A stretch of DNA of 64,000 bases from Balanoglossus misakiensis. Taxonomy: Eukaryota; Animalia; Hemichordata. The notes below the pieces were generated by a model that saw only the letters and a list, made by a program, of their open reading frames with translations, did not search any database and had not been told where the DNA came from. The stretch is taken from assembly GCA_040954595.2 (NCBI GenBank), contig CM082576.2, positions 4,934,760-4,998,759 of the forward strand. The letters run 5' to 3'. Positions 1 through 64,000 of this stretch are shown in pieces (positions within the stretch are counted from its first letter, which is position 1; each line of letters begins with the position of its first letter). Both the position numbers and the translations under genes were made by a program.

Positions 1-599
1 TTCGATGTGCGATCCGCAAAAAATAAAAAAATAAGGCGTACTTCCAAACGAATGTCGCTGTAACCATGAAGCCATTTGAAGATACATGTACATAAGCTTA
101 TGCTAGGAATCATGGTTGCATTTATTGCTGCGATCACAGACAAACCCCTTTTGGGAAAACGAGTCAGCGATGGACGTTTTCTGGGACTCATCCAGATTAA
201 TCCACAGACAAGTATGTCGCGAGGCAGCAAATCTGAAGTCTGTGGAATCATTTGGTTTATGATACTCGTATGATGTATGATACTCGGAATACTCAGTCTC
301 CCGACCCGGGTGTAATCTATTTCTGATCTTGAGGTCTACACTTCCTCTATTCACATAACGTCGAAGATTTTCGTTGTTTTTCAGTTCACATTTTTTCACT
401 CCAGTTTCAGACTTTGCCACGTGACTTGTGAGTGGAAGTTTGCTGTGCGCATATTTCCATCTTTGAATGAAACGATGGAGTTTTTCATTTTTTTTATCCA
501 TGATGAAAACGGGCTTCACGATCGAGGGAGGGAACGAATACAACTTTACTACCTAATCCAGTATGGTGTTTGACAACATCCAATTAAAAATTCAGTTAC

Positions 600-870
600 A
601 TGTACCATGTCTAGTATTCAAAGCAGAAATTTGGCATTGACGATCCCGAAATGATGACCGCCAATTCCTTTTGCTAAAATAACATCGGCACACAGAATGC
701 GGCAGCCATTTTGAATTTCAAATATTGTTAAGTATCATTACAATTCATGTTATTTTTTACTTCTAAGCCAAAATCTTCATAGTCACCCCAGGTTTTTCTT
801 CAGTTTTGTAAGAGATTAATGTTGTGTGTTACTGAGCAAAAGCGCAAAGCACGGAAAACACACTGCCAGT
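600..870. repeat. Probable old dispersed-repeat fragment; boundaries approximate
   Basis: Shares GGCAGCCAT(T/C)TTGAATT (701-717) with 13204-13220 (16/17 identical). No TIR or TSD resolved. Confidence 0.3.
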
Positions 871-3620
871 ATTGCAGTTATTGAATTTGGACGAAAAGCG
901 TCGGGCGACGGAGCGTTTGAATGGCCCAATTACGATTCAGCGAATATTACTTTCTCGATCACGTGAACGCAGCCACAAAGAAAAGTGGCTCATCCAATTA
1001 CAACACGTGTGTTTTTGCTATTATACCATTTCTCTGAAAACCGCCAGGTCAGCACGTTTTAATGACGAAAACAACGCACCAGCGACTCCTTGTGTGGAAA
1101 AAACGTCAAAGATGGCAATTTTATCCTTTTTCAAAAGCCACTAACTGGTATACGTATTGGTTTGTTGAATTCAGGTTGAGATAAGTTATTAGATTGACAG
1201 AGTGGCCGTTGGATCTTGGATAATACTTACAAAAATACACAGGAGTAGTTTAAGTACGCAACCAATTATACATTGTCCTTTCAACATTTTCCTGTGCACT
1301 CCAAACTTTCTCAACTACCCTAATAATTCACACTTTCCAATCAAACGATACTAAACAATTTTAAGTTATGATGACCGGATTTTGTTATAAAACATCGTTC
1401 TCAGCTACATGCCACTAACTAAATGCATGTGAATTATAGACCTCAAAGATATCTTCAGATTTTCTTTGAATTCTTCAAAACTTCATTGCAGTTGCCACAA
1501 CCTATCGGATTTTCAGTTGCTGTTTTTTAAGTGATACTGCCTTTTTGCCCGATAGAGTTGCCGAGTCCATGGAGCTACCGGTCCTTTTTATTTAATGTAC
1601 GCATATTTTATTCAAATGATAGTCATCAACGCAAGGGCAATGCCATGATTTGTAGAGTGCCCTGCAGACAGTGATCATGACCGCAATTAACTGGCATATC
1701 CCAATTGCAACGACCCAGGAACCATCAGGAGCACCAACCCCTGGGTAGACCACAATTCATGTCTTCACTTAATGGTATACGGTCACTTAACCAAATTCAT
1801 CCACATTTACCATTGAAAGTTGAGATCTACCCAATCTCAGAATTTGCCTTGTCAGGAGTGTCCTATTGGCAGGATCAGCTGTTTATAGATTTGCACCTTA
1901 TTGTTTTAGCCAATCAAACCATGTGCTATACACGCACGTATAACGAACACGGCAAACGGAAACTACTGTCAAATATCTCCAAGGGTGCCATCCAACATCA
2001 CTGGTTCCAGACACGTGCACCTCATTGGACAGCGCAAGCGTTGTAGCAATGTCATGTGATTTTGTTTTAGCCAATAACAAGGCCCGCGTTGTTTTTGAAG
2101 GATAGCAATAAATTGATTCCCCAAATGTGAATGCTTTATTGTTGAAAAAAGGTAGAGAAAATACAGGAAGTATCCTCCTTCGTGACCGCGACCAAGGCAC
2201 TGTACTGGCCAGGCCAAATTGAATAGCATGTCACGTGCCTCTTTCAGCCACTCACAAATGACAATACAAATGTTGTTGTTTTTCCCCGCTGAATATGTGA
2301 TGTTGCTCTGGAAAAGTACTGATCAACATGAATTAGGTACACATAGTCACGACAGGTCAAGTTGGCACATTTATTCAGTCTGTGATTTGTTTCCAGTCTC
2401 CCCTTTCAGTATTTTCTGCAGCAAAATTAAATGTCACGCGCATGCACGATATACTAGACTGTATTTTAAACAAGTTTCCGAGCAACAGCACGATGGACAT
2501 TCGCGAGATGTTTTGACTTTGTAACTTCGACCTGACGGGGGTACGCGATGTCTGATATTGTGCTATAATGGTATTGATATTAATAGTTGTGTTGGACACA
2601 AGTGTGATGGTACACCAGCGAGAGCGACTGGAGAACCGAATTTAGATTATGATATCGCTCACATTTGCATAGTGGCAGTGATGAAAGTGTGTTTTGGCGG
2701 GTTTTATTTTGATAAACACACCTACACACCGGTATTTCAAGTCCTGCACAATTCCGGTCTCTAATCGATGTAATGAAAACATCTATACAACTATCGCCAG
2801 TCATCTATAAGTCGTACTTATATTTTACTCCTATGAGTGTCGATTCTAATAATTCACGATCAGCGGTTACTCCAGCAACGAAATCGAGTAAAGTACCATG
2901 ATTAAACCCAGGCTGCGGGCTTTCTTCGCAAGTGTTTTTTTATCAAGCCATCGAACACTGGCTGCGTCCTGTTTTCATCAGTCTAAAACTGTGGTGTGAG
3001 AATTTTAAAATGCATTTTAGAATTGTATTTTATTTTCAAGTATGACTGACATTTACAATATGATCACGCCTCATTTGCTCACACAACTTGGCACTTTGTC
3101 AAGTAGGCCTAATATGTTTTTGTGTTTTGTTTTTAAAATTCCTGCAACATAGGTTTGAAGATATAAATTTAAAGACAGTGCCGAATTATAAGTACAATTG
3201 GTTGGAGAAGTAGGTTGATATGCCTACTGTATCTGCCATCGGCTTATTCACTGGACTGCTATCAATAATGCATGATAAAGTAAACTACAATCTCAAAAAG
3301 TAGTAAACAAACATGAAGAATACAAGTTCTAGGTTTTCGTACACGCTAGCAATACACAACGTAGTATGGATTGTGATTTTAACGAGTATGTGTAATTTAC
3401 AACTATTGACACGATTAATGGTTCTAGGTGGAAATAAAATGGCAACGGATCGCGACAGTCGATCGTAAACTTAACTACCGAGCATTACCCAGTAGCTCTT
3501 TTTAATCATGGAAAGATCAAATTCACAATAAAGTTGGGGGCAGGTGAGTAAAACGCCTCGTTACACACGTTTCATTCATGAAACAAGGAAAAGATGGCAA
3601 CATATAAACGCCTTGACAGG

Positions 3621-4046
3621 TAGTCTCGGTTACCCAGAGCCCTCTGCTTCTTCCGTTAGGCACTCCAGAAAGAGGGTCTGGGGAAACCCGGTAGACTAAC
3701 CGTCAGGCGGAATCGGGACAGCTGCGATGCATGACGGGAGATTAATATTCCAAAATGGCGACGTCCTGCGCGCGAACCCACGGCCGACATGTATGACATA
3801 CGATAAAGAAAACATGCTGAGAAGTGCTAGACCTGCTAAAACTGTATACAAATTGAAAAGAGAGAGAGAAGTTCGGTAAATAGTTTTCTAATATCGACAT
3901 ATCATAATATCGTATCGAATATTAATCTCCCGTCATGCATCGCAGCTGTCCCGATTCCGCCTGACGGTTAGTCTACCGGGTTTCCCCAGACCCTCTTTCT
4001 GGAGTGCCTAACGGAAGAAGCAGAGGGCTCTGGGTAACCGAGACTA
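3621..4046. mobile_element. Non-autonomous DNA transposon (MITE), 426 bp, perfect 130-bp TIRs, 9-bp TSD CTTGACAGG
   Basis: 3621-3750 is the exact reverse complement of 3917-4046. CTTGACAGG occurs at 3612-3620 and 4047-4055. Termini are TAGTCTC...GAGACTA. Confidence 0.95.
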
Positions 4047-4599
4047 CTTGACAGGGTGAAGAGCGCACGTAAACGGTGCGCCACCATTCTCGCGACGTGT
4101 ATACTCATAGATGAGTCGGCCATCTTTGTTTTCAAAGCTCGACTCACCGTGCACTGCGCACCGTCCTCGTCCGTAAATATTTAATGGCATTGTCTTTTTG
4201 ATATTCGACGCAATGATGTGCCGGCATTGCTCTTCAGGTCTTGTAGATGAGAATTCCCTATGGGACAGGTCGAAAAGAGTTCAATGCCGCAATATCAATA
4301 TATCGTCTGCTCTGTAGCCTTGAATTTAACGGTAATTCCATGCTTGGAATACCTGATATTGTTTCTTGCGACCGACACCTTTTTCGTTTTCAATTGTCCT
4401 ACTCGTCTTTTTCATCTTCTGTAACATCGCCTGCTCGTAGATTTATATAAAACATACAATGTTAACCAGAAATATTATTTACTTACGACGTTTTGTGGTT
4501 TCGGGGGTTTATTTTCGAATGAATTCACATGTACACTTATCTACTGTATGTACTCGCGGGGCAGGTGATACCTGACCTACTATCTGCACTTTAAAAACA

Positions 4600-5124
4600 A
4601 CAAGAGCAAGTACGTCTTTGTCGAAATCGGCGCGCTAAACATGTCTCTCGTACCGTGACCTGGCCAGTGTCGGTACACGACAGACGTAAAAAATCCGTCG
4701 GATGCCCACATCATAGTGACTAGTTCCTCTCCTGTCAACCTGGTGGTAGGGAAAATTTCGGCTACTCTGATCCCCTTCCTCGTTTTGGCCACATCGCCCA
4801 TTCGCCGAGATCTTCGGCAGCACCTGGGAGTCTCGCATATTAGACTCTGGTTGGTATTCTTTCGGATTCTGCCGAGGTGTTCAGGAATATGCCGGTTTGT
4901 ACAAGCTGCTGCCGTTGTGCCGTGAATATACGGAACCTTCCTCGGCCGAGACTCGGCAAGAAGCCGCCGCACACCACCGAACGCGCCGCCGGCCCGGCTT
5001 CCATCGCGAGCGCCGCCTTCGTTGGCAAACATTTCTCCCTGTTGTTCGAGCGACTGGAAACCGGTGAATATCACGAAAATTCGGTCGGAGAAGGTGGAAG
5101 TTGAAGACAAGGCCGCGGGTAAGT
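4600..5124 (+). promoter_or_regulatory. CpG/GC-rich island resembling a non-coding first exon ending at a strong splice donor
   Basis: High GC/CpG versus its flanks and GCGG|GTAAGT at 5118/5119. No convincing ORF in any frame. Confidence 0.35.
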
Positions 5125-6678
5125 AGCAAATACAATGGTTGACGGTTGTTCCACATGTGGAGGTCCCATCCCTTTTCTTTGTTGTTGTTGTCGGGAGATG
5201 GAACTACTTCCGCGCTAAAATATCGCGATTTTCTGATACAAGACGTTGCTGGTGAGTGGGGGTTACCAAATGTATTCGCCTGGCGTTGTGACGTGTAAAA
5301 GTTTAAAGGTGACTATGCCATGGTTTAGAGGTCAACGGTCGAAACATATGTACAGCCTTTACCCTCGGCCTAACCCGACATCCGAGATATCAGTCGAACC
5401 GTCATCACAAGGCTCTCGACCTAGCCGACAGATATAGGCCTACGTTGTTTGGGTCTTCCCAAGGTCTTCCCCGAGTTCGAAGAAATCCCGAGGAAGATAT
5501 TGGATAGGGCGTAGGTAATTTTGTCTTATAATATGTCAAAACTTGTCGTCATCTCCCTGGCCATCCGTTGGTGGCATGTTGGCCAACCAGGCGGGAAATA
5601 ACTGGATGTGTCGATAGTAAGACAATGTTTCGTCAACAAAGCAGCGAGGATTTCTCCTTCGCCGCCTATACACCCTTCGTATTCACGAGCCCCGATCCTT
5701 GCGAGAAGGCCCCCTATATTTGTGCGCGCGCTCGCGTGCACATGAGCGGCTCTGGGACGTGCGACATCCAAATTAATATGAAAAATGCGTTGCAATGGCT
5801 TGTTGAAACCAGATAGATATTTATACATATCGATAATATTATTCGGAAACTATCTGTCTGGACGCTCGAGCAGGGCGACACGAGACGACGGAAATGTAAA
5901 CAGAGGGTCATCATGGGAAATATCAAAACGGGTAGAACTGGGAAAAAATATTATAAAATGTTCGTTTACTCTTGACGGTAGAGATATATCCATAGAGGCA
6001 TATCCGTGCCTTATTTACATCCAAGGTTCATACGAAATATTCTAAATGAAGTGTGTTTGTGTGTATGTGTTTTGCAGTTGGTGGACAACCGGACTCCCTA
6101 AAAAGGGACACGTCCATAGCATTCGAGTTGCGACCCCGATAAATTAAATTGTCGAGAGATAGCCTATAATCCCGCTATTAATGCAATGCGTGGCTGACAA
6201 AAATAATGTTCGACGATGTAGTGATTGTGTTTAATAGTGATTGATAAATATTTTTTACTATTTATGGAGATAAGACCAAAAATGGAAAATTGCCGGTCGG
6301 TGGTATTAGCACCAACGATACAGCATTTGCATAATATAAGTTCCTTGGATTGTCGGATCCAAATACAGACACTGCAGCCAGTGAGACAGACCATTGTACC
6401 TCTCTATACGTCAACCATGGAAAGTACTGCAAACAACGCCATCTTTTTTATAGAGACTGAACAGGACTGAACCTTTGTGGAAAGCCGAGATGATCGGACA
6501 GTGTTTACAAGTTTCGTAATTTGTCGTCTGGTCGGCATCTACAAAAGGAGGAGTGAATGTTTCTGGAAACAAAAACAGTGTCGTGTATAGTCTATAGTTT
6601 GACGGTTAGTACCGTCCGGAATCTATGGCACCATCTTGGTCATGAATATTCATGGTACGATCTGTCATCTTTCACACA

Positions 6679-6727
6679 CCGTCATCGCCACCATTATCAT
6701 CGTCGTCATCATCATCATCGTCACCAC
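6679..6727. repeat. Degenerate (CAT/CGT/CAC)n trinucleotide tract
   Basis: Directly visible. Confidence 0.8.
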
Positions 6728-9700
6728 TTTATTGACAGACTATATCGCACTGTCTCAAACACCAACATCCCCATCAACCGAATAAAATTCAATAATGGGG
6801 ATTTGTGAAATTTTGCTTATATTTGCTCTGTTGAACTTGGGGCGGGAGCATGCATGCGTTGCTGGCGCTAAAGTCATCAACGCACCATAGTGCTTACAAG
6901 GTAGAGTGAACCATTCGAATTGCGCCTGCATTGTCACAAACTGCCCGTGAAAACAATATACCCATCGGCCTGATCCTCATCAGGGGGCCCCTTGACGGCC
7001 ATTTTCCACCATTCATGTTGTTCTGTAATGCACTTTTACACCAAGTTACATAATGTGGATCAATAAGAGAAGGCGAAAGGGGTTGAATTCATAGTACATA
7101 TGTCTTGTTTATGCCAAACACACTGAGTTCTACATGGTTACTGGTGTTGCGCGTAAAATATGCAGCTGATTCAGTACATATAATTTCAACGAAAATAGTT
7201 GTCCCAAGGTAGCATACACATCAAATATACAGAATCTTAAACTTTGCCAAATTTTGATGTTTTTGCTTCGGATACTTCTCTAAAACTGAGCACAGTATTT
7301 CGGGGTCACTATCTAAAGTTGCGGAAACTCGGAGTAGTTTTCTTTCGCATCTGCCAGCACTTGGAACTGGAAACTCCCGTCAGACTTCGCGTTTACTATA
7401 CGTGGAAGACAAGAATTGTTTGTTCCCTTAAAATGATGGGGTTTTCACGCTCCTAATCGCCCGAAAAAAACTGCTGTCGAGATTTTGAAGCAGTGCGTTC
7501 ATGTTTGGCGAAATTTGTACCCAGCTTCTGATTTCAGAATAATGAAGACACTTCCACCTATGCGGGAAATATTTTTGCTTTTTTTTGCGAAATACAATCA
7601 TAGACCATAGACACCCGAGAAGAATACGCATCTATGAATAGACTGAGTTGTAGCTATGTCTATTTTCAGGGGGAATTTTTTTCTGACGCACAAGAAACAA
7701 AAATGGGAAATTGTTAATATTTCAATATCAACTACCTCCGCCATGTACCACAGCCACGGCCCATGAGATCTTTCTTCTGCCCGGACCACTGGCACTGGCG
7801 TGTCGTCTTCTGAAATTACGTGGGATAGACATGCCGAAGGCATTTATTTATAATGTGTAAAACATATAATCAAATTTTTTCCCGTTTGATAGACTACAAT
7901 GCTGACAATTTGTCACACTTGAAGAATCGAACAATGGCGGGTCGTAAAATTTTACGACTGCCTTTTTACTAGAGGACATAACACGTGTAGGTCTAGTTGG
8001 AAATGTAGAAAATGTGGAGCAAGCTTGGTCAACACAAGTTGTGAGACCAAAACAAGTTTTTCTGTGGATATACAAACACGGAAAATCGTGATAAAAATAC
8101 AAGTGCATGTATTGCAATTCGAGCTTCGTCAAAGTGTTAACATGCGACCTCGTCCGTTCAGGGATTTATTTTCGTGGGAATTAACCAAGATTTTCCCATG
8201 TGGTTTTTTTGCGACAGACTAAAATCTAGTCCAAATGTTTTCCCTTGTGTCTCGACGTGTAGGCCTAATGTTTTTTTAAAGTCATTTCCTGATGACAATG
8301 ACGAAAATCACAAATATGGACTCCTGCATGCATTAGTCCCACCATCGAGCGTACTACTCAACGATACTTCAAAATATTTGTTTATGGTTTAAATATTAAT
8401 ATTTGGCTGTGCCGTATAACGGTATTGCTGCTGGATTTGGCGGGTCGATTTCAGGTTCTCGTATAGCATCAGAACACAGTTGAGTGACCACAAAACGACA
8501 AAGTTCGTGCCCAAATAACTAAAAACACTCTTTGCCTTTCGATGCACTTCTTCATGTGTTAAAAGCACGAAATCCTGTGCCGTTCATTTTGCAGACATCA
8601 CGTCCCTCTGCGTTTGCAAAGACACGACATCGTTTATTAATGAACAAATGGTAACTGCACAGCAAACGCTGCTGGTCACGAGCTGACGAATTCGTCTTCA
8701 TTTATGAATTCGAAAACAAATGTCCATTTTTGTACATTCTGGCTAAAACCCAACGCCTTTTATTCCTTCAACACCAGTTTAAGAGCAAGCGAAGACTTAC
8801 TCGAAGGTTTCCACCGACAACGCTGCTGCGATATGCAGCAGATCTGGTCCCAAAAAGACCCAATCAAAACAAGGCAACGCGCCAACCGGAGATATCACAA
8901 ACCAATGTCCACCAAACGACATTATGTGTGTATCTATGTTTGCAGGGCACTGAATGTCAATACAAGTGACCAAAGTCGAAACGTTAGTTTAAATTTGATG
9001 ATAATTCACCGGAGTCGATTTTGTTTTCGTGTATCGTTTTATGTTCGAATTTCTTAAGACATATAGGTGACCAGTATAAGGAAGGCCTAGATATTTGACC
9101 CGACACGAAGAAAATTGCTCCAAATTCCCGATTTCAACAAAAGAATGAAATCTTATAACAGTAAAATTACATGTATACTGTAGGATTGAGAGTCTAGTGG
9201 GTCCTTAAAATGTTTTCCGTGAGATTTTGCGAAAATGATGCACGAGTTGTGACGAATATTTCCATTAGGTTATTGTCATTGTGATAGCGTGTGCTGTACT
9301 CTTGCACCTAAGTTCGTTTGTTTATATCGGATTCTACTGTAAATTTGTTATAAAATACGACCAAAAATCTACGGCAGCATGCTATTTATATTAATTAAAA
9401 CTTGAAAATATACATACGATTCAGCTCATGCTAAAGTTTCGAAGAAAGGTGACAGCGAAAGACGTCAAAATGGTCGGGGGAAAGTGGAGTGACATCATGT
9501 TGACAGTGATCATGCCATCATGATGGAAATTTCCGACCCAAGTACGGACATATACATTGAAAACAAACGGGTGGACGAAAACAAGCGTTTGCATATTTGA
9601 TGGCATTTTCTATGGCCCCTGCAGTACTGAAAAGATTGAGGACTACAATACAGTAGGGGGAAATCATATACTGTATATATGATTATAACATAAGTATTAC

Positions 9701-10948
9701 AAATTTTTTTGGCTCTCTTTCTGTGCGAAATCTCCCCCAACAAGTCGCCAGCGCCGTTGTTCCTATAGTTTGAATACATTAAGTGGACAAAAGTTTTTGT
9801 TATATTATAAGAAAACACAGAAACGCACAATAATGTTATCGTAGCCTCTTTTATTCTAGTTATACGTGTTTTTCGTCAAATAGTTGTATATAATTACAAT
9901 TCCAACTGCAGGTCTGGGAATCGTTATGCGTTTTGTACCGCAAGCAAATGTACAACTCACAATTTTTATTGACCTGAACAACACACGCCATAATTGTACG
10001 GTTAAGCGAAAGCTTTAAGTAAAAGTAATTTAGTTTTGCAGATTATTTTAATAAAACACAAAACCAGCGTTTTGAAACAGCAGTGTTGATTTGAAGAAAC
10101 TCTCCGAAAAATGTTTATATGTCAATGAAAAAGACAACAAGCCGATTATGGCAGACTTTCCATTCGATTCCCTCAGAGGAAATTTAAGCAGAAAAAAAAA
10201 CAATTCTAAAACTATAAGGATTATGCAGATTTTCCCGAGACAAGAGAATGTTGCTTTAAAAACACAGAAAACACATCTTCTTCGGTTCGGCAAGATCGTG
10301 AATGGAAATTTTAAGGCCATTTCTTTAGGCTTGTTCACGAAAAGGATGCGCTTCTTACTTTACTGTTCCTGCTCTCGGCAGGCGCATTTTATGGCCGTGA
10401 AAAGTACATGTATTTAACTGATTCAACCGAATCGTAAAACATCAACCACTGACCAGACACCACGTTAAGACAACATCGAAACATTTAAGGTGACTGAACC
10501 AATTAACAAACCCAGCTTTGGCGGAAAGCCAAAAACAGTCGCTCGTCTTCGAAAGAATACAACTACATCGACTTGTGAGTGACAAATTTACGATCCCGGG
10601 CGTCCCGTCAATAGGACACCTTTCAATGCAGGATGTGTGCAGAGTGATGCGAAATGCTTTGCTTTATGTGTAATAATTAAACGTTAAAAACTGTCGGCTT
10701 ATCATTGGCGTCACTTGAAAGACACCGTTGACATTTTTATGTTCGTCCCTCTATTAAAAGAAGTGCAATGTTCGCACGTTAAGGGGTTGCCGTTACACGC
10801 AATTGTAGCATAAATTAAACGGGTGTGTATCGACTGCGTTCTTGCAAGTCACGGCTGTGTGTGGACGAGCAGAAACGCGCGCGCCTCCAGGGCCGAATTT
10901 TTACGAAATCATGTTTAGATGTGGGCGCATCAATCAGTACATTTGGTA

Positions 10949-11112
10949 TTCCTCTCTCTATTCCAGTTCTCTCTCCTCTCTCTCAGTGTTTCTATCTCTG
11001 TGTGTCTATGTCTGTTTTTGTTTGTCTTCGCCCCTTTACCTCTCCCACCCCTCTCTCAACATTTCAACCTCACCCTTTTCTGTTTCTGTCTATCCCTCTA
11101 TTTGTCTCTATC
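10949..11112. repeat. CT/GT-rich low-complexity degenerate microsatellite tract
   Basis: Runs of CTCT, TGTC and TCTA. Explains the overlapping spurious ORFs at 10825-11233. Confidence 0.8.
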
Positions 11113-14100
11113 GTTTGAGTTGTTTTACTACCGAGAAATGAAAAAATGGCGTCGTTCAGTAATCGGCGTAAATTTGGCCCCTGAATGGAAGCATAGTCTC
11201 GCTCCAGGCTCTATGATAGAAAGGACATGTTGAATTGTGATACTCTTGAAAAGCGCCACCAATAACCGTTGACAAGATACACTCGTCTCTTGATTTCCCG
11301 CCAAACCACAGTCACGAAATCTTTCTAAAATTTCATAAATTTACGCACTTCAGTTCATTAGATTAAGGCGGGTTAGCGAAGAATAAGAAATAAAACAGTT
11401 TTTTGATTAAAAAATAACATATGGTGGGACTACTTATTGTTAAAATTAGTTTGTCCTATTGGTGCTCTAGTTGTTCTACTTTTAAAATGTGTAACAGTAT
11501 ACTTTCTACATTCGATGAAAGGTACAGGCCTTCTCTAGCATTTGCATAGATGAAGAAGCTTTGGAATACCCACAGGGAATGCATATTCTAACTCGACGGA
11601 CAGATTGGTATCGGTCTCGGAGTTCAGCAACCGCAAAAACACGAATTTTCACCGACGCAAACAAGTCGCGTAGCTTTTCCGCGGAGCGCTCTTCCGCCAT
11701 TTCGAATTTTCGCAAAATTATCCCCCAAAATTGAATTGGAGGATAAAGCTTACTTTTTGTGATCAGTGAAGTCGTTCTCGTTTCAGATTAACAAGTTAAG
11801 TGGGGATTTCGCCGTCTTAGTCGCAGTTCATTGAGTACAGAGATTTGAAGTAGTTCGGGAAAATCTCTCTCCTGACTCGAAGTTATCCGACTCATACTAA
11901 GCGTACTTCGGCTAGCGCTCATTTTTTTCCCGCATTGCTTTACATCACCCGCCATAACCACGGCGTCACAGTATCTGAGCGTCTACCTACGCCCGCTAAC
12001 ATTCAACAGCGAACCCCGTGGTGGACTGCCAACCACGCACTATAATTCATAGCCAGCATGATAAAACTAAGCGTTGATCATGCCCACAACGCAAAACAAT
12101 GCTACAACTGAAAGTATTATATAGGGAGGAAAACCTATTGACAGAGACGAACACCGGAATCTTATATTTATTTATCTACAATTTAAAAATAAAATCGGTC
12201 TTGGGATGGTGTGGAAGAAATCGTGCCATCCATCGTCCTCTGACATCATCGTGTATCATCCTAATGTAGTTAAAATGTGCCAATTTCTCGTGTAGGACAC
12301 TGAGCGCGACCCAGCGCTGTACTCAGACGTGGGTTCATAGTATAAGCCATGTTTGGGGTTGAGTTCAGACCATCCATCGGCCACTCGGGTCGAACATCGT
12401 TCTCGTGTTTTGCATACAATAGAGAGATCTCGCATATTATCTTCCCGGATCTCGACGACCGAACTTTTCGTACCGAGTCGGTTACTGCTTATTCCATAGA
12501 TTGTGCCATACTTTATCTACCTTCAGTGAAGCAATGAAATATCAATATGGACGCGCAATTTTATATTCTGAAGTCTTCATCGAAGTTATTTTTGCAGCCT
12601 TTCAAAATTCGCACGAAAACATCGATACAGATGGAGCAGTAATGCTGTGGTACTTTCTGGAAAAAATGACAAATTCTGTCATTTACCCAGCGTTACTTAA
12701 AAACCCATTATTGCACAATTCCGAGTTGCGCTGTTTGCGTTGCCAGCATATCTGGCCTAACCACATATCATTTCTCACCTTAAACCAATCATTTAAAAAC
12801 TCTATAATCCCGCAACAATTCTACCCCCGGATGACAGGTCTTGATACCCACAAATAAACCAACAACAACCAAACTTAAAATCTCGGCTGGTACTCAGTCA
12901 CAGTAGCTGAGGGCAGACACTAACATTTCAACTGTGTCACCTGGACATTTGTTTGCATCAGTTTTTTTTTCAGCAGTTTCGGGCAAAACATGTTTTCATT
13001 AACATTGCGCCAGGGGCATGTTTAGGTATAAGTGCTCTTCGGAAATCTCCTGTACAATAATGAGATATTTTTTTTAATTACTCTTCGCCAACTTTCAAAA
13101 TTGCCTACAATTATTTCAAATACAAAAGAAACCAAAGTCTTCACATCTTGTTACAAAGAGCACCAGCAACTACAGATCTAACCATGTCGTTTACTCAGAC
13201 TTTGGCAGCCATCTTGAATTCCCTGTGCTGGTATATCTGGGATACTTTGGGTTTACCACGTAAATACTGATTGTTTTGTTTATTTTACCGGTAATATTAA
13301 AGGGGCGTGGGTAAAGTTTTGTACTTTTGAGGATAACTGTTTCTGTGCATATTACGGGTGCAATTTTAGGGATTCATTCCTGGGGGGGGGGGGTCTTCGT
13401 TTTTGGAGAGTTTGCGTTGTCATCGATACACAGGAAAGGCATTCCAGCGATGTCATCGTTGTGAGCACCAGACTTGGAATCCTCAATACCATCGACTAGG
13501 TGGCGTAAATCAGAGTGAAATATTTTGAAGTTTGCCGAACACTCTATAGGTGTCGATTTCTACACTGCCAGCTGGCTTGCTCACACAGGCCATAGCGACG
13601 AATTCCCCGTTGCTAGAATCAGGCCTCCTATGCAGGGACCCGTGGCGACGATTTTTAAGTGCCAATCAGGTTTCTCGCTGTCTCTACACGCGCTTAATTT
13701 TATTTTCGATGCAAGGCAGGTAGCACGATATTTTATTGGGCATCATTTGCAATTGTTTACCTTTTTAATGCAAAAGACAACCTTTTGGAAAACATCTTAT
13801 TTACTTTTAAAATATACCCCAGACTCAAGGAAGGCATTTTACGACCCAGCGAACTTCATGCCCCGCCTGCTGTAGCCACCCTTAATTAACCGAGGCAAAG
13901 CTACCTGACCAGAACCAACATATTATTGTCCCTTGCCAAAACAGAACACCCAGTAACCAGATGGGAGCAAGATCCCATTCTAGCCCCACGAAGGTCCGCA
14001 GTTAACGTTGACGGCACAGAGAGAACTGTCTGGAGGTAGCTTTACCGAACTGAGCTGAATCCATATTTCGTCCGCTGAATACACAGCTGGTATGCAATCC

Positions 14101-17100
14101 ATTGCCAAGAAGCCAATTAATAAAATAAATTTATAGTTTTTTTAGAAGTTGGCATACACTGCAGAACAAACAAACTGAAAGGGAAGACAAGAGCGTCTGA
14201 TTGTTGTCAATATGTTGACTTGGCGTTTGCCATGCAAAGAGCGATCCCGCAGCCAATGCCGTGACGTATGGCGAAAACGGCGCACATTTTCTACGGCCAC
14301 ATTGTGTTTTAACGAGAACATTTCTGCTTCGGGGGGCAAATCATGGGCCGTAATGGGGGCTCCGTATCCCCCGTGGACGTTGTTAACCCAGACTCGTATG
14401 TCACCGGATTATGATATACGACGGTCTACTTGTTGTTGTCACCCAGTGAAATACAACCTTTGAGCAGATGTAAAGAGAGCGCCTTTTGTTGTCGCTCCCA
14501 ACAATACTCTCTAAAATGGCGAGAATTCTCGTATATTTCCACGTCTGTGAAAATTTACGCCCTAACCCGACATGGCCTGGCACTCGCGGTGCAGACGAAA
14601 TCAAAACCAAATGCGTGAAGTGTAAAGCCGCGCAATCAATTACCATGTTGGTTTACTTAAGAACTACAACGGACTAGACCAAGTAAAACGAACATTTTAC
14701 GATCTGCTGAATCGAACACAGACCACAGTGACAGTTAGTATTCTAACATTACCAAATTATTTATGTGGGGGTGATTGCCTTAATTTGCCGGGGGGAAATG
14801 CTCCCTATATGGGCCAGGGTGCCGTCCCCACATATCACGGGGCTGAGCCAAACCCAAAGAGACGGTCCCATCCACAAGCAACAGAATACACTGGGAAGTC
14901 TTCCTCCCACCCTTCGACTTACCTTTTAAACAATAGTTATTGTTGCTGGCTTTGGGTTTCGCAACGCCAGCGTTCTCTATGTGCATGCTCCCCCAAACCA
15001 TCCAACAGTTTCTTACAGCTAAAGCATAGGATGGGGGAAATGTAGGCACTGTTTTAGCTGAATGTGTTTTCTGTGTCTGTTGTTTTTTGTTTGTTGAAAA
15101 AATCATAAAATTTCGTGTAAAAGTTCCAGGGCCAAGTGTTTTCGTGGTATTGACCGAACAGTTTCCATGCAAGAGCAACACGTGTGTAATGCGAGAGCCA
15201 TTTGATCTTAACCAGAGAGCATTTCAAAAACGGAGGAAGGTTGCTCGTATCCTCTCTCTGTTAATGTTCGTTCACGGTTGACATCTTCAGTGAGCTGAAC
15301 TGACAACAAACGATAGCACAAGTACCGCCTAGAGTCTAGTTACGGATAATCTGGCACAATCTCGTCTGAATGCAAAAATGGATGGCTGTTTTGTCGCTCT
15401 TCCCCCCTTGCGCAGTCGCTGTATCAGTTGATAGTGACGTCGGCGGTGACGCTGTGCATGTGACAAGTGGCATGAGCTCGCGCGGCGGATTCTCCACCAT
15501 CATGTCGTGCCATTACTGTTACTGTACGCACCCCTCCAGATCTCATCCGCCAAAGGGCGCAACACTTCTGATGTTGAGAATCGTTCTCCTACGAATCTAC
15601 TATTCCAAATGCATGGTCTATTCACATCGGATAAGAAGTAGAGGATTGCAAAGAAGAAACTGTCGCCAAAGAATTCTCTGTTTAGGACGGTGTCAACGAG
15701 AGAAGCGCGGCGACTAACCTACTCTACCTGGTTCTACCGGAAAAAGAAGGAAGTCGCGGCAACTACTTGAATTACACGGCTGTATCTTCATTTCTTATAA
15801 ACACCTGCAAGCCTTCAACGTACGTCGGCATCACTTTCTAACGTGACCTCATACCAACGGAGCGGAACATTCAGATAAACACAGAAAAGACAATATTTTA
15901 CCGTGAATAAATCCGTTCTTGAAAGTTTAAAACAAATGTTATCAACTAGAAAAAGCAGATTGCATGAAGAAGGAAATTTATTAATGTAAATTATACTTTA
16001 AAGAAAACAAACTTCTGTCAAAACAAATCGCAAACTTCCAGCCTTCGGGAGCTTCGGTTACAAAAGCTACAATTATTTTTATCATTATTATCCAAGATTT
16101 GTTGGTTCCAATGGCAGGCTGACCGGGGCCTCAACCTGGCCATTATTGTTGGTAAAGTAAGTGTAAAAATATACAATAAATAAGCGCGAAAATCTACTGT
16201 CGTACTAGACAAAATTGTCGTGCGGGAGTCACCAATTGTGGACGGCGAAGTGCTGTTTTACCACGTTGTAGAACGCATGTCTGGATTGCGGAATCTGACT
16301 TGCAGACTATTCATTAAAACATGTCATACTTTTAACAGCGGTAAAACAGACTATTAAATAGTCAATACGCACGTAAACATAAAATGAAATTAGAATTTGC
16401 TAACAGTTAAAATGAAGAAAATTGCGAGCCTGCTCGTTGTTCTGCGCAACACACGCCAAAAGATTCAATGCGTAGACTTGTGTGTGTCAGCCATAAAACA
16501 TGACTGATTTACAATGTACCCTCGTAGGCGTATTTGATAGATAGTTACACAGTGGCCATGTTGACTTAAAGCGGCAAAATCCCATATTTTGCAGGTCATA
16601 AAATTTTCAGGATTACCACGATTGGAACTATTTCGGGATAATTGCACGGAGATAATACGGGTAAAAGTCTTAGCATGTACTATGCACCCGTTCTATTTGT
16701 CGTTTTGTTTTGTTAAAAAATTGCGCACAATTATGAATTTGTCATCAAATCCATCAAAAGTAGCGCGTTTTTTACACAGATTTTATTCGTCTGCAATTGT
16801 CAAAATTAGTTCCAATCGTGCTTTTTGAGGAGTTCTTGCTGAGCGTGAAATTATGTTTGACCTCAATCTCGTATTACACCAGGCTGTACCCTGGATTTAT
16901 CCAGTCTTGAAAATACGCACAAACAGCCGATGGGGTTAGCCAATGTAAGGGAAACGGTCGTGACATAAGCTCACAACTTGTAGAAGAGTTGCGAGATTGC
17001 AAAATTGAGGCCATGATCATCAAACGTTTCCTAAGTTTAAAACACAACAGCCTATAACAGAGCAATCATCTCAACATCGCTCACTGCTACTGCATGCAGA

Positions 17101-20100
17101 AACGAACTGAGGTCTATGAAGACACAACAGCCAAATAGTCGAATAATTTTGGCGCACAATAGTACGTCCAAGGCCAATTTCTGAATGTCATTAGTGAACG
17201 TTTTTAACGACTGAGCTGGCCAGAAAATGTCTTCAAAATCAATCCATAGCCCCGTGGTAAGCTGCAGCTCCAGGCAGGTTGCGAGAGGCACAACCATTAC
17301 AACTTGTACGCGGGTCGGATTCGAGACACAGAGGCACCTCACATGCAAACAGAACACGATCCGCGAAAAAAAAGACGAATGAAGGGACGGGTTCGCATCG
17401 AGACAGGCTTGGGACAAACGCGCACCACATCGGAGGTTTAACCCGCTTTTTGACAAAAAATGAAATTACTCGAATCTATTTCTGTTTGCTTAATTGTTTT
17501 CCGCCGAGAATATTGAAATCAAATGCATTTGGATCTTCCTCTGCGGTATAACTTGCAAATATTTCCATTTTCCCCGCCCACACTACTCATTTCCAACATA
17601 AATTGCATCCATTCGAACTAGCCCTACTACCAGCTTGTTTTTCCGCCCGTCACTTTATATAGAAGTAATCAACAACAAAATGATGAAGGAAAATATTCGA
17701 ATTAATCACCCTTGTTTGTCAGTATAGGAAATGGCGCCGAACTTTTGCCAAGTACAGTTGTCTTAATACCGCGCTTCCAACGCGCAGAATCCTTTCACCG
17801 CGAAGCGATTCATCATAAGTTCAATTTCGAAATCACTCAATCCTACTTATCGGGCATTTCGCGAAAACGCGTAGACAATATAAGAAGACAGAAGACGTAT
17901 TGGTTAAAATCAAGACTCTTTTCCAATTGACGGACTTACATATTCTGGTTAGGCGTACAAGCTACCATAAATTAACCTGAACATGCGAGCTCTCACTGGC
18001 GAACTCGGTTCATACGATGTGACAGGCATAGCTACCGGTGTTCTGCCGTGTAATAAATGGAAGTAATTTACCTCCCGTGTCTGCAATGAAATTATCGACC
18101 AAACCCTGGCAGGGGTGTGTTTATCGATCTTTTTATATTAGAGGTAATGATTTGTTTATCTATCTGTCACGTGGTTAGAATCTACAACCTTCCCTCAGGT
18201 GTGTGTGTGAGTGTGAGGTGGATGGACTCCAAGTGAAAAAGTCTCTCCTGAAAAGCTCGTAATGTAACTTTCACAAAAGTTAACAAGGTATTGTTAATTG
18301 AAGCAGGGCCCGTGTGTTACCATGTTTACCGACACACCTGTTGGACGGATGCCAAGCCGCTTTCCTTACTCTCCCGCCATAATGCAGCTTGCATCGCGCA
18401 ATATGACAAATTGGGCGAGCGGGGAATAACGCCGACGGCCCCCAGACGGTATGAAAATAATAAATTCACAATTCCGCAGATGGCTCGAATAATCTCGCGC
18501 GTGGGAGCCAATGGCGTCGCAGCGCGTGGCAGGACAAATTTTAAAACTGGCGTGAAGGAAATGTTTGAGACCCGGAGTCGTGCCGAACAGGGCGAGATCG
18601 GATAAATAATGATGGGGCAAAACTTCCACGCGGTGCTGTCACAAATATCATTCCACCGAAGCTAATTCGACGCAAGCTCTACGAATAGATTGACCTCCCA
18701 ACGATTTTGTCTCCAGGAAATGCCATAAAGGCTTGTCATAAAGGCAGTATTGGTGTAATAGTTGCTTTCGATCAAATTACTTCCATCGGAACCTGGTCTC
18801 AGGCACTCCGTAGACTTGTTTCGGACCCCGCGTCCGCGCCCACCGACCTCCGAATTTTCCCAAACGAAAGCGAAGTTTAAAGGCCTTACCTCCTACGTCA
18901 AACAACGTCTGCACCGAGGGCGTTGGACCGAGCAAATTCTTTACAGCTTAGATAACCCCAGCAGAAATTTATGTTTCATGAAAACCGCCATCATAATAAA
19001 TTCTCAAGGGACAAGAAATCTTATCCTTAAAGTCACGAAGGGGAAAATTAGAAGCCGCAAAATAAAAAGACGTCTAACCTTGTAAATCATGAGAACTTTG
19101 GTGTGAACTTTATAAGTGTGGTTTTGCATGTCGTGCTAGCTTCACCAATATTGTGGCAGTTAATGGAAATACTGATAGTATTAGGAGGTCATTTAATCCT
19201 AAGTAAAACTGAAGTGTTGAACCCACAGTCTTGATTTCAACAGGAAATAATGGATCAAAAGTCGTAAATTAAAATACCTGAAGCAGTCAGACGTAATGGT
19301 ACAGGCAAAATGCCACTTAACATGTATTAGAAAAACGACTGGTACTCTCGTTAAATTCCTGACAGAAGTCAAACTTGCTTAAAGTCGATTAAGAAAAAAA
19401 ATATGAAAGGGGAAAGAATACCGTTTTTTTTCCTGGCTCGCGTTTTCAGAAGAGCCGGTCCATGTCGGGAGCTGGAGTCCAGGAAATGTATTTTTTGTAA
19501 AGGGAACAAGACTCAGACACGATTGCGGCTATTTTGGGATAATTGCAGACTACTAAAATGTGTGGAAAACGAGTAGTATTCGTAGTACTTGTGGAGAAAG
19601 TCGTAATTCTTCCAACGGTTGTGAACAAAACATAACGACATAAGCGGCGGGTGTGTAGTACATGTACTATACGCTCGGAGTTTTACGCAGTTTATTAGCA
19701 CGCAATTACCCCAAAAATGGTTCAAATCGTGCGACAATGTTTGACATGTTTGGTTGAAAGAAAATCGAAACTGCATAGCAAAAATCGTGTTGGCCATATA
19801 TTTTTTTTATAAACCGACGGAAAGACTGAGTTGCGCGAATAATCCTTCGGGAGAGAAATTCACATACATTTCGGGCTGAAACTCCAAGTATGGCTTAGTG
19901 AGAATTGCGCTTTTGTACATAGTAACCGAGGTATCGCAGCTGATAATATCACATTATGATGAGTGTATGAATAATTACCCAACCCATGACAGACAGTGCA
20001 TCATTTTGGTATTCTTTCGCCATTCTGATATGTATCGACATATCAGGCGCACTATATTAACCACACGTTGAGTTCATTCCTGAACAAAACGCGCGACTAT

Positions 20101-23100
20101 ATTTCGCGATTTTCCGAAATGTGGTGTAATATTACTCATTGAGAGCATATAATAAACACAAGAGATATTTCTCTCTTTTTGAATAGGAAGCTTCAAAATG
20201 TTCCTCGGCAGCGACGGCTGATTGGTGCGATCATTATCCTACACCCATAATTAAAAAAAACACCCGACAACTCGTGCATTATTAACAAGAGTAACCGTGA
20301 GAAATAACCCGCTCCTTGACGTGTTTTTTTTCGTCAAGAAATCATTTCATATACTGTGAGTGAAAGGAAAGATCCAGGGCTAAGCCTTACTGCAAATGTG
20401 TTTTTGACAGGCAAGAGGCCTGGCTATAGTCGACCGGTGATCAATTTGATTGTATTGCTCATCAATGACCACGTTCAGGATTCAAGATTGTGTCTAAATC
20501 TTGATTGAGTGAGGATATAACAAGAACCCGTTGTGTTGGTAGGGTTTTGTGGGGGTATAGACTCAACAAAACGACAAACTGCTAAAACGAGAAACCATTT
20601 TGCAGTTTCGACATGTGGCTAGCTCTCCAAGTTGAAAGGTGTGTAAGTGTGTTTTCTTATATAATTATTGCTGAGCATGTATTATAAAATTTCCTCTGTT
20701 TTGATACCATGTGTCAAATTAGAAAAATTCAAACGGTGAAGTCACAAAAAGTCTATTTTTTACATCACAGCCACACGGAAAGTGCTCCGTGTTTTTTTTC
20801 TTGTTTTTCTCGGTTTAACAAGTATTGAGAGAATGACGTAGGCCGAGGTGCGTTTGATCAGCCAAGTTTAAGGGTGTGAGGCCAGCCAGGTGTTCAAACA
20901 CTGAGGAACATTACTCTCGTCACGTTTGGTTAATGTTTTTGAAGTTTAGATGTGCACACGAGTAGGTGAAAGAGGTTTTTTCTGGTGCAAAAATACAGCG
21001 TCATTCAGAAGTGTTGCGCCACACGTACAGACGCGTCCATTTATGCCCTTTTGATTTTTCAACAATAAAATGTGTTAAAAGCATTCCTGTTCACTTTTTT
21101 AGAATATAAAAGCATTATTTGATCTGTAAATAATTGATTTTTTTTGTTGGGTTTGATGATTAAGCCATATCGATTGAATAACATTCTGAAACTGCCGACA
21201 CATAGTGTTTTCGACGCGGGTTCTGTGACGATGGTTGAATTGTTTGGCTCTGAACATGTCGCTTGTTGTTAAAACTAAAGTATGAAAACGAAACGAATGC
21301 ATTTGATGGATTCAATCAACAAGATATGTGTTATTAAATGTTGAAATTGTAAACATAATTTTGTAAAATTTCAGTTATCAATTCTTACATTTACAACTGC
21401 ATGTATTAGAATTATGAAAGAACGAAAAACGTTAGATGTAAGCCATGCTTGTTAAAAATTTCTTCGGCTTCTGCAAGCTTGAACGTATACTCTCCCTATT
21501 TTCAACATTTCGCGTTTTTCGGCTGCAACCACCCTGTAATTGGATGCATTCTTTGAAACAGAAGCGAATTTCGTTCAGTCGAGATCGAGGACCGGCATCG
21601 ATCGGTGGATTTCGTTTGTTGGTGTCGAGAACTCGATAAACAAACGGCAGAAGCTCCTGCCACGGTCTCAGGGTCAGGTCTGTTTCTGGGCGGACTTCAC
21701 ATAAAAGGGATCATCGTACCGGTCCGGTTTAATGTGACATTCTGTAAAATTATGAAGGCTACTTAGATCCAACTTTCAAGAGAAGTACAAGGGAAAATGA
21801 CTCGATGTAGGAGCACTTCATTTTGATGTAAATATCGCAAATGCGATCCTTTTATGTTTGGAAACCTTGAACTGTCGGCGGCCGCGAGCATCGCGGTTTT
21901 TAGTCGCATCTCCTAAGATGCTAGCGTGAAGTAAGGTGTAAGACTAGTGTTGTTAATCCAGTGTGAAAGTGTCTATTAATGGTTGGGCTTTGCGGGAAAG
22001 ATTTGGAATATTGAACTTTAGAAACAGGTTCCGACGCCCTTTTTCTAAAAGAGGTCCTAATCATATATTAGATATATGACCACTTATAATGTGGCTTACT
22101 TTCAGAAAATGGGGAAAATGTGAAAATTCCTTTTCAGATAAACTGCAAACTTCACGTGATATTTTCCCCTGTGATCCAAAATTTATAATCTTGGATAAAG
22201 TCAAATCCGAGTCTAAGATTTCCTCTGTATTTTATGTTTTCATTTCAAGACAGGCGACGGTCGCTGTACTGAGGGTTCCGCATCTGTAGTTGTAAATTGT
22301 TTCACATGATTTGGCAGAAGTCTGGCGCTGTCATAAGTCATGTAAACCAATTCATTAGCAAGCCAATTGCTGCTATGTTATTATTATTTTTTTCGGCCAG
22401 TGAAGGAATTTCTGACTGGAAAAGGTAGCGCGCCGATCCACTTTCGCACAGAGGTTGAAATTGCAACAACATATATTACATATTATCCTTGGCCGCTAAT
22501 CTTTCTCTGGTAGAAACTGTCTTCAAATTATAATATGATCGTAAATCCTGAACAACACAATAATGGTGTTGCTTTTAGTAAATTTTAAACCAAAAATAGA
22601 TGAAGACTTGAACACCCTTCCATCGACATGTAATCGATGCCCGAAATTCATATACTCATCGAGAAAAACCCGCCCTCGAAGTAAAGTAGCTTTTTGTGGC
22701 ATGTATGAATACATGTCTCTTGAGTGTTGCATTATACTAAGAAAGAAAAATATGACAATTAATAAAAGTTCCTGTTTTCTTTAAGGCGTATGGCATAATG
22801 TTATAGAAATGCATAATTAATACATTGCTGAGCAGAAGGTAAACTACAAATGTTTGCATGCAATATGGAGCCTTTCTAACTATAAGGCAGATCCTCACAG
22901 GATCACCATAACTCTTCCGCACCACATTGTCCTATCATATAACATCCATATTTCTAAATATAACTTGTATATAAAGAAGATATTATGTTATATGTATTTA
23001 TAGATCGTATAGTTTGGTGTCCATATTACGGTGTATCGATATCGCACTCGGCGTTTTTGGTGAGGGTTGAGGTTTCGACTTCTATGTCATCGCCCATGAC

Positions 23101-26100
23101 CGTTCGTTCCCGGTTGCGCGTCCGCAAAGCCATACTCAGGCGCGGTCTCCATCTCGGGGTCATCCAAGTGTGTTATCACTTTCTTGTTCTAAGGAATGAA
23201 AGATTTAGTGTTGGTACGGCGATTAATTTGCAGTGTGTGACCAAGATTTGTGCACCAGTGCACTTGTGTTGGTAAACCCTTCCCACATGTGGATGTGTGT
23301 ACGAGTCGATTATTTTGCTTCTAGTTTCAAGTAGTTGTCACGAAATAATTATAGAGATCGGAGAACCAAGAGAATCATTCACCACTGCAATCCGGCCCAC
23401 TGACAGAGAAATTAATTCGTGTTTTAGTGGAATAGGTTTAGAAAATAAGCATAGAAGTTTCGGACGAATGCATAGGCACATGTTATACTTTCGTTTCGTT
23501 GGATAGCAATGTCTTTAAAAATGTACAAAAGTGAGAGCAAAGTCATCTTGTCAGCAACATAATCAAACAATATCCCCACATCCATACTGTGCAGACAAAC
23601 CACGCCTATTAACATTCATGACATGGCTCTTCTTCTGTTTAAAATTAAAACTCAGACGACGAGACTTTGCTCTCACATAGGTGATCTCTTGGTCCGATTC
23701 CCCCAAGTGCTGACACCGTCATGAAACATTGATGAAGGCAGGGTTGGCATCTCTGACAGATACTGACTCGAAACTTTGTAATGCAAGAAATCGAGAATAC
23801 CAGACCAGTGTGAAAGGGCAAGACGATTTATAACCCTTTAATTAGAATCGGAAAACTACAAAACACTTCGAGTGTTAATCGTCCTTCTTTGGTTCTGGTT
23901 TTGAAGAAGTTCTTCGAGGAAGCTGCATACCCCTCCCGCCCTTTTAGGGACCCCGGGTTAATCAGATGTTTGTTTTATTGATCTGTATTACATATGCGGC
24001 CTTCTATTGATTGGTGTTTTGTTCTTCCATTGTATGTAAACATCCGGGGCCTTCTCAGGGTTTCTCCCCGCGTGATAGTTGCTGGGCAAGTCTCGAATTT
24101 TCTCGGACAAGAGTAAATAAACTTTTGCGCAAAAAAACAGGGAGTGAAAAATCATTCTCGCTTGAACAAGTGTTCGACATTAATTTGTTTGCAACAAAAC
24201 AACATAACCAGCGTAATCCCCGTGGCATAAATCATATCCGAATAAGGCCGTCAGACGTTCTATTAAAAATTGTGGGCGTGTTACACGATTGGGCGCTGGC
24301 CCATATAATGTTTTTGCGGCGGAGCTGCCTCGACTCATTCGGGTCTGCTGTTCCGGCGACGAGACGACGGTGGCTCCATTTGTTCGTTCGTCTACTAAAC
24401 TATTCGTAAGTTTGCATTTTTTGAGTATCGTTCTTACTTTCCGTATCTATCAACCGCAATTCCCCCTAAGCATGCAGGCTGGGCATTTCGTCCACTCTTA
24501 TCCTTCTCCCGACCGCAACAGTAACAGGTCAGGGAGTGATGATGCATTTTCTTGGTGTAAACTTCGATTTATAACTTCGTTGCGACTCGTCAACAAGTGA
24601 AAATCTCTCAACTTTCGGGAGGCATTTACTTCCCGCCTTCATTCGCTTTCCATTTTCGACGGATTTTTGACATCAGTCGCCGTCATAGGTTTCAAATCGG
24701 CCGCATGTCTTTCGACGGACACCCTCTCTCTCTCTGGGAGATCTCAGAGATCACTTTCGCTCGCTTTCTTCGGCGTGAAGTGGTCCGATCCCTCGTGTTG
24801 ATATGTCAGGGGTTGATGTCAGTCTTGTTGTTCCTATCTGTGGGGGAAAATATACACACAGTTTCTTCAAATCGCTTTCGGTTGATGCAGTTTACGCGCC
24901 GGTTTTGTCGAACGACCTGCATGGTTACTATCTATCATATATAAATAGCCCCATAAAAAGTAAGGCTTATTTGATAACGTCACAGAACGCGTGCATACTC
25001 GCACTTTTTTCGTTTCATTTTTCAAAAGCAATTGGACAAATTCGTTTAATTTTTCCCTCTGTGAAGATACCATTTGGAAGTGAAGATAGCAACATTAATT
25101 CAATGGTGTCAGCCAAGTAAACGAAGGCCACGTTTTTTAGTCAGTGCATATCTTACATTCCACATTTTATATATTACTGGCGTTTGTAAATTTCCCCAAC
25201 AGAATACAAAGATAGGACCAACCGAAACTATAACTGTTTTTAAACAGAAAAATACTGAGTTGGAAGTAGGCTAATATTGTTTTTAGAAGTTAAGGAAACT
25301 CTAATAACTTAGATTATTTTTAATTTTTAGGTTATTACTAACCAGTTTATTTAAATCAATCTTAGTGAGTATGTGATTTAATCTTAATATTTCTTGAAGG
25401 AACATGCACGCGGCAGTTTTTAAATGATATTGTTGACGTGTATAATTGATGTGAATTCATTGTGAGTGCATAAAGGTATATGGCGTGGTCGTGTTGAAGC
25501 CCCCTCTCCCCTGCCAACACTTTGCACAGAAATATGCTTAAAGGTCTGCAATTATGCAAAGAACATATAGGCAATAAAAAGTGTCTTTTGCAAGATCTGA
25601 GACCTTTCTCAACATGCTAGTCATGTTACACCGATTTCTCGCACGGATTATGCTGCGATCAAGAAACTGTCATTTGAATGGAGCTCACGAAATCCCAAGC
25701 GCGCTCATCAGCTTAAATTATTAATCAAAAGTATCAACCAGCACGGGGTGATCCGGATCGAATTCTCACTAATTCGAAGTTAATTGGCGTTTGTTTTCAG
25801 AGTGTGAAGCATACGCGTCGAAAGACGCCAACATGAAATGGCATGTCTTATCATGTACGCTTGTTGACAGAAATATTACAAATTATAATTTAATCAGCGT
25901 ACCGTACCTGTTTATTGTTGTGATGACCCCGATAAGAGGGGGACTTTTCGCGAAAGTTAATCCGAATCAGATGGCAAAAACGATAGAGCCAGCGTAATTT
26001 ATTTTTTTATCTTTATTACCCAAAAGGCAACATAAGGCGAATCACTAATGCTGCAGCCGCTGTTTTATCGTCGCCTCGTGCGTTCTATGTATAGTTTACA

Positions 26101-27003
26101 TGGGGCATATCGCGATCATCATTGATAAATTCGATTTGGGTTGTATTTTGGCACAATTATTTCTCCATTCTGACAGTTGACGTTCGAAGATGGGATTCCT
26201 ATACCGTCGCTTTATGGTGACGTTTTTGTTTTTATGACTCCTGAAATGAGCGATTCGGTTTATCTAGCGGACATCTTGTGTCATTTCGAAGGCTGATGAT
26301 TCCAGTTCACTCACACACTGCTGTAGTGACTTTGCTCCATTCTACCAGCAAAGATACTGAAACGTGGGCGTTATCTACATGTATTTGAAGTATCATAGAA
26401 TTTGTTTTTTTCTGATATACAAGTTATTTTTTACGCTGCGAGTAATGGGGCATTAATACACTTGAACTGAAGCATTGTGAAAGGATGCAGGGAGACACAC
26501 GGACAAGACAGAGCTATATGGCAGAACTGTGTGGCCTCTGTGTCCGATTTAGATGTCGCACAGAAGTTATTTCCACCAGTGCGCTGTATTCTGCGGCAAA
26601 TAGCTGGAATTTTTCCATTTAATCACACTCTTTCAACAGGGACACGTTTAACTAATTTGCATATAGCCAGTGCAAACTATCAGTTTTTATTTGCTGACAG
26701 CAACCATGCAGGTACACATATGCAATAGAGTAGGTTATTTGGATACCTGTTCAGTATTTTAGGTATATTACCAGCAAGAAGCGGGCATTTCTCACTTTGG
26801 TTGCATATTACATACTAGACGTGACTCGACTACGGTCCATCACTGCCACGCATGCCACTCTACTATGAAAGTTCATGTGCTGCCAGTGGTGCTATTCCTC
26901 TGTAGTGAGGTATTCCATCTTGCATGCGTTACATGCATGTACAAAAGTTCCGTTTCTTCAGTAATCAGTTCCTTGTGATATAGAAGTGAAAACATTAGGT
27001 AAT

Positions 27004-27043
27004 CCCCCCCTCTCTCTCTCTCCCCTCTCTCCCCCCCTCCCTC
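27004..27043. repeat. Pure polypyrimidine (C/CT) tract
   Basis: About 40 nt of C/T only. Confidence 0.8.
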
Positions 27044-30000
27044 ATTCACATTAATTCATTTTTACCAGTTCTAATCTCACTTTCACCTATCCTTCCCCTG
27101 TCTCGAATCAAAATCGACATTCTGTTCTGGCTGATGTGATCACATACTTTCCTTTTCGCGGCCTGAAACCCAAATTGACCTGCGCGGAGTGGCTCAGTAA
27201 TCACAATTTAAAATTTTGCAGTTTGGCTTAGACTGTGCATGCATACCAAGTCACTGCAAAGGAATGGATGGCAAAGACCCGAACTACATAGACAAGTCAG
27301 CAACACCCATGACTCCCTCTCACGCGCGATGACGTAGTCTCCGCGCCGATTGCGCGTTGCTGCCGATAGTCTAAATTAAAATAAGGTCTCCTTGGAGATC
27401 TCGAGTGAATTGAATTGCTTTCCATCTGCATGGCCAAGTACTTTAAATGGATAAACTACCACTTTAGCGATTCTTTATGGCTGGCTTGGAAACCTCGTCG
27501 AAAAGGCCAAGCAGGAAGGGGAGTAACTATGCTCAGTGATAAGTGTCTATACTGTCAACTTCCCCGCGATCCCTGGCTCCAAAATGATTGTTATTTATCT
27601 CCAGCTTCAATGCGCATGTTTCTCCCCATTGAAACGGACATTTTTAACTTCAATTTGGCATCCGTATTTACAACAGTGGGAGCTTACTAGATCAGTCTTA
27701 TGTCTGTGTGCCCGTCGCTGTGTGCATGGATGCGTGTTTGTCTGCCTGTCTATCTGTCTGCCTATCTGTGTCTGCCCTAAAATAGCCGAGGAAAAGTAAT
27801 GCGCTGGAAACAATACAACGCATTCGAAACCAATAATGGCCAAAATGATGCAAATCAAACAGGGCTGGTGTAGATGGAATGAACAAACACCAAAAACAAG
27901 CAAAAACCAAACGCTCGCCAAATCCACACTGCCAGGCTATAAATTCACTATAACAGACAACGCAATTATTTACAATTAAACGAAAAAACAAACACCACAA
28001 CTATCGGCGCTCAACTGTGTAGAATCATAGTCTCGTGTTTCGGAGGGTGTTATTTTTTTTTTACAAAGCGGCGTGATTTGCCAAATTGTAAGCAATCGCG
28101 TTCATCATTTTTCACCCCCAGGTAATCGGTAACATCAAAGGTGATTCCTTGCGCCGCCTATACCTGGAACAATCAGGGCAACCCCAACACTTTCAAAGAT
28201 CATGAGGATCCAGAGCACTTTTTTCAATATGTTAAAGTTTATGGTAATTATCAGCATGACAATGCAAATCCCATTGTCAGCATGAGACACGCACAAGGCA
28301 GGGTTACTGTGAACCCATTTCGTTTCGTGCGCACTATGACAGTCCACAAGTAGTACATGTATCGAAAATGTCTTTGATCATTTTGAATATTTATTTTTTG
28401 CTCTAACGATAAAATACCACAATGGCAAAGAATGTTGTGATAAAGAATTGGATGATTGTAAATTTTGAATGAAGCGGTGATGCCCCGCGAAAGACACTTG
28501 TGCTTTTCCCCCATTACATGTAAGACGAAAATGGACGGTGGTTTGAACCCCGGTATCACCTGGGACTTCACGCTGGTATTATCACTGATTGTACGCATCT
28601 AGCGCTGTCGTCATTCCCAGAGCAATTTCATACAAACGTGTCTTAATCTCAGTTGATGAATGTACCACCGTGGCGTGGCCATTTCCTCTCGCTGATCTGT
28701 GTAAGTCTATCATATCAATTAAAGAACATCGTCTTCTGCGCGTGTCATGTCACAAAGTTGACGAGGCATCACCATCCACAATTTCTAACGAGATTAAATA
28801 TAAATCAAATTGGTATCTGTTTTTGTATATTACAGACGAAAAAGCCTAACTTGAGAAAATGTTATTTCGAAGGCATCATGGTAGTGCCATACATGACCCT
28901 TGTACATTTACCGTGTAGGCCTAAGTGCTAATTGCAATTTCATGGTTATATCTTTATTTTGTCATATTTTATGAGTTTAAAAATGTGTTTCCTAAAGAGA
29001 CAAAATGGTAGTAGAACTGTATATTTGCGATCCTTAATATTTGCAACGAACTCATTAATATGCATTAATTATGCTGCGTGTAGTCCGTGAGCGCCTAAAA
29101 CACCCCTCCAAAATACACCCTGGGTGAACGGAATATGTAATTGCTGCGGCCTGAGTGTTGTAGTTGTTTTTTCTTCTTCAGTGAATTGTGCATGCAGCCA
29201 TGTGTAACTCTAATAAATCTCCAGTGATTATCAGATGGAGAAAAACATTGCATTTCGAACTGGCAATAGTACGAAACAGATCGTATACCTCAAGGCGTAA
29301 TGATGTCAAAATATATCGATCATGCTATATGTTTTACAGCGACTTGTGGAGAGCTAGTCGTTCACTTGTTCTTCCTGTCCGTGCACGTGAGTGCAGATAC
29401 CTTGTTGCTCCTATACAGGTAAGGCAGTGCAAGTCACCGTTGCCTTTGCGATCTGGCGACTCGTTTTAGTAACGCGCCTTGGTCCTAATTGGGGTGATTT
29501 CAGTGAGGGGGGGGGGGAGATGCGAACGCCATGCGTTGTATACCGTCATCCGGGGCTTTGTTCGCTGTGGGGTGAGAGGGTAGCAAAGGCCAACGCAAGT
29601 AAGGGCGTACTATCTCGGTCGTGCCTTGCATCTTATAGTGTACGTTTTCAATGAGTAACGGAGTGGGGGGGGGGGGGTTGCTTGTCACAGGAACATGATT
29701 TTGGTGAAAAGGTTGCGATGCACAGTATTTTTAATATTCGACTTTTTCTTGGCCGCGTAGGCTACACAATCGCCATTTCCACTTAAAAATCCAGTTTTAA
29801 ATTCCATCTGCTCCGTTTATATATTCAGCTATGGGGAGTGTGGTTCCGATCTTAATTCCCCCGGGGGTTGACATACAGCTGCTGACTTTTCCAGAATGGA
29901 GGAGAGCGTTTCACCCTCAATTGCCAACCCCAAACACTGTTTTCCACTGACACAGTGGATTCTCTGGTCGCCGTAGCGATGGAATGATTATCAGCGTAGC

Positions 30001-31029
30001 CAGTCCGCTATCGTAGCTTTTTAACATCACTGTCAATAATCACCCCGCACTGCAAACTTGCCGGCACCTCCGACCCTTTCTTTGGGAGTCAAACTCCCCG
30101 TACAGCCGTTTCGCTTCAGCGGTGTTTCGGGCTCTCTTTTTTCCCCGGTGGACATCTGTTGAGAGGGAAGCGATGAAAACAACGTCTTTGGCGCTGCGTT
30201 CGTTCATCCAAACAGTGCGCCCCGTTCGCCGCTATGCGTTGTTGAAGAAAGCCGGTGAAACCGATACCGTCTCGCAAAGTAACGCTGTAAATACACCCAC
30301 ATCCCTTTACGTGTGTATCCTCAGTACTTTACAATCTCTCTTCTCCAATCCAAAATAAGTTATTTTGCGACTGTTTGTCATAAATATTGGGCACCCAAGG
30401 TGCCGCCTCCGTCATCAAGTTGAACAGCCCAATCTGCCACCCGTAGTCCACACAACCACAAACAAATACAACTTACGGCTCGTGTCGTGTCGACGTAAGC
30501 TCACGGTTAACTGCTCGGAAGAGTTATAGTCGCGCACAATTGAGCTGTATGTGTTTTTGCTGTGAGGACATAGATTTTACGACACGCCGTAAAATTTTAA
30601 TTGGCTCATTTAATCCATGAAGTCTTAGTTATACCGACAGATAAAAGCTAAAGCGTTACCTAAAATTGCCAACAGCGGTTGTGTGTATAAACGGTGATTT
30701 ACGAAGCCGGTTTCTTGTGAATTGTGCAAGTATGTATTGCGTATTGACTGGGTGACCGCTACGTCGCCAACACCTCACTATGCTACCGTGTGTAGCTCTC
30801 TGCTGGGCGTGTGTCGAGAGACACACCTATGCTGACGGCTCTCTGGGAGTTTTCACTGTCCGTCCGCAAACGAATTCAGCCAAAAGTGCGACCAAAAGCC
30901 ACCTTTGATGGCCTTAAAAATCTACGACGGTGACGCTGAAGCCACTGCAAGCTAACTCGGTGACGGCCACATGTGCGTGTTGTGTTGACCGCAAAAAGTA
31001 CACGGCTATGGGCTGCATGAATGAATGCG

Positions 31030-31551
31030 GGGAGATAGGGGCGGGATCGGCTGGCCTCAACGCAGCATCCAGTGCGCGCAACGCACTCTCTCGCGAACCG
31101 CTGACACCCGTATCGAAAGGGGGAGAAAACACACAAGAGATCACAGACAGAAGATGCAATTGGAATGATTTCCTTTATCTCTGGGTGTGAAATTCAAGTC
31201 ACTGAGTGGCGATTGCGACAAGACGAAGATGGTAGCAGAGACAAAGGCTTCTAGAAATGGGCCAGGTACACCAATCAGATAGTGTAACGCACAGCACAGG
31301 GCCATCGCTTTCTAACCTTGAGTCAGAATTTATACTGCATGGCTGGAACGAATGTCTGATTCGATGTGTTCCTTGCTGCACTGTTTAGCCTGCGTGTCTG
31401 GCTGTAAACCCGGGGCATGGGCGGCCGGTTGATGCTCGCTGTTTGCGCGTAAGTAACTGTATAATTTAATTAATCGGCCGCTATATAAAGCCGCTCCGCG
31501 CTGTCTTTGTTCGATCCGGGTTTCACTGTGCGACACGCTGGAGCGGTGAGA
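31030..31551 (+). promoter_or_regulatory. Candidate Pol II promoter / first exon region
   Basis: GC box GGGGCGGG (31038-31045), CCAAT (31271-31275), TATATAAAG (31482-31490), CpG-rich context, and donor-like GTAAGT (31449) and GTGAGA (31546). Motif evidence only. Confidence 0.4.
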
Positions 31552-34500
31552 TACAGTCACCACTCGTTAGCCCGTGAAAACGTTCTTGGCAATGCGTGTG
31601 TTCCCCGCTAATTTTAAGACGCGTATTTTTTAGGAGTCATATGTGTGTTTTTTGTTTTTGCTTGATGAGACACTTAGGATACTTTAGTGGAAGTTGCTAC
31701 CGTTGTGTCACTGTATACAAATGAGAGTTAACCCTTGAAAGTTTAAACAAAAGTCGTTCAAATAAGGCCATAATGCTTAATTGATGTTGCTGTGTTTTTT
31801 CTCAAGAGCTTCTGCGAAAACAGGGACAGAATACAAACAGGTTACCTATTCCCCTAAAAATGCAATTTTCGCAGTGCACGGATTAGCAAGGAAGACCCTA
31901 TCTTGTCATCTGATCACCCCCTCGTTGGAACGACTCCAAAATTTGTGTTTAAATTCGTATTTGTATAATAAATAAGTGGTACCATTACCGGGCTTCATGT
32001 ACATATATTTATTGTTTGGACGTGTTTTCAATATGGAAACGCGCTTCTCTCCGCGATTGTCTATTTTAATGTAGTGCTTCGTTGATTAATACATACACAC
32101 AGATAAATGGTTAAATATCGTGCGGTTACACGTTTTGTAAACATGGCGTCGTTAGCATGCAGGATACAGCGCGGCCTATTCCCTCCGTTGCCATTATCGC
32201 CTGCTGTATCGCGTCAAAGATTTTTTTTCTGGCGCTTCAACATCGCGTTTCTGTTGTCACTGTTCAGCTTTGTTGGTTTAGATTCTGTATTTTTGTCCGG
32301 GATGGCGGTGAAATGAATGCAGTAGGAGAATTCGGTGCAAAATGGGGGTAAATTTATAGCTCGGTCAATCGAAGTGATATTTTGCCCAGTGGTAGCTGTT
32401 TTGTTTTTGCAGATCCGATGGGTCGAGTCCTCTGCCTTCGATTTCAAGTAACCAGTGATTTTTTTTCTCACCGCAGTTCAGAAACGATTCGGGGGCAAGC
32501 GGTGCTAAATTTTGGAATTCTCGTCTGCCATCGTAAATTATGCAGCGACCAGTAATTTACACTGATCGTGTCCAGCTTGCCTGGGTATGTCACCAGAGGT
32601 CACCCAAACCCGAAACTTCGAAATCTTTTGGGGGCAAGTTCACATTCAAGGGCGACCCGATCAACTTGTTAAGTTCCGTTGACCCTGTTGTAAAAAATTA
32701 CACGAATTGGCGAAAATCTGCAAATTTGAAAACCGTTGTCAGATTGGGCCCTGAACTGGTGTATTGTCGTTGACTCACGTGACTGTACCTACCAATATTA
32801 ATGAGTTAAACCCTGGATTACTAGGAATATCGTATTACTCATTTGGCAACCAGACAAAAAAATCGCTTAGGCCTAATAAAATAGCAGATTGACAATTATT
32901 TACACAGAAGGTTTGGTGTATATTTTCTAACTGCGTCTAACACTGATGCGAATGGAAGTATCTTGAGTGGTTTTAATTTACGACCACACCGACAACGTTG
33001 CGGCGAAAAAAAGACATAAACCTTTGCATTGCCGGTTTTAAACAGAGGCACCAGTAAATTTCATTAAAGCATATTTTCTTTATGGATTGTTTTATTGTTA
33101 TGTGACATCTTGAGGGATTTTGTTCAAACGAGGGAGTCGTTCTGATTACGTCAGCTCATAACAGAATTCACTGCGTTACTGCAAGTCAGTAGTGCTGGTC
33201 GTGAACACGGTATCTCAGAGAAATGTGGAGGTTGCTTATTTGATTAGCACACATGATCTGAAATGAGCCTTTCCCTTTCCGATGATCTCCACGGAAAAAA
33301 GGTAAATTATTGTCGTCAGAGTGTTGGGTCGATACTCCAATCGTCGTTGGTACAAGCATGTACTTCCCCCGGGCCGTATACTGATGGTTCTTTGTGTCCG
33401 GTCCAAGCGAGTGGTGGACTTTCTTTGTGAAGTAAACCTAGCGAATTGAAAAGGCTCGGGCATTTCTCAATACCAAGAGAGGGCCAATGTCTTGATTTAT
33501 GTGGTACTTGTCATTGAATCAGCCCGATTTACACCCTGTTTTGTTATGCACGTCACTGGTTCGGTAATTCTGGGAGTTCCTCTGTTCTGGGCACTTTTCA
33601 TGTGTGTGTGTTTTAGGCGGGAACTTTTCTCTGATCTGCAGTCTGGTCACCTCTTCATTAGTCGATCCCATCCACCCCTTTATGGCATATTAACAAGTTA
33701 TATTACAAAGGTGCATTTTGCGGAATATGTTCGAAAGTTCTTGTATGGGAGAAGTTATAGCAGCCCGTTGCAAGAAAAAATGCCATAATTTGCTTTAAAC
33801 TATATATAAGCGAGACGGTGTCCGGATCTTCTTGGAACAAACTACGGAAACCTGGACCCAGTGTAAGGAGTTGTGTGAACTGTCAGCCGATGTCGTAAAT
33901 TTACAGTGAATTTACGAGAGATCGGGCTGTAATTATTGAAATCGCTCCAAATCGTTTATTGTTAAAAGCTTACCTGTGTCACACGGGTTTTAGATTAAAA
34001 ATCTTTCAAACAATAAATATCGCTGAGAATCCAAAGATTTACGTAAATTTGCCCGCAAGTCCGACACCCGTCAACCACAAGAACATCAGAAAGAACTGGG
34101 GAAGTTGTAAATATCTATTGAATACGATAAATCCTTGTGAACAGAAGGTGAAAGGGCCTTCGTGGTGTTGTTTTACAGTATCGAATATTGGTCACATAAG
34201 CCCTGGAGCCGTACAAGTATTGGAGATAAAAATTGGCTGTATACAAACGAGTTTGACCTGGTCATAAATGGTCCTAAAATTGAGCCCAGTTCGCCCAGAA
34301 GGCATTGAGATTGTCTGTACTGAAAGTGACATTTTCTTATACTGACACCGGTTTCCATTTAAATTTAATTGTCGTTCTTGTAGGGTGATGCTAACCCCAG
34401 CCAGCCAATATGGCAGATTCAAGTCGACGTTTTATTGAAAGTTTGGAAACCATTCATTATCCACGGTTAACCAGAAGGTTGAAGTCGTGGCTCAGTCAGG

Positions 34501-36981
34501 GTTATATTATAAATGGACCGTGCGGTTTTCTTCATCTACCCATCCGCATTAGATGGAAGAGAGAGAGAAAATTGGATCAGTAAAATTGACAGCCTGGAAG
34601 GGGTGAGCATGATGTTTGAAGTTGAGAGGGTGTGGCACTCAATCCGTTTCCATGGAGATAGTCATGATGTATGACAATGTAGCGAACGCTATCATCATTA
34701 TTGACGGCATATATGTAATTAAGAAGTGCGGTAAACAAATCGCTTCACGCTTTTCCTGTAGAGATTGGTAATCTAAGTCTTTAAAAATGCATGATCTGAA
34801 AGTATGATGTACATTTTCAATGATGGTTTTGGATGTTTTCCTTCTGGTTATATCCGAAGTATTCGAGTCTTCAGGAAGCTGAGTGGGTGATATTTAGGCG
34901 GACTTCTACACCAACTGAATGATAAGCTTTGCCGAAATTATAAAAAAAGACACCAGCATGGTAGGAAAACCAATAAATATGGCACTGAAAAATATTTCCC
35001 AACTTTCTGAATCGCGTCTATTCTCGTCTCAAACAACACTTAGCTATTTTGCAAGTCTTGGTCAAACGTCAAAGTTTTCTTGAACATTTATATTGCTTCG
35101 ACGATATTACAAATAAAAAAAAATATTTTCGAGATTATTCTAAAATATATCTGTTCGTGCAGTCTGGGTGCAAGTAAGCTTGCTTATTTTCATTTTTTTT
35201 ATAAAATGTATAACAGCAGACGACAGCTATTTAAGCCGGAGGTCAATCCACCATTTCAACGAATGGCAGTCTAGGTTTCGAAAATTTTAGATCCATAACT
35301 TGACAGACTAATGGCAGTAAAATAAAGCTGTAGATATTTGTGGGCTGAATTACTTTGCAAGGCCTCAAAATACAGATTTCTGTGAGACATTGATTTATGA
35401 CGCGACCTTCGCTCCTTGTTGAATCGCCGTTTGTTTATAACAATCGCTTCAGTCTTATATGCAAATCAGTCAGCATTTTCTGCTCACTGATACAACTAGC
35501 CTTACAGTCCACAGTGCGCCATCTAAACGAAAACCTCGGATGTTGGAACGGGGAGACCAGGAAAAAATCTGTTCTGTTCGCAAAGAAAATCAAAATTAAG
35601 TAAGTGATTAACGTTATTTTCGATGCAAACGTGTACCGACGTTTCTTCTGGTCAATTGTGAGTCGAGAACGCCATGTACAGTCGATTGAGAACGACATAA
35701 ACGCGCGCCGCGACCGAGGAAATTTATATGGCTAGCCTTATACTTTCACAAAGGTCCGTAGTATTCACGCTCACTGTCGTGATTGAGTAACCTTAAACGA
35801 ACTCGGTGATTGTCAGACGAAAATGGCGTTCTTGGAGATGGGATTCTGGTTAACACAGAGGAAATGTGGATGGTTATTCTTACCTTAGTAGGGTTCTGAC
35901 GGCGTGTATTATTTTTAAATTTTAGGCCCCTATACGTCTGATGAAAACAAAACACCTGATTAAACGTTAGGCTATTTATTTCACAAATGAGTACCGTGTA
36001 CAACAGCTTCGCTTTTCCAAATTCTAACTCTGATGTACATACGAACCCGTTTTTTTAATGCAGGTAAATTAAAGAGTAAACCGTGCAGACGATAAACCGT
36101 ACTCGTCCTGTCAGTATCATGATACGGTTGGCACCTAGCCTGGTCGTGTTACTCGATCCAGTACTAGTAGACTATGCACTAGCTGTCTCGGGTCATGGAT
36201 CGTTTTTCAATGGGACTGGAAGCAGCGAAAATAGCATGGATTTTCAGCCCACAAAAAATGTTATAGCATTCAATATCTGAATTTTGTTGGGCTTATCGTT
36301 TGTTGCGGATGTGCCTCACCCGTGTTGTTTATACTCAGAGCATGTAGGATACACTACGCCCACTCCACACAACGTGTTTCCCGACGGTTCTGACGCAAAA
36401 TGCGCGCTTGCCCCATATGTGCCCTATATGTACATGATGTAGTAACAATCCCATCCGCTGGAACGTTTTCGTGATGTCACGGTGATATAGTTTATATCGC
36501 TCAGGTTTGGACTTGCTTCGAACTCGAGCTCGTTCATGTTATGGTAAATATATACATGTATTCTATATAGGCATTGCTTGTATTTGGTCATCCTGGTGTC
36601 GGTGTCAAATAAGGACAATCAAGCCCCAACGCTGAGGTCGCTCATGAACTTTGGGGATCCTGGTGGTACTGGTAGTAAACTAAACAACTATGTTTATCAG
36701 GGTCATCTACTGTCCCCCTCGCCTGTCGTCATCGTACGACTGACCCGTACCGTCTGGTACGTGTACACAAGCTAGACTGGTGCTCTGACGAACAGACCGC
36801 ATTGACTTTCTTTGGTAGTTCGATCTAGACTTTTAGTGCATCACTGCCAAACTGCTTCACCCGGAAATTCCGACAAGGCAACATAGCTTACAAACCAGTC
36901 TTTAAAAGTGTTTATTCTGTCCGTTCGTTCGTCACATGCACCAGGAGTGGGATTTTCGAGCCCAATGTAGGTGAAGGACTT

Positions 36982-37072
36982 ATGCCTACGAGTATCACAA
37001 GCGGACTATCACCGACGCGAAATTTATCGCTGGAATCTGACTTCGTTGTTGTCGCAACCCCGCCACCCTCGA
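36982..37072 (+). CDS. Candidate upstream coding exon of the 2DBD-NR (MPTSITSGLSPTRNLSLESDFVVVATPPPS)
   Basis: The ORF from the ATG ends at a GA|GTAAGT donor in phase 1, which joins in frame to the acceptor at 44905/44906. CpG-rich sequence lies upstream. No homology support. Confidence 0.35.
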
Positions 37073-38510
37073 GTAAGTTTTATTGCCATTTTTTACTAAC
37101 CGTGAATGTACCTGTCGAACTAACTGAAAATCGGCCGAACAATGGCGTTTGTGTCGTTATCTAGGTTTCATATACCTGATCCAGGGAGCATTAGATGAGT
37201 TTGTTTCAGGTTTTTTTTTGTGTTCGGAAAGTTAGGAAAAACGCGTAAAGCCACAACCACTAAACCTGTCACTCACTCTGTGTTCGAACTTCCACAGTTT
37301 ATCAAACTCTTTGACCCCAAACATTGACCGCGCGTGAGTTGGCAAGTTTACGCAAGAATTAAAAGTTTTACAGTGAGATTTTAAGTTTCGGGGTCATGGT
37401 TTTTTGAGATCAACCTTTTCATGGTACTCCTCGTTTTGTTCTGCATCGGAAAAGTACTGAGTGTGTACTACGGATAACACGGGCCTATAAAATTATAAGA
37501 GTTGATTGATTTGTCAACAACACACTCTGCGTGTACTGTACTACTAGTAGTAAACTTTGCAGACCGTTTATTGCACGCCTAAAAATCTTTTTCTTTCTGT
37601 ATGAGGAAACATTTGTCAAGGTATTTTTTGACAAGATAAACCTGATTTGTATACGACTTTGAGTCTCGGACAGACATTTCCAGGCAACAGTACACTTTGT
37701 ACACTCAAGCAGTGTTTACCGTGATGACCTGGCATGGCCTGGCGGGCCTGAGTGCAAGGATTGTATGTACAATTCTAATATAGCATACAGGTAAACTTTC
37801 ACATCATATTAAACCCTCGAGGTAGAAATTATGCCTAGATCGATAAAATGTGTGTTGTAATGAATGATCTGAAAATATGGGCAAGTCTGTTGCAGTCTTT
37901 TGATACAAAAGAATTTCACAGCGTTTCAAGACTAATTGTTGAGGAATAGCAAGGAACAGGTCAAAGGTCACACGCAGCGTCGTATTTTTCCGCAGATCTG
38001 CACTCTCTATAGTATGCGGGTACAATAACATCGCAGTTCTTAATAAATGAAGAATTTATAAAAACTTTGAGTTTTCTTTGGGTTCATTATGTGTATTTGT
38101 TATAATGAAACTTTCAAAACAAAAATATTGTAAGTTCATTGTTTTGAAGAAAAAAAGTTGATCGATAAGGTTGTGATGGCAGTAACATACCTGTCCTGGT
38201 ATAGAAACTACAGAAAAAAAACTCTTTGACCCCAAAAACCAGTAGAGGCAAAGGTTTGACGTAAATTTCTGAGTGTCAGTGATTAAGTAAAATTGACAAA
38301 TAATGAACCCGGGGCTATACCTAGTGTAAACCGATAAGTATTACTGGTAATGACTACAGGAAAAAAAATAAAAACATAACACTCAGTTTCTGCTGTGTTA
38401 ATGAACAATTTTGACTGATAAAAAAGTTTAATTTGATTATATTTGGTGTTTAATGCTTTTTCTGTATCATAGCGATCTGTGCATCCTGCTGTATTCTAAT
38501 CATTATACAT

Positions 38511-39433
38511 CAGAGTTTCCGGTAGTTTTTTTCCCCAAGCGTATGCCATACGCAAGAGGTCAATAAAAATGCGTACGAAGGTGATTTAAATGCGTACAAT
38601 GTATTCATATCACATCCATTAGCAAACTGTTGCAAAATAACGCAAAACACTTCAAATGGCACACATTGTAACCAAAAAGAATTCTAAACAGACCAAACAG
38701 CTTTTGACGTGATTTTACGTTTACAGACAAATGACGTCGCTTCACTATGATCAGTGCCTTGCATATGCCGTTTGATGGCCGATTTTTTAAGATCACGAGA
38801 ACCTCGCGAGAAAGCATTCTTTTTGCCATATTTTTCACAAATCTTACAGAAAAGCACGAGTGTCTTTTTTTCTGCCGCTTTCGTCGACGTCGTGCCGTAA
38901 CCACGGATACTCGGCGAGCCACTGATCTTTGAATTCTGTGTGGCCAGTCTTTGCATTCTCTCGCATTTTTTTCACTGGTGGGGCATCCCCCGCTGACTCT
39001 TGGTGTTCCGAATCATCGATTTCAGTGGCTTTCTTTCCATTATCAGTATAGGATTTCGACGTAAATTTAAATGAAAATAAAGTTGACTGTTTTGCCGTCA
39101 TGTTGATCGATATTACACGTACGCAGGCTCACGTACGTGACGCATGGCATGATGATTAGAACGCGCGCTAAACGAAAATTGTTACATTTTATCATGGTCA
39201 AGCGTCTGCGCAAATGGTTTGGAATGTTGCAATTTTATTCAAAACATGTAAGCGTGCACAAGGTGCTGTCTAGTTTGTCGGTCGTTTGATGAGTCTTTTG
39301 TTAGCTCGAACTTTCAATGGCGAAAACAGAGTCCATTTCATTGCGTACGCCAGACGCACTTGTCGGTTCAATATGCGTATAGAAATTTTCCATTGCGTGT
39401 ATTACGCACATTTTTGCGTAACCGGAAACTCTG
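38511..39433 (-). mobile_element. Internally deleted hAT-like DNA transposon, 923 bp, 13-bp TIR CAGAGTTTCCGGT, 6-bp TSD ATACAT
   Basis: CAGAGTTTCCGGT at 38511-38523 and ACCGGAAACTCTG at 39421-39433. ATACAT at 38505-38510 and 39434-39439. Subterminal TGCGTA/TACGCA motifs at both ends and an internal zinc-finger remnant. Confidence 0.88.
38684..39101 (-). pseudogene. Frameshifted, truncated N-terminus of a hAT-type transposase with a TTF/C17orf113(ZNF862)-like zinc finger
   Basis: ORF 38844..39101 gives FKDQWLAEYPWL. After a frameshift near the A-run at about 38865-38872, ORF 38684..38956 gives LFCKICEKYGKKNAFSRGSRDLKKSAIKRHMQGTDH. Together they form the F-x3-W-x3-YPWL...FCxxC...H-x5-H motif. 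Confidence 0.8.
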
Positions 39434-41232
39434 ATACATGTGCACTACTTTAGAAATGTGATGACCCAGACACAAGTGAGTGAATGTCGTCATCAGTGTG
39501 AACTCTGGAAGAGAGGAATCCATTTCCTGGCTTGGGTTAGTGCCCAACAATTATAATGACTTGTAAATCCGTGTTGAATTTGCTTGAATGTACTTGTACC
39601 CAAGGTGTGTTTGATATCTGGCAACTGCCCCAGTGCGATGACGTCAATTTTGTTTGTCATTAATAACCGCCACTGGAAAAATGCGGATGAGAATCTGTAT
39701 CAAATTAAGGATCGCGAGACGTTTTTTGAGCAGAGTTCATCAAGAAAACGAAAATAGACGGCTATATAAATACCATCAAGTAAGCATAGCTGAATTCATA
39801 AACTTCATCCTTTCAGCCTCTTGTGTTTTCAGATTTTTGTTGCCCTATGGCACGCGTGATGTTTTTTGCCGAGCAGTTGATTCACAGGTCAAAGGTCGTA
39901 TGTTGGGTATGGTATATCCTTTCCAAAGCTAGTGACTTGAGTTTCACCCCTTGTTGTTTCCCAGGATGCCAGATTTCGTCCGACATTTATCGGACATCGA
40001 GCCCCATTTGCCTCATTCACGGTGTCCATTGCTGAAATCTGCAGTGTCACTCCACTTTGATTAAAGACGGGACACTTCAACCTGTGTCAACTCACAGGCG
40101 TACCTGTCCGGTCAGCCTGCTTTTTATAAAGAGATAGTTTGTTGCCTATGGACAATCCATCAGTTATATATTACGTTTTCATTATTCAATCATTTGACAG
40201 ATATAGCACAATATCATCAACAATTACTACACAAGTGACCCCATTGTTTTGAAATATTATAAAAACAAATAATAATTCATGGGATCAAATTACACTCAAT
40301 AGATCATTGATATTTTTGCCATGCTGGTCATACAGCAATTCAGAAACCACTACATATGTTGAAGAGAGAAGTACCCGTCTCATTTGAGCATTGATGACTT
40401 GATGAGACATTTAAATATGGATTAAATTTTTTTATCGAATCAGTCACGTACATCATTTAACAATTTATTAGATTATTAATAGTAAGAAGATAGACAATAG
40501 CATTGGTGATAGTCTAAGAGTAAATATGGGTGCATTATCTTGATTTAAAATTTTGAAAACTTTAGTTCGTGAAATTTCGATGCAGTTGAGGATGATATCA
40601 GAGAGAAGTGATGAGGCTCATATTTGATCGTGTTCATCTAATCTAACATACACTAAGTACACATCCTGTCAGTGTGAAAATTATGTCAACAACTTTGTGA
40701 AAGACCTTTAGTACATATTAAATTTCAGTATTTCACTGGACAAATATATCTGGAAAGATGAACAAAATCACTGTGATTGCATAACATATTTTATTTTATC
40801 GGATTCTGTTGACTGATTGGTTTGTAACTAATTCAAAACTATAATTGAAGCTCCAAGGGCATCGTCTTTAATTTGAAATATTGTTCAGATTTGCGAGACT
40901 GGCCCCAATGGGACTTTTTATCACAATCATCTGACTGATATGATTCACAATAGGTAATCTCTAGAGGAGACGTCAGTTGCAATGCTCGCAGTTTTCATGT
41001 TGTCGTGGAGACTGAGTGTGTAAGCAAAATGCTGTTGTTAAAAGCTTGTCAAAACGTCAGCACAAGCAATATTATATTTTACAGTAAAGGCCAAGGGCAT
41101 AACAGGTTTAGTGCCAATGAAAAATCAATAACACGATGTTAGCCAACCATCCGTTTTATGACAGGCTAGCAGATAATAATGTCAAGAACATACTTGTAAT
41201 TTATCAAAATTTCCCACTGTACTGTGGCTAAG

Positions 41233-41288
41233 TGAACTGCAGATGACCTCTTGGTAATCCCAGATGACCTTGTCCTTTTCAATGACCC
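41233..41288 (-). promoter_or_regulatory. Cluster of five co-oriented nuclear-receptor half-sites, including a consensus DR5 and a DR0
   Basis: + strand: TGAACT(41233) gcaga TGACCT(41244) ... TGACCT(41265) TGTCCT(41271) ... TGACCC(41283). The minus strand reads AGGTCA-tctgc-AGTTCA (DR5). Confidence 0.45.
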
Positions 41289-44200
41289 CAAATTTCCTCT
41301 GAGGCTTTTGAAAATGAGAGTTAAGATAACAAAATCAAAGAATGATGACTTGCAAATGAATATACACTCCAAGATAACCAACGTAAATCTGACACTAGTC
41401 CTTCAGAATCAGCCAATCTGTGTGATATGGCAGGTAATGTGGGAAGGGTTCGAATTATCTCCTGTTGGTAAGAGAATTTGACTGCTTATTTGCGAGGGCT
41501 TGAGTGCAGTACAGTGATAGTGGTCTTGCAAAATCAGGATTTATTGACTAAAGTGACAGGTAAGCTTATGTTACTTGATGACAGCAATCCTGGGCAAAAA
41601 TGATGATTATCAATTGTTATCATCAATTATCAGTAAAAGTGACTCGTAAGAATCCATAATTTAGTTCTCTGCGTCCATTATAAATGATTGTCTTCAAGTT
41701 TGTCATGCACAGAAAGAAGATTAACTAGAATGTGTGGTTAATTCAGAATTGAAATTGGCTTGTTGAAAAAAAAGGAAGCTGGTGAGAATTAAGTGTTGTT
41801 TTCCTGAAATTGGCCTGTAGAGAAAAATAGCCGAATTAAGTGAAGAAGCAAAAACAGATGTAGACTGTGATTGATCTTACACTCTACCTGTTTACTCATC
41901 AAGGTATCACAAGTTTTATTTATCTACCAATTGACGCCATTTGTTATCTGAGATGCTGGGATCATTGTCACAATGCATCACGGATCAGGGGTCCCCACAC
42001 AGCAACTGTCATCATAATTCTACTCCCTAATAATATAGATCTATGATAACCCGCTTTCTTTGCCTGTGGTTAATGAGATTTCTTGTGGAATCTTTTCCCA
42101 CCAGGAATTCCAGTTGCAATGCTGCAGATTGTCGTTTTGGTGGATTTTATGGACACCACGTGTTACCCCCAGTGACAGGAGATCATATTTGTCTTGACTC
42201 TGGGCTATGACTTATTCTCCGATTTCTCCCCATGTTACAAGGTCAACCATATCTCAGGACGTGATGAATGGGCCTGTTTCCGTGGACAGTTACGAAGTCA
42301 GTTTTGTGTGCGTCGTCCGCCCTTGTTATTCACGGCGTAGACGCCGACAGAAACTACACCCCTTTACAAGTTCTTGCCTGTGCACATCCGCCTGCCAACT
42401 GGATTCAACTATGAAAGGTCATTAAGTTGTAAATCATAGAAAACGTCAGGGTGATATATCCACAACAAATAGCCATTCAGAAATCACGAATTATTGGTGC
42501 CTGATTGACAAGATGTTGACCCTTTGTTGTTCAGTTTATTGCCTTGTAAGAGAACCCTTTCACTCCCTAATTCTTCATCCCTGCGATAAATTATATGTAT
42601 GTCAGTTCAACCTCGCCATTGCAAGCAGAAGGGATAATAATAATGAGAAAAGTTTGTTTATGTGAAGAAGTTTGTGATGCAATTCATTTTTAGTTCATCC
42701 AAATTAAAGTTTTCATGTTGGATACCAATTTTTAATGGTGTTTGGATATACCGGTATTTCAAATTGACTGCACTAAGTTTTATACAAGCAGAAACAACTG
42801 GAATATGTCAAAAAGACGAAGAAAGACAATTTACTGGGTCCATGGTTGTACGTCTGTCATGTGGGCGGAGAGATCCCTCTGTTATCCTCTCATCAATTTT
42901 TATCTAAGTTGGTCAAATATATCTCCAAATAGAAACCACAGCACAATATTGGTGGCTACCACTTTGATGCGTTGGTGTACCTCAGAACCCTGATTGTCTG
43001 AGTATCAGATCTCTTTTGGAGGACACGTCGTGAGACCTGAGTACGACCTTTTTTTCAGTTTCACTCACTGATCAGTGCCCTGTACGTCCTATATTCATTC
43101 ACTACTTGGCAAGCTTATGGGTTAGAATGAAAAAGGTGACTTACGGTAATTATAGTTTTGTGGCAAATTTATATCTCTTTTATTCCTCGTTGACCTTGTA
43201 CTGCATGAAGTACGCATGAGTCGAGCTCAGTGTTGTTCAACACACAACAGAAGAAACTGTGTCAGTTTTCTTTGTGAATCGATTGCGCCTTGCCATGCTC
43301 TATATATTTTCATAGATGATAGTCGATTAGAGATAAATTTGTAATAAAGTCTGAAATATCATTTTCCCATGCAAACGGTGTGTTTTGGCAGAATGTCGAG
43401 TCACGAAATTCCACCTGAATTCTTCCCTGTTAGTTCTTTGTGTCTTGGTCACGCAGAACGAAGATACCTGCGTTCATGTGACCGGTCAGACGTTACAATG
43501 ACGCAAGAGTCGGACAAATTGATGGTAATGTTGGTCAGATGTCAAAACCAGCCACAGATAACACCACTTATCATCGAACAAGTTGTCAGAGACATGCTTG
43601 TGTCATTTATAGTCATTAAGCTCTAGTAGGTTTTTGCGTGCCTAACCACTCTTTTTAAAGCGACCAAAAACAAAGACACAGCCTGATTGACAACAACCTG
43701 CAAAGTTATATATTAATTTCAATGTGACTTTTTTTTTTCGTGTGCGGCAGTGAGCAAAATTGAGGGCGCTTCCAGTAACGTTTCCACTCTGAATCAGTCA
43801 AACCCAGTTCACTGTGTCAGTCCGTTGCATACCAGGCAGTGGATAGATTACAGTCAGGTGACTCGGAGCTCGAGACCTGCGCCCAATCATGCAACGTATT
43901 TTGCCTTTGTATGTAAATGACTGGTTGCAATTTCTGCAGAGAGGCAGGAACGTCAGGTCATTGCCTTTGCCATCCTTGTATGCCACTGTCGATTTGAAAG
44001 CACTTTTTAGAGATTTGATATTCAGTTGCCGTATATGACCAATTGTTACAGAAACTTTTCGAAACTTGGAGATATGTCTCTCTGATTTATGGTGACTTAG
44101 GGAGTCTGAGAGTAAACACGAGATAGTAGGCCTCCTATGCGCACCTTTCTTCTTTTTCGACATTTGAGGATCGACAGTCAGTGTAACCACCGACTGACTC

Positions 44201-44949
44201 AGTTGCCTAGGATTTTACACGCGAGCCAACAGCTGATACATTCTCCTAGTTCTTTAGAAAACTTCACGCTTCTGAGTTTTCTTTTCGGATTTCTTACCGG
44301 AAAAGTGCAAATTTGGGGGAGTGCGTGAACATCTCTCACCTGCAACTCAGCAGTGGATGAAAGTTTCTAGATATCAGTTGAATGGGTAGGTCTGTTTGCT
44401 AGTGCATATATGCTGTCCCATCCTTTAAAGCTTTTGAGGTTCAGAATTTTTTTTTCTGTTGTATATAATTGTACAGTATTATATCTTTTGGCGGTGTTTT
44501 TGAGTAAATAACGTTATTCAAATTCGGTCATATTCCAGAGAAACAGTAGTTTGGTACCACTATTAATGATAACGAATGACTAACAATGATACAGTTTGAA
44601 CATCAGTTAATTGCAACTATTGAGTCATTTCACAAATTAAGATTAACCTGTCGGCATTTTGATGATGCTTTCGCGCTGTAAATTATTTGTGTTCACGAGT
44701 GGAGTACATTTCATCCCCGGTCATTGAAGTTGTATACGTACATGTTCTATCAGTTAACAGTGGTGTGCGTGTGTGTGTTTTCCAATTTATCATTCCAGGG
44801 TTTGTTTATATTTGCAGAAAGACCACCGATTTCATGCTGAAGCACTCCAAAGGTCACGCAGTTGTAGACTCGTTGAAAACCCTCTGTTGTGTTGTTCGAT
44901 TTCAGGACACGCTGATGATAAAGAAGGGATATTCGCACACTGTTTTGAA

Positions 44950-45093
44950 ATGGCTGCCGATCAGGAGAACGCACCCGCCTCTAGCGGTGCCGGGGGAACG
45001 AAGAAGTCGATAAGGGAGCGCGTCCTCTGCGCTGTTTGCTCCGACACAGCCAGTGGTCGTTACTACGGAGCTATCATCTGTGAGGCCTGCAAG
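44950..45093 (+). CDS. 2DBD-NR coding exon 1: short A/B region plus first zinc finger of DBD1 (MAADQEN...[22 protein letters not shown])
   Basis: C-x2-C-x13-C-x2-C finger. ATG in GAAATGG context. Donor AAG|GTAAGC at 45093/45094. Acceptor TTTCAG ends at 44905, so the exon starts at 44906 with an open frame before the ATG. Confidence 0.92.
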
Positions 45094-48000
45094 GTAAGCA
45101 TATAGACCCGGCCGCGGCCGAAAGCTCCGTATCATGCAAGGCTGGGTCGTTTCCGGGTATCCGTGACTGTCGGTGCCGGATGCTGCTTGCAAGCGGGATA
45201 GACTCGTGAAAACATCTGGCCCATATCTTCTAACCGCGGAGTGAAACTGGTTTACACAGCGGGGCCGTTTATTCAATTGTTTTACTCTTGCATTCACCCC
45301 TCACCTTACTTTCTGCAAGGCACTGTAGCTTCAGAAAACAAAATCATTCATCATTCTGTTCTTAAATTTTTATAATTAAAACAAACAGCTGTTTGATATT
45401 AATCTGAGTTTCATAATTTTTGTAGAACCATTGTAATGTTTATTTCCAATCAGGATGTACAAAAATTTTCATGCCTGTTTTCTTCATCTAAATGTTCAAA
45501 ATACTCTATAAATGTAGTTGCGACTATAGCAGTGTCTATCAGTGATAGTGAGAACTGATTTATTGAAATAAATTGGTAGTCATTAGTGTCAGACAGGCCT
45601 GGGTCTATAGAATCTCCTAGAATACATCCTGAGCTTGCCGGAGGCAAAGCTGTCAGAACAGAAAAACAACAATGTTTTGTGATCCATCCTAAGATGATTT
45701 CACATTGATTTTAATACATATTTTGATTAGTTTGTATTTGTTTGTTTGTAGATGCAAAAGTTTTAGCAAACCTTGAACATTCCACATTTTCTGTTTAACT
45801 GCGCAGCATGCCAGGAAACGAGGAGTAGGACAACTCCTATGCCTGCTAATGTCTTTCAGTTAGTATGCAGGCCACAAATACTAAAAGCGTTGATGGAGTT
45901 CTTTTCAAAAATGAAAAAGTTTTCACACGTGTGCCACTTGTATATGTCTTTCTAGTATGACATTTAAATTACTGGTTTCAGACTTGAACAATTAACATTA
46001 TAACTCACTCTAAGTAACCTAAGTTGAATTGCCTCCCTTCAATGTGAAAATGCTTGTCATTACTGTAATAGATGTCTTAGCATCACATAATTCTTATGTA
46101 ATTCTTCCTATGTGGGCTTCTTCGACTTTTGACTGATTTTGCCATGGACACATAACAAACTATAAATCTTGGGTTTTATTGTCTCATGCATTTGTTGTTG
46201 TTTACAAGAATTTCTCGGTGGTAAAAGTGGCAATAGAAACACAGGCCTCTCCAAACACTGGTACCCGTCACTCTAGTGAACAGCAGTTGTACGTACACAC
46301 GCAGCCTGAAGCGAACGCCAAGTCAGATTGCGATGTGACGTCCACTGCAGCGGAGTGAACAGGGCAAGACAGCTGTAGGGACATTATTTACCGATGATTG
46401 CCAATGTTTTGTGCGATGTTTTCATAGTAATGGCCATAAATCATGACTGTCTGATGATGAGAGGGCTGTACGGTCACGTATCCTTCATCATAAATTTGAG
46501 ATGTTTGCAATGTGGCCAGCCATGCATACAACGTCCAGACTTCCTGTACCACAGCCCTTTGTAAGGGACTATACTTCACCAATGTTACCTCCCCTCCATG
46601 GAATGCGAAGGTCCCCAAACATACTCAGATTTTTTTTCCACTTTTTTTTTTTTTTGCATTTGTGGACCTTCGGTGATGTCAAGGACAGAATTTCAGTTTC
46701 ATTGTAATTGCTTTCTCAAAAGTCAAGGTAACATTCAGATATCAGACACAGACACGCATTCCCAGTCAGATGGCTTCTAAACTATTGTATATGTTACACA
46801 ATTTATTGCTAATAGCTCTGGGATCTGGTAACATAGCTCATGCAGCGTACATATTTTCCCTTTAAAAATAGTCACTCGTTGATCAAAATAGAGGCAAAAT
46901 ATTACAGCAGTTGTTGAATTATTCACACACTGACGTAGTTTTTCAGGTCTTTCTGGTAATATGGTGAATAAATTTACTTCTGAAAATATTTATAGCCTTG
47001 CTGATATTTTATCATGATTCTTGATCGGCATTTCATCATTAGTAAAGCGTATACTTTGGAATTCAATCTCCCTTACATGGAAAGAAAAAACTGAAATATT
47101 GCTCTTTCAGTAATTTCAATGTAGTGAGCGAGCGCATTGTGTACATATATTAGAGTTGTCTCCGCCCAGTGTCCCGGGAAGTATGTCAGTAGGACAAATT
47201 CAGTGAAAGTGTTTTATTTCAGTTTAAGGTACATGCAGTTTGCACCTCTGAAATCAAAGTGGTAAACTTTTTCTCGTGTTTTTGCTCTCAAGACAAGGTT
47301 AGAACATATTCTCCCCTAAAATGCATGTGCTACAAAATTCATCATTTTCACCATTTGTCAAAAGTTAATTATTTCTGAACAGGCGACCTTCTAAGGATTG
47401 ATCAGTCACAGGAAATACTTTTCCTCGTCTTTCAATCACCAGCCGTCATCAAGAATGAACTTGGAATGGAACGGACGGGGTGAGGTGTAATGTGCCCTCT
47501 CAACTGCCCTACTTTTTCCCCAAGCAAAAATTTAGCTAGAAATGGGTCATGATACTTGTGCCCCTGGTTTCTAGAAGCAGGTCACCTTCTTAAGTTTCCT
47601 TTGTTCATATGAAATCATTTGCAAATTTCAAGAGTTTGTCCCTCTCTCTACTAAGTTTGGGATAGAGGGTTTGCATCGCTGCACACCTCTGTCTCAAATC
47701 TACCAGAATATCCCAACACCCACACACATACATGTATGGCACACTTGGACATAACTGTGAATTGATGCCAAAATGATAGAAATAATTGTGCTTTTGACAT
47801 CTGATTAACAGGGGAATGTGATAAGACTTTATATTTAGTATTATTTTGCCCACATAGGTATGACCTGACACATGCTTCGTGCCAGGTGTTATTAATTCCG
47901 TCATCAGTCAGGAATATAGAATGCAGAATAATGGCAAGTAAACAGAAAGCTTAGGAATGGCTTTGGTCTTGAAATGAATGATGTTGTTTTTGACAGGACA

Positions 48001-51000
48001 ATTAATTGAACAGATGACCTAGAAAGCCCCAACATTCTCAATAGTCATAAAACCTGACATGTAGAAACAGCTAGCCGTATTGCTCAGGATTGTCAAAATC
48101 ACCACAACAAATATTTCATTTAATTCCTTATGGGAAGAAAGGTGAACGAGGCAGTGGCAGCAATTACACACAGATAAACACTTGCCGATCGAGTTGAATT
48201 TCTTGAGAACCGAATTATGATGTGTATAGATGCAGTAGTAGGCTCTTGTGTGTTCTGAAAGCCACTTAAAAAAGTGTAAGGACTAGCTGTTGCTTAGCTA
48301 TAAACACAACTGCTTGTTTGTATTCAGCAGACAGGCTGCAATGCATGTTGGGTAACCGCGTTTACCCTGTCAGACCCTCCCGATTGGCAACCGTGTTTAA
48401 GTTGTGCCTGCTTCCCTACATATTTCACTCTTGTAACAGTTTCAGGTGCATGTTTTGACTCCTCTCTCATTGTTTGGACGATTTGGCCTTGTCATTTACA
48501 CACAAATACCTTTGTTATGATTGTCTAGGATGCTCTCAAAAGAATTCAGATTGCCACAGTTGCAGTTTGCTACAATGAGACCTAGCAATCACTCAATCAG
48601 CTTTGAAGGATTTGTGAAATAACACAGTTGATTCACAAAACAACATAGCAATAAAATAATCAAAAGTCACAGCTATTAAAAGGTTTCTGGGTGAAAGTTC
48701 CAGTAGGCAATAAACACTCCCACCACTTACAATATGAAACAACCCATGTTTGTTCAATAGCACGGGTGAAACCATATGCAAGAAAATAGGGATGTATGGG
48801 AGGGGGAAGACTTTTTTGTTTTGAATTGATTGTGTATCAAATTAGGCACTTTCAGTGGAACATATGGTGTATTTCCCTACGCTGCTTAAGGACTAGTGAT
48901 TTTCATACATGTTTGTTTCGTGTACTGTAGAATTTGTAGGTCAGAGAGAAAAGAGTAATTGACCCAAAGGGGAAAAACTGACAAATTATTCATGATCACA
49001 TTTATGCAAAGGTTCGTTTTTGACTTTTTGATGATTTTATTCATCTAAATCCATGCAATGTCAAGTAACTAAAAGTTGACTATAAACAGGCAGTTTACAT
49101 GTTTTTACGAGATGTTCATTTTATGAATATGTTTTTTTTACGGGAACTGCTTGCCCTTTTTTATTGCTGCTATTAAAGTCTGAAGAAAGAGATCAGGGCA
49201 CTTGTTGAATTGCCATGCCGCCGGAAAAAAACATGTTCCCGCTAATCTGGATGTAAATTTGGTCATTATCGTTCTCTGGGAAATCAACACATGGATTTAC
49301 TTTATAGGTGAGAAATCATAAGACTCACAGGTACGCAAGCAGCACAAACAAGCCTCCTTTTCCCGTCCACCAACAAGGCACACACACAGACAAACACACT
49401 GTATAGGTTCTGATTTGCTGACGAGTATACTGCTCGGTCTTAAAGAAGTGTTTGTCCGTATGACGTTCTGATTTATTAAAATTTGACATGCATGCAGGCG
49501 CGCATAAATTGAAACCAGTCTGTCAGCTGTCAAGCCCTGTTGATCTGTTCCCAGAGGAGTTGTAAATTCTCTTGTGAAGTTTGGATGATCGATGACCCCT
49601 TGCGCCTTGTTGGGTACTTCGACAGCTCCGGCGAAATGCTGGCGATGCTGATTGAAAGATGGTCGGACAGGTTACACACAAGAATGCACACGCTTGCGTG
49701 CCACCGTGACCCCTTGACAGTGGGAACCAATTCCCCAATTTCAACCAAAAATATCCTTGAGGGGATGTCGGAATTTGAAGATCTGTGTGGTGGATGAGAA
49801 CCGACTCGACTGACCACCACCGAGTGTCAAATGCACACTCTCAAAGTAACAAATCAAATTTCATCGACAACTTGCAGCTTAAAATTCATCTGTGTGTCGT
49901 CTTGACATCTGCTTCTCAGTTCGTCAGGACAGAGTTCCATCTTCATGTTTTGTAAAGGCACATAACTGTTAACTGCAACATTTTAATATTCCCAAACGTT
50001 TTCTTTTTTCATCAGGCACTTTCATTTTCACTGCAAAATCGTTAGCCTGTCGGGCTGTAGCTTGATTCAGTGGAAGGTACTATACACCATGCTTCGATAT
50101 GGTCCGTTGTTTTTCCTTTCAGAGAGAGAATTCTCAGCATGCAAATAAGCTCCTTTGCCAAAAATGCATTGGAGCCAAATACTTCAAATGCCATCGTCCC
50201 TTCCCCTAGTCGAAAAAAACAGAAACAAGCCAAAAATGAAGGATGGATTTCTCATTGCGTTCGGGTGACAAGTGACAAAAAAGGAGAGGGGGGGGGGGGG
50301 GGGGAAACAACAAGGCGATCGGTTGATGATGATGGAATGACATCTGTGAAAGTGGACCAGAAGTGGGGTACCCTGTAGGCCAAAAGTCTCATTTATTGTG
50401 GCCCATTGATACGGGGGCGCAAACAAGTGATCCTTTACCGCTGGCTATTTGGTGAATACATCCACACCCGTCCACTAACGTGTCATCTAATATAAAGTGC
50501 CTCAACACGACTACTTGGGCCCTAAGAATTCAAACTATCATTGGAAGTGACAGGACAATTAGTAAGCTGTTCTCCCCGTGTCACTCATTGTTATAGATGT
50601 AACTGAAGGCTTGTACCAGTTGTAGACAGAGATTGATGAAAGAAAGACCAAGCGAATACCAATGCAGGGTTCGTCTGTCCTTTCTGCACCCAGGCATAGA
50701 TTTTCTTCTGATTCTAAATTACCAAAAATACATGTAAAGTGTGAAACTTGCTCATTTGTGTGATGACACTCAGACAGGTACATACATGTAGCATATGGCC
50801 AATAAAAAGGACTATACAGTGGGTACTTTGGTATAAAACTTTTCCTGATACATATACCATCCCAACTGGTTAAAAGTTAAAATTGATGATGTGCATACAA
50901 GATAGATGGATGACTTGGAAATGTCTATAGCTGGGACCAACCAGGGACGTACACTGGCTTCTTTTGTTGTCCCCCCATTGTATGCTTTGTATCAAAACCC

Positions 51001-54000
51001 TGACAGCTTCCACCCCTCCCCCGCTATGAACTGTCTATCACAGTGATTGATTCGCAACACACTCAGCTGAAACTGACAGTAATTTGTAGTGTGTTTTGCC
51101 TGAGTTTTTCCCCCAAGAAGTCACCCCCCAACCCTCCCGTAGAAATATGCATGTGATGTGTGTGTTATGCCAACCCCTCCACCGGAGGCAAACCTGATGT
51201 GTGTCAGTGGAGCCGAGACATTTACATATCACCTCAGCTGGTGAAGTATGTAACGAGTACATGATCTCCCTAGAGATGCATTCCCTTCTTAGCCGTTTCT
51301 GGCCTTCCACACCACGGCCAATACATCACACAATTACACCAATTGGGATCAACAGAGGGAAAATTTGATTTGCTTGTTTTTTGTTGGGCAGCCAGGCTGA
51401 TCTGATGAATTGGTTTCTGACACTGTGCTTGCACCAACCCAATTGGCCTATCCCATAATTGCTCACAATTGACACCGCGATGGCTTTAACAGACAGACCA
51501 GCTGGTGGTACAACCAGTGCTCTCAGTCTGAGACGCTGTAAACAATAGTTCTCCCAACTTCGATTGTGTTTAATACATGCAAATCCGGGCTATCAGTGTC
51601 ATTTTGTAGTCTGGTCTTTTTGCCGAAATTGTTCAGACAGAAATCAGAAACCCCATTGGAGTCATATCATTTGCATGGTAGGCGGAGAGGGGATCATATG
51701 AGGCTTTCAGTTGCACATGAATGCTGCTTTAAAGCCTTGAGGCGAATTCCCCTATGTCATGTACCAGACCTTGTCACCTGTTTGCGATTATCAGTTTCTT
51801 AAACACGTCTGTTTTGTCTCACAGTATCCCAGTGAAGCTAATTATAGTAATCATCAGAGACTTTTTGGTCTTTTGACTGGAGGGTCTCTGTGTCTGAAAT
51901 TAATCATTCAGATTCATTCGGACTTGAATTTATTGAATTGGATATGGCTAGGTTCAGTCAGAAAAACAAGAATGGCAAACTTGCGTGGTCTCTGGAATTA
52001 AATTCACCTGGAGTGCGCTTGTTCCTCAAGTGTTATGAGAAAAACACAATTTTGAAAGACCAGTGAAGTGCCAACCAATGTAAAATATGCATACCAAAAA
52101 TTTTCCCTGGGGGGTTTGGTGGGTAGAAGAGAGACAAAAGTCATATTACTGGCAAAGAATCAAGCAGATTGTGCATTTTATATATAAGTACCATAGATAA
52201 TTTTCCAGGAAGTGAAATTTTTGTCTTTTTTGTCTTCAGATTTTCTTCATACGGAGCACAAGAAAAGGAGAACCAGAGTTTGTGTGTGCCAATGGACAAA
52301 GATGTGAAATAACACCAACTACAAGGCTTCTGTGTCAGGCCTGTCGATTCAGAAAATGTATCGCTGTTGGCATGTGCAGGAAAGGTGAGAATAGTCTAGC
52401 CGTTTTTGGGCGATGACTGAATATATTTCTTTGTCATTTCAAATTCTTAAAATATCAGCCATTATATAGGTAATCACTTTATCAGAGGTGTCAAGAAAGC
52501 TATTGACAGTTATGTTTAAATAAGATTGCTTATCAAATGTACAGCTTAGATCTTGTATATCAGGGAGTGAGCCAGAGGTTTTCACATTGGTTGAAGCATC
52601 TGTGCACCTGGTTTGGCAAAAAAGGTGACCAATCAGAGAAACATGTACTACTCTTTCACTTTACACTCTACAGGTTTGCAACAGTAACTTTACTAAAGAA
52701 CACATGGCTAAACAGTGGTTTTCTGGCATGTAGCTTATGCTCATGTATGTCAAATGTATATTAACAGGAGTGTTTAATTTTTTTACCCATCAGAAAAAAC
52801 ACCCCGAAGACCTACACCAGACCAGATCCTTTGTCGTGTGTGTTTAGATGTATCATCTGGGATCCATTTTGGTGTATACACCTGTGAAGGCTGTAAGGTG
52901 AGCAAATAGGGACGGCAATACCCAATAGAATCAGTAAACTTGGGATCTAATAAAAAACTGGTCAATTCTTTGATTTCTTTCTAAGTTTTGACAAAACCTG
53001 CTGGTCTCATTTTAGTAACTTTGTTTTTTGTTTCAAGGCCCTTCACTGGTGTCAGAATAAACTGTAACAGTGTTACACATAATAATAAGTAAATAGGTAA
53101 ATATGTGAAGAAAGAAGAAACCATAATATTTTAAACAAATGTGACTTTTCTTTTTTGTTTCTACAGGGTTTCTTTCGGCGCAGTTCCAATTCCGGGGATC
53201 ATGTGAATTATAAATGCCAAGGCAACCGAGACTGTGAAATAACACCGACCACTCGCAATCTCTGTCGATATTGTCGATACCACAAATGTCTTGCCGAAGG
53301 AATGTCTCGCGATAGTAAGACATCTAACTCTATGAGTAATTATTAATTTTTTATTAGTTCCTTCTTTTTTTCTGACTTTATTTTATTTGTGCATGTGTGT
53401 ATGCCACTGTTTTAGTTTGTGATGTTAAAACTATAACACAGCTTGATACTAATGATCTTGTTCCTAATTATGCTTGAGTTTTTCATATGTTTCAGCTTAT
53501 GGCTGTCTCTCTACTCTTAGTTTTTCTTTGTACAGGTATAGTCTTGTAGTTTTATAAGTGATGATTTTAGCGGAAGAAGGGAAAAAATACATGCCCTTGT
53601 AGTGTGTGTGATGGGTTTGAACAGAACTGAAAGAGAGAGAGTATTTATTAAATGTATCACTCAAGTCCTAAAATGCTGAAATATTGTTCCACTTTAATGT
53701 GATGTAACTTTTTTTGTGAAGTAATCATTGGAATTTTCACCTATACAATTTTGGCCATTCTCTCAAGCATCCATTCCATCTCACCTTGACCTCATGGCTC
53801 AAATGCTTCAAATTGTTTTGACCACAAATGACAACACTGGGAAGGTCATTTGGGGTCATCAGGCCTTATCTTTGTACAGAAAAAAAAATGTGGGATTCTC
53901 ATATCTCAAACATGCTGTTTACAATGCAATCTCAAAAAAATTTGATTTTGTGATATGAATGTTGATATTATTGGCGCACCCCAAACCTCAGACAGGTTGG

Positions 54001-57000
54001 CACTTTTGTAGTTATACCGGTATTGTGAATACGGTTTTGCCACCAGTTGTAATTTGGTTGAAATAGACAAGTTATAGATAAAACGAATAGGAAGAATACA
54101 TAACTAGTAAGATATGTAGAAATACAAATTTACTGTAATTCCCAGGGATTCAAGTGCCTGCGTTTAGGGCGTCAAATGCAATCCCACTTTCTCCTGTCAC
54201 TTCCCATGCAAATCCATTTCCTGGTATCCATTTCACATTTGGACTAAGGGTGAAATTCCTGCCGTCATAATTGTTGATCAAATTCACGAAAGCAAATACG
54301 TTCAAAAGGGACTCATTTCAGTTCATTAATTCACACAGCTATTGGGACTTTTTTCCTGCATCCACCTCTGCATGACTTATTATTTTTGTCTCACACAATA
54401 ATCAACTAACTTTGCAAGTTACATTCCTAAAAAAGCGCCTCACATATTACCATATCTTGTTCGATTTCCAAGAAATCCAACTTGGACGTCACCACAAAGA
54501 TGGCAAGGATGACAAGAACGAACATTCCGCCTTTCACGGTGTTTCAATGTCATCTGCAGAAAATGACAGTAAGTTTATAAAAGTCATATCAAATATTTAT
54601 CTTTAATGTATAAGAAGGTGTTTTCAACCAGCTAACTACCGTATAGCCCTTATCTGCATCATTGGACAGTAGCCATTCTATATGGTCAGAATTATGTCAT
54701 AGTACAGTACTGGTACTGGGAATAGTGTTTTCTGAGAATCCCATGACTAATTTGAGAAGATTACCATTCTGACAGTAGAGTTTATTCTATTGGCAATCAT
54801 TGAGTTGATTAATCAGTTTGTTAAACTCTCAAAACTGTTGACGTCATGGCTTTACCTGCTATCTGTTGGTGATATTAACTATCAGTTGGACAGCGTACCT
54901 GTCAGCACCCAAAACTTGACCTGTTCACCCCCAAATCCCTGTGGTGTGACCTATCTGACCATTGTCAACAATGGGAACATTGTCCAGGATAGGGGGATTC
55001 TTCAGTGATGAGGGTGTCTAGGTATTTAACGGTGGTGCAAATGTTAGCCTATCAATTAAACATCCTGGCCACCAACTATGAGATGTACAACCATGGTTCT
55101 CCACAAGTGGACACAGTTATATTTATGTAACATCTGCCCCACAACAGGAAATAACAAAAATGAGACGAAAAATCCATTGAGATATAAAATGGTTAAATAA
55201 ATTTCACCAGTACATTTAATGACATATATCAAAATAAAGCCTTACAAAAAGATAAGTTAAAGTTTGAATTTTTTTTTGCAATCAACGGTTGTTAACATCT
55301 TAGAAAATGCTAATATGGACAGTTAGCATTCTGTTCTTGTCTTTTGTCTTGCCAGGTTCAAAATTGGCCACTGTGCGTGGAGGTTCATCCATAAAGACAG
55401 AGCAATCCTCCAACGAGAGCTACCAGTATGACACAACCACTCAGTTTTGGGTCAACAAAGAAGGAACGCCGGAAATCTCTGCTGTCTCGGCCAACTTCCA
55501 AGAGCTGGAAATCAAGCAGGATAGCAACCTGTCGCCGCCACACGCAGCAGCCAACGGATACCAAGACCCGCAGCATGACGGCGGTAGCTATGGTGACAGC
55601 GGCAAGTTTTATCCAGCGGAGTCGGGCGAGCACCTGATCTCTCAGCAAGCGGACGACATGAACCAATACTACAACGAACAGATGCACAATCTGCCGCCGG
55701 AGATGGAAGTCAGTGGATTCACCGGAGGCAGCAACTTGGTGGCCATTCAGAAGATAATCGACTCCGAAGACTATCCGACCGATCTGAATGTTGCATCGTC
55801 GTCGTATACAAGCAGTGGTGCCACGCAACACAAACCGACGTGCACCCTTGATTTGCAGAGCTGCTCCCCACCGATCACCCAGAGCAACTACTACATGATG
55901 CAGTCGGAAGGCAAAAGCAAGGCGCAAAAGACCGAACCAAAGTACACCAATGCCCCTGCGACCGAAAATCAGCTGCCCACCCAGTACAACACAGCGTACT
56001 TGGTGAACTTGGAGAAGGAGTACCCAAGAAACACGGCCGAGGCCCAGTACCAGATTTCCCCAACCTGTATGATGTCCAGCCCAGGTCAACAGCATTCCAC
56101 GGGTGAGATGTATCACGGCAGCACAGGCAGCGAGAATCCGCAAGGTTACTCAGTACTCAAGGAGGAAGTGTTCCCCACGTCGAGAAACGAGCAATGCCAG
56201 TTGCAATCCAACCCTGTCAAGAGCCCAAGAACCAACGTCATAAAGTACGCCAATGAGCACCACCATATGAAGACTGAGCCTCCAGGGCCCAGCGGCTACC
56301 AAATGCCGGAGGTCTCCAGACAAAATGTCTACCTTCCCCCGGGCAACAGCTGCTGCACGGGGACAGCTCACATCCGACCCAAAACCCAAGACCAGTATTT
56401 CCAACCCACCACCATGGCACCTGTCACTTCTCACATAACTCCGCACAAAAATCCAGAGCCTTACTACCCGCCAGCGTTCGAGCCCATACCGGAAATCTCT
56501 CTGGGCGAGGAACTCCACCAGCACGTTCCGCCGGCCACGAAACAAGATGTCATCGAATGCTGGAGTTACTGCCCCAATTCGCATTGCCAAACCAACACAG
56601 TGAGCGTCACTTACCCGACGTTCGCCACAAGGGCCATGAATCATCGCCCCGAGAGTTCCTTGGACTGTAAGGGCAACCAGAGTGTTTCCCACGCGCAGCT
56701 CAGCCAAGACGTGAAACCAGTACGCCCTGTGTTCCCCGAGCTTGAACTCTACGCCCAAGGTATGAACAGTGCAGGTTTGGGCGCGTCGACGAACCACGGG
56801 GGTCCGAGGCACCACCACCAGCCTGCAGGGAGGGTGCACAAAGATAGCATGACGTGTTCACATAGGCACCAAAACTATGGTGAACCTCAGGACATTAACC
56901 CCCCTCTCAAGAATGTGCAGCACGAAGACACAGGCCTGGAAGGGTTCCAAGAATTCTGGGAGAGAGTAGCGCGGGACCTGTTGGACGAACCCAAGACAAG

Positions 57001-60000
57001 CTGTCCACACGACGGCACCTTGAAGACGCAGTCCTCGAGTGCAAACAACTCCGAAGCAGACCGGCCCGCCAGGCAAGATCTGGACCTCATCGGAAACAAG
57101 TGCGTTCAAACTCCCCACAAAAACTTTTTGAAAAAGCAGTACCCCAGCACTCAGCCGGCCTTCGCGGTGCCCATCATCACATATCCCAATGTTGTGAGTT
57201 CCAAATCAATGAAGAGGGAACATCCAGATAATGCAAGTGAGGTGCCACCGGCCAAGACTCTCAATGTTACCCCAGAACAGATGAGAAGATACATCAAAGA
57301 GGCCTACAATTGCATGCATCAAGCCATGACTGCATATTGTGACTCAGAGGAACACTGCAAGGCATCAGAAGAGGTAGGAGGAAATTATTAATAAGTGTTT
57401 ATGTTTATTGAACTTTGTGAATTTTTTCTGAGGAATATACTTTTCAGTCAAAAATCTTTCTTGCACAACTGCATGATGCTCGCCTAGTACAGTACAGTAC
57501 AGTACAGTACAGTACAGTGCAGTGCAGTGCAGTACAGTGCAGTGCAGTGCAGTGCAGTGCAGTACAGTACAGTACAGTACAGTGCAGTTTTTCATAACAA
57601 TTTGGATCATCTTATCACACTAGGCAATATTTAAATAGGGTTCAGATTTGAAAATTTTGTATTCTGAACAATGTGCCATATTTCTGACTTTAGTTGTGTA
57701 GATCAGGTCAGCCTGTTGGGCCGGCATGGGAGATGGTGAAGGAACGTGTAATCTGCCAAGATTCATCAGTGGTCAAGTTTGTCAAGAAAGTACCTGGTAG
57801 GTTGAAATCTATCATCTGTAATTTCGGGTGTTGTGCTGAAAATCAAACAATATTCAATTGGCCCAAAAATCAAAGAATAATCTGTCCTTGAGATTTTGTT
57901 CTGATACTTTTCAACAAGTATGGAAATCAACAGGCTCATGAATGGTAAGATTAATTTATTTCTGAGGACAGGTGTAAATTATGACCGGCATTTTCAAGAT
58001 TTCCTCTGTTTCATATACAATTGTACAGCTAGGCTTAATTTTGTGTATGAATAGTATTTTTTTTACATGTACATGTAGTTGTTACCTTTGAAATATACAT
58101 CTGTATTTCAATTGTTTATTTCCAAAATTATTTCTAAAAAATACAAATACTGACAAAGAATCAAGGGAAAAAATATTATCCATTTGTGACAGATTGTATA
58201 TGAAAAAAGAGAGTAAAAATTCGCTTTCTGCATGTGTTGTGTAGGACAGTGTGTCACTAGGGCAGGTACACAGCTATGAACTGTCCTTGAACTCTTTCCA
58301 GTACATGTAGTTGTAGCCACGCTAAATGAAACATCCATACCAGTGTGTGTAGCTTTAGCCGAGAAATGATGATGAGCCACTATGTTGTTGATCTCACTCA
58401 GTTTCTCTAATTAACTTAGATAATTATTATTTATTGAATATGATTAAGTTTTAGCTTAATTGCTTTTGTGTGCCTTGAAATTCATTCGATCTACATGTAT
58501 ATTGAAAATTTGGATAATTGTTCAGTATAAAAATTGTTTTGTCTGAATGTGGAATATTTTTTATAACGTGTCAAAAGCACCAATGAGATATACCCCATAC
58601 TTAATTTTTGGTCAATTTGAGATGTTCATCCTTCAGATGTAATTTCATCCTTCAATTGAATTTGACCTAACAGTTATTTCCTGGGAGGACAACCATGTGT
58701 CTGATTCTGAACTACAGCTTGAAGTATGAAGGAATGATGTTGTGTTTCATATAACTACAGTGGCAGTTCTGATCCTGTTTTTTTTTATTATATTGGTATT
58801 ATCGTAGCCAAACACAAATGCAGTTGCTATATTGTTTATTGCAGCCGCTACTCTAAAAATAAAAGCTCCTATTTGGATATACCACAGGATGATCTATGAG
58901 GGGACTAGTTGATTTCTTCGGTTCAAGGCCAGTTCATACAACCGTGTACTTTACCCTACAAAGTGTCACGCTACCCTAGTGAGATTTTCTTGAGGCTGAA
59001 TGACTTACAACTTCCTATTCTTGCAAAAGAGACACGTGTTAAGAGACTTTCACTATCAATCGCATTTTTGGTATTTTTTGAATTTTTCTCATTCCACTTC
59101 AGATAAATAGGACCCGCTCTTTTATTTTCACACACACACACCCCCACCACCACCAAAGTATGATACAGACCTTATGTTTATGTGGGCAAGGTTGGACCCC
59201 TGCACTTAGAAATAGGGGTGATAAGGTTTAACAAGTGTAATCGTTAAGAAAGCTGCGAATAGAACTCAGAAAAAAAGCAAAAGTTTGTGATGATCCTGTA
59301 CATGGAAGAGTTGAGTGAATTCTTGTTGCAGGGTTATACAGAGTTTAGATTTGATAATTTCGAAACGGGGCCTTCGTTTCCTAGCAAGAATAGGTGTTGT
59401 AAATTTTACACATGTTGACATATGTATAAGTACAACATCATAAATAGTTGATTTCAAGCCAGATAGTCCGGGCATCAGTGAAATTCTGTCCTGTTCCCCA
59501 GATGTGTGACCTGATAAGGTGAAGGATATATGCCACGGTGAAAAGTGGTACAAATTTGTACTTTTTGTACAATTGTCTGTTAATAAATGCCATTTCAAGG
59601 CACACAGGTAATTGTTATAAAATAACCACTTTATGGAATCTTGTAAAGTTTTTGAACTGAGTACTTTCAGCACCATTTCATCAAACAAGTGCTTTTGATT
59701 CTGTGTTTCTAGGTTTTCGTGACCTGATTATGGGTGACCAGATCATGCTGGTAAAGAACAGTGCTTTTGCTGGACAGGCTCCATACATGTCGCACCACAA
59801 CGACATCTACACCTGGTTCGTCAAGACGGTGCTGGAAATGAAAGGCTTGAAGGCCGTCGTCAGTTACTTCAAAGAGATCCTCCAGGGCTTCGTCATGGAT
59901 TTCCAAAAACTCAACTTGAATCAAGAGCAGCTGGGGCTGTACACAGCCGTGGTGGTCACCAACCCTAGTGAGTATATAGACAACCCCTGTTTTCTGCTGT

Positions 60001-61575
60001 GTTTTGGTTTAGTCCTGTAGTCTTCAATGGTGTGGTTGGAACCACATGTGGTTGGAAAGGGGTGAAAGGGTTTTATTTAAGTATGTTGCTCACTTTCACT
60101 GTCTACGTGCGCATGCGAGTGCACACACACACACACACACACACACTTACAAACTCACTCATTCAGATCAACATCAATGTATTGCTGTCAGAGTAAATGG
60201 GCAAAAGAGTACATAGTAACACACAGCTGATGGGAAAGTACACGAGTTGCACGCCTTCACTTTGATAAATGAGACCTTGAAACATTCTATTAAGGGGTGC
60301 AGCTTTAAGCGCACTCTGCGGGTACAAGGACGACTGGATGCATGCATCATCCTTCTACCAGTGTTTTCACTGAATGCACTAGAACTCCCACTACAGTATT
60401 TCGTCTTCATCAAAAATATTAATGAATATCCTTCAAATGAACAACTGTCTTGTAACTGTCTGGTGATGTGTTTAAAACCCCTGACATCCACAGATGTAAT
60501 TTTAAACACAAAAATTCTGTTTACCATCAATGCCAACAGATGCACATCACCTGTGAATTTCTTACTCATAGCCATTAAGCGTCTTGTACCCATATACAAG
60601 GTGGCCTGCATGCATTCTAACATGTTTATATCCATTCTATAAATAATTATTATTAGGCGATTCATGTATGTACCACACATGTGGATATGTTTGCTGTGAA
60701 GAAATGGTCAACTTTCATAGAGAATGATGGTCATATTTGGGAATACTTCACAATCCCCCCCAAAATTCTCAGTTGTATATATTAATTGTTCTTTTATTCT
60801 GATGCTGAATCTGTCTTTTGATTTTTTCTTTTCCTGTACAGATGCTCCACAATTAGCAGACAGGGAGTCTGTTGCCAAATTAAATCAAGTGATCAGTGAG
60901 GCCTTGAAAACTTCTATCAAAGGTAGGCATGCAGTCATTTCCATTCAGGACAAGGTCATTATACGATTAGTATTCCAAGCCATGCATGAGAATCATCAGT
61001 TCTGATATAAAAACAGCGAGTGTATGTTCTCTACATCTGTCCTGTAAACATTGAATGAATTGCCCGCATGTGCTTGTCCTTGTCTTACTTTATATGTACA
61101 CGTGGCCTGCTTTCCTGTCAGTATTTGATTAATATGTCAGGCAAACGTTTACTTTTAATAGTTTCATTTGAGAATTGCAATTATATTCTGCAATTTTTTT
61201 TTAATTGGTGTAATGTTTTAGAATATGTGTTGAATTTGTTTGTACATTCCAAAGTTCATTATTTGTCCTAGTTGTTGTGTGTATACTGCACATAGAAGTT
61301 TTAATTATGGAGACTTCTAAATTAAAATTCAGTTTTCAAAGAACCAATGATCGAGTTGGGTATTGTTGGTTTGTATTTTCTTTACTCTTAATCAACATTT
61401 TTCCTTTTGTTTATATTTTGCAGAATCTGGGAGAAGTATGGAACTGTACAACACTCTCCTTGATTTCTTGCCGGAACTCAGTCGAATGAATAAAGTTCTC
61501 AAGAATGGATTTCGAACTGGTCAGCCGTCAGTGAATTTTGAGATACCAGCTCTGTCAGCAGAGCTCTATTACTAA
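44950..61575 (+). CDS. Nuclear receptor with two DNA-binding domains (2DBD-NR), spliced gene, about 1081 aa; join(44950..45093,52240..52384,52794..52897,53167..53314,54473..54568,55356..57373,57694..57796,59713..59967,60842..60922,61424..61575)
   Basis: Manual splicing. All 9 introns are GT..AG with phases 0,1,0,1,1,0,1,1,1, and the exons sum to 3246 nt = 1082 codons including TAA. The product has two complete C4 nuclear-receptor DBDs, a T-box-like KIQLGR, the LBD signature [24 protein letters not shown] and a C-terminal AF-2-like PALSAELYY. The N-terminus may extend upstream. Confidence 0.93.
52240..52384 (+). CDS. 2DBD-NR coding exon 2: second finger of DBD1 ([48 protein letters not shown])
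   Basis: Not in the ORF track; translated by hand. Polypyrimidine tract plus CAG acceptor at 52239, donor G|GTGAGA. Carries FFxRS, C-x5-C-x9-C-x2-C and CxxVGM motifs. Confidence 0.93.
52794..52897 (+). CDS. 2DBD-NR coding exon 3: inter-DBD linker plus first finger of DBD2 ([35 protein letters not shown])
   Basis: Not in the ORF track. CAG acceptor at 52793, donor AAG|GTGAGC. Canonical GxHFGVxTCEGCK. Confidence 0.94.
53167..53314 (+). CDS. 2DBD-NR coding exon 4: second finger of DBD2 ([49 protein letters not shown])
   Basis: Lies within ORF 53155..53346. Acceptor CTACAG, donor A|GTAAGA. Confidence 0.95.
54473..54568 (+). CDS. 2DBD-NR coding exon 5: C-terminal extension/T-box ([32 protein letters not shown])
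   Basis: GMSRD-KIQLGR matches the nuclear-receptor GMSxxAVxFGR pattern. Phase 1-1, acceptor TTTCCAAG, donor A|GTAAGT. Confidence 0.85.
55356..57373 (+). CDS. 2DBD-NR coding exon 6: 2018-nt exon encoding a long Q/P/S/T-rich hinge and probable LBD helix 1 ([14 protein letters not shown])
   Basis: 694-codon stop-free ORF (55307..57391), visibly more GC-rich than the flanking introns. Acceptor TTGCCAG at 55355 (phase 1), donor GAG|GTAGGA (phase 0). Confidence 0.9.
57486..57588. repeat. Compound pentanucleotide microsatellite (AGTAC/AGTGC) x20 in the intron after coding exon 6
   Basis: Directly visible tandem array. Confidence 0.97.
57694..57796 (+). CDS. 2DBD-NR coding exon 7: LBD helix 3 ([34 protein letters not shown])
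   Basis: Acceptor CTTTAG, donor G|GTAGGT. Encodes the first half of the LBD signature motif. Confidence 0.88.
59713..59967 (+). CDS. 2DBD-NR coding exon 8: LBD helices 4-8 ([19 protein letters not shown]...[19 protein letters not shown])
   Basis: PGFxxLxxxDQxxLxK signature and a helix-8-like LxLxxE...NP. Acceptor TTTCTAG, donor A|GTGAGT. Confidence 0.92.
60122..60147. repeat. (CA)n microsatellite
   Basis: Directly visible, about 13 units. Confidence 0.95.
60842..60922 (+). CDS. 2DBD-NR coding exon 9: LBD helix 9 ([27 protein letters not shown])
   Basis: Resembles the D-x-P-G-L-x-D-x-x-x-V-x-x-L-Q helix-9 pattern. Acceptor TGTACAG, donor G|GTAGGC. Confidence 0.88.
61424..61575 (+). CDS. 2DBD-NR terminal coding exon: LBD helices 10-12 ([24 protein letters not shown]...PALSAELYY*)
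   Basis: LLxxLPEL helix-10 motif and AF-2-like end. Acceptor TTTTGCAG, stop TAA at 61573-61575. Confidence 0.9.
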
Positions 61576-64000
61576 AGAGCTGTGCGTGTTATTTTTTCAA
61601 CTGCAGTCCAAAATCTGGCATCTGCTTTTTCAAACTTTCTTAAAAGCTATAGGGAAAAAATGAACTTCAAGATATCTGTAAAGATTGCTATCAACAATGA
61701 CCCAGTCAAGTATAGTGTTTATTTTTAACACGAGAGCTGTACTTGTGACCAGTTTTAGAGACATACATGTAGCTGTCAAAGTGAATGTCAAGGTCACTCA
61801 AAGGCTAAAGGTCATGCCGTGCCCTTGGCGTACAAAGAGAATAGAATCTATTTTTGTTATGTGTTTTCACTCTCTCTTCATATTTTCAGTAGTACATATC
61901 GTGGTTATGTAACGGCAATTATTGTTTTGTTTCTTCCGACACTGAAACAGTTGTTTCATTTTTCTGTGAAGGTTTTTTATTTCATCTTTTTTTTGTTTCA
62001 ATATAAACAACCAAAACTTATGAATTTCTTTCTACAAGTGCTGCTATATATGTACATAAAAGGAGATGGCTGTTTCTTGATTTCAATAATAGAATACATA
62101 TTTCTTTTGATTATTTTTCACAACTTTAACTGTCGGTCTTAAGGACTGCCAGAGCAATTGGCCAATAATAACATGCTTTGTGCATGTCATGCTGCATATC
62201 TAGGACAAAGTACTGCTTCATGACTCTTTAGTAGATGGCAGCTATGGAGTCTTTTTTTTTTCGTTCTTCAAAAACGACAAGTTGTATATTGAAACTGATT
62301 AATACAACATGCAGCTGCTGTTCCTTGTCCCAGATGAAAATTATGATGGGTTTTATTCTAGATATTTCGGTTAGGTAATAACGCTTGTAAAGCCTTTAAA
62401 TTATTTTTAAGATATCTTTAAAAGTGGGTGGAGAGAAAGAGAGAGAAACTGTTAATAGGTGCTATGATGAGCATTTTTGAACTAGTATTAAAATCGAAAA
62501 GTATTGGTTCAAGATATGATCGACCTTTTATGATGGTCTTCCTTTTTTGTCGCGCGGAAAAATGTGTCAGTGAGGCTGAGTGATCCTGCAGTTTCTAAAC
62601 AGCGCCACCTGTGGTCATTTTGAGAACTATGGGGTCACTGGTGTCACTTCAGTGTTGAAATACATGTAGATCAGATTTATTTTTTTAGACCAACAGAGCC
62701 AATATAAGGGATCTTGAATGAGAAACATAAAAAAAGGCCGCCAGAAAATGTGTCTCCTTCCACAATATGCAGCTTGTTTTTTTTCTCCAAATTAAAAAAA
62801 AATGTACTATATCTTTGGTTTGTATTCCAAGTTACAACTGTATCTTTCTGTAAGATGTTGTTGCATTGGTCCTGTATGCAGAGGTTATATGATGAGATTC
62901 ATGTGAGATATATATTTTAGAGGCATTGAGGGTTTTTTGGTCAGGAATATTGTTAATGGGATGCAAAGATTGGTGAGAGAGTTTGGGAGAATCTTCAGGA
63001 TTGCATTTTAGCGTTGATATTTTTGGAAGTTGAAGTCAATCTCCAGGTGACTGACTCTTCAAGCAAGATGTGGGGCATTTGTACCTTATTTCTGAAGTCA
63101 TTTTGTGTGATTTATATCTGGAAGGTAAAAGTTGAAAGTTTCGTTTAGAACTTTGTGAGTTGAGGAGATGCTTCCTTGTTACTTGTATCTTTAAAGTCTT
63201 GTCAAGCGACAAGGGTGGACGTGCACCTGTCATCTTTAAGATTTTTGTCACACTTCAAATGGTAATGATCGACCCACTGTGGTAGAGCAACAAGGAAAGC
63301 TGAGGCATGCATAACATTGTGTCATGATCTGTAGCTAGACGTCACTCTTTATAGAACTTTGTCACCCTCCCCTGTTGGCTGCATGAGGCAGGTGACTGAT
63401 AGGCCAAGCGACAAGTTTCCTTCCGACGAAATCCTGTTGGATCCAATCACATTTTGCCAACATTATTAACATTCAATCTCTACAAGGAGAGCGGTACAAG
63501 TGAAGACAGTTTTGCTGTGTTTCCAAGTTAAGGATTCATACACGTAACTTGTGTGTCTTGATAACGCAGTTGTAAAAATACTTTCTTTAGGCGATGTACA
63601 TGTATTGGTCGTTTCTAGAAAAGTACAACAAGAATGTTATATGTAAACATTACAGAAACTCGAGTTTGATTCTAAGTCTTTTTCATCCCAATCATGAATG
63701 TCAAGCCACATTGTATTTAGTCAACTTGTAGGCAGTCACTCACAAACCATTTTCAAACACATCCACATGTTGGTGTTGTTTCAACATACACAGTACCGGT
63801 AGACACCATAATTCAATGTTTCACAGAAGATCAAGCAGCCAGCGTTCTTCTAAAACCCCTAAGAAATGCCAATTTTGTAGAGTTTGCCATAGCAACAAAA
63901 TATTTTTGTAAAAAAAAACAAAGTTTATCGCAGTGAAGTTTGAATGAATTTAACCTGTCTTTAATATATTGCTGAAATTTCTATTATAAATTGGTGTTTA

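Follow-up and report, generated by a model that had tools for sequence, protein, structure and literature searches.

Exon structure and encoded domains

The window (the whole 64-kb stretch of DNA that was analysed) contained one gene for a nuclear receptor that carries a pair of DNA-binding domains (2DBD-NR). Ten exons, joined by their coordinates over 44950–61575 on the plus strand (Table 1), gave 3246 nt encoding 1081 aa, with the sole stop at the end; this was exactly the length of the intact model in an earlier note on this DNA. All nine introns were GT–AG, with 12–15 pyrimidines in the 17 nt preceding each acceptor. The encoded order was DBD1, a 16-aa linker, DBD2, the Grip box, a hinge of approximately 660 aa and the LBD, and the reading frame was preserved across the 52384/52794 junction that yields the linker. 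A nine-exon model (1049 aa, without 54473–54568) was dropped once tblastn revealed the Grip-box exon. A pseudogene was ruled out by the absence of stops and by domain-wise conservation.

Since the ATG exon has an acceptor of its own, an exon must exist upstream, probably untranslated. Read by eye, a possible exon further upstream, with its end at 39779, would if joined bring a stop into frame ahead of the ATG. A second in-frame donor in exon 4 gave a 1088-aa form, in which the segment preceding the Grip box was 12 aa rather than 5 aa long. One-DBD isoforms are annotated in relatives (P0183, P0185, P0204). When at least five 2DBD proteins were used as queries, only the exons of this gene were matched, and no further nuclear receptor gene was found in the window. 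The 122 ORFs of ≥75 aa in 1–44900 included one real Pfam match and one sub-cut-off match, and an Rfam search gave no match.

Table 1. Positions in the window and content of the exons of the 2DBD-NR gene
Feature	Position	Strand	Content
Exon 1	44906..45093	+	ATG 44950; acceptor AG 44904-44905; N-terminus of 26 aa; DBD1 zinc finger 1 through the P-box Lys
Exon 2	52240..52384	+	DBD1 from P-box Ile49 on, with recognition helix and finger 2; linker begins
Exon 3	52794..52897	+	Remainder of 16-aa linker; first finger of DBD2
Exon 4	53167..53314	+	DBD2 recognition helix and finger 2; with this upstream donor the pre-Grip spacing is 5 aa, as in the family
Exon 4, optional 21-nt extension	53315..53335	+	7 aa; second donor GT 53336-53337
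Exon 5	54473..54568	+	Grip box QLGRH within the C-terminal extension (CTE); tblastn with XP_070577170.1, E 6e-07; frame preserved
Exon 6	55356..57373	+	2018 nt; Ser/Pro/Gln/Thr-rich hinge, predicted disordered; LBD helix 1
Exon 7	57694..57796	+	LBD helix 3 and beginning of signature motif
Exon 8	59713..59967	+	LBD helices 4-8; Gln992 where helix 8 has a conserved Glu
Exon 9	60842..60922	+	LBD helix 9
Exon 10	61424..61575	+	LBD helices 10-12; Leu1057 in place of the conserved His; Glu1078 of AF-2 retained; stop TAA

The four DBD exons each matched Pfam zf-C4 above the cut-off (profile positions 2–24, 26–69, 2–24 and 25–70). The gene thus encodes two full C4 DBDs, in tandem, in order and in one frame, and 34 of 67 residues were identical between them. 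A Pfam scan of the five hinge and LBD exons taken singly, which left out the Grip-box exon, gave no match. The orthologue of Ptychodera flava (XP_070577170.1) matched zf-C4 twice and Hormone_recep weakly (26.4 bits, cut-off 23.5). A single C-terminal LBD with the signature motif and AF-2 was present in the alignment; its fold comes from a prediction on the P. flava orthologue.

XP_070577170.1, a RefSeq 'uncharacterized protein' of 1127 aa, was collinear with all ten exons, and 793 of 1081 residues were identical. Because this protein was annotated independently, a chance assembly of the ten exons is excluded. The architecture given in the earlier note, two complete tandem DBDs, a 16-aa linker and a single LBD, was confirmed at the level of the gene model by the zf-C4 matches, the in-frame junction and this collinearity. 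Identity was 66/67 in DBD1, 16/16 in the linker, 65/68 in DBD2, 13/13 in the CTE, 199/229 (87%) in the LBD and 412/662 in the hinge. Judged from these identities, conservation follows function, domain by domain. With a match of this kind along the whole protein, the DNA likely comes from an acorn worm closely related to P. flava. The two proteins shared the EACKI–EGCKG P-boxes, the linker and the LBD changes described below. The P. flava model differed in a 33-aa N-terminal extension, the first 21 residues of which had no convincing match upstream within the window, and in using the downstream exon 4 donor, with the seven added residues identical.

AlphaFold2 was run on the P. flava protein, free of DNA. 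Residues 61–210 mostly had a pLDDT >90, the linker blocks 85 and 76, the hinge <50 and the LBD mostly >85. Both DBDs and the LBD are thus predicted to fold, with a disordered hinge. The predicted LBD resembled solved NR1-type LBDs (VDR; Z 24.8, rmsd 2.7 Å over 221 residues), and its top Foldseek match was ROR-alpha.

Placement within the 2DBD-NR family

The gene is very probably an intact, divergent member of the echinoderm-type group 2DBD-NRB of Wu & LoVerde (2023), and hence an addition to an established family, as judged by sequence. In a DBD plus LBD tree of 26 chosen rows, the ambulacrarian B clade was supported at 100/99 and the split between groups A and B at 100/100. DBDs alone placed the gene in group B at 81/90. 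A long stem branch led to its lineage, and 15 of the 42 LBD columns invariant in other ambulacrarian B proteins were altered, in agreement with the divergent member proposed earlier. Its nearest relatives beyond P. flava were echinoderm proteins with DBDs identical to those of Ap2DBD-NRB and Spur2DBD-NRB. Unlike this gene, echinoderm 2DBD-NRB proteins have EACKS as the first P-box, a linker of 17–18 aa and a Grip box beginning with Lys; their LBDs were 24–28% identical to the one encoded here.

Two further hemichordate group-B proteins, from Glandiceps talaboti (XP_077991522.1) and Saccoglossus kowalevskii (XP_006818146.1, whose model lacks DBD1), grouped weakly with this gene (81/77) but retained echinoderm-like motifs. 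Their LBDs were 44% identical to each other and 27% and 24% identical, respectively, to that of this gene. A constraint uniting Glandiceps with this gene was marginally rejected (AU p 0.043).

A separate DBD phylogeny, as suggested in the earlier note, gave DBD1 a single origin: in a tree with 13 single-DBD rows, all 12 DBD1 rows fell on one side of a branch (100/99), while support for DBD2 monophyly was 47/92. This indicates an old duplication, with DBD1 descending from the family's ancestral extra DBD. A recent internal duplication was ruled out by the DBD1 clade. Members of group 2DBD-NRA (Sm2DBD-alpha/beta/gamma and Branchiostoma 2DBD-NRA) share the architecture and the DBD1 origin but have an EACKK P-box and an RxGRQ Grip box and form a separate clade; lacking both motifs and lying outside clade A, the gene was not assigned to that group. 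Single-DBD NR1 receptors (ROR, Rev-erb/E75, RAR, VDR and FXR) share the DBD2 recognition helix, the CTE spacing and the LBD fold. In contrast, they have one DBD, and nearly all retain the helix-11 His and helix-8 Glu.

The earlier note had called the family patchily known and this lineage possibly undescribed. The latter held for hemichordates, since no hemichordate 2DBD-NR was found in the literature searched; the former did not, as the survey of Wu & LoVerde (2023) reports the family in echinoderms and amphioxus (PMC10497141). Sea urchin, starfish and mollusc members have already been described. Supplement S1 of that survey contains other divergent members within group B.

Residues of the DNA- and ligand-binding domains

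The tandem layout with linkers of 16–22 aa was present in 104 of the 205 collected sequences. Linkers of 17–22 aa are reported for most 2DBD-NRs (PMC10497141), and four of the 104 tandem proteins had 16 aa. The first P-box EACKI occurred in 2 of the 104, and the module EACKI–EGCKG was one residue off the group-B EACKS–EGCKG. At the residue that varies, Glandiceps and echinoderms had Ser, this protein Ile, and group A Lys or Arg. A P-box with Ile in fifth position also occurred elsewhere, as MPCKI in the P0082 cluster. DBD1 carried FFIR instead of FFRR and retained the base-reading Glu and Lys. DBD2 had EGCKG–FFRR as in NR1 receptors. The Grip box, QLGRH, shared xGRH with the group-B KxGR(P/H) but began with Gln, which was also present in P0042 and P0049; the 5-aa pre-Grip length of that group was obtained with the upstream exon 4 donor, against 12 aa with the downstream one.

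In the LBD, the helix-3 Lys and helix-12 Glu, which hold the coactivator, were retained. Of 69 aligned LBDs, 59 had the helix-11 His, a pocket residue in NR1 receptors; here it is replaced by Leu1057. At the helix-8 Glu position (E50), mapped via PMC9535869, 64 of the 69 rows had Glu and four had Gln, Amphiura among them; Gln992 stood there in this protein. This Glu is reported in all 2DBD-NRs (PMC10497141), as a descriptive trait rather than as part of the family definition. It belongs to the class I bridge from helix 8 to helix 10 (PMC9535869), and the helix-10 partner was Ser here. The class II Arg position in loop 8–9 was Ala. Judging by sequence, the altered residues would likely shift the DNA and the ligand recognized.

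DNA recognition and evolution

We hypothesize, at roughly even confidence for the statement as a whole, that this single intact group-B gene encodes a likely transcription factor with two closely linked DBDs reading one two-part site. DBD2, with EGCKG–FFRR and the Grip box, would anchor on an AGGTCA-type half-site plus flank, and DBD1, with EACKI, would read a variant adjoining half-site, the short, invariant, basic linker setting the spacing. The bulky P-box Ile would likely shift the fourth-base preference. For the DBDs of steroid receptors, specificity depends on which residue occupies this position; a Val packs against a thymine methyl and favours A4 (PMC11105156, PMC4500092). The P-box argument is transferred from that background by analogy; the main text of two steroid-receptor scanning studies contained no measurement for an EAKI helix. 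With the coactivator-holding residues retained and the helix-11 His lost, the protein is likely an orphan activator whose ligand is changed or absent. No DNA site or proven ligand of any 2DBD-NR was found in the literature searched.

That one polypeptide chain reads both halves of the site is itself put at about an even chance, and other modes of action have to be weighed. The only published binding test found for a family member was negative: in electrophoretic mobility shift assays with Schistosoma Sm2DBD-alpha, neither DBD1 nor DBD2 nor the two combined bound AGGTCA repeats having 1–6 nt spacers, and this receptor formed LBD homodimers in two-hybrid and pull-down tests (PMC1810520); together, these results point to four DBDs per complex or to a different site. 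A less probable alternative is that an LBD homodimer of the same protein brings four DBDs to DNA, on two half-site pairs or two bridged sites, as proposed for flatworm 2DBD-NRs. A similar homodimer result is cited for Eg2DBD-alpha1 (PMC10497141), and the missing class II Arg argues against an RXR heterodimer. However, these tests concern flatworm group A, the changes at both ends of the class I bridge weigh against such a dimer, and the long flexible hinge would make the geometry of the DBDs independent of any LBD dimer. The predicted LBD homodimer scored 0.00, which makes no call either way.

It is also conceivable, though rather unlikely, that DBD2 alone binds DNA as a monomer, in the style of ROR/Rev-erb or NGFI-B, with DBD1 making weak or non-specific contacts or binding protein. 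In line with this, DBD2 has a complete NR1 recognition helix together with a Grip box, DBD1 has FFIR, and the pre-Grip segment of the long splice form is 12 aa, the length given for NGFI-B (PMC10497141); in a steroid-receptor background, replacing Ala by Val at the corresponding P-box position was by itself enough to reduce affinity for all sites. Yet DBD1 was the domain best conserved with P. flava and kept its base-reading residues, and first P-boxes were group-specific and stable across phyla, which suggests sequence-specific use. Very improbable is that the DBD exon pairs are alternatives or separate genes and that no two-DBD protein is made. Intron 1 spans 7146 nt, and the frame survives skipping of exons 2 and 3 (exon 1 to exon 4) or of exons 3 and 4 (exon 2 to the hinge exon), but the linker is divided between exons 2 and 3 and fully conserved in P. 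flava, whose protein contains both DBDs in the same widely shared layout.

The architecture itself is not new. New relative to the literature searched is a hemichordate 2DBD-NR; new, too, are its long stem branch, EACKI, Gln for the helix-8 Glu, Leu for the helix-11 His, and the second donor. The gene fills the hemichordate gap in the family. In the published picture, echinoderms have group B only and amphioxus group A only (PMC10497141). P. flava had at least three group-A genes besides the orthologous group-B gene; the presence of both groups is direct support for an ancestral pair of genes from which opposite members were lost. These P. flava genes lay on contigs identical in length and likely share one chromosome, and this likely linkage hints at a tandem origin. 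Going further, we speculate that this is a functionally re-tuned acorn worm 2DBD-NRB lineage, possibly a second hemichordate B paralogue, in which a burst of change established the altered P-box of DBD1, removed the pocket His and the helix-8 Glu and added a splice switch lengthening the DNA-gripping extension. Its product, a monomer without ligand, would read a new two-part site, and one P. flava chromosome with three group-A genes would preserve the tandem duplication from which both groups arose in the bilaterian ancestor; this extended scenario is doubtful as a whole. The natural variation at a single P-box residue offers a ready comparison for what DBD1 reads.

Gene model of the tandem-DBD receptor

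Joined by coordinates, the ten exons of the receptor gene gave a 3246-nt coding sequence encoding 1081 amino acids with one terminal stop, exactly the length proposed in the earlier note, and all nine introns were GT-AG. The two DNA-binding domains (DBDs) proposed there were confirmed, as exons 1–4 each scored above the Pfam zf-C4 cut-off and tiled the profile twice, in order. The gene is real and intact, and its first description was correct. A phase-0 intron after the P-box Lys interrupted DBD1 and DBD2 alike, and the 16-aa linker was shared out over exons 2 and 3. Since the ATG exon started at an acceptor (44906), the gene has a further exon upstream.

Coding exons of the two-DBD receptor gene (window positions)
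Feature	Position	Strand	Remarks
Coding exon 1	44950-45093	+	joined frame; zf-C4 match
Coding exon 2	52240-52384	+	joined frame; zf-C4 match
Coding exon 3	52794-52897	+	joined frame; zf-C4 match
Coding exon 4	53167-53314	+	joined frame; zf-C4 match
Coding exon 5	54473-54568	+	joined frame
Coding exon 6	55356-57373	+	joined frame
Coding exon 7	57694-57796	+	joined frame
Coding exon 8	59713-59967	+	joined frame
Coding exon 9	60842-60922	+	joined frame
Coding exon 10	61424-61575	+	joined frame

Among 3593 candidates, a query with the hinge exon retrieved one protein, Ptychodera flava XP_070577170.1, which was alignable across all ten exons. Identities were 66/67 in DBD1, 16/16 in the linker, 65/68 in DBD2, 13/13 in the C-terminal extension, 412/662 in the hinge and 199/229 in the ligand-binding domain (LBD), the pattern that would be expected from purifying selection on a working gene. 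Judged from this one gene, the host is likely an acorn worm closely related to P. flava, though a different species. A second exon-4 donor, 21 nt downstream of the first, gave 1088 aa without a stop. Because the P. flava model contains an identical 7-aa extension, this donor is probably used at least partly; the upstream donor yields the 5-aa pre-Grip spacing found in 97 of 104 tandem-DBD proteins. Given that in-frame exon skips are possible and one-DBD isoforms are annotated in relatives within the comparison set, minor short isoforms are possible. For the P. flava protein, AlphaFold2 predicted both DBDs and a helical LBD with confidence and a hinge that is disordered; the LBD matched NR1-type LBDs (Z 24.8, rmsd 2.7 Å, 221 residues). 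The best 60 PDB sequence matches listed contained no two-DBD receptor.

Family placement and divergence

The next matches to a DBD-region query (cut-off 1e-45) came from echinoderms (10 proteins) and the acorn worm Glandiceps (one protein), followed by molluscan proteins. Two compared proteins, P0003 and P0011, agreed by eye with the Ap2DBD-NRB and Spur2DBD-NRB DBD rows in supplement S2 of Wu & LoVerde 2023 (PMC10497141). In a DBD+LBD tree (26 rows chosen from about 200, 379 columns, LG+C20), the gene joined P. flava (100/100) inside a clade of ambulacrarian group-B receptors (100/99); spiralian B was the sister group of that clade, and group A was separate. With 13 single-DBD receptors included, all DBD1 rows fell on one side of a branch (100/99), and DBD2 rows showed no resolved monophyly. 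The gene is a new, divergent member of the known 2DBD-NR family.

According to PMC10497141, such receptors occur in spiralians and nematodes, in echinoderms with group B alone and in amphioxus with group A alone; "hemichord-", "Saccoglossus", "Ptychodera", "acorn" and "Ambulacraria" do not occur in its main text. No hemichordate 2DBD-NR was found in the published literature searched, which was mostly open-access and may have missed one. Saccoglossus is named within the orthogroup in the Lymnaea genome paper, which states that its own protein is the sole one there with two DBDs, and "nuclear receptor" is absent from the main text of the P. flava genome paper. The group-B Saccoglossus model XP_006818146.1 (P0044) begins within DBD2 and lacks DBD1; it is probably a truncated annotation, which may be why hemichordates were missed.

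P. flava had at least four 2DBD-NR genes, three of group A (XP_070577101/102, first P-box EACKR, P0049/P0191; XP_070577168, P0050; XP_070577173-175, P0041/P0203/P0204) and one of group B (XP_070577170, P0001). It was the sole deuterostome with both groups among those examined, which fits two ancestral genes with opposite losses in echinoderms and amphioxus. The contigs carrying the four genes were all of 41,862,543 bases; the only indication of linkage beyond this shared length, the near-consecutive accession numbers, hints at a cluster. Within the window, which covers just 2.4 kb downstream of the gene, no second receptor gene was found. Table 6 of PMC10497141 weakly hints that such linkage is old: the accession numbers of the A and B genes also lie near each other in Pecten (XP_033734716, XP_033734800), Gigantopelta (XP_041351218, XP_041351328) and Bulinus (KAH9507289, KAH9507198).

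The stem branch was long (1.03 changes per column versus 0.21 + 0.35 for Glandiceps). The LBD was 27% identical to that of Glandiceps and 24% to that of Saccoglossus, whereas the latter two shared 44%, although Spengelidae are placed as sister of Ptychoderidae + Torquaratoridae (PMC10114407). Constraining Glandiceps with the gene cost 6.15 log units (AU p 0.043); this result is borderline and a long branch is involved, so that the divergence may reflect either fast evolution or hidden paralogy. Under a simpler model, the gene and P. flava were sister to all remaining ambulacrarian B rows. Of the columns at which the ten other ambulacrarian proteins were invariant, the gene kept 93/105 in the DBD region and 27/42 in the LBD. 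The Amphiura LBD was comparably divergent (31/49, leave-one-out count), so LBD divergence by itself is not unique to this gene.

The first P-box EACKI occurred in 2 of 104 tandem-DBD proteins, isoforms and near-copies counted in (the window model and P0001), and was not among the entries of supplement S1 of PMC10497141. The helix-8 position held Gln (Glu in 64/69 rows) and the helix-11 position Leu (His in 59/69 rows); the AF-2 Glu and helix-3 Lys were retained. Given the roles of these residues in NR1 receptors, retention of the coactivator clamp and loss of the His point to an orphan activator whose ligand is altered or absent.

Putative mode of DNA recognition

There is an even chance, in our estimate, that one chain reads a single two-part DNA site. 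DBD2, with its NR1 recognition helix and Grip box, would anchor on an AGGTCA-type half-site, DBD1, which keeps the P-box Glu and Lys, would read a second, variant half-site, and the short invariant linker would set their spacing. In steroid receptors, specificity depends on the residue equivalent to Ile49, where a Val confers a preference for A at position 4 and by itself lowers affinity (PMC11105156, PMC4500092); carrying this effect over to Ile49 is an extrapolation.

Two reported properties of Sm2DBD-alpha count against the two-part site: EMSA showed no binding of its domains to AGGTCA repeats, and it forms homodimers (PMC1810520). A homodimer bringing together four DBDs is conceivable here at perhaps half the likelihood of the single-chain reading, and recognition of DNA by DBD2 alone seems slightly less probable still. 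That no tandem-DBD protein is produced at all is very improbable; a single P. flava product holds both DBDs.

Surrounding sequence and other observations

Positions 1-44900 contained no recognisable intact protein-coding gene among 122 ORFs ≥75 aa, a survey that small exons would escape. The 30 one-kb bins in which CpG observed/expected exceeded 0.95 all lay before position 40000 and none over the gene body, as gene-body methylation would give. A 923-bp element (38511-39433) with perfect 12-bp terminal inverted repeats, flanked on either side by ATACAT (6 bases), held a zf-C17orf113 remnant (38687-38971, minus strand, E 3e-12) and is likely a non-autonomous DNA transposon. A MITE-like inverted repeat (3611-3750 / 3917-4056; 140 nt, 98% complementary, 166 nt between) was also present, and intron 6 carried an AGTAC/AGTGC pentamer microsatellite (57476-57590).

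In P0067, a protein near-identical to a sea urchin protein, the ORF starts to match the sea urchin protein immediately ahead of the Grip box, which suggests an intron at a position matching window intron 4. Argonauta hians GAB1611135.1 (P0055) had four DBDs of the receptor type and, in place of an LBD, a C-terminus resembling an enzyme.

Follow-up and report, generated by a model that had tools for sequence, protein, structure and literature searches.

Introduction

Does a hemichordate nuclear receptor gene in the window studied here (the whole analysed stretch of 64,000 nucleotides) truly carry the P-box CEACKI in the first of its two DNA-binding domains (DBD1), paired with a canonical CEGCKG in the second (DBD2), and if it does, from which relatives did this pair depart and what would it change in DNA recognition? 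Receptors with two DBDs (2DBD-NRs) are grouped by phylogeny, an asymmetric P-box pair is their published norm, divergent P-boxes have been recorded within the group NRB, and most members have 17-22 residues between the DBDs; homodimerisation of the ligand-binding domain (LBD) without RXR pairing has been shown for flatworm members only. Hemichordates fall outside the coverage of the survey by Wu and LoVerde (2023; PMC10497141), whose NR7B is the echinoderm 2DBD-NRB with EACKS-EGCKG as its P-P module, and the 2DBD-NR literature that I searched holds no established DNA target for any two-DBD receptor. I will argue that the gene is an intact NRB-group two-DBD receptor, likely a second hemichordate paralogue, in which an Ile-for-Ser DBD1 would serve as a low-affinity, retuned helper beside the canonical DBD2, a reading that, taken as a whole, I give an even chance of being right.

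A P-box divided by an intron

The first exon of DBD1 runs through TGT GAG GCC TGC AAG to a GTAAGC donor (8/9 of the consensus), and the second opens directly after ttttttgtcttcAG with ATT TTC TTC ATA CGG AGC, which reads IFFIRS, the phase 0 intron between them (Table 1) falling within the P-box itself. The exon edges at 45093 and 52240 bear out the preliminary description of this DNA; position 52239, named there as the acceptor, is the G of the acceptor AG. That description had also called the acceptor the only one in frame. Further AGs in the reading frame do occur close by, but those upstream lead into stop codons, and use of 52279 would remove the recognition helix; of the 410 AG sites scanned across the 7,146-bp intron, 3 precede xF[FY] and just the one before 52240 continues as a DBD. 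The bases ahead of the FF codons (...ATT) lie in one exon with FF, so the Ile would be retained whichever acceptor were used, and all that a micro-exon might do is insert extra residues. A DBD1 exon profile built on 118 homologous DBD1 segments returned from the 64-kb window the known exon (52216, E 9e-22) as well as that of DBD2, the runner-up standing at E 0.22, and so revealed no second copy of the DBD1 second exon there. Neither the AG scan nor the profile uncovered an alternative acceptor or exon copy in the intron that would give K or S, and between them they rule out, within the window, a micro-exon or duplicated exon restoring K or S, including the CEACKK that had been put forward as the challenge to this gene.

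The RefSeq protein XP_070577170.1 of Ptychodera flava, an independent model, has the identical CEACKIFFIRS, which argues against a sequencing error. A gene-model or assembly artefact hiding a true mRNA with CEACKS or CEACKK might be suspected since the intron interrupts the P-box, and a database protein from Echinostoma (P0136) does show a false EACKI through an insert at the P-box in its gene model, for which I rejected it as a third case; yet with the Ile codon and FF in one exon, no substitute exon or acceptor, and the same residue in P. flava, such an artefact is barely credible. CEACKI is confirmed as real at the DNA level.

Table 1. Coordinates of the receptor gene within the window
Feature	Position	Strand	Remarks
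DBD1 first-finger exon	44950..45093	+	Ends CEACK; phase 0 donor
GT-AG intron splitting the P-box	45094..52239	+	7,146 bp, phase 0; no alternative DBD exon found inside
ATT codon, Ile	52240..52242	+	Last P-box position (steroid-receptor position 29)
DBD1 second exon	52240..52384	+	IFFIRS, D-box, second zinc finger; zf-C4 E 2.9e-11
Inter-DBD linker and DBD2 first finger	52794..52897	+	Ends CEGCK; phase 0
DBD2 second exon	53167..53335	+	GFFRRS...
C-terminal extension exon	54473..54568	+	Grip box QLGRH
Large hinge exon and LBD helix 1	55356..57373	+	Hinge predicted disordered
LBD exon	57694..57796	+	Helix 3
LBD exon	59713..59967	+
LBD exon	60842..60922	+
Last exon	61424..61575	+	Divergent AF-2 ALSAELYY and stop

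An intact receptor of the two-DBD family

Read across ten exons, the model encodes 1,088 aa without internal stops, and the gene is an intact 2DBD nuclear receptor, as had been proposed, with two tandem C4 DBDs and one LBD in a single reading frame. Both DBDs have the zinc-ligand spacing C-X2-C-X13-C-X2-C and C-X5-C-X9-C-X2-C, the DBD2 P-box is itself split (CEGCK|GFFRRS, junction 52897/53167), and 16 residues separate the DBDs, counted between boundaries that may differ from the published ones, most echinoderm members being one longer. The ATG at 44950 is a putative start codon: the P. flava model is longer by 33 aa, and 44905/44906 offers a candidate acceptor. The DBD2 second exon offers two in-frame donors, of which 53314 leaves the family-normal 5-residue pre-Grip stretch and 53335 adds 7 residues to give 12, as in the P. 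flava model. In the AF-2 core the Glu is retained and the second hydrophobic residue has become Ser, both here and in P. flava, and a helix (1120-1126) is still predicted in that region of the AlphaFold model of the P. flava protein. No neighbouring receptor gene was found in the window by tblastn; one P. flava contig carries the EACKI gene together with three NRA-type genes.

The P. flava orthologue exceeds the cut-off for zf-C4 twice and for Hormone_recep, its predicted fold matches NR1 LBDs (Foldseek), and its AlphaFold model has a helix (77-87) spanning both Ile residues in a block of pLDDT 93-97. Identity between the two proteins is 66/67 in DBD1 (a figure that carries no specific information on any one column), 16/16 in the linker, 65/68 in DBD2 and 467/726 (64%) in the hinge, and the contrast between DBD1 and hinge indicates that DBD1 is not decaying.

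CEACKI is non-canonical, as it had been called, and is missing from the published P-box tables; the motif EACKI is carried by two species, that of the window and P. flava, and position 29 in the filtered tandem-DBD rows (n=87) is K in 46, S in 35, I in 3, T in 2 and R in 1. The Ile codon ATT is one base away from the Ser codon AGT. FFIRS, which had been taken as a further peculiarity, turns out to be the family norm: it is the commonest DBD1 continuation (26/102 multi-DBD rows), and the residue at the FF[x]RS position is hydrophobic in 87/87 filtered tandem-DBD rows.

Placement within NRB

The preliminary description compared the gene with flatworm receptors carrying CEACKK, a comparison that the trees redirect to the ambulacrarian EACKS group. 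Tandem-DBD trees set the gene on the NRB side (support 100/99), the NRA rows forming a clade that excludes it (100/99 for DBDs, 95/94 for LBDs), and approximately unbiased (AU) tests reject it as sister to P. flava XP_070577168 (p 1e-4), to the EACKR pair (p 9e-6) and to amphioxus NRA (p 0.002), leaving no hemichordate or amphioxus EACKK/EACKR sister. Placement within the ambulacrarian group is weak in the DBD trees (73/72 to 84/89), and AU on the DBDs alone keeps two alternatives, beside spiralian NRB (p 0.48) and on the A/B branch (p 0.35); the latter, posed as EACKI with all NRA, is non-discriminating, as in an unrooted tree it merely sets the gene on that branch. The 2DBD-NRA receptors of flatworms, molluscs and amphioxus (EACKK-EGCKG) share the tandem DBDs, the EACK core, FF[ILMV]R and the EGCKG of DBD2, but their DBD1 is 40-55% identical and their Grip box is RxGRQ(P/S) rather than QLGRH. 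On these trees the gene belongs to 2DBD-NRB, near the echinoderm and hemichordate EACKS genes and not in the flatworm-type EACKK group. The other ambulacrarian NRB matches are EACKS in 11/11, as is Saccoglossus P0151, and the P-box most probably went from Ser to Ile, EACKI-EGCKG replacing EACKS-EGCKG; given this grouping it is I-to-S, rather than I-to-K, that makes an informative revertant.

Several further features set the gene apart from echinoderm NRB: 83 residues of DBD spacing against 84-85, an optional 7-residue insert in the C-terminal extension (CTE), an LBD only 25-28% identical, membership of a separate paralogue lineage, a Grip box with K replaced by Q (EACKS-type relatives show KLGRH, within an NRB pattern KxGR(P/H)), and Ser for Phe in an AF-2 that is of the ALFAEINL type in relatives. 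EACKS copies also exist within its own group and phylum, namely Glandiceps talaboti XP_077991522.1 and Saccoglossus XP_077866503.1 and XP_006818146.1, and the Glandiceps protein is 67% identical in DBD1 and 71% in DBD2. In the LBD tree of all 31 chosen rows, the window gene, P. flava and Saccoglossus P0157 form a clade (100/99) whose sister comprises Glandiceps, Saccoglossus P0039 and echinoderms (98/94), the grouping with echinoderm and hemichordate NRB having 97/93, and AU on the LBD rejects a clade of the window gene, P. flava and Glandiceps while keeping a hemichordate-only duplication (p 0.11). That rejection, together with an LBD identity of 30% to Glandiceps against 46% to P0157, makes the hemichordate EACKS copy a paralogue, not an orthologue. 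The LBD therefore likely marks a second hemichordate NRB paralogue, present also in Saccoglossus, which apparently has two; I found no earlier description of this second paralogue in the literature. A search for shorter homologues, insensitive in that it missed the known short relative P0151 despite words common to it and the query, gave no hits, and hence neither a DBD1 for the Saccoglossus orthologue nor an EACKS copy in P. flava.

What DBD1 may recognise

In the proposed mechanism DBD2 (EGCKG FFRRS) would anchor on an AGGTCA-type half-site, a step weakened by an EMSA in which a Schistosoma 2DBD receptor with EGCKG in DBD2 reportedly left AGGTCA repeats unshifted (PMC1810520, where the data are not displayed). 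DBD1, tethered by the short conserved linker, would read the adjoining half-site with its two central bases relaxed or moved towards A/T; like the whole family it already has no Lys/Arg at position 32, and the beta-branched residue added at position 29 could pack on thymine methyls. Ser-to-Ile, with the altered Grip box and AF-2, may set this paralogue's targets apart from the ones that the EACKS copy recognises. A steroid-receptor scan ranks position 29 among the two main specificity sites, mutants with Glu and Val at the corresponding positions were weak on every half-site tested, and strong A4 preference required Gly25 with Val29, an analogy in which the residue is Val rather than Ile and the background retains Lys32. 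In the DBD1 of this gene Glu25 is retained, which leaves "weakened" better supported than "retuned", and the earlier prediction of a weakened or altered DBD1 agrees with these mutants by analogy; the main texts and consulted supplement passages of the scanning papers do not contain the EAKI genotype. On this analogy the canonical DBD2 likely has in DBD1 a retuned partner of low affinity.

Position 29 might instead be little used for base-specific contacts, with Ile fixed near-neutrally on a fast-evolving stem and the targets unchanged. Five residues occur there across the family, Ile arose independently in the MPCKI protein P0030, and a long stem (0.35-0.52 changes per column) leads to the two EACKI proteins, which implies that many sites changed together; against this, NRA has K there and NRB has S with hardly any variation inside either group, and position 29 is, as said, a main specificity site, and I consider near-neutral fixation possible, on the unlikely side. 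A switch of DBD1 to good-affinity binding of a half-site of the steroid-receptor kind (AGGACA or AGAACA), convergent with the Val of GR-type receptors, would fit the packing of Val29 on the thymine methyl opposite A4, the favouring of the steroid response element (SRE) by small hydrophobics at site 4, and the absence from DBD1 of Lys32, which favours ERE G/T, but mutants with Val29 beside a retained Glu25 bound weakly and did not prefer A4, so that I hold this switch decidedly unlikely. The ketosteroid receptors GR/AR/PR/MR (GSCKV) do resemble the gene in their beta-branched hydrophobic last P-box residue, and differ in the Gly-Ser at the first two P-box positions, the kept Lys32 and the one DBD per chain, making the parallel a functional analogy only. 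It would surprise me more if DBD1 were a protein-binding (or RNA-binding) module: the two Ile on the modelled recognition helix could offer a hydrophobic face, and in a cestode 2DBD model a single DBD reads bases (though there it is DBD1; PMC6844482), yet the helix Glu, Lys and Arg and all eight zinc ligands are retained, the hydrophobic position 32 is family-wide, and no partner is known, leaving the protein-interaction role suggested earlier without direct support.

Meaning for the family

The finding extends a known family modestly and does not constitute a new system, and two close paralogues, differing as Ser versus Ile at a main specificity position, offer a clean comparison for binding assays. 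A bolder version, which I rate as quite unlikely, is that a paralogue duplicated in the ambulacrarian or hemichordate ancestor converged on the GR solution at the last P-box position, reads a hybrid of an SRE-like site (DBD1) and AGGTCA (DBD2), and switches its reading of the DBD2 flank through the alternative 7-residue CTE donor; if true, it would, with its EACKS sister, provide a natural one-residue test of the role of DBD1 in two-DBD receptors.

Junction and gene structure

On sequence evidence, the non-canonical CEACKI P-box that a preliminary description had assigned to the first DNA-binding domain (DBD1) of this two-DBD nuclear receptor (2DBD-NR) is a real, conserved variant: an exon ending in CEACK continues, across a phase 0 intron of 7,146 bp that divides the P-box, into one reading IFFIRS, and the same CEACKIFFIRS occurs in Ptychodera flava XP_070577170.1 (P0001). 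A check for another acceptor or a copied exon found xF[FY] after 3 of the 410 AG sites in this intron and a DBD continuation at 52240 only, no acceptor able to bypass the Ile codon, and, with a profile from 118 homologous segments, no duplicate DBD1 exon in the window. DBD2 reads CEGCK/GFFRRS with its intron at the same P-box position, and the matching intron places in both domains fit an origin of the pair by tandem copying of a DBD unit made of two exons. The ten-exon model encodes 1,088 aa with zero internal stops, although, given the 44905-44949 stretch, coding may begin upstream of the CEACK exon.

Features in and near the EACKI gene (window coordinates)
Feature	Position	Strand	Remarks
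Short frame	38687-38971	-	C17orf113-type zinc finger (Pfam E 3e-12); likely a transposon-derived remnant
In-frame stretch	44905-44949	+	candidate acceptor; similar to P. flava N-terminus
DBD1 first-finger exon	44950-45093	+	ends CEACK, GTAAGC donor
DBD1 second exon	starts 52240	+	reads IFFIRS, after pyrimidine tract and AG
P-box introns, DBD1 / DBD2	45093 / 52897		phase 0, after CK
Second introns, DBD1 / DBD2	52384 / 53314		phase 1, just past GM
Donors after DBD2	53314 and 53335	+	both in frame, 21 nt apart; 6/9 and 5/9 consensus
Last exon	61424-61575	+	AF-2 helix Ser vs hydrophobic in ambulacrarian relatives shown (Phe in all but one)

With the hinge exon as query, 3,881 candidates yielded a single relative, namely the P. 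flava protein. It matches the window at 66/67 residues of DBD1, 16/16 of the linker, 65/68 of DBD2, 467/726 of the hinge and 164/185 of the C-terminal LBD part; I infer strong constraint on DBD1. AlphaFold2, run on a 48-row alignment with the P. flava protein as first row, predicted both DBDs and the LBD with confidence and the hinge as disordered, placing both Ile residues in helix 77-87; Foldseek matches were to NR1 LBDs, e.g., ROR, VDR and FXR. Further differences of this paralogue, both common to P. flava, are the Grip box QLGRH and the AF-2 Ser-for-Phe, and the latter may impair coactivator binding. Donor 53314 yields the family-normal 5-residue pre-Grip and donor 53335 adds 7 residues, all of them matched in the P. 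flava model; the C-terminal extension may be alternatively spliced through these two sites.

An unusual P-box in the NRB group

For a P-box tally, 156 proteins were pooled and the 87 with two DBDs 78-112 residues apart were kept, leaving out 69 single-DBD proteins, arrays and fragments. The last DBD1 P-box residue is K in 46, S in 35, I in 3, T in 2 and R in 1; the three Ile cases are the P. flava protein, an MPCKI protein and an Echinostoma model whose EACKI is false, being produced by an insert in the gene model. FFIRS in place of FFRRS had been read as a sign of altered specificity; the FFxR residue is I, L, M or V in 87/87 DBD1s (the Echinostoma artefact among them) and R in 86/87 DBD2s, and FFIRS therefore marks the family, while the published NRA row Sme2DBD-NRA3 has K at the DBD1 position (PMC10497141). 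Six database proteins (P0013, P0018, P0025, P0059, P0067, P0079) carry four to six NR-type DBDs each, with highly divergent P-boxes.

Of the two 2DBD-NR groups, NRA is defined by the DBD1-DBD2 P-box pair EACKK-EGCKG and NRB by LPCKS-EGCKK, with EACKS-EGCKG in echinoderm NRB (Wu and LoVerde, PMC10497141); the P-box tables of that paper hold no EACKI and its main text does not mention hemichordates. CEACKI had no literature match and was not found described in the sources searched, although subscription journals and most supplements (e.g., hemichordate genome annotation tables) lay beyond the search and could list the gene. A tandem-DBD query brought up 359 candidates, of which 12 passed E<=1e-40. 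Besides the P. flava protein these comprise ten from echinoderms and one from Glandiceps talaboti, and all 11 carry EACKS-EGCKG with FFIRS. In tandem-DBD trees the window falls on the NRB side (100/99) with the P-box column masked or not; support for its position among the ambulacrarian genes is weak (84/89 and 73/72). The proposed tie to the 2DBD family is supported, and the comparison with flatworm CEACKK is not. Three placements were rejected by AU tests, namely beside P. flava XP_070577168, beside the EACKR pair and beside amphioxus NRA; one next to spiralian NRB was not (p 0.48). The LBD tree (31 rows) joins the window to echinoderm and hemichordate NRB (97/93), with four single-DBD receptors between these and spiralian NRB. 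From this placement and the EACKS relatives, Ser to Ile is the most likely history of the last DBD1 P-box residue; the Ile codon, ATT, is a single base away from the Ser codon AGT.

A probable second hemichordate paralogue

At the LBD, the window shares 46% identity with P0157, a Saccoglossus LBD-only model, and 30% with the Glandiceps EACKS protein. Window, P. flava and P0157 form an LBD clade (100/99) whose sister unites Glandiceps, Saccoglossus P0039 and echinoderms (98/94); both NRB lineages therefore appear to be present in Saccoglossus, and within this known receptor group the EACKI gene likely represents a second hemichordate paralogue. A hemichordate-only duplication was retained in the LBD-tree test (p 0.11), and no DBD1 sequence turned up for the Saccoglossus orthologue. 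P. flava also has three NRA-type genes (EACKR, EACKK, EACKK). Four two-DBD genes of this species (P0014, P0026, P0042 and P0001; XP_070577101/2, 168, 173-175 and 170) include three with adjacent accession numbers and all lie on contigs equal in size, which suggests a cluster; no neighbouring receptor gene lies inside the 64-kb window. EACKR, another P-box outside the published list, occurs in one P. flava gene and in Saccoglossus P0178.

What DBD1 may read

With steroid-receptor numbering transferred to DBD1 by motif, the Ile is position 29. In steroid-receptor studies (among PMC4500092, PMC11105156, PMC11838366), Lys32 makes bonds to the G and T specific to the ERE, variants with Glu-Gly-Val or Glu-Ser-Val bind weakly to all 16 half-sites, and strong A4 preference requires Gly25 with Val29; a true switch of DBD1, with its E-A-K-I helix, to an SRE-like site seems improbable. 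That CEACKI is an artefact, with the motif present in two species, hardly deserves credence. Near-neutrality of the change, at a position where the tally holds several residues, is rather unlikely, if the least so of the alternatives.

The literature on two-DBD receptors besides PMC10497141 includes PMC1810520 and PMC6844482, and the former describes a Schistosoma 2DBD without EMSA binding to AGGTCA repeats, which counts against anchoring by DBD2. A non-DNA role for DBD1 is a shade less probable even than the SRE-like switch. The altered or weakened specificity proposed earlier would, at about an even balance of belief and doubt, take this form: by analogy with those steroid-receptor variants, and lacking Lys32, DBD1 would be a weak, relaxed reader working tethered to an anchoring DBD2, and the composite site recognized by the pair would be asymmetric and differ from the one read by the EACKS sister.
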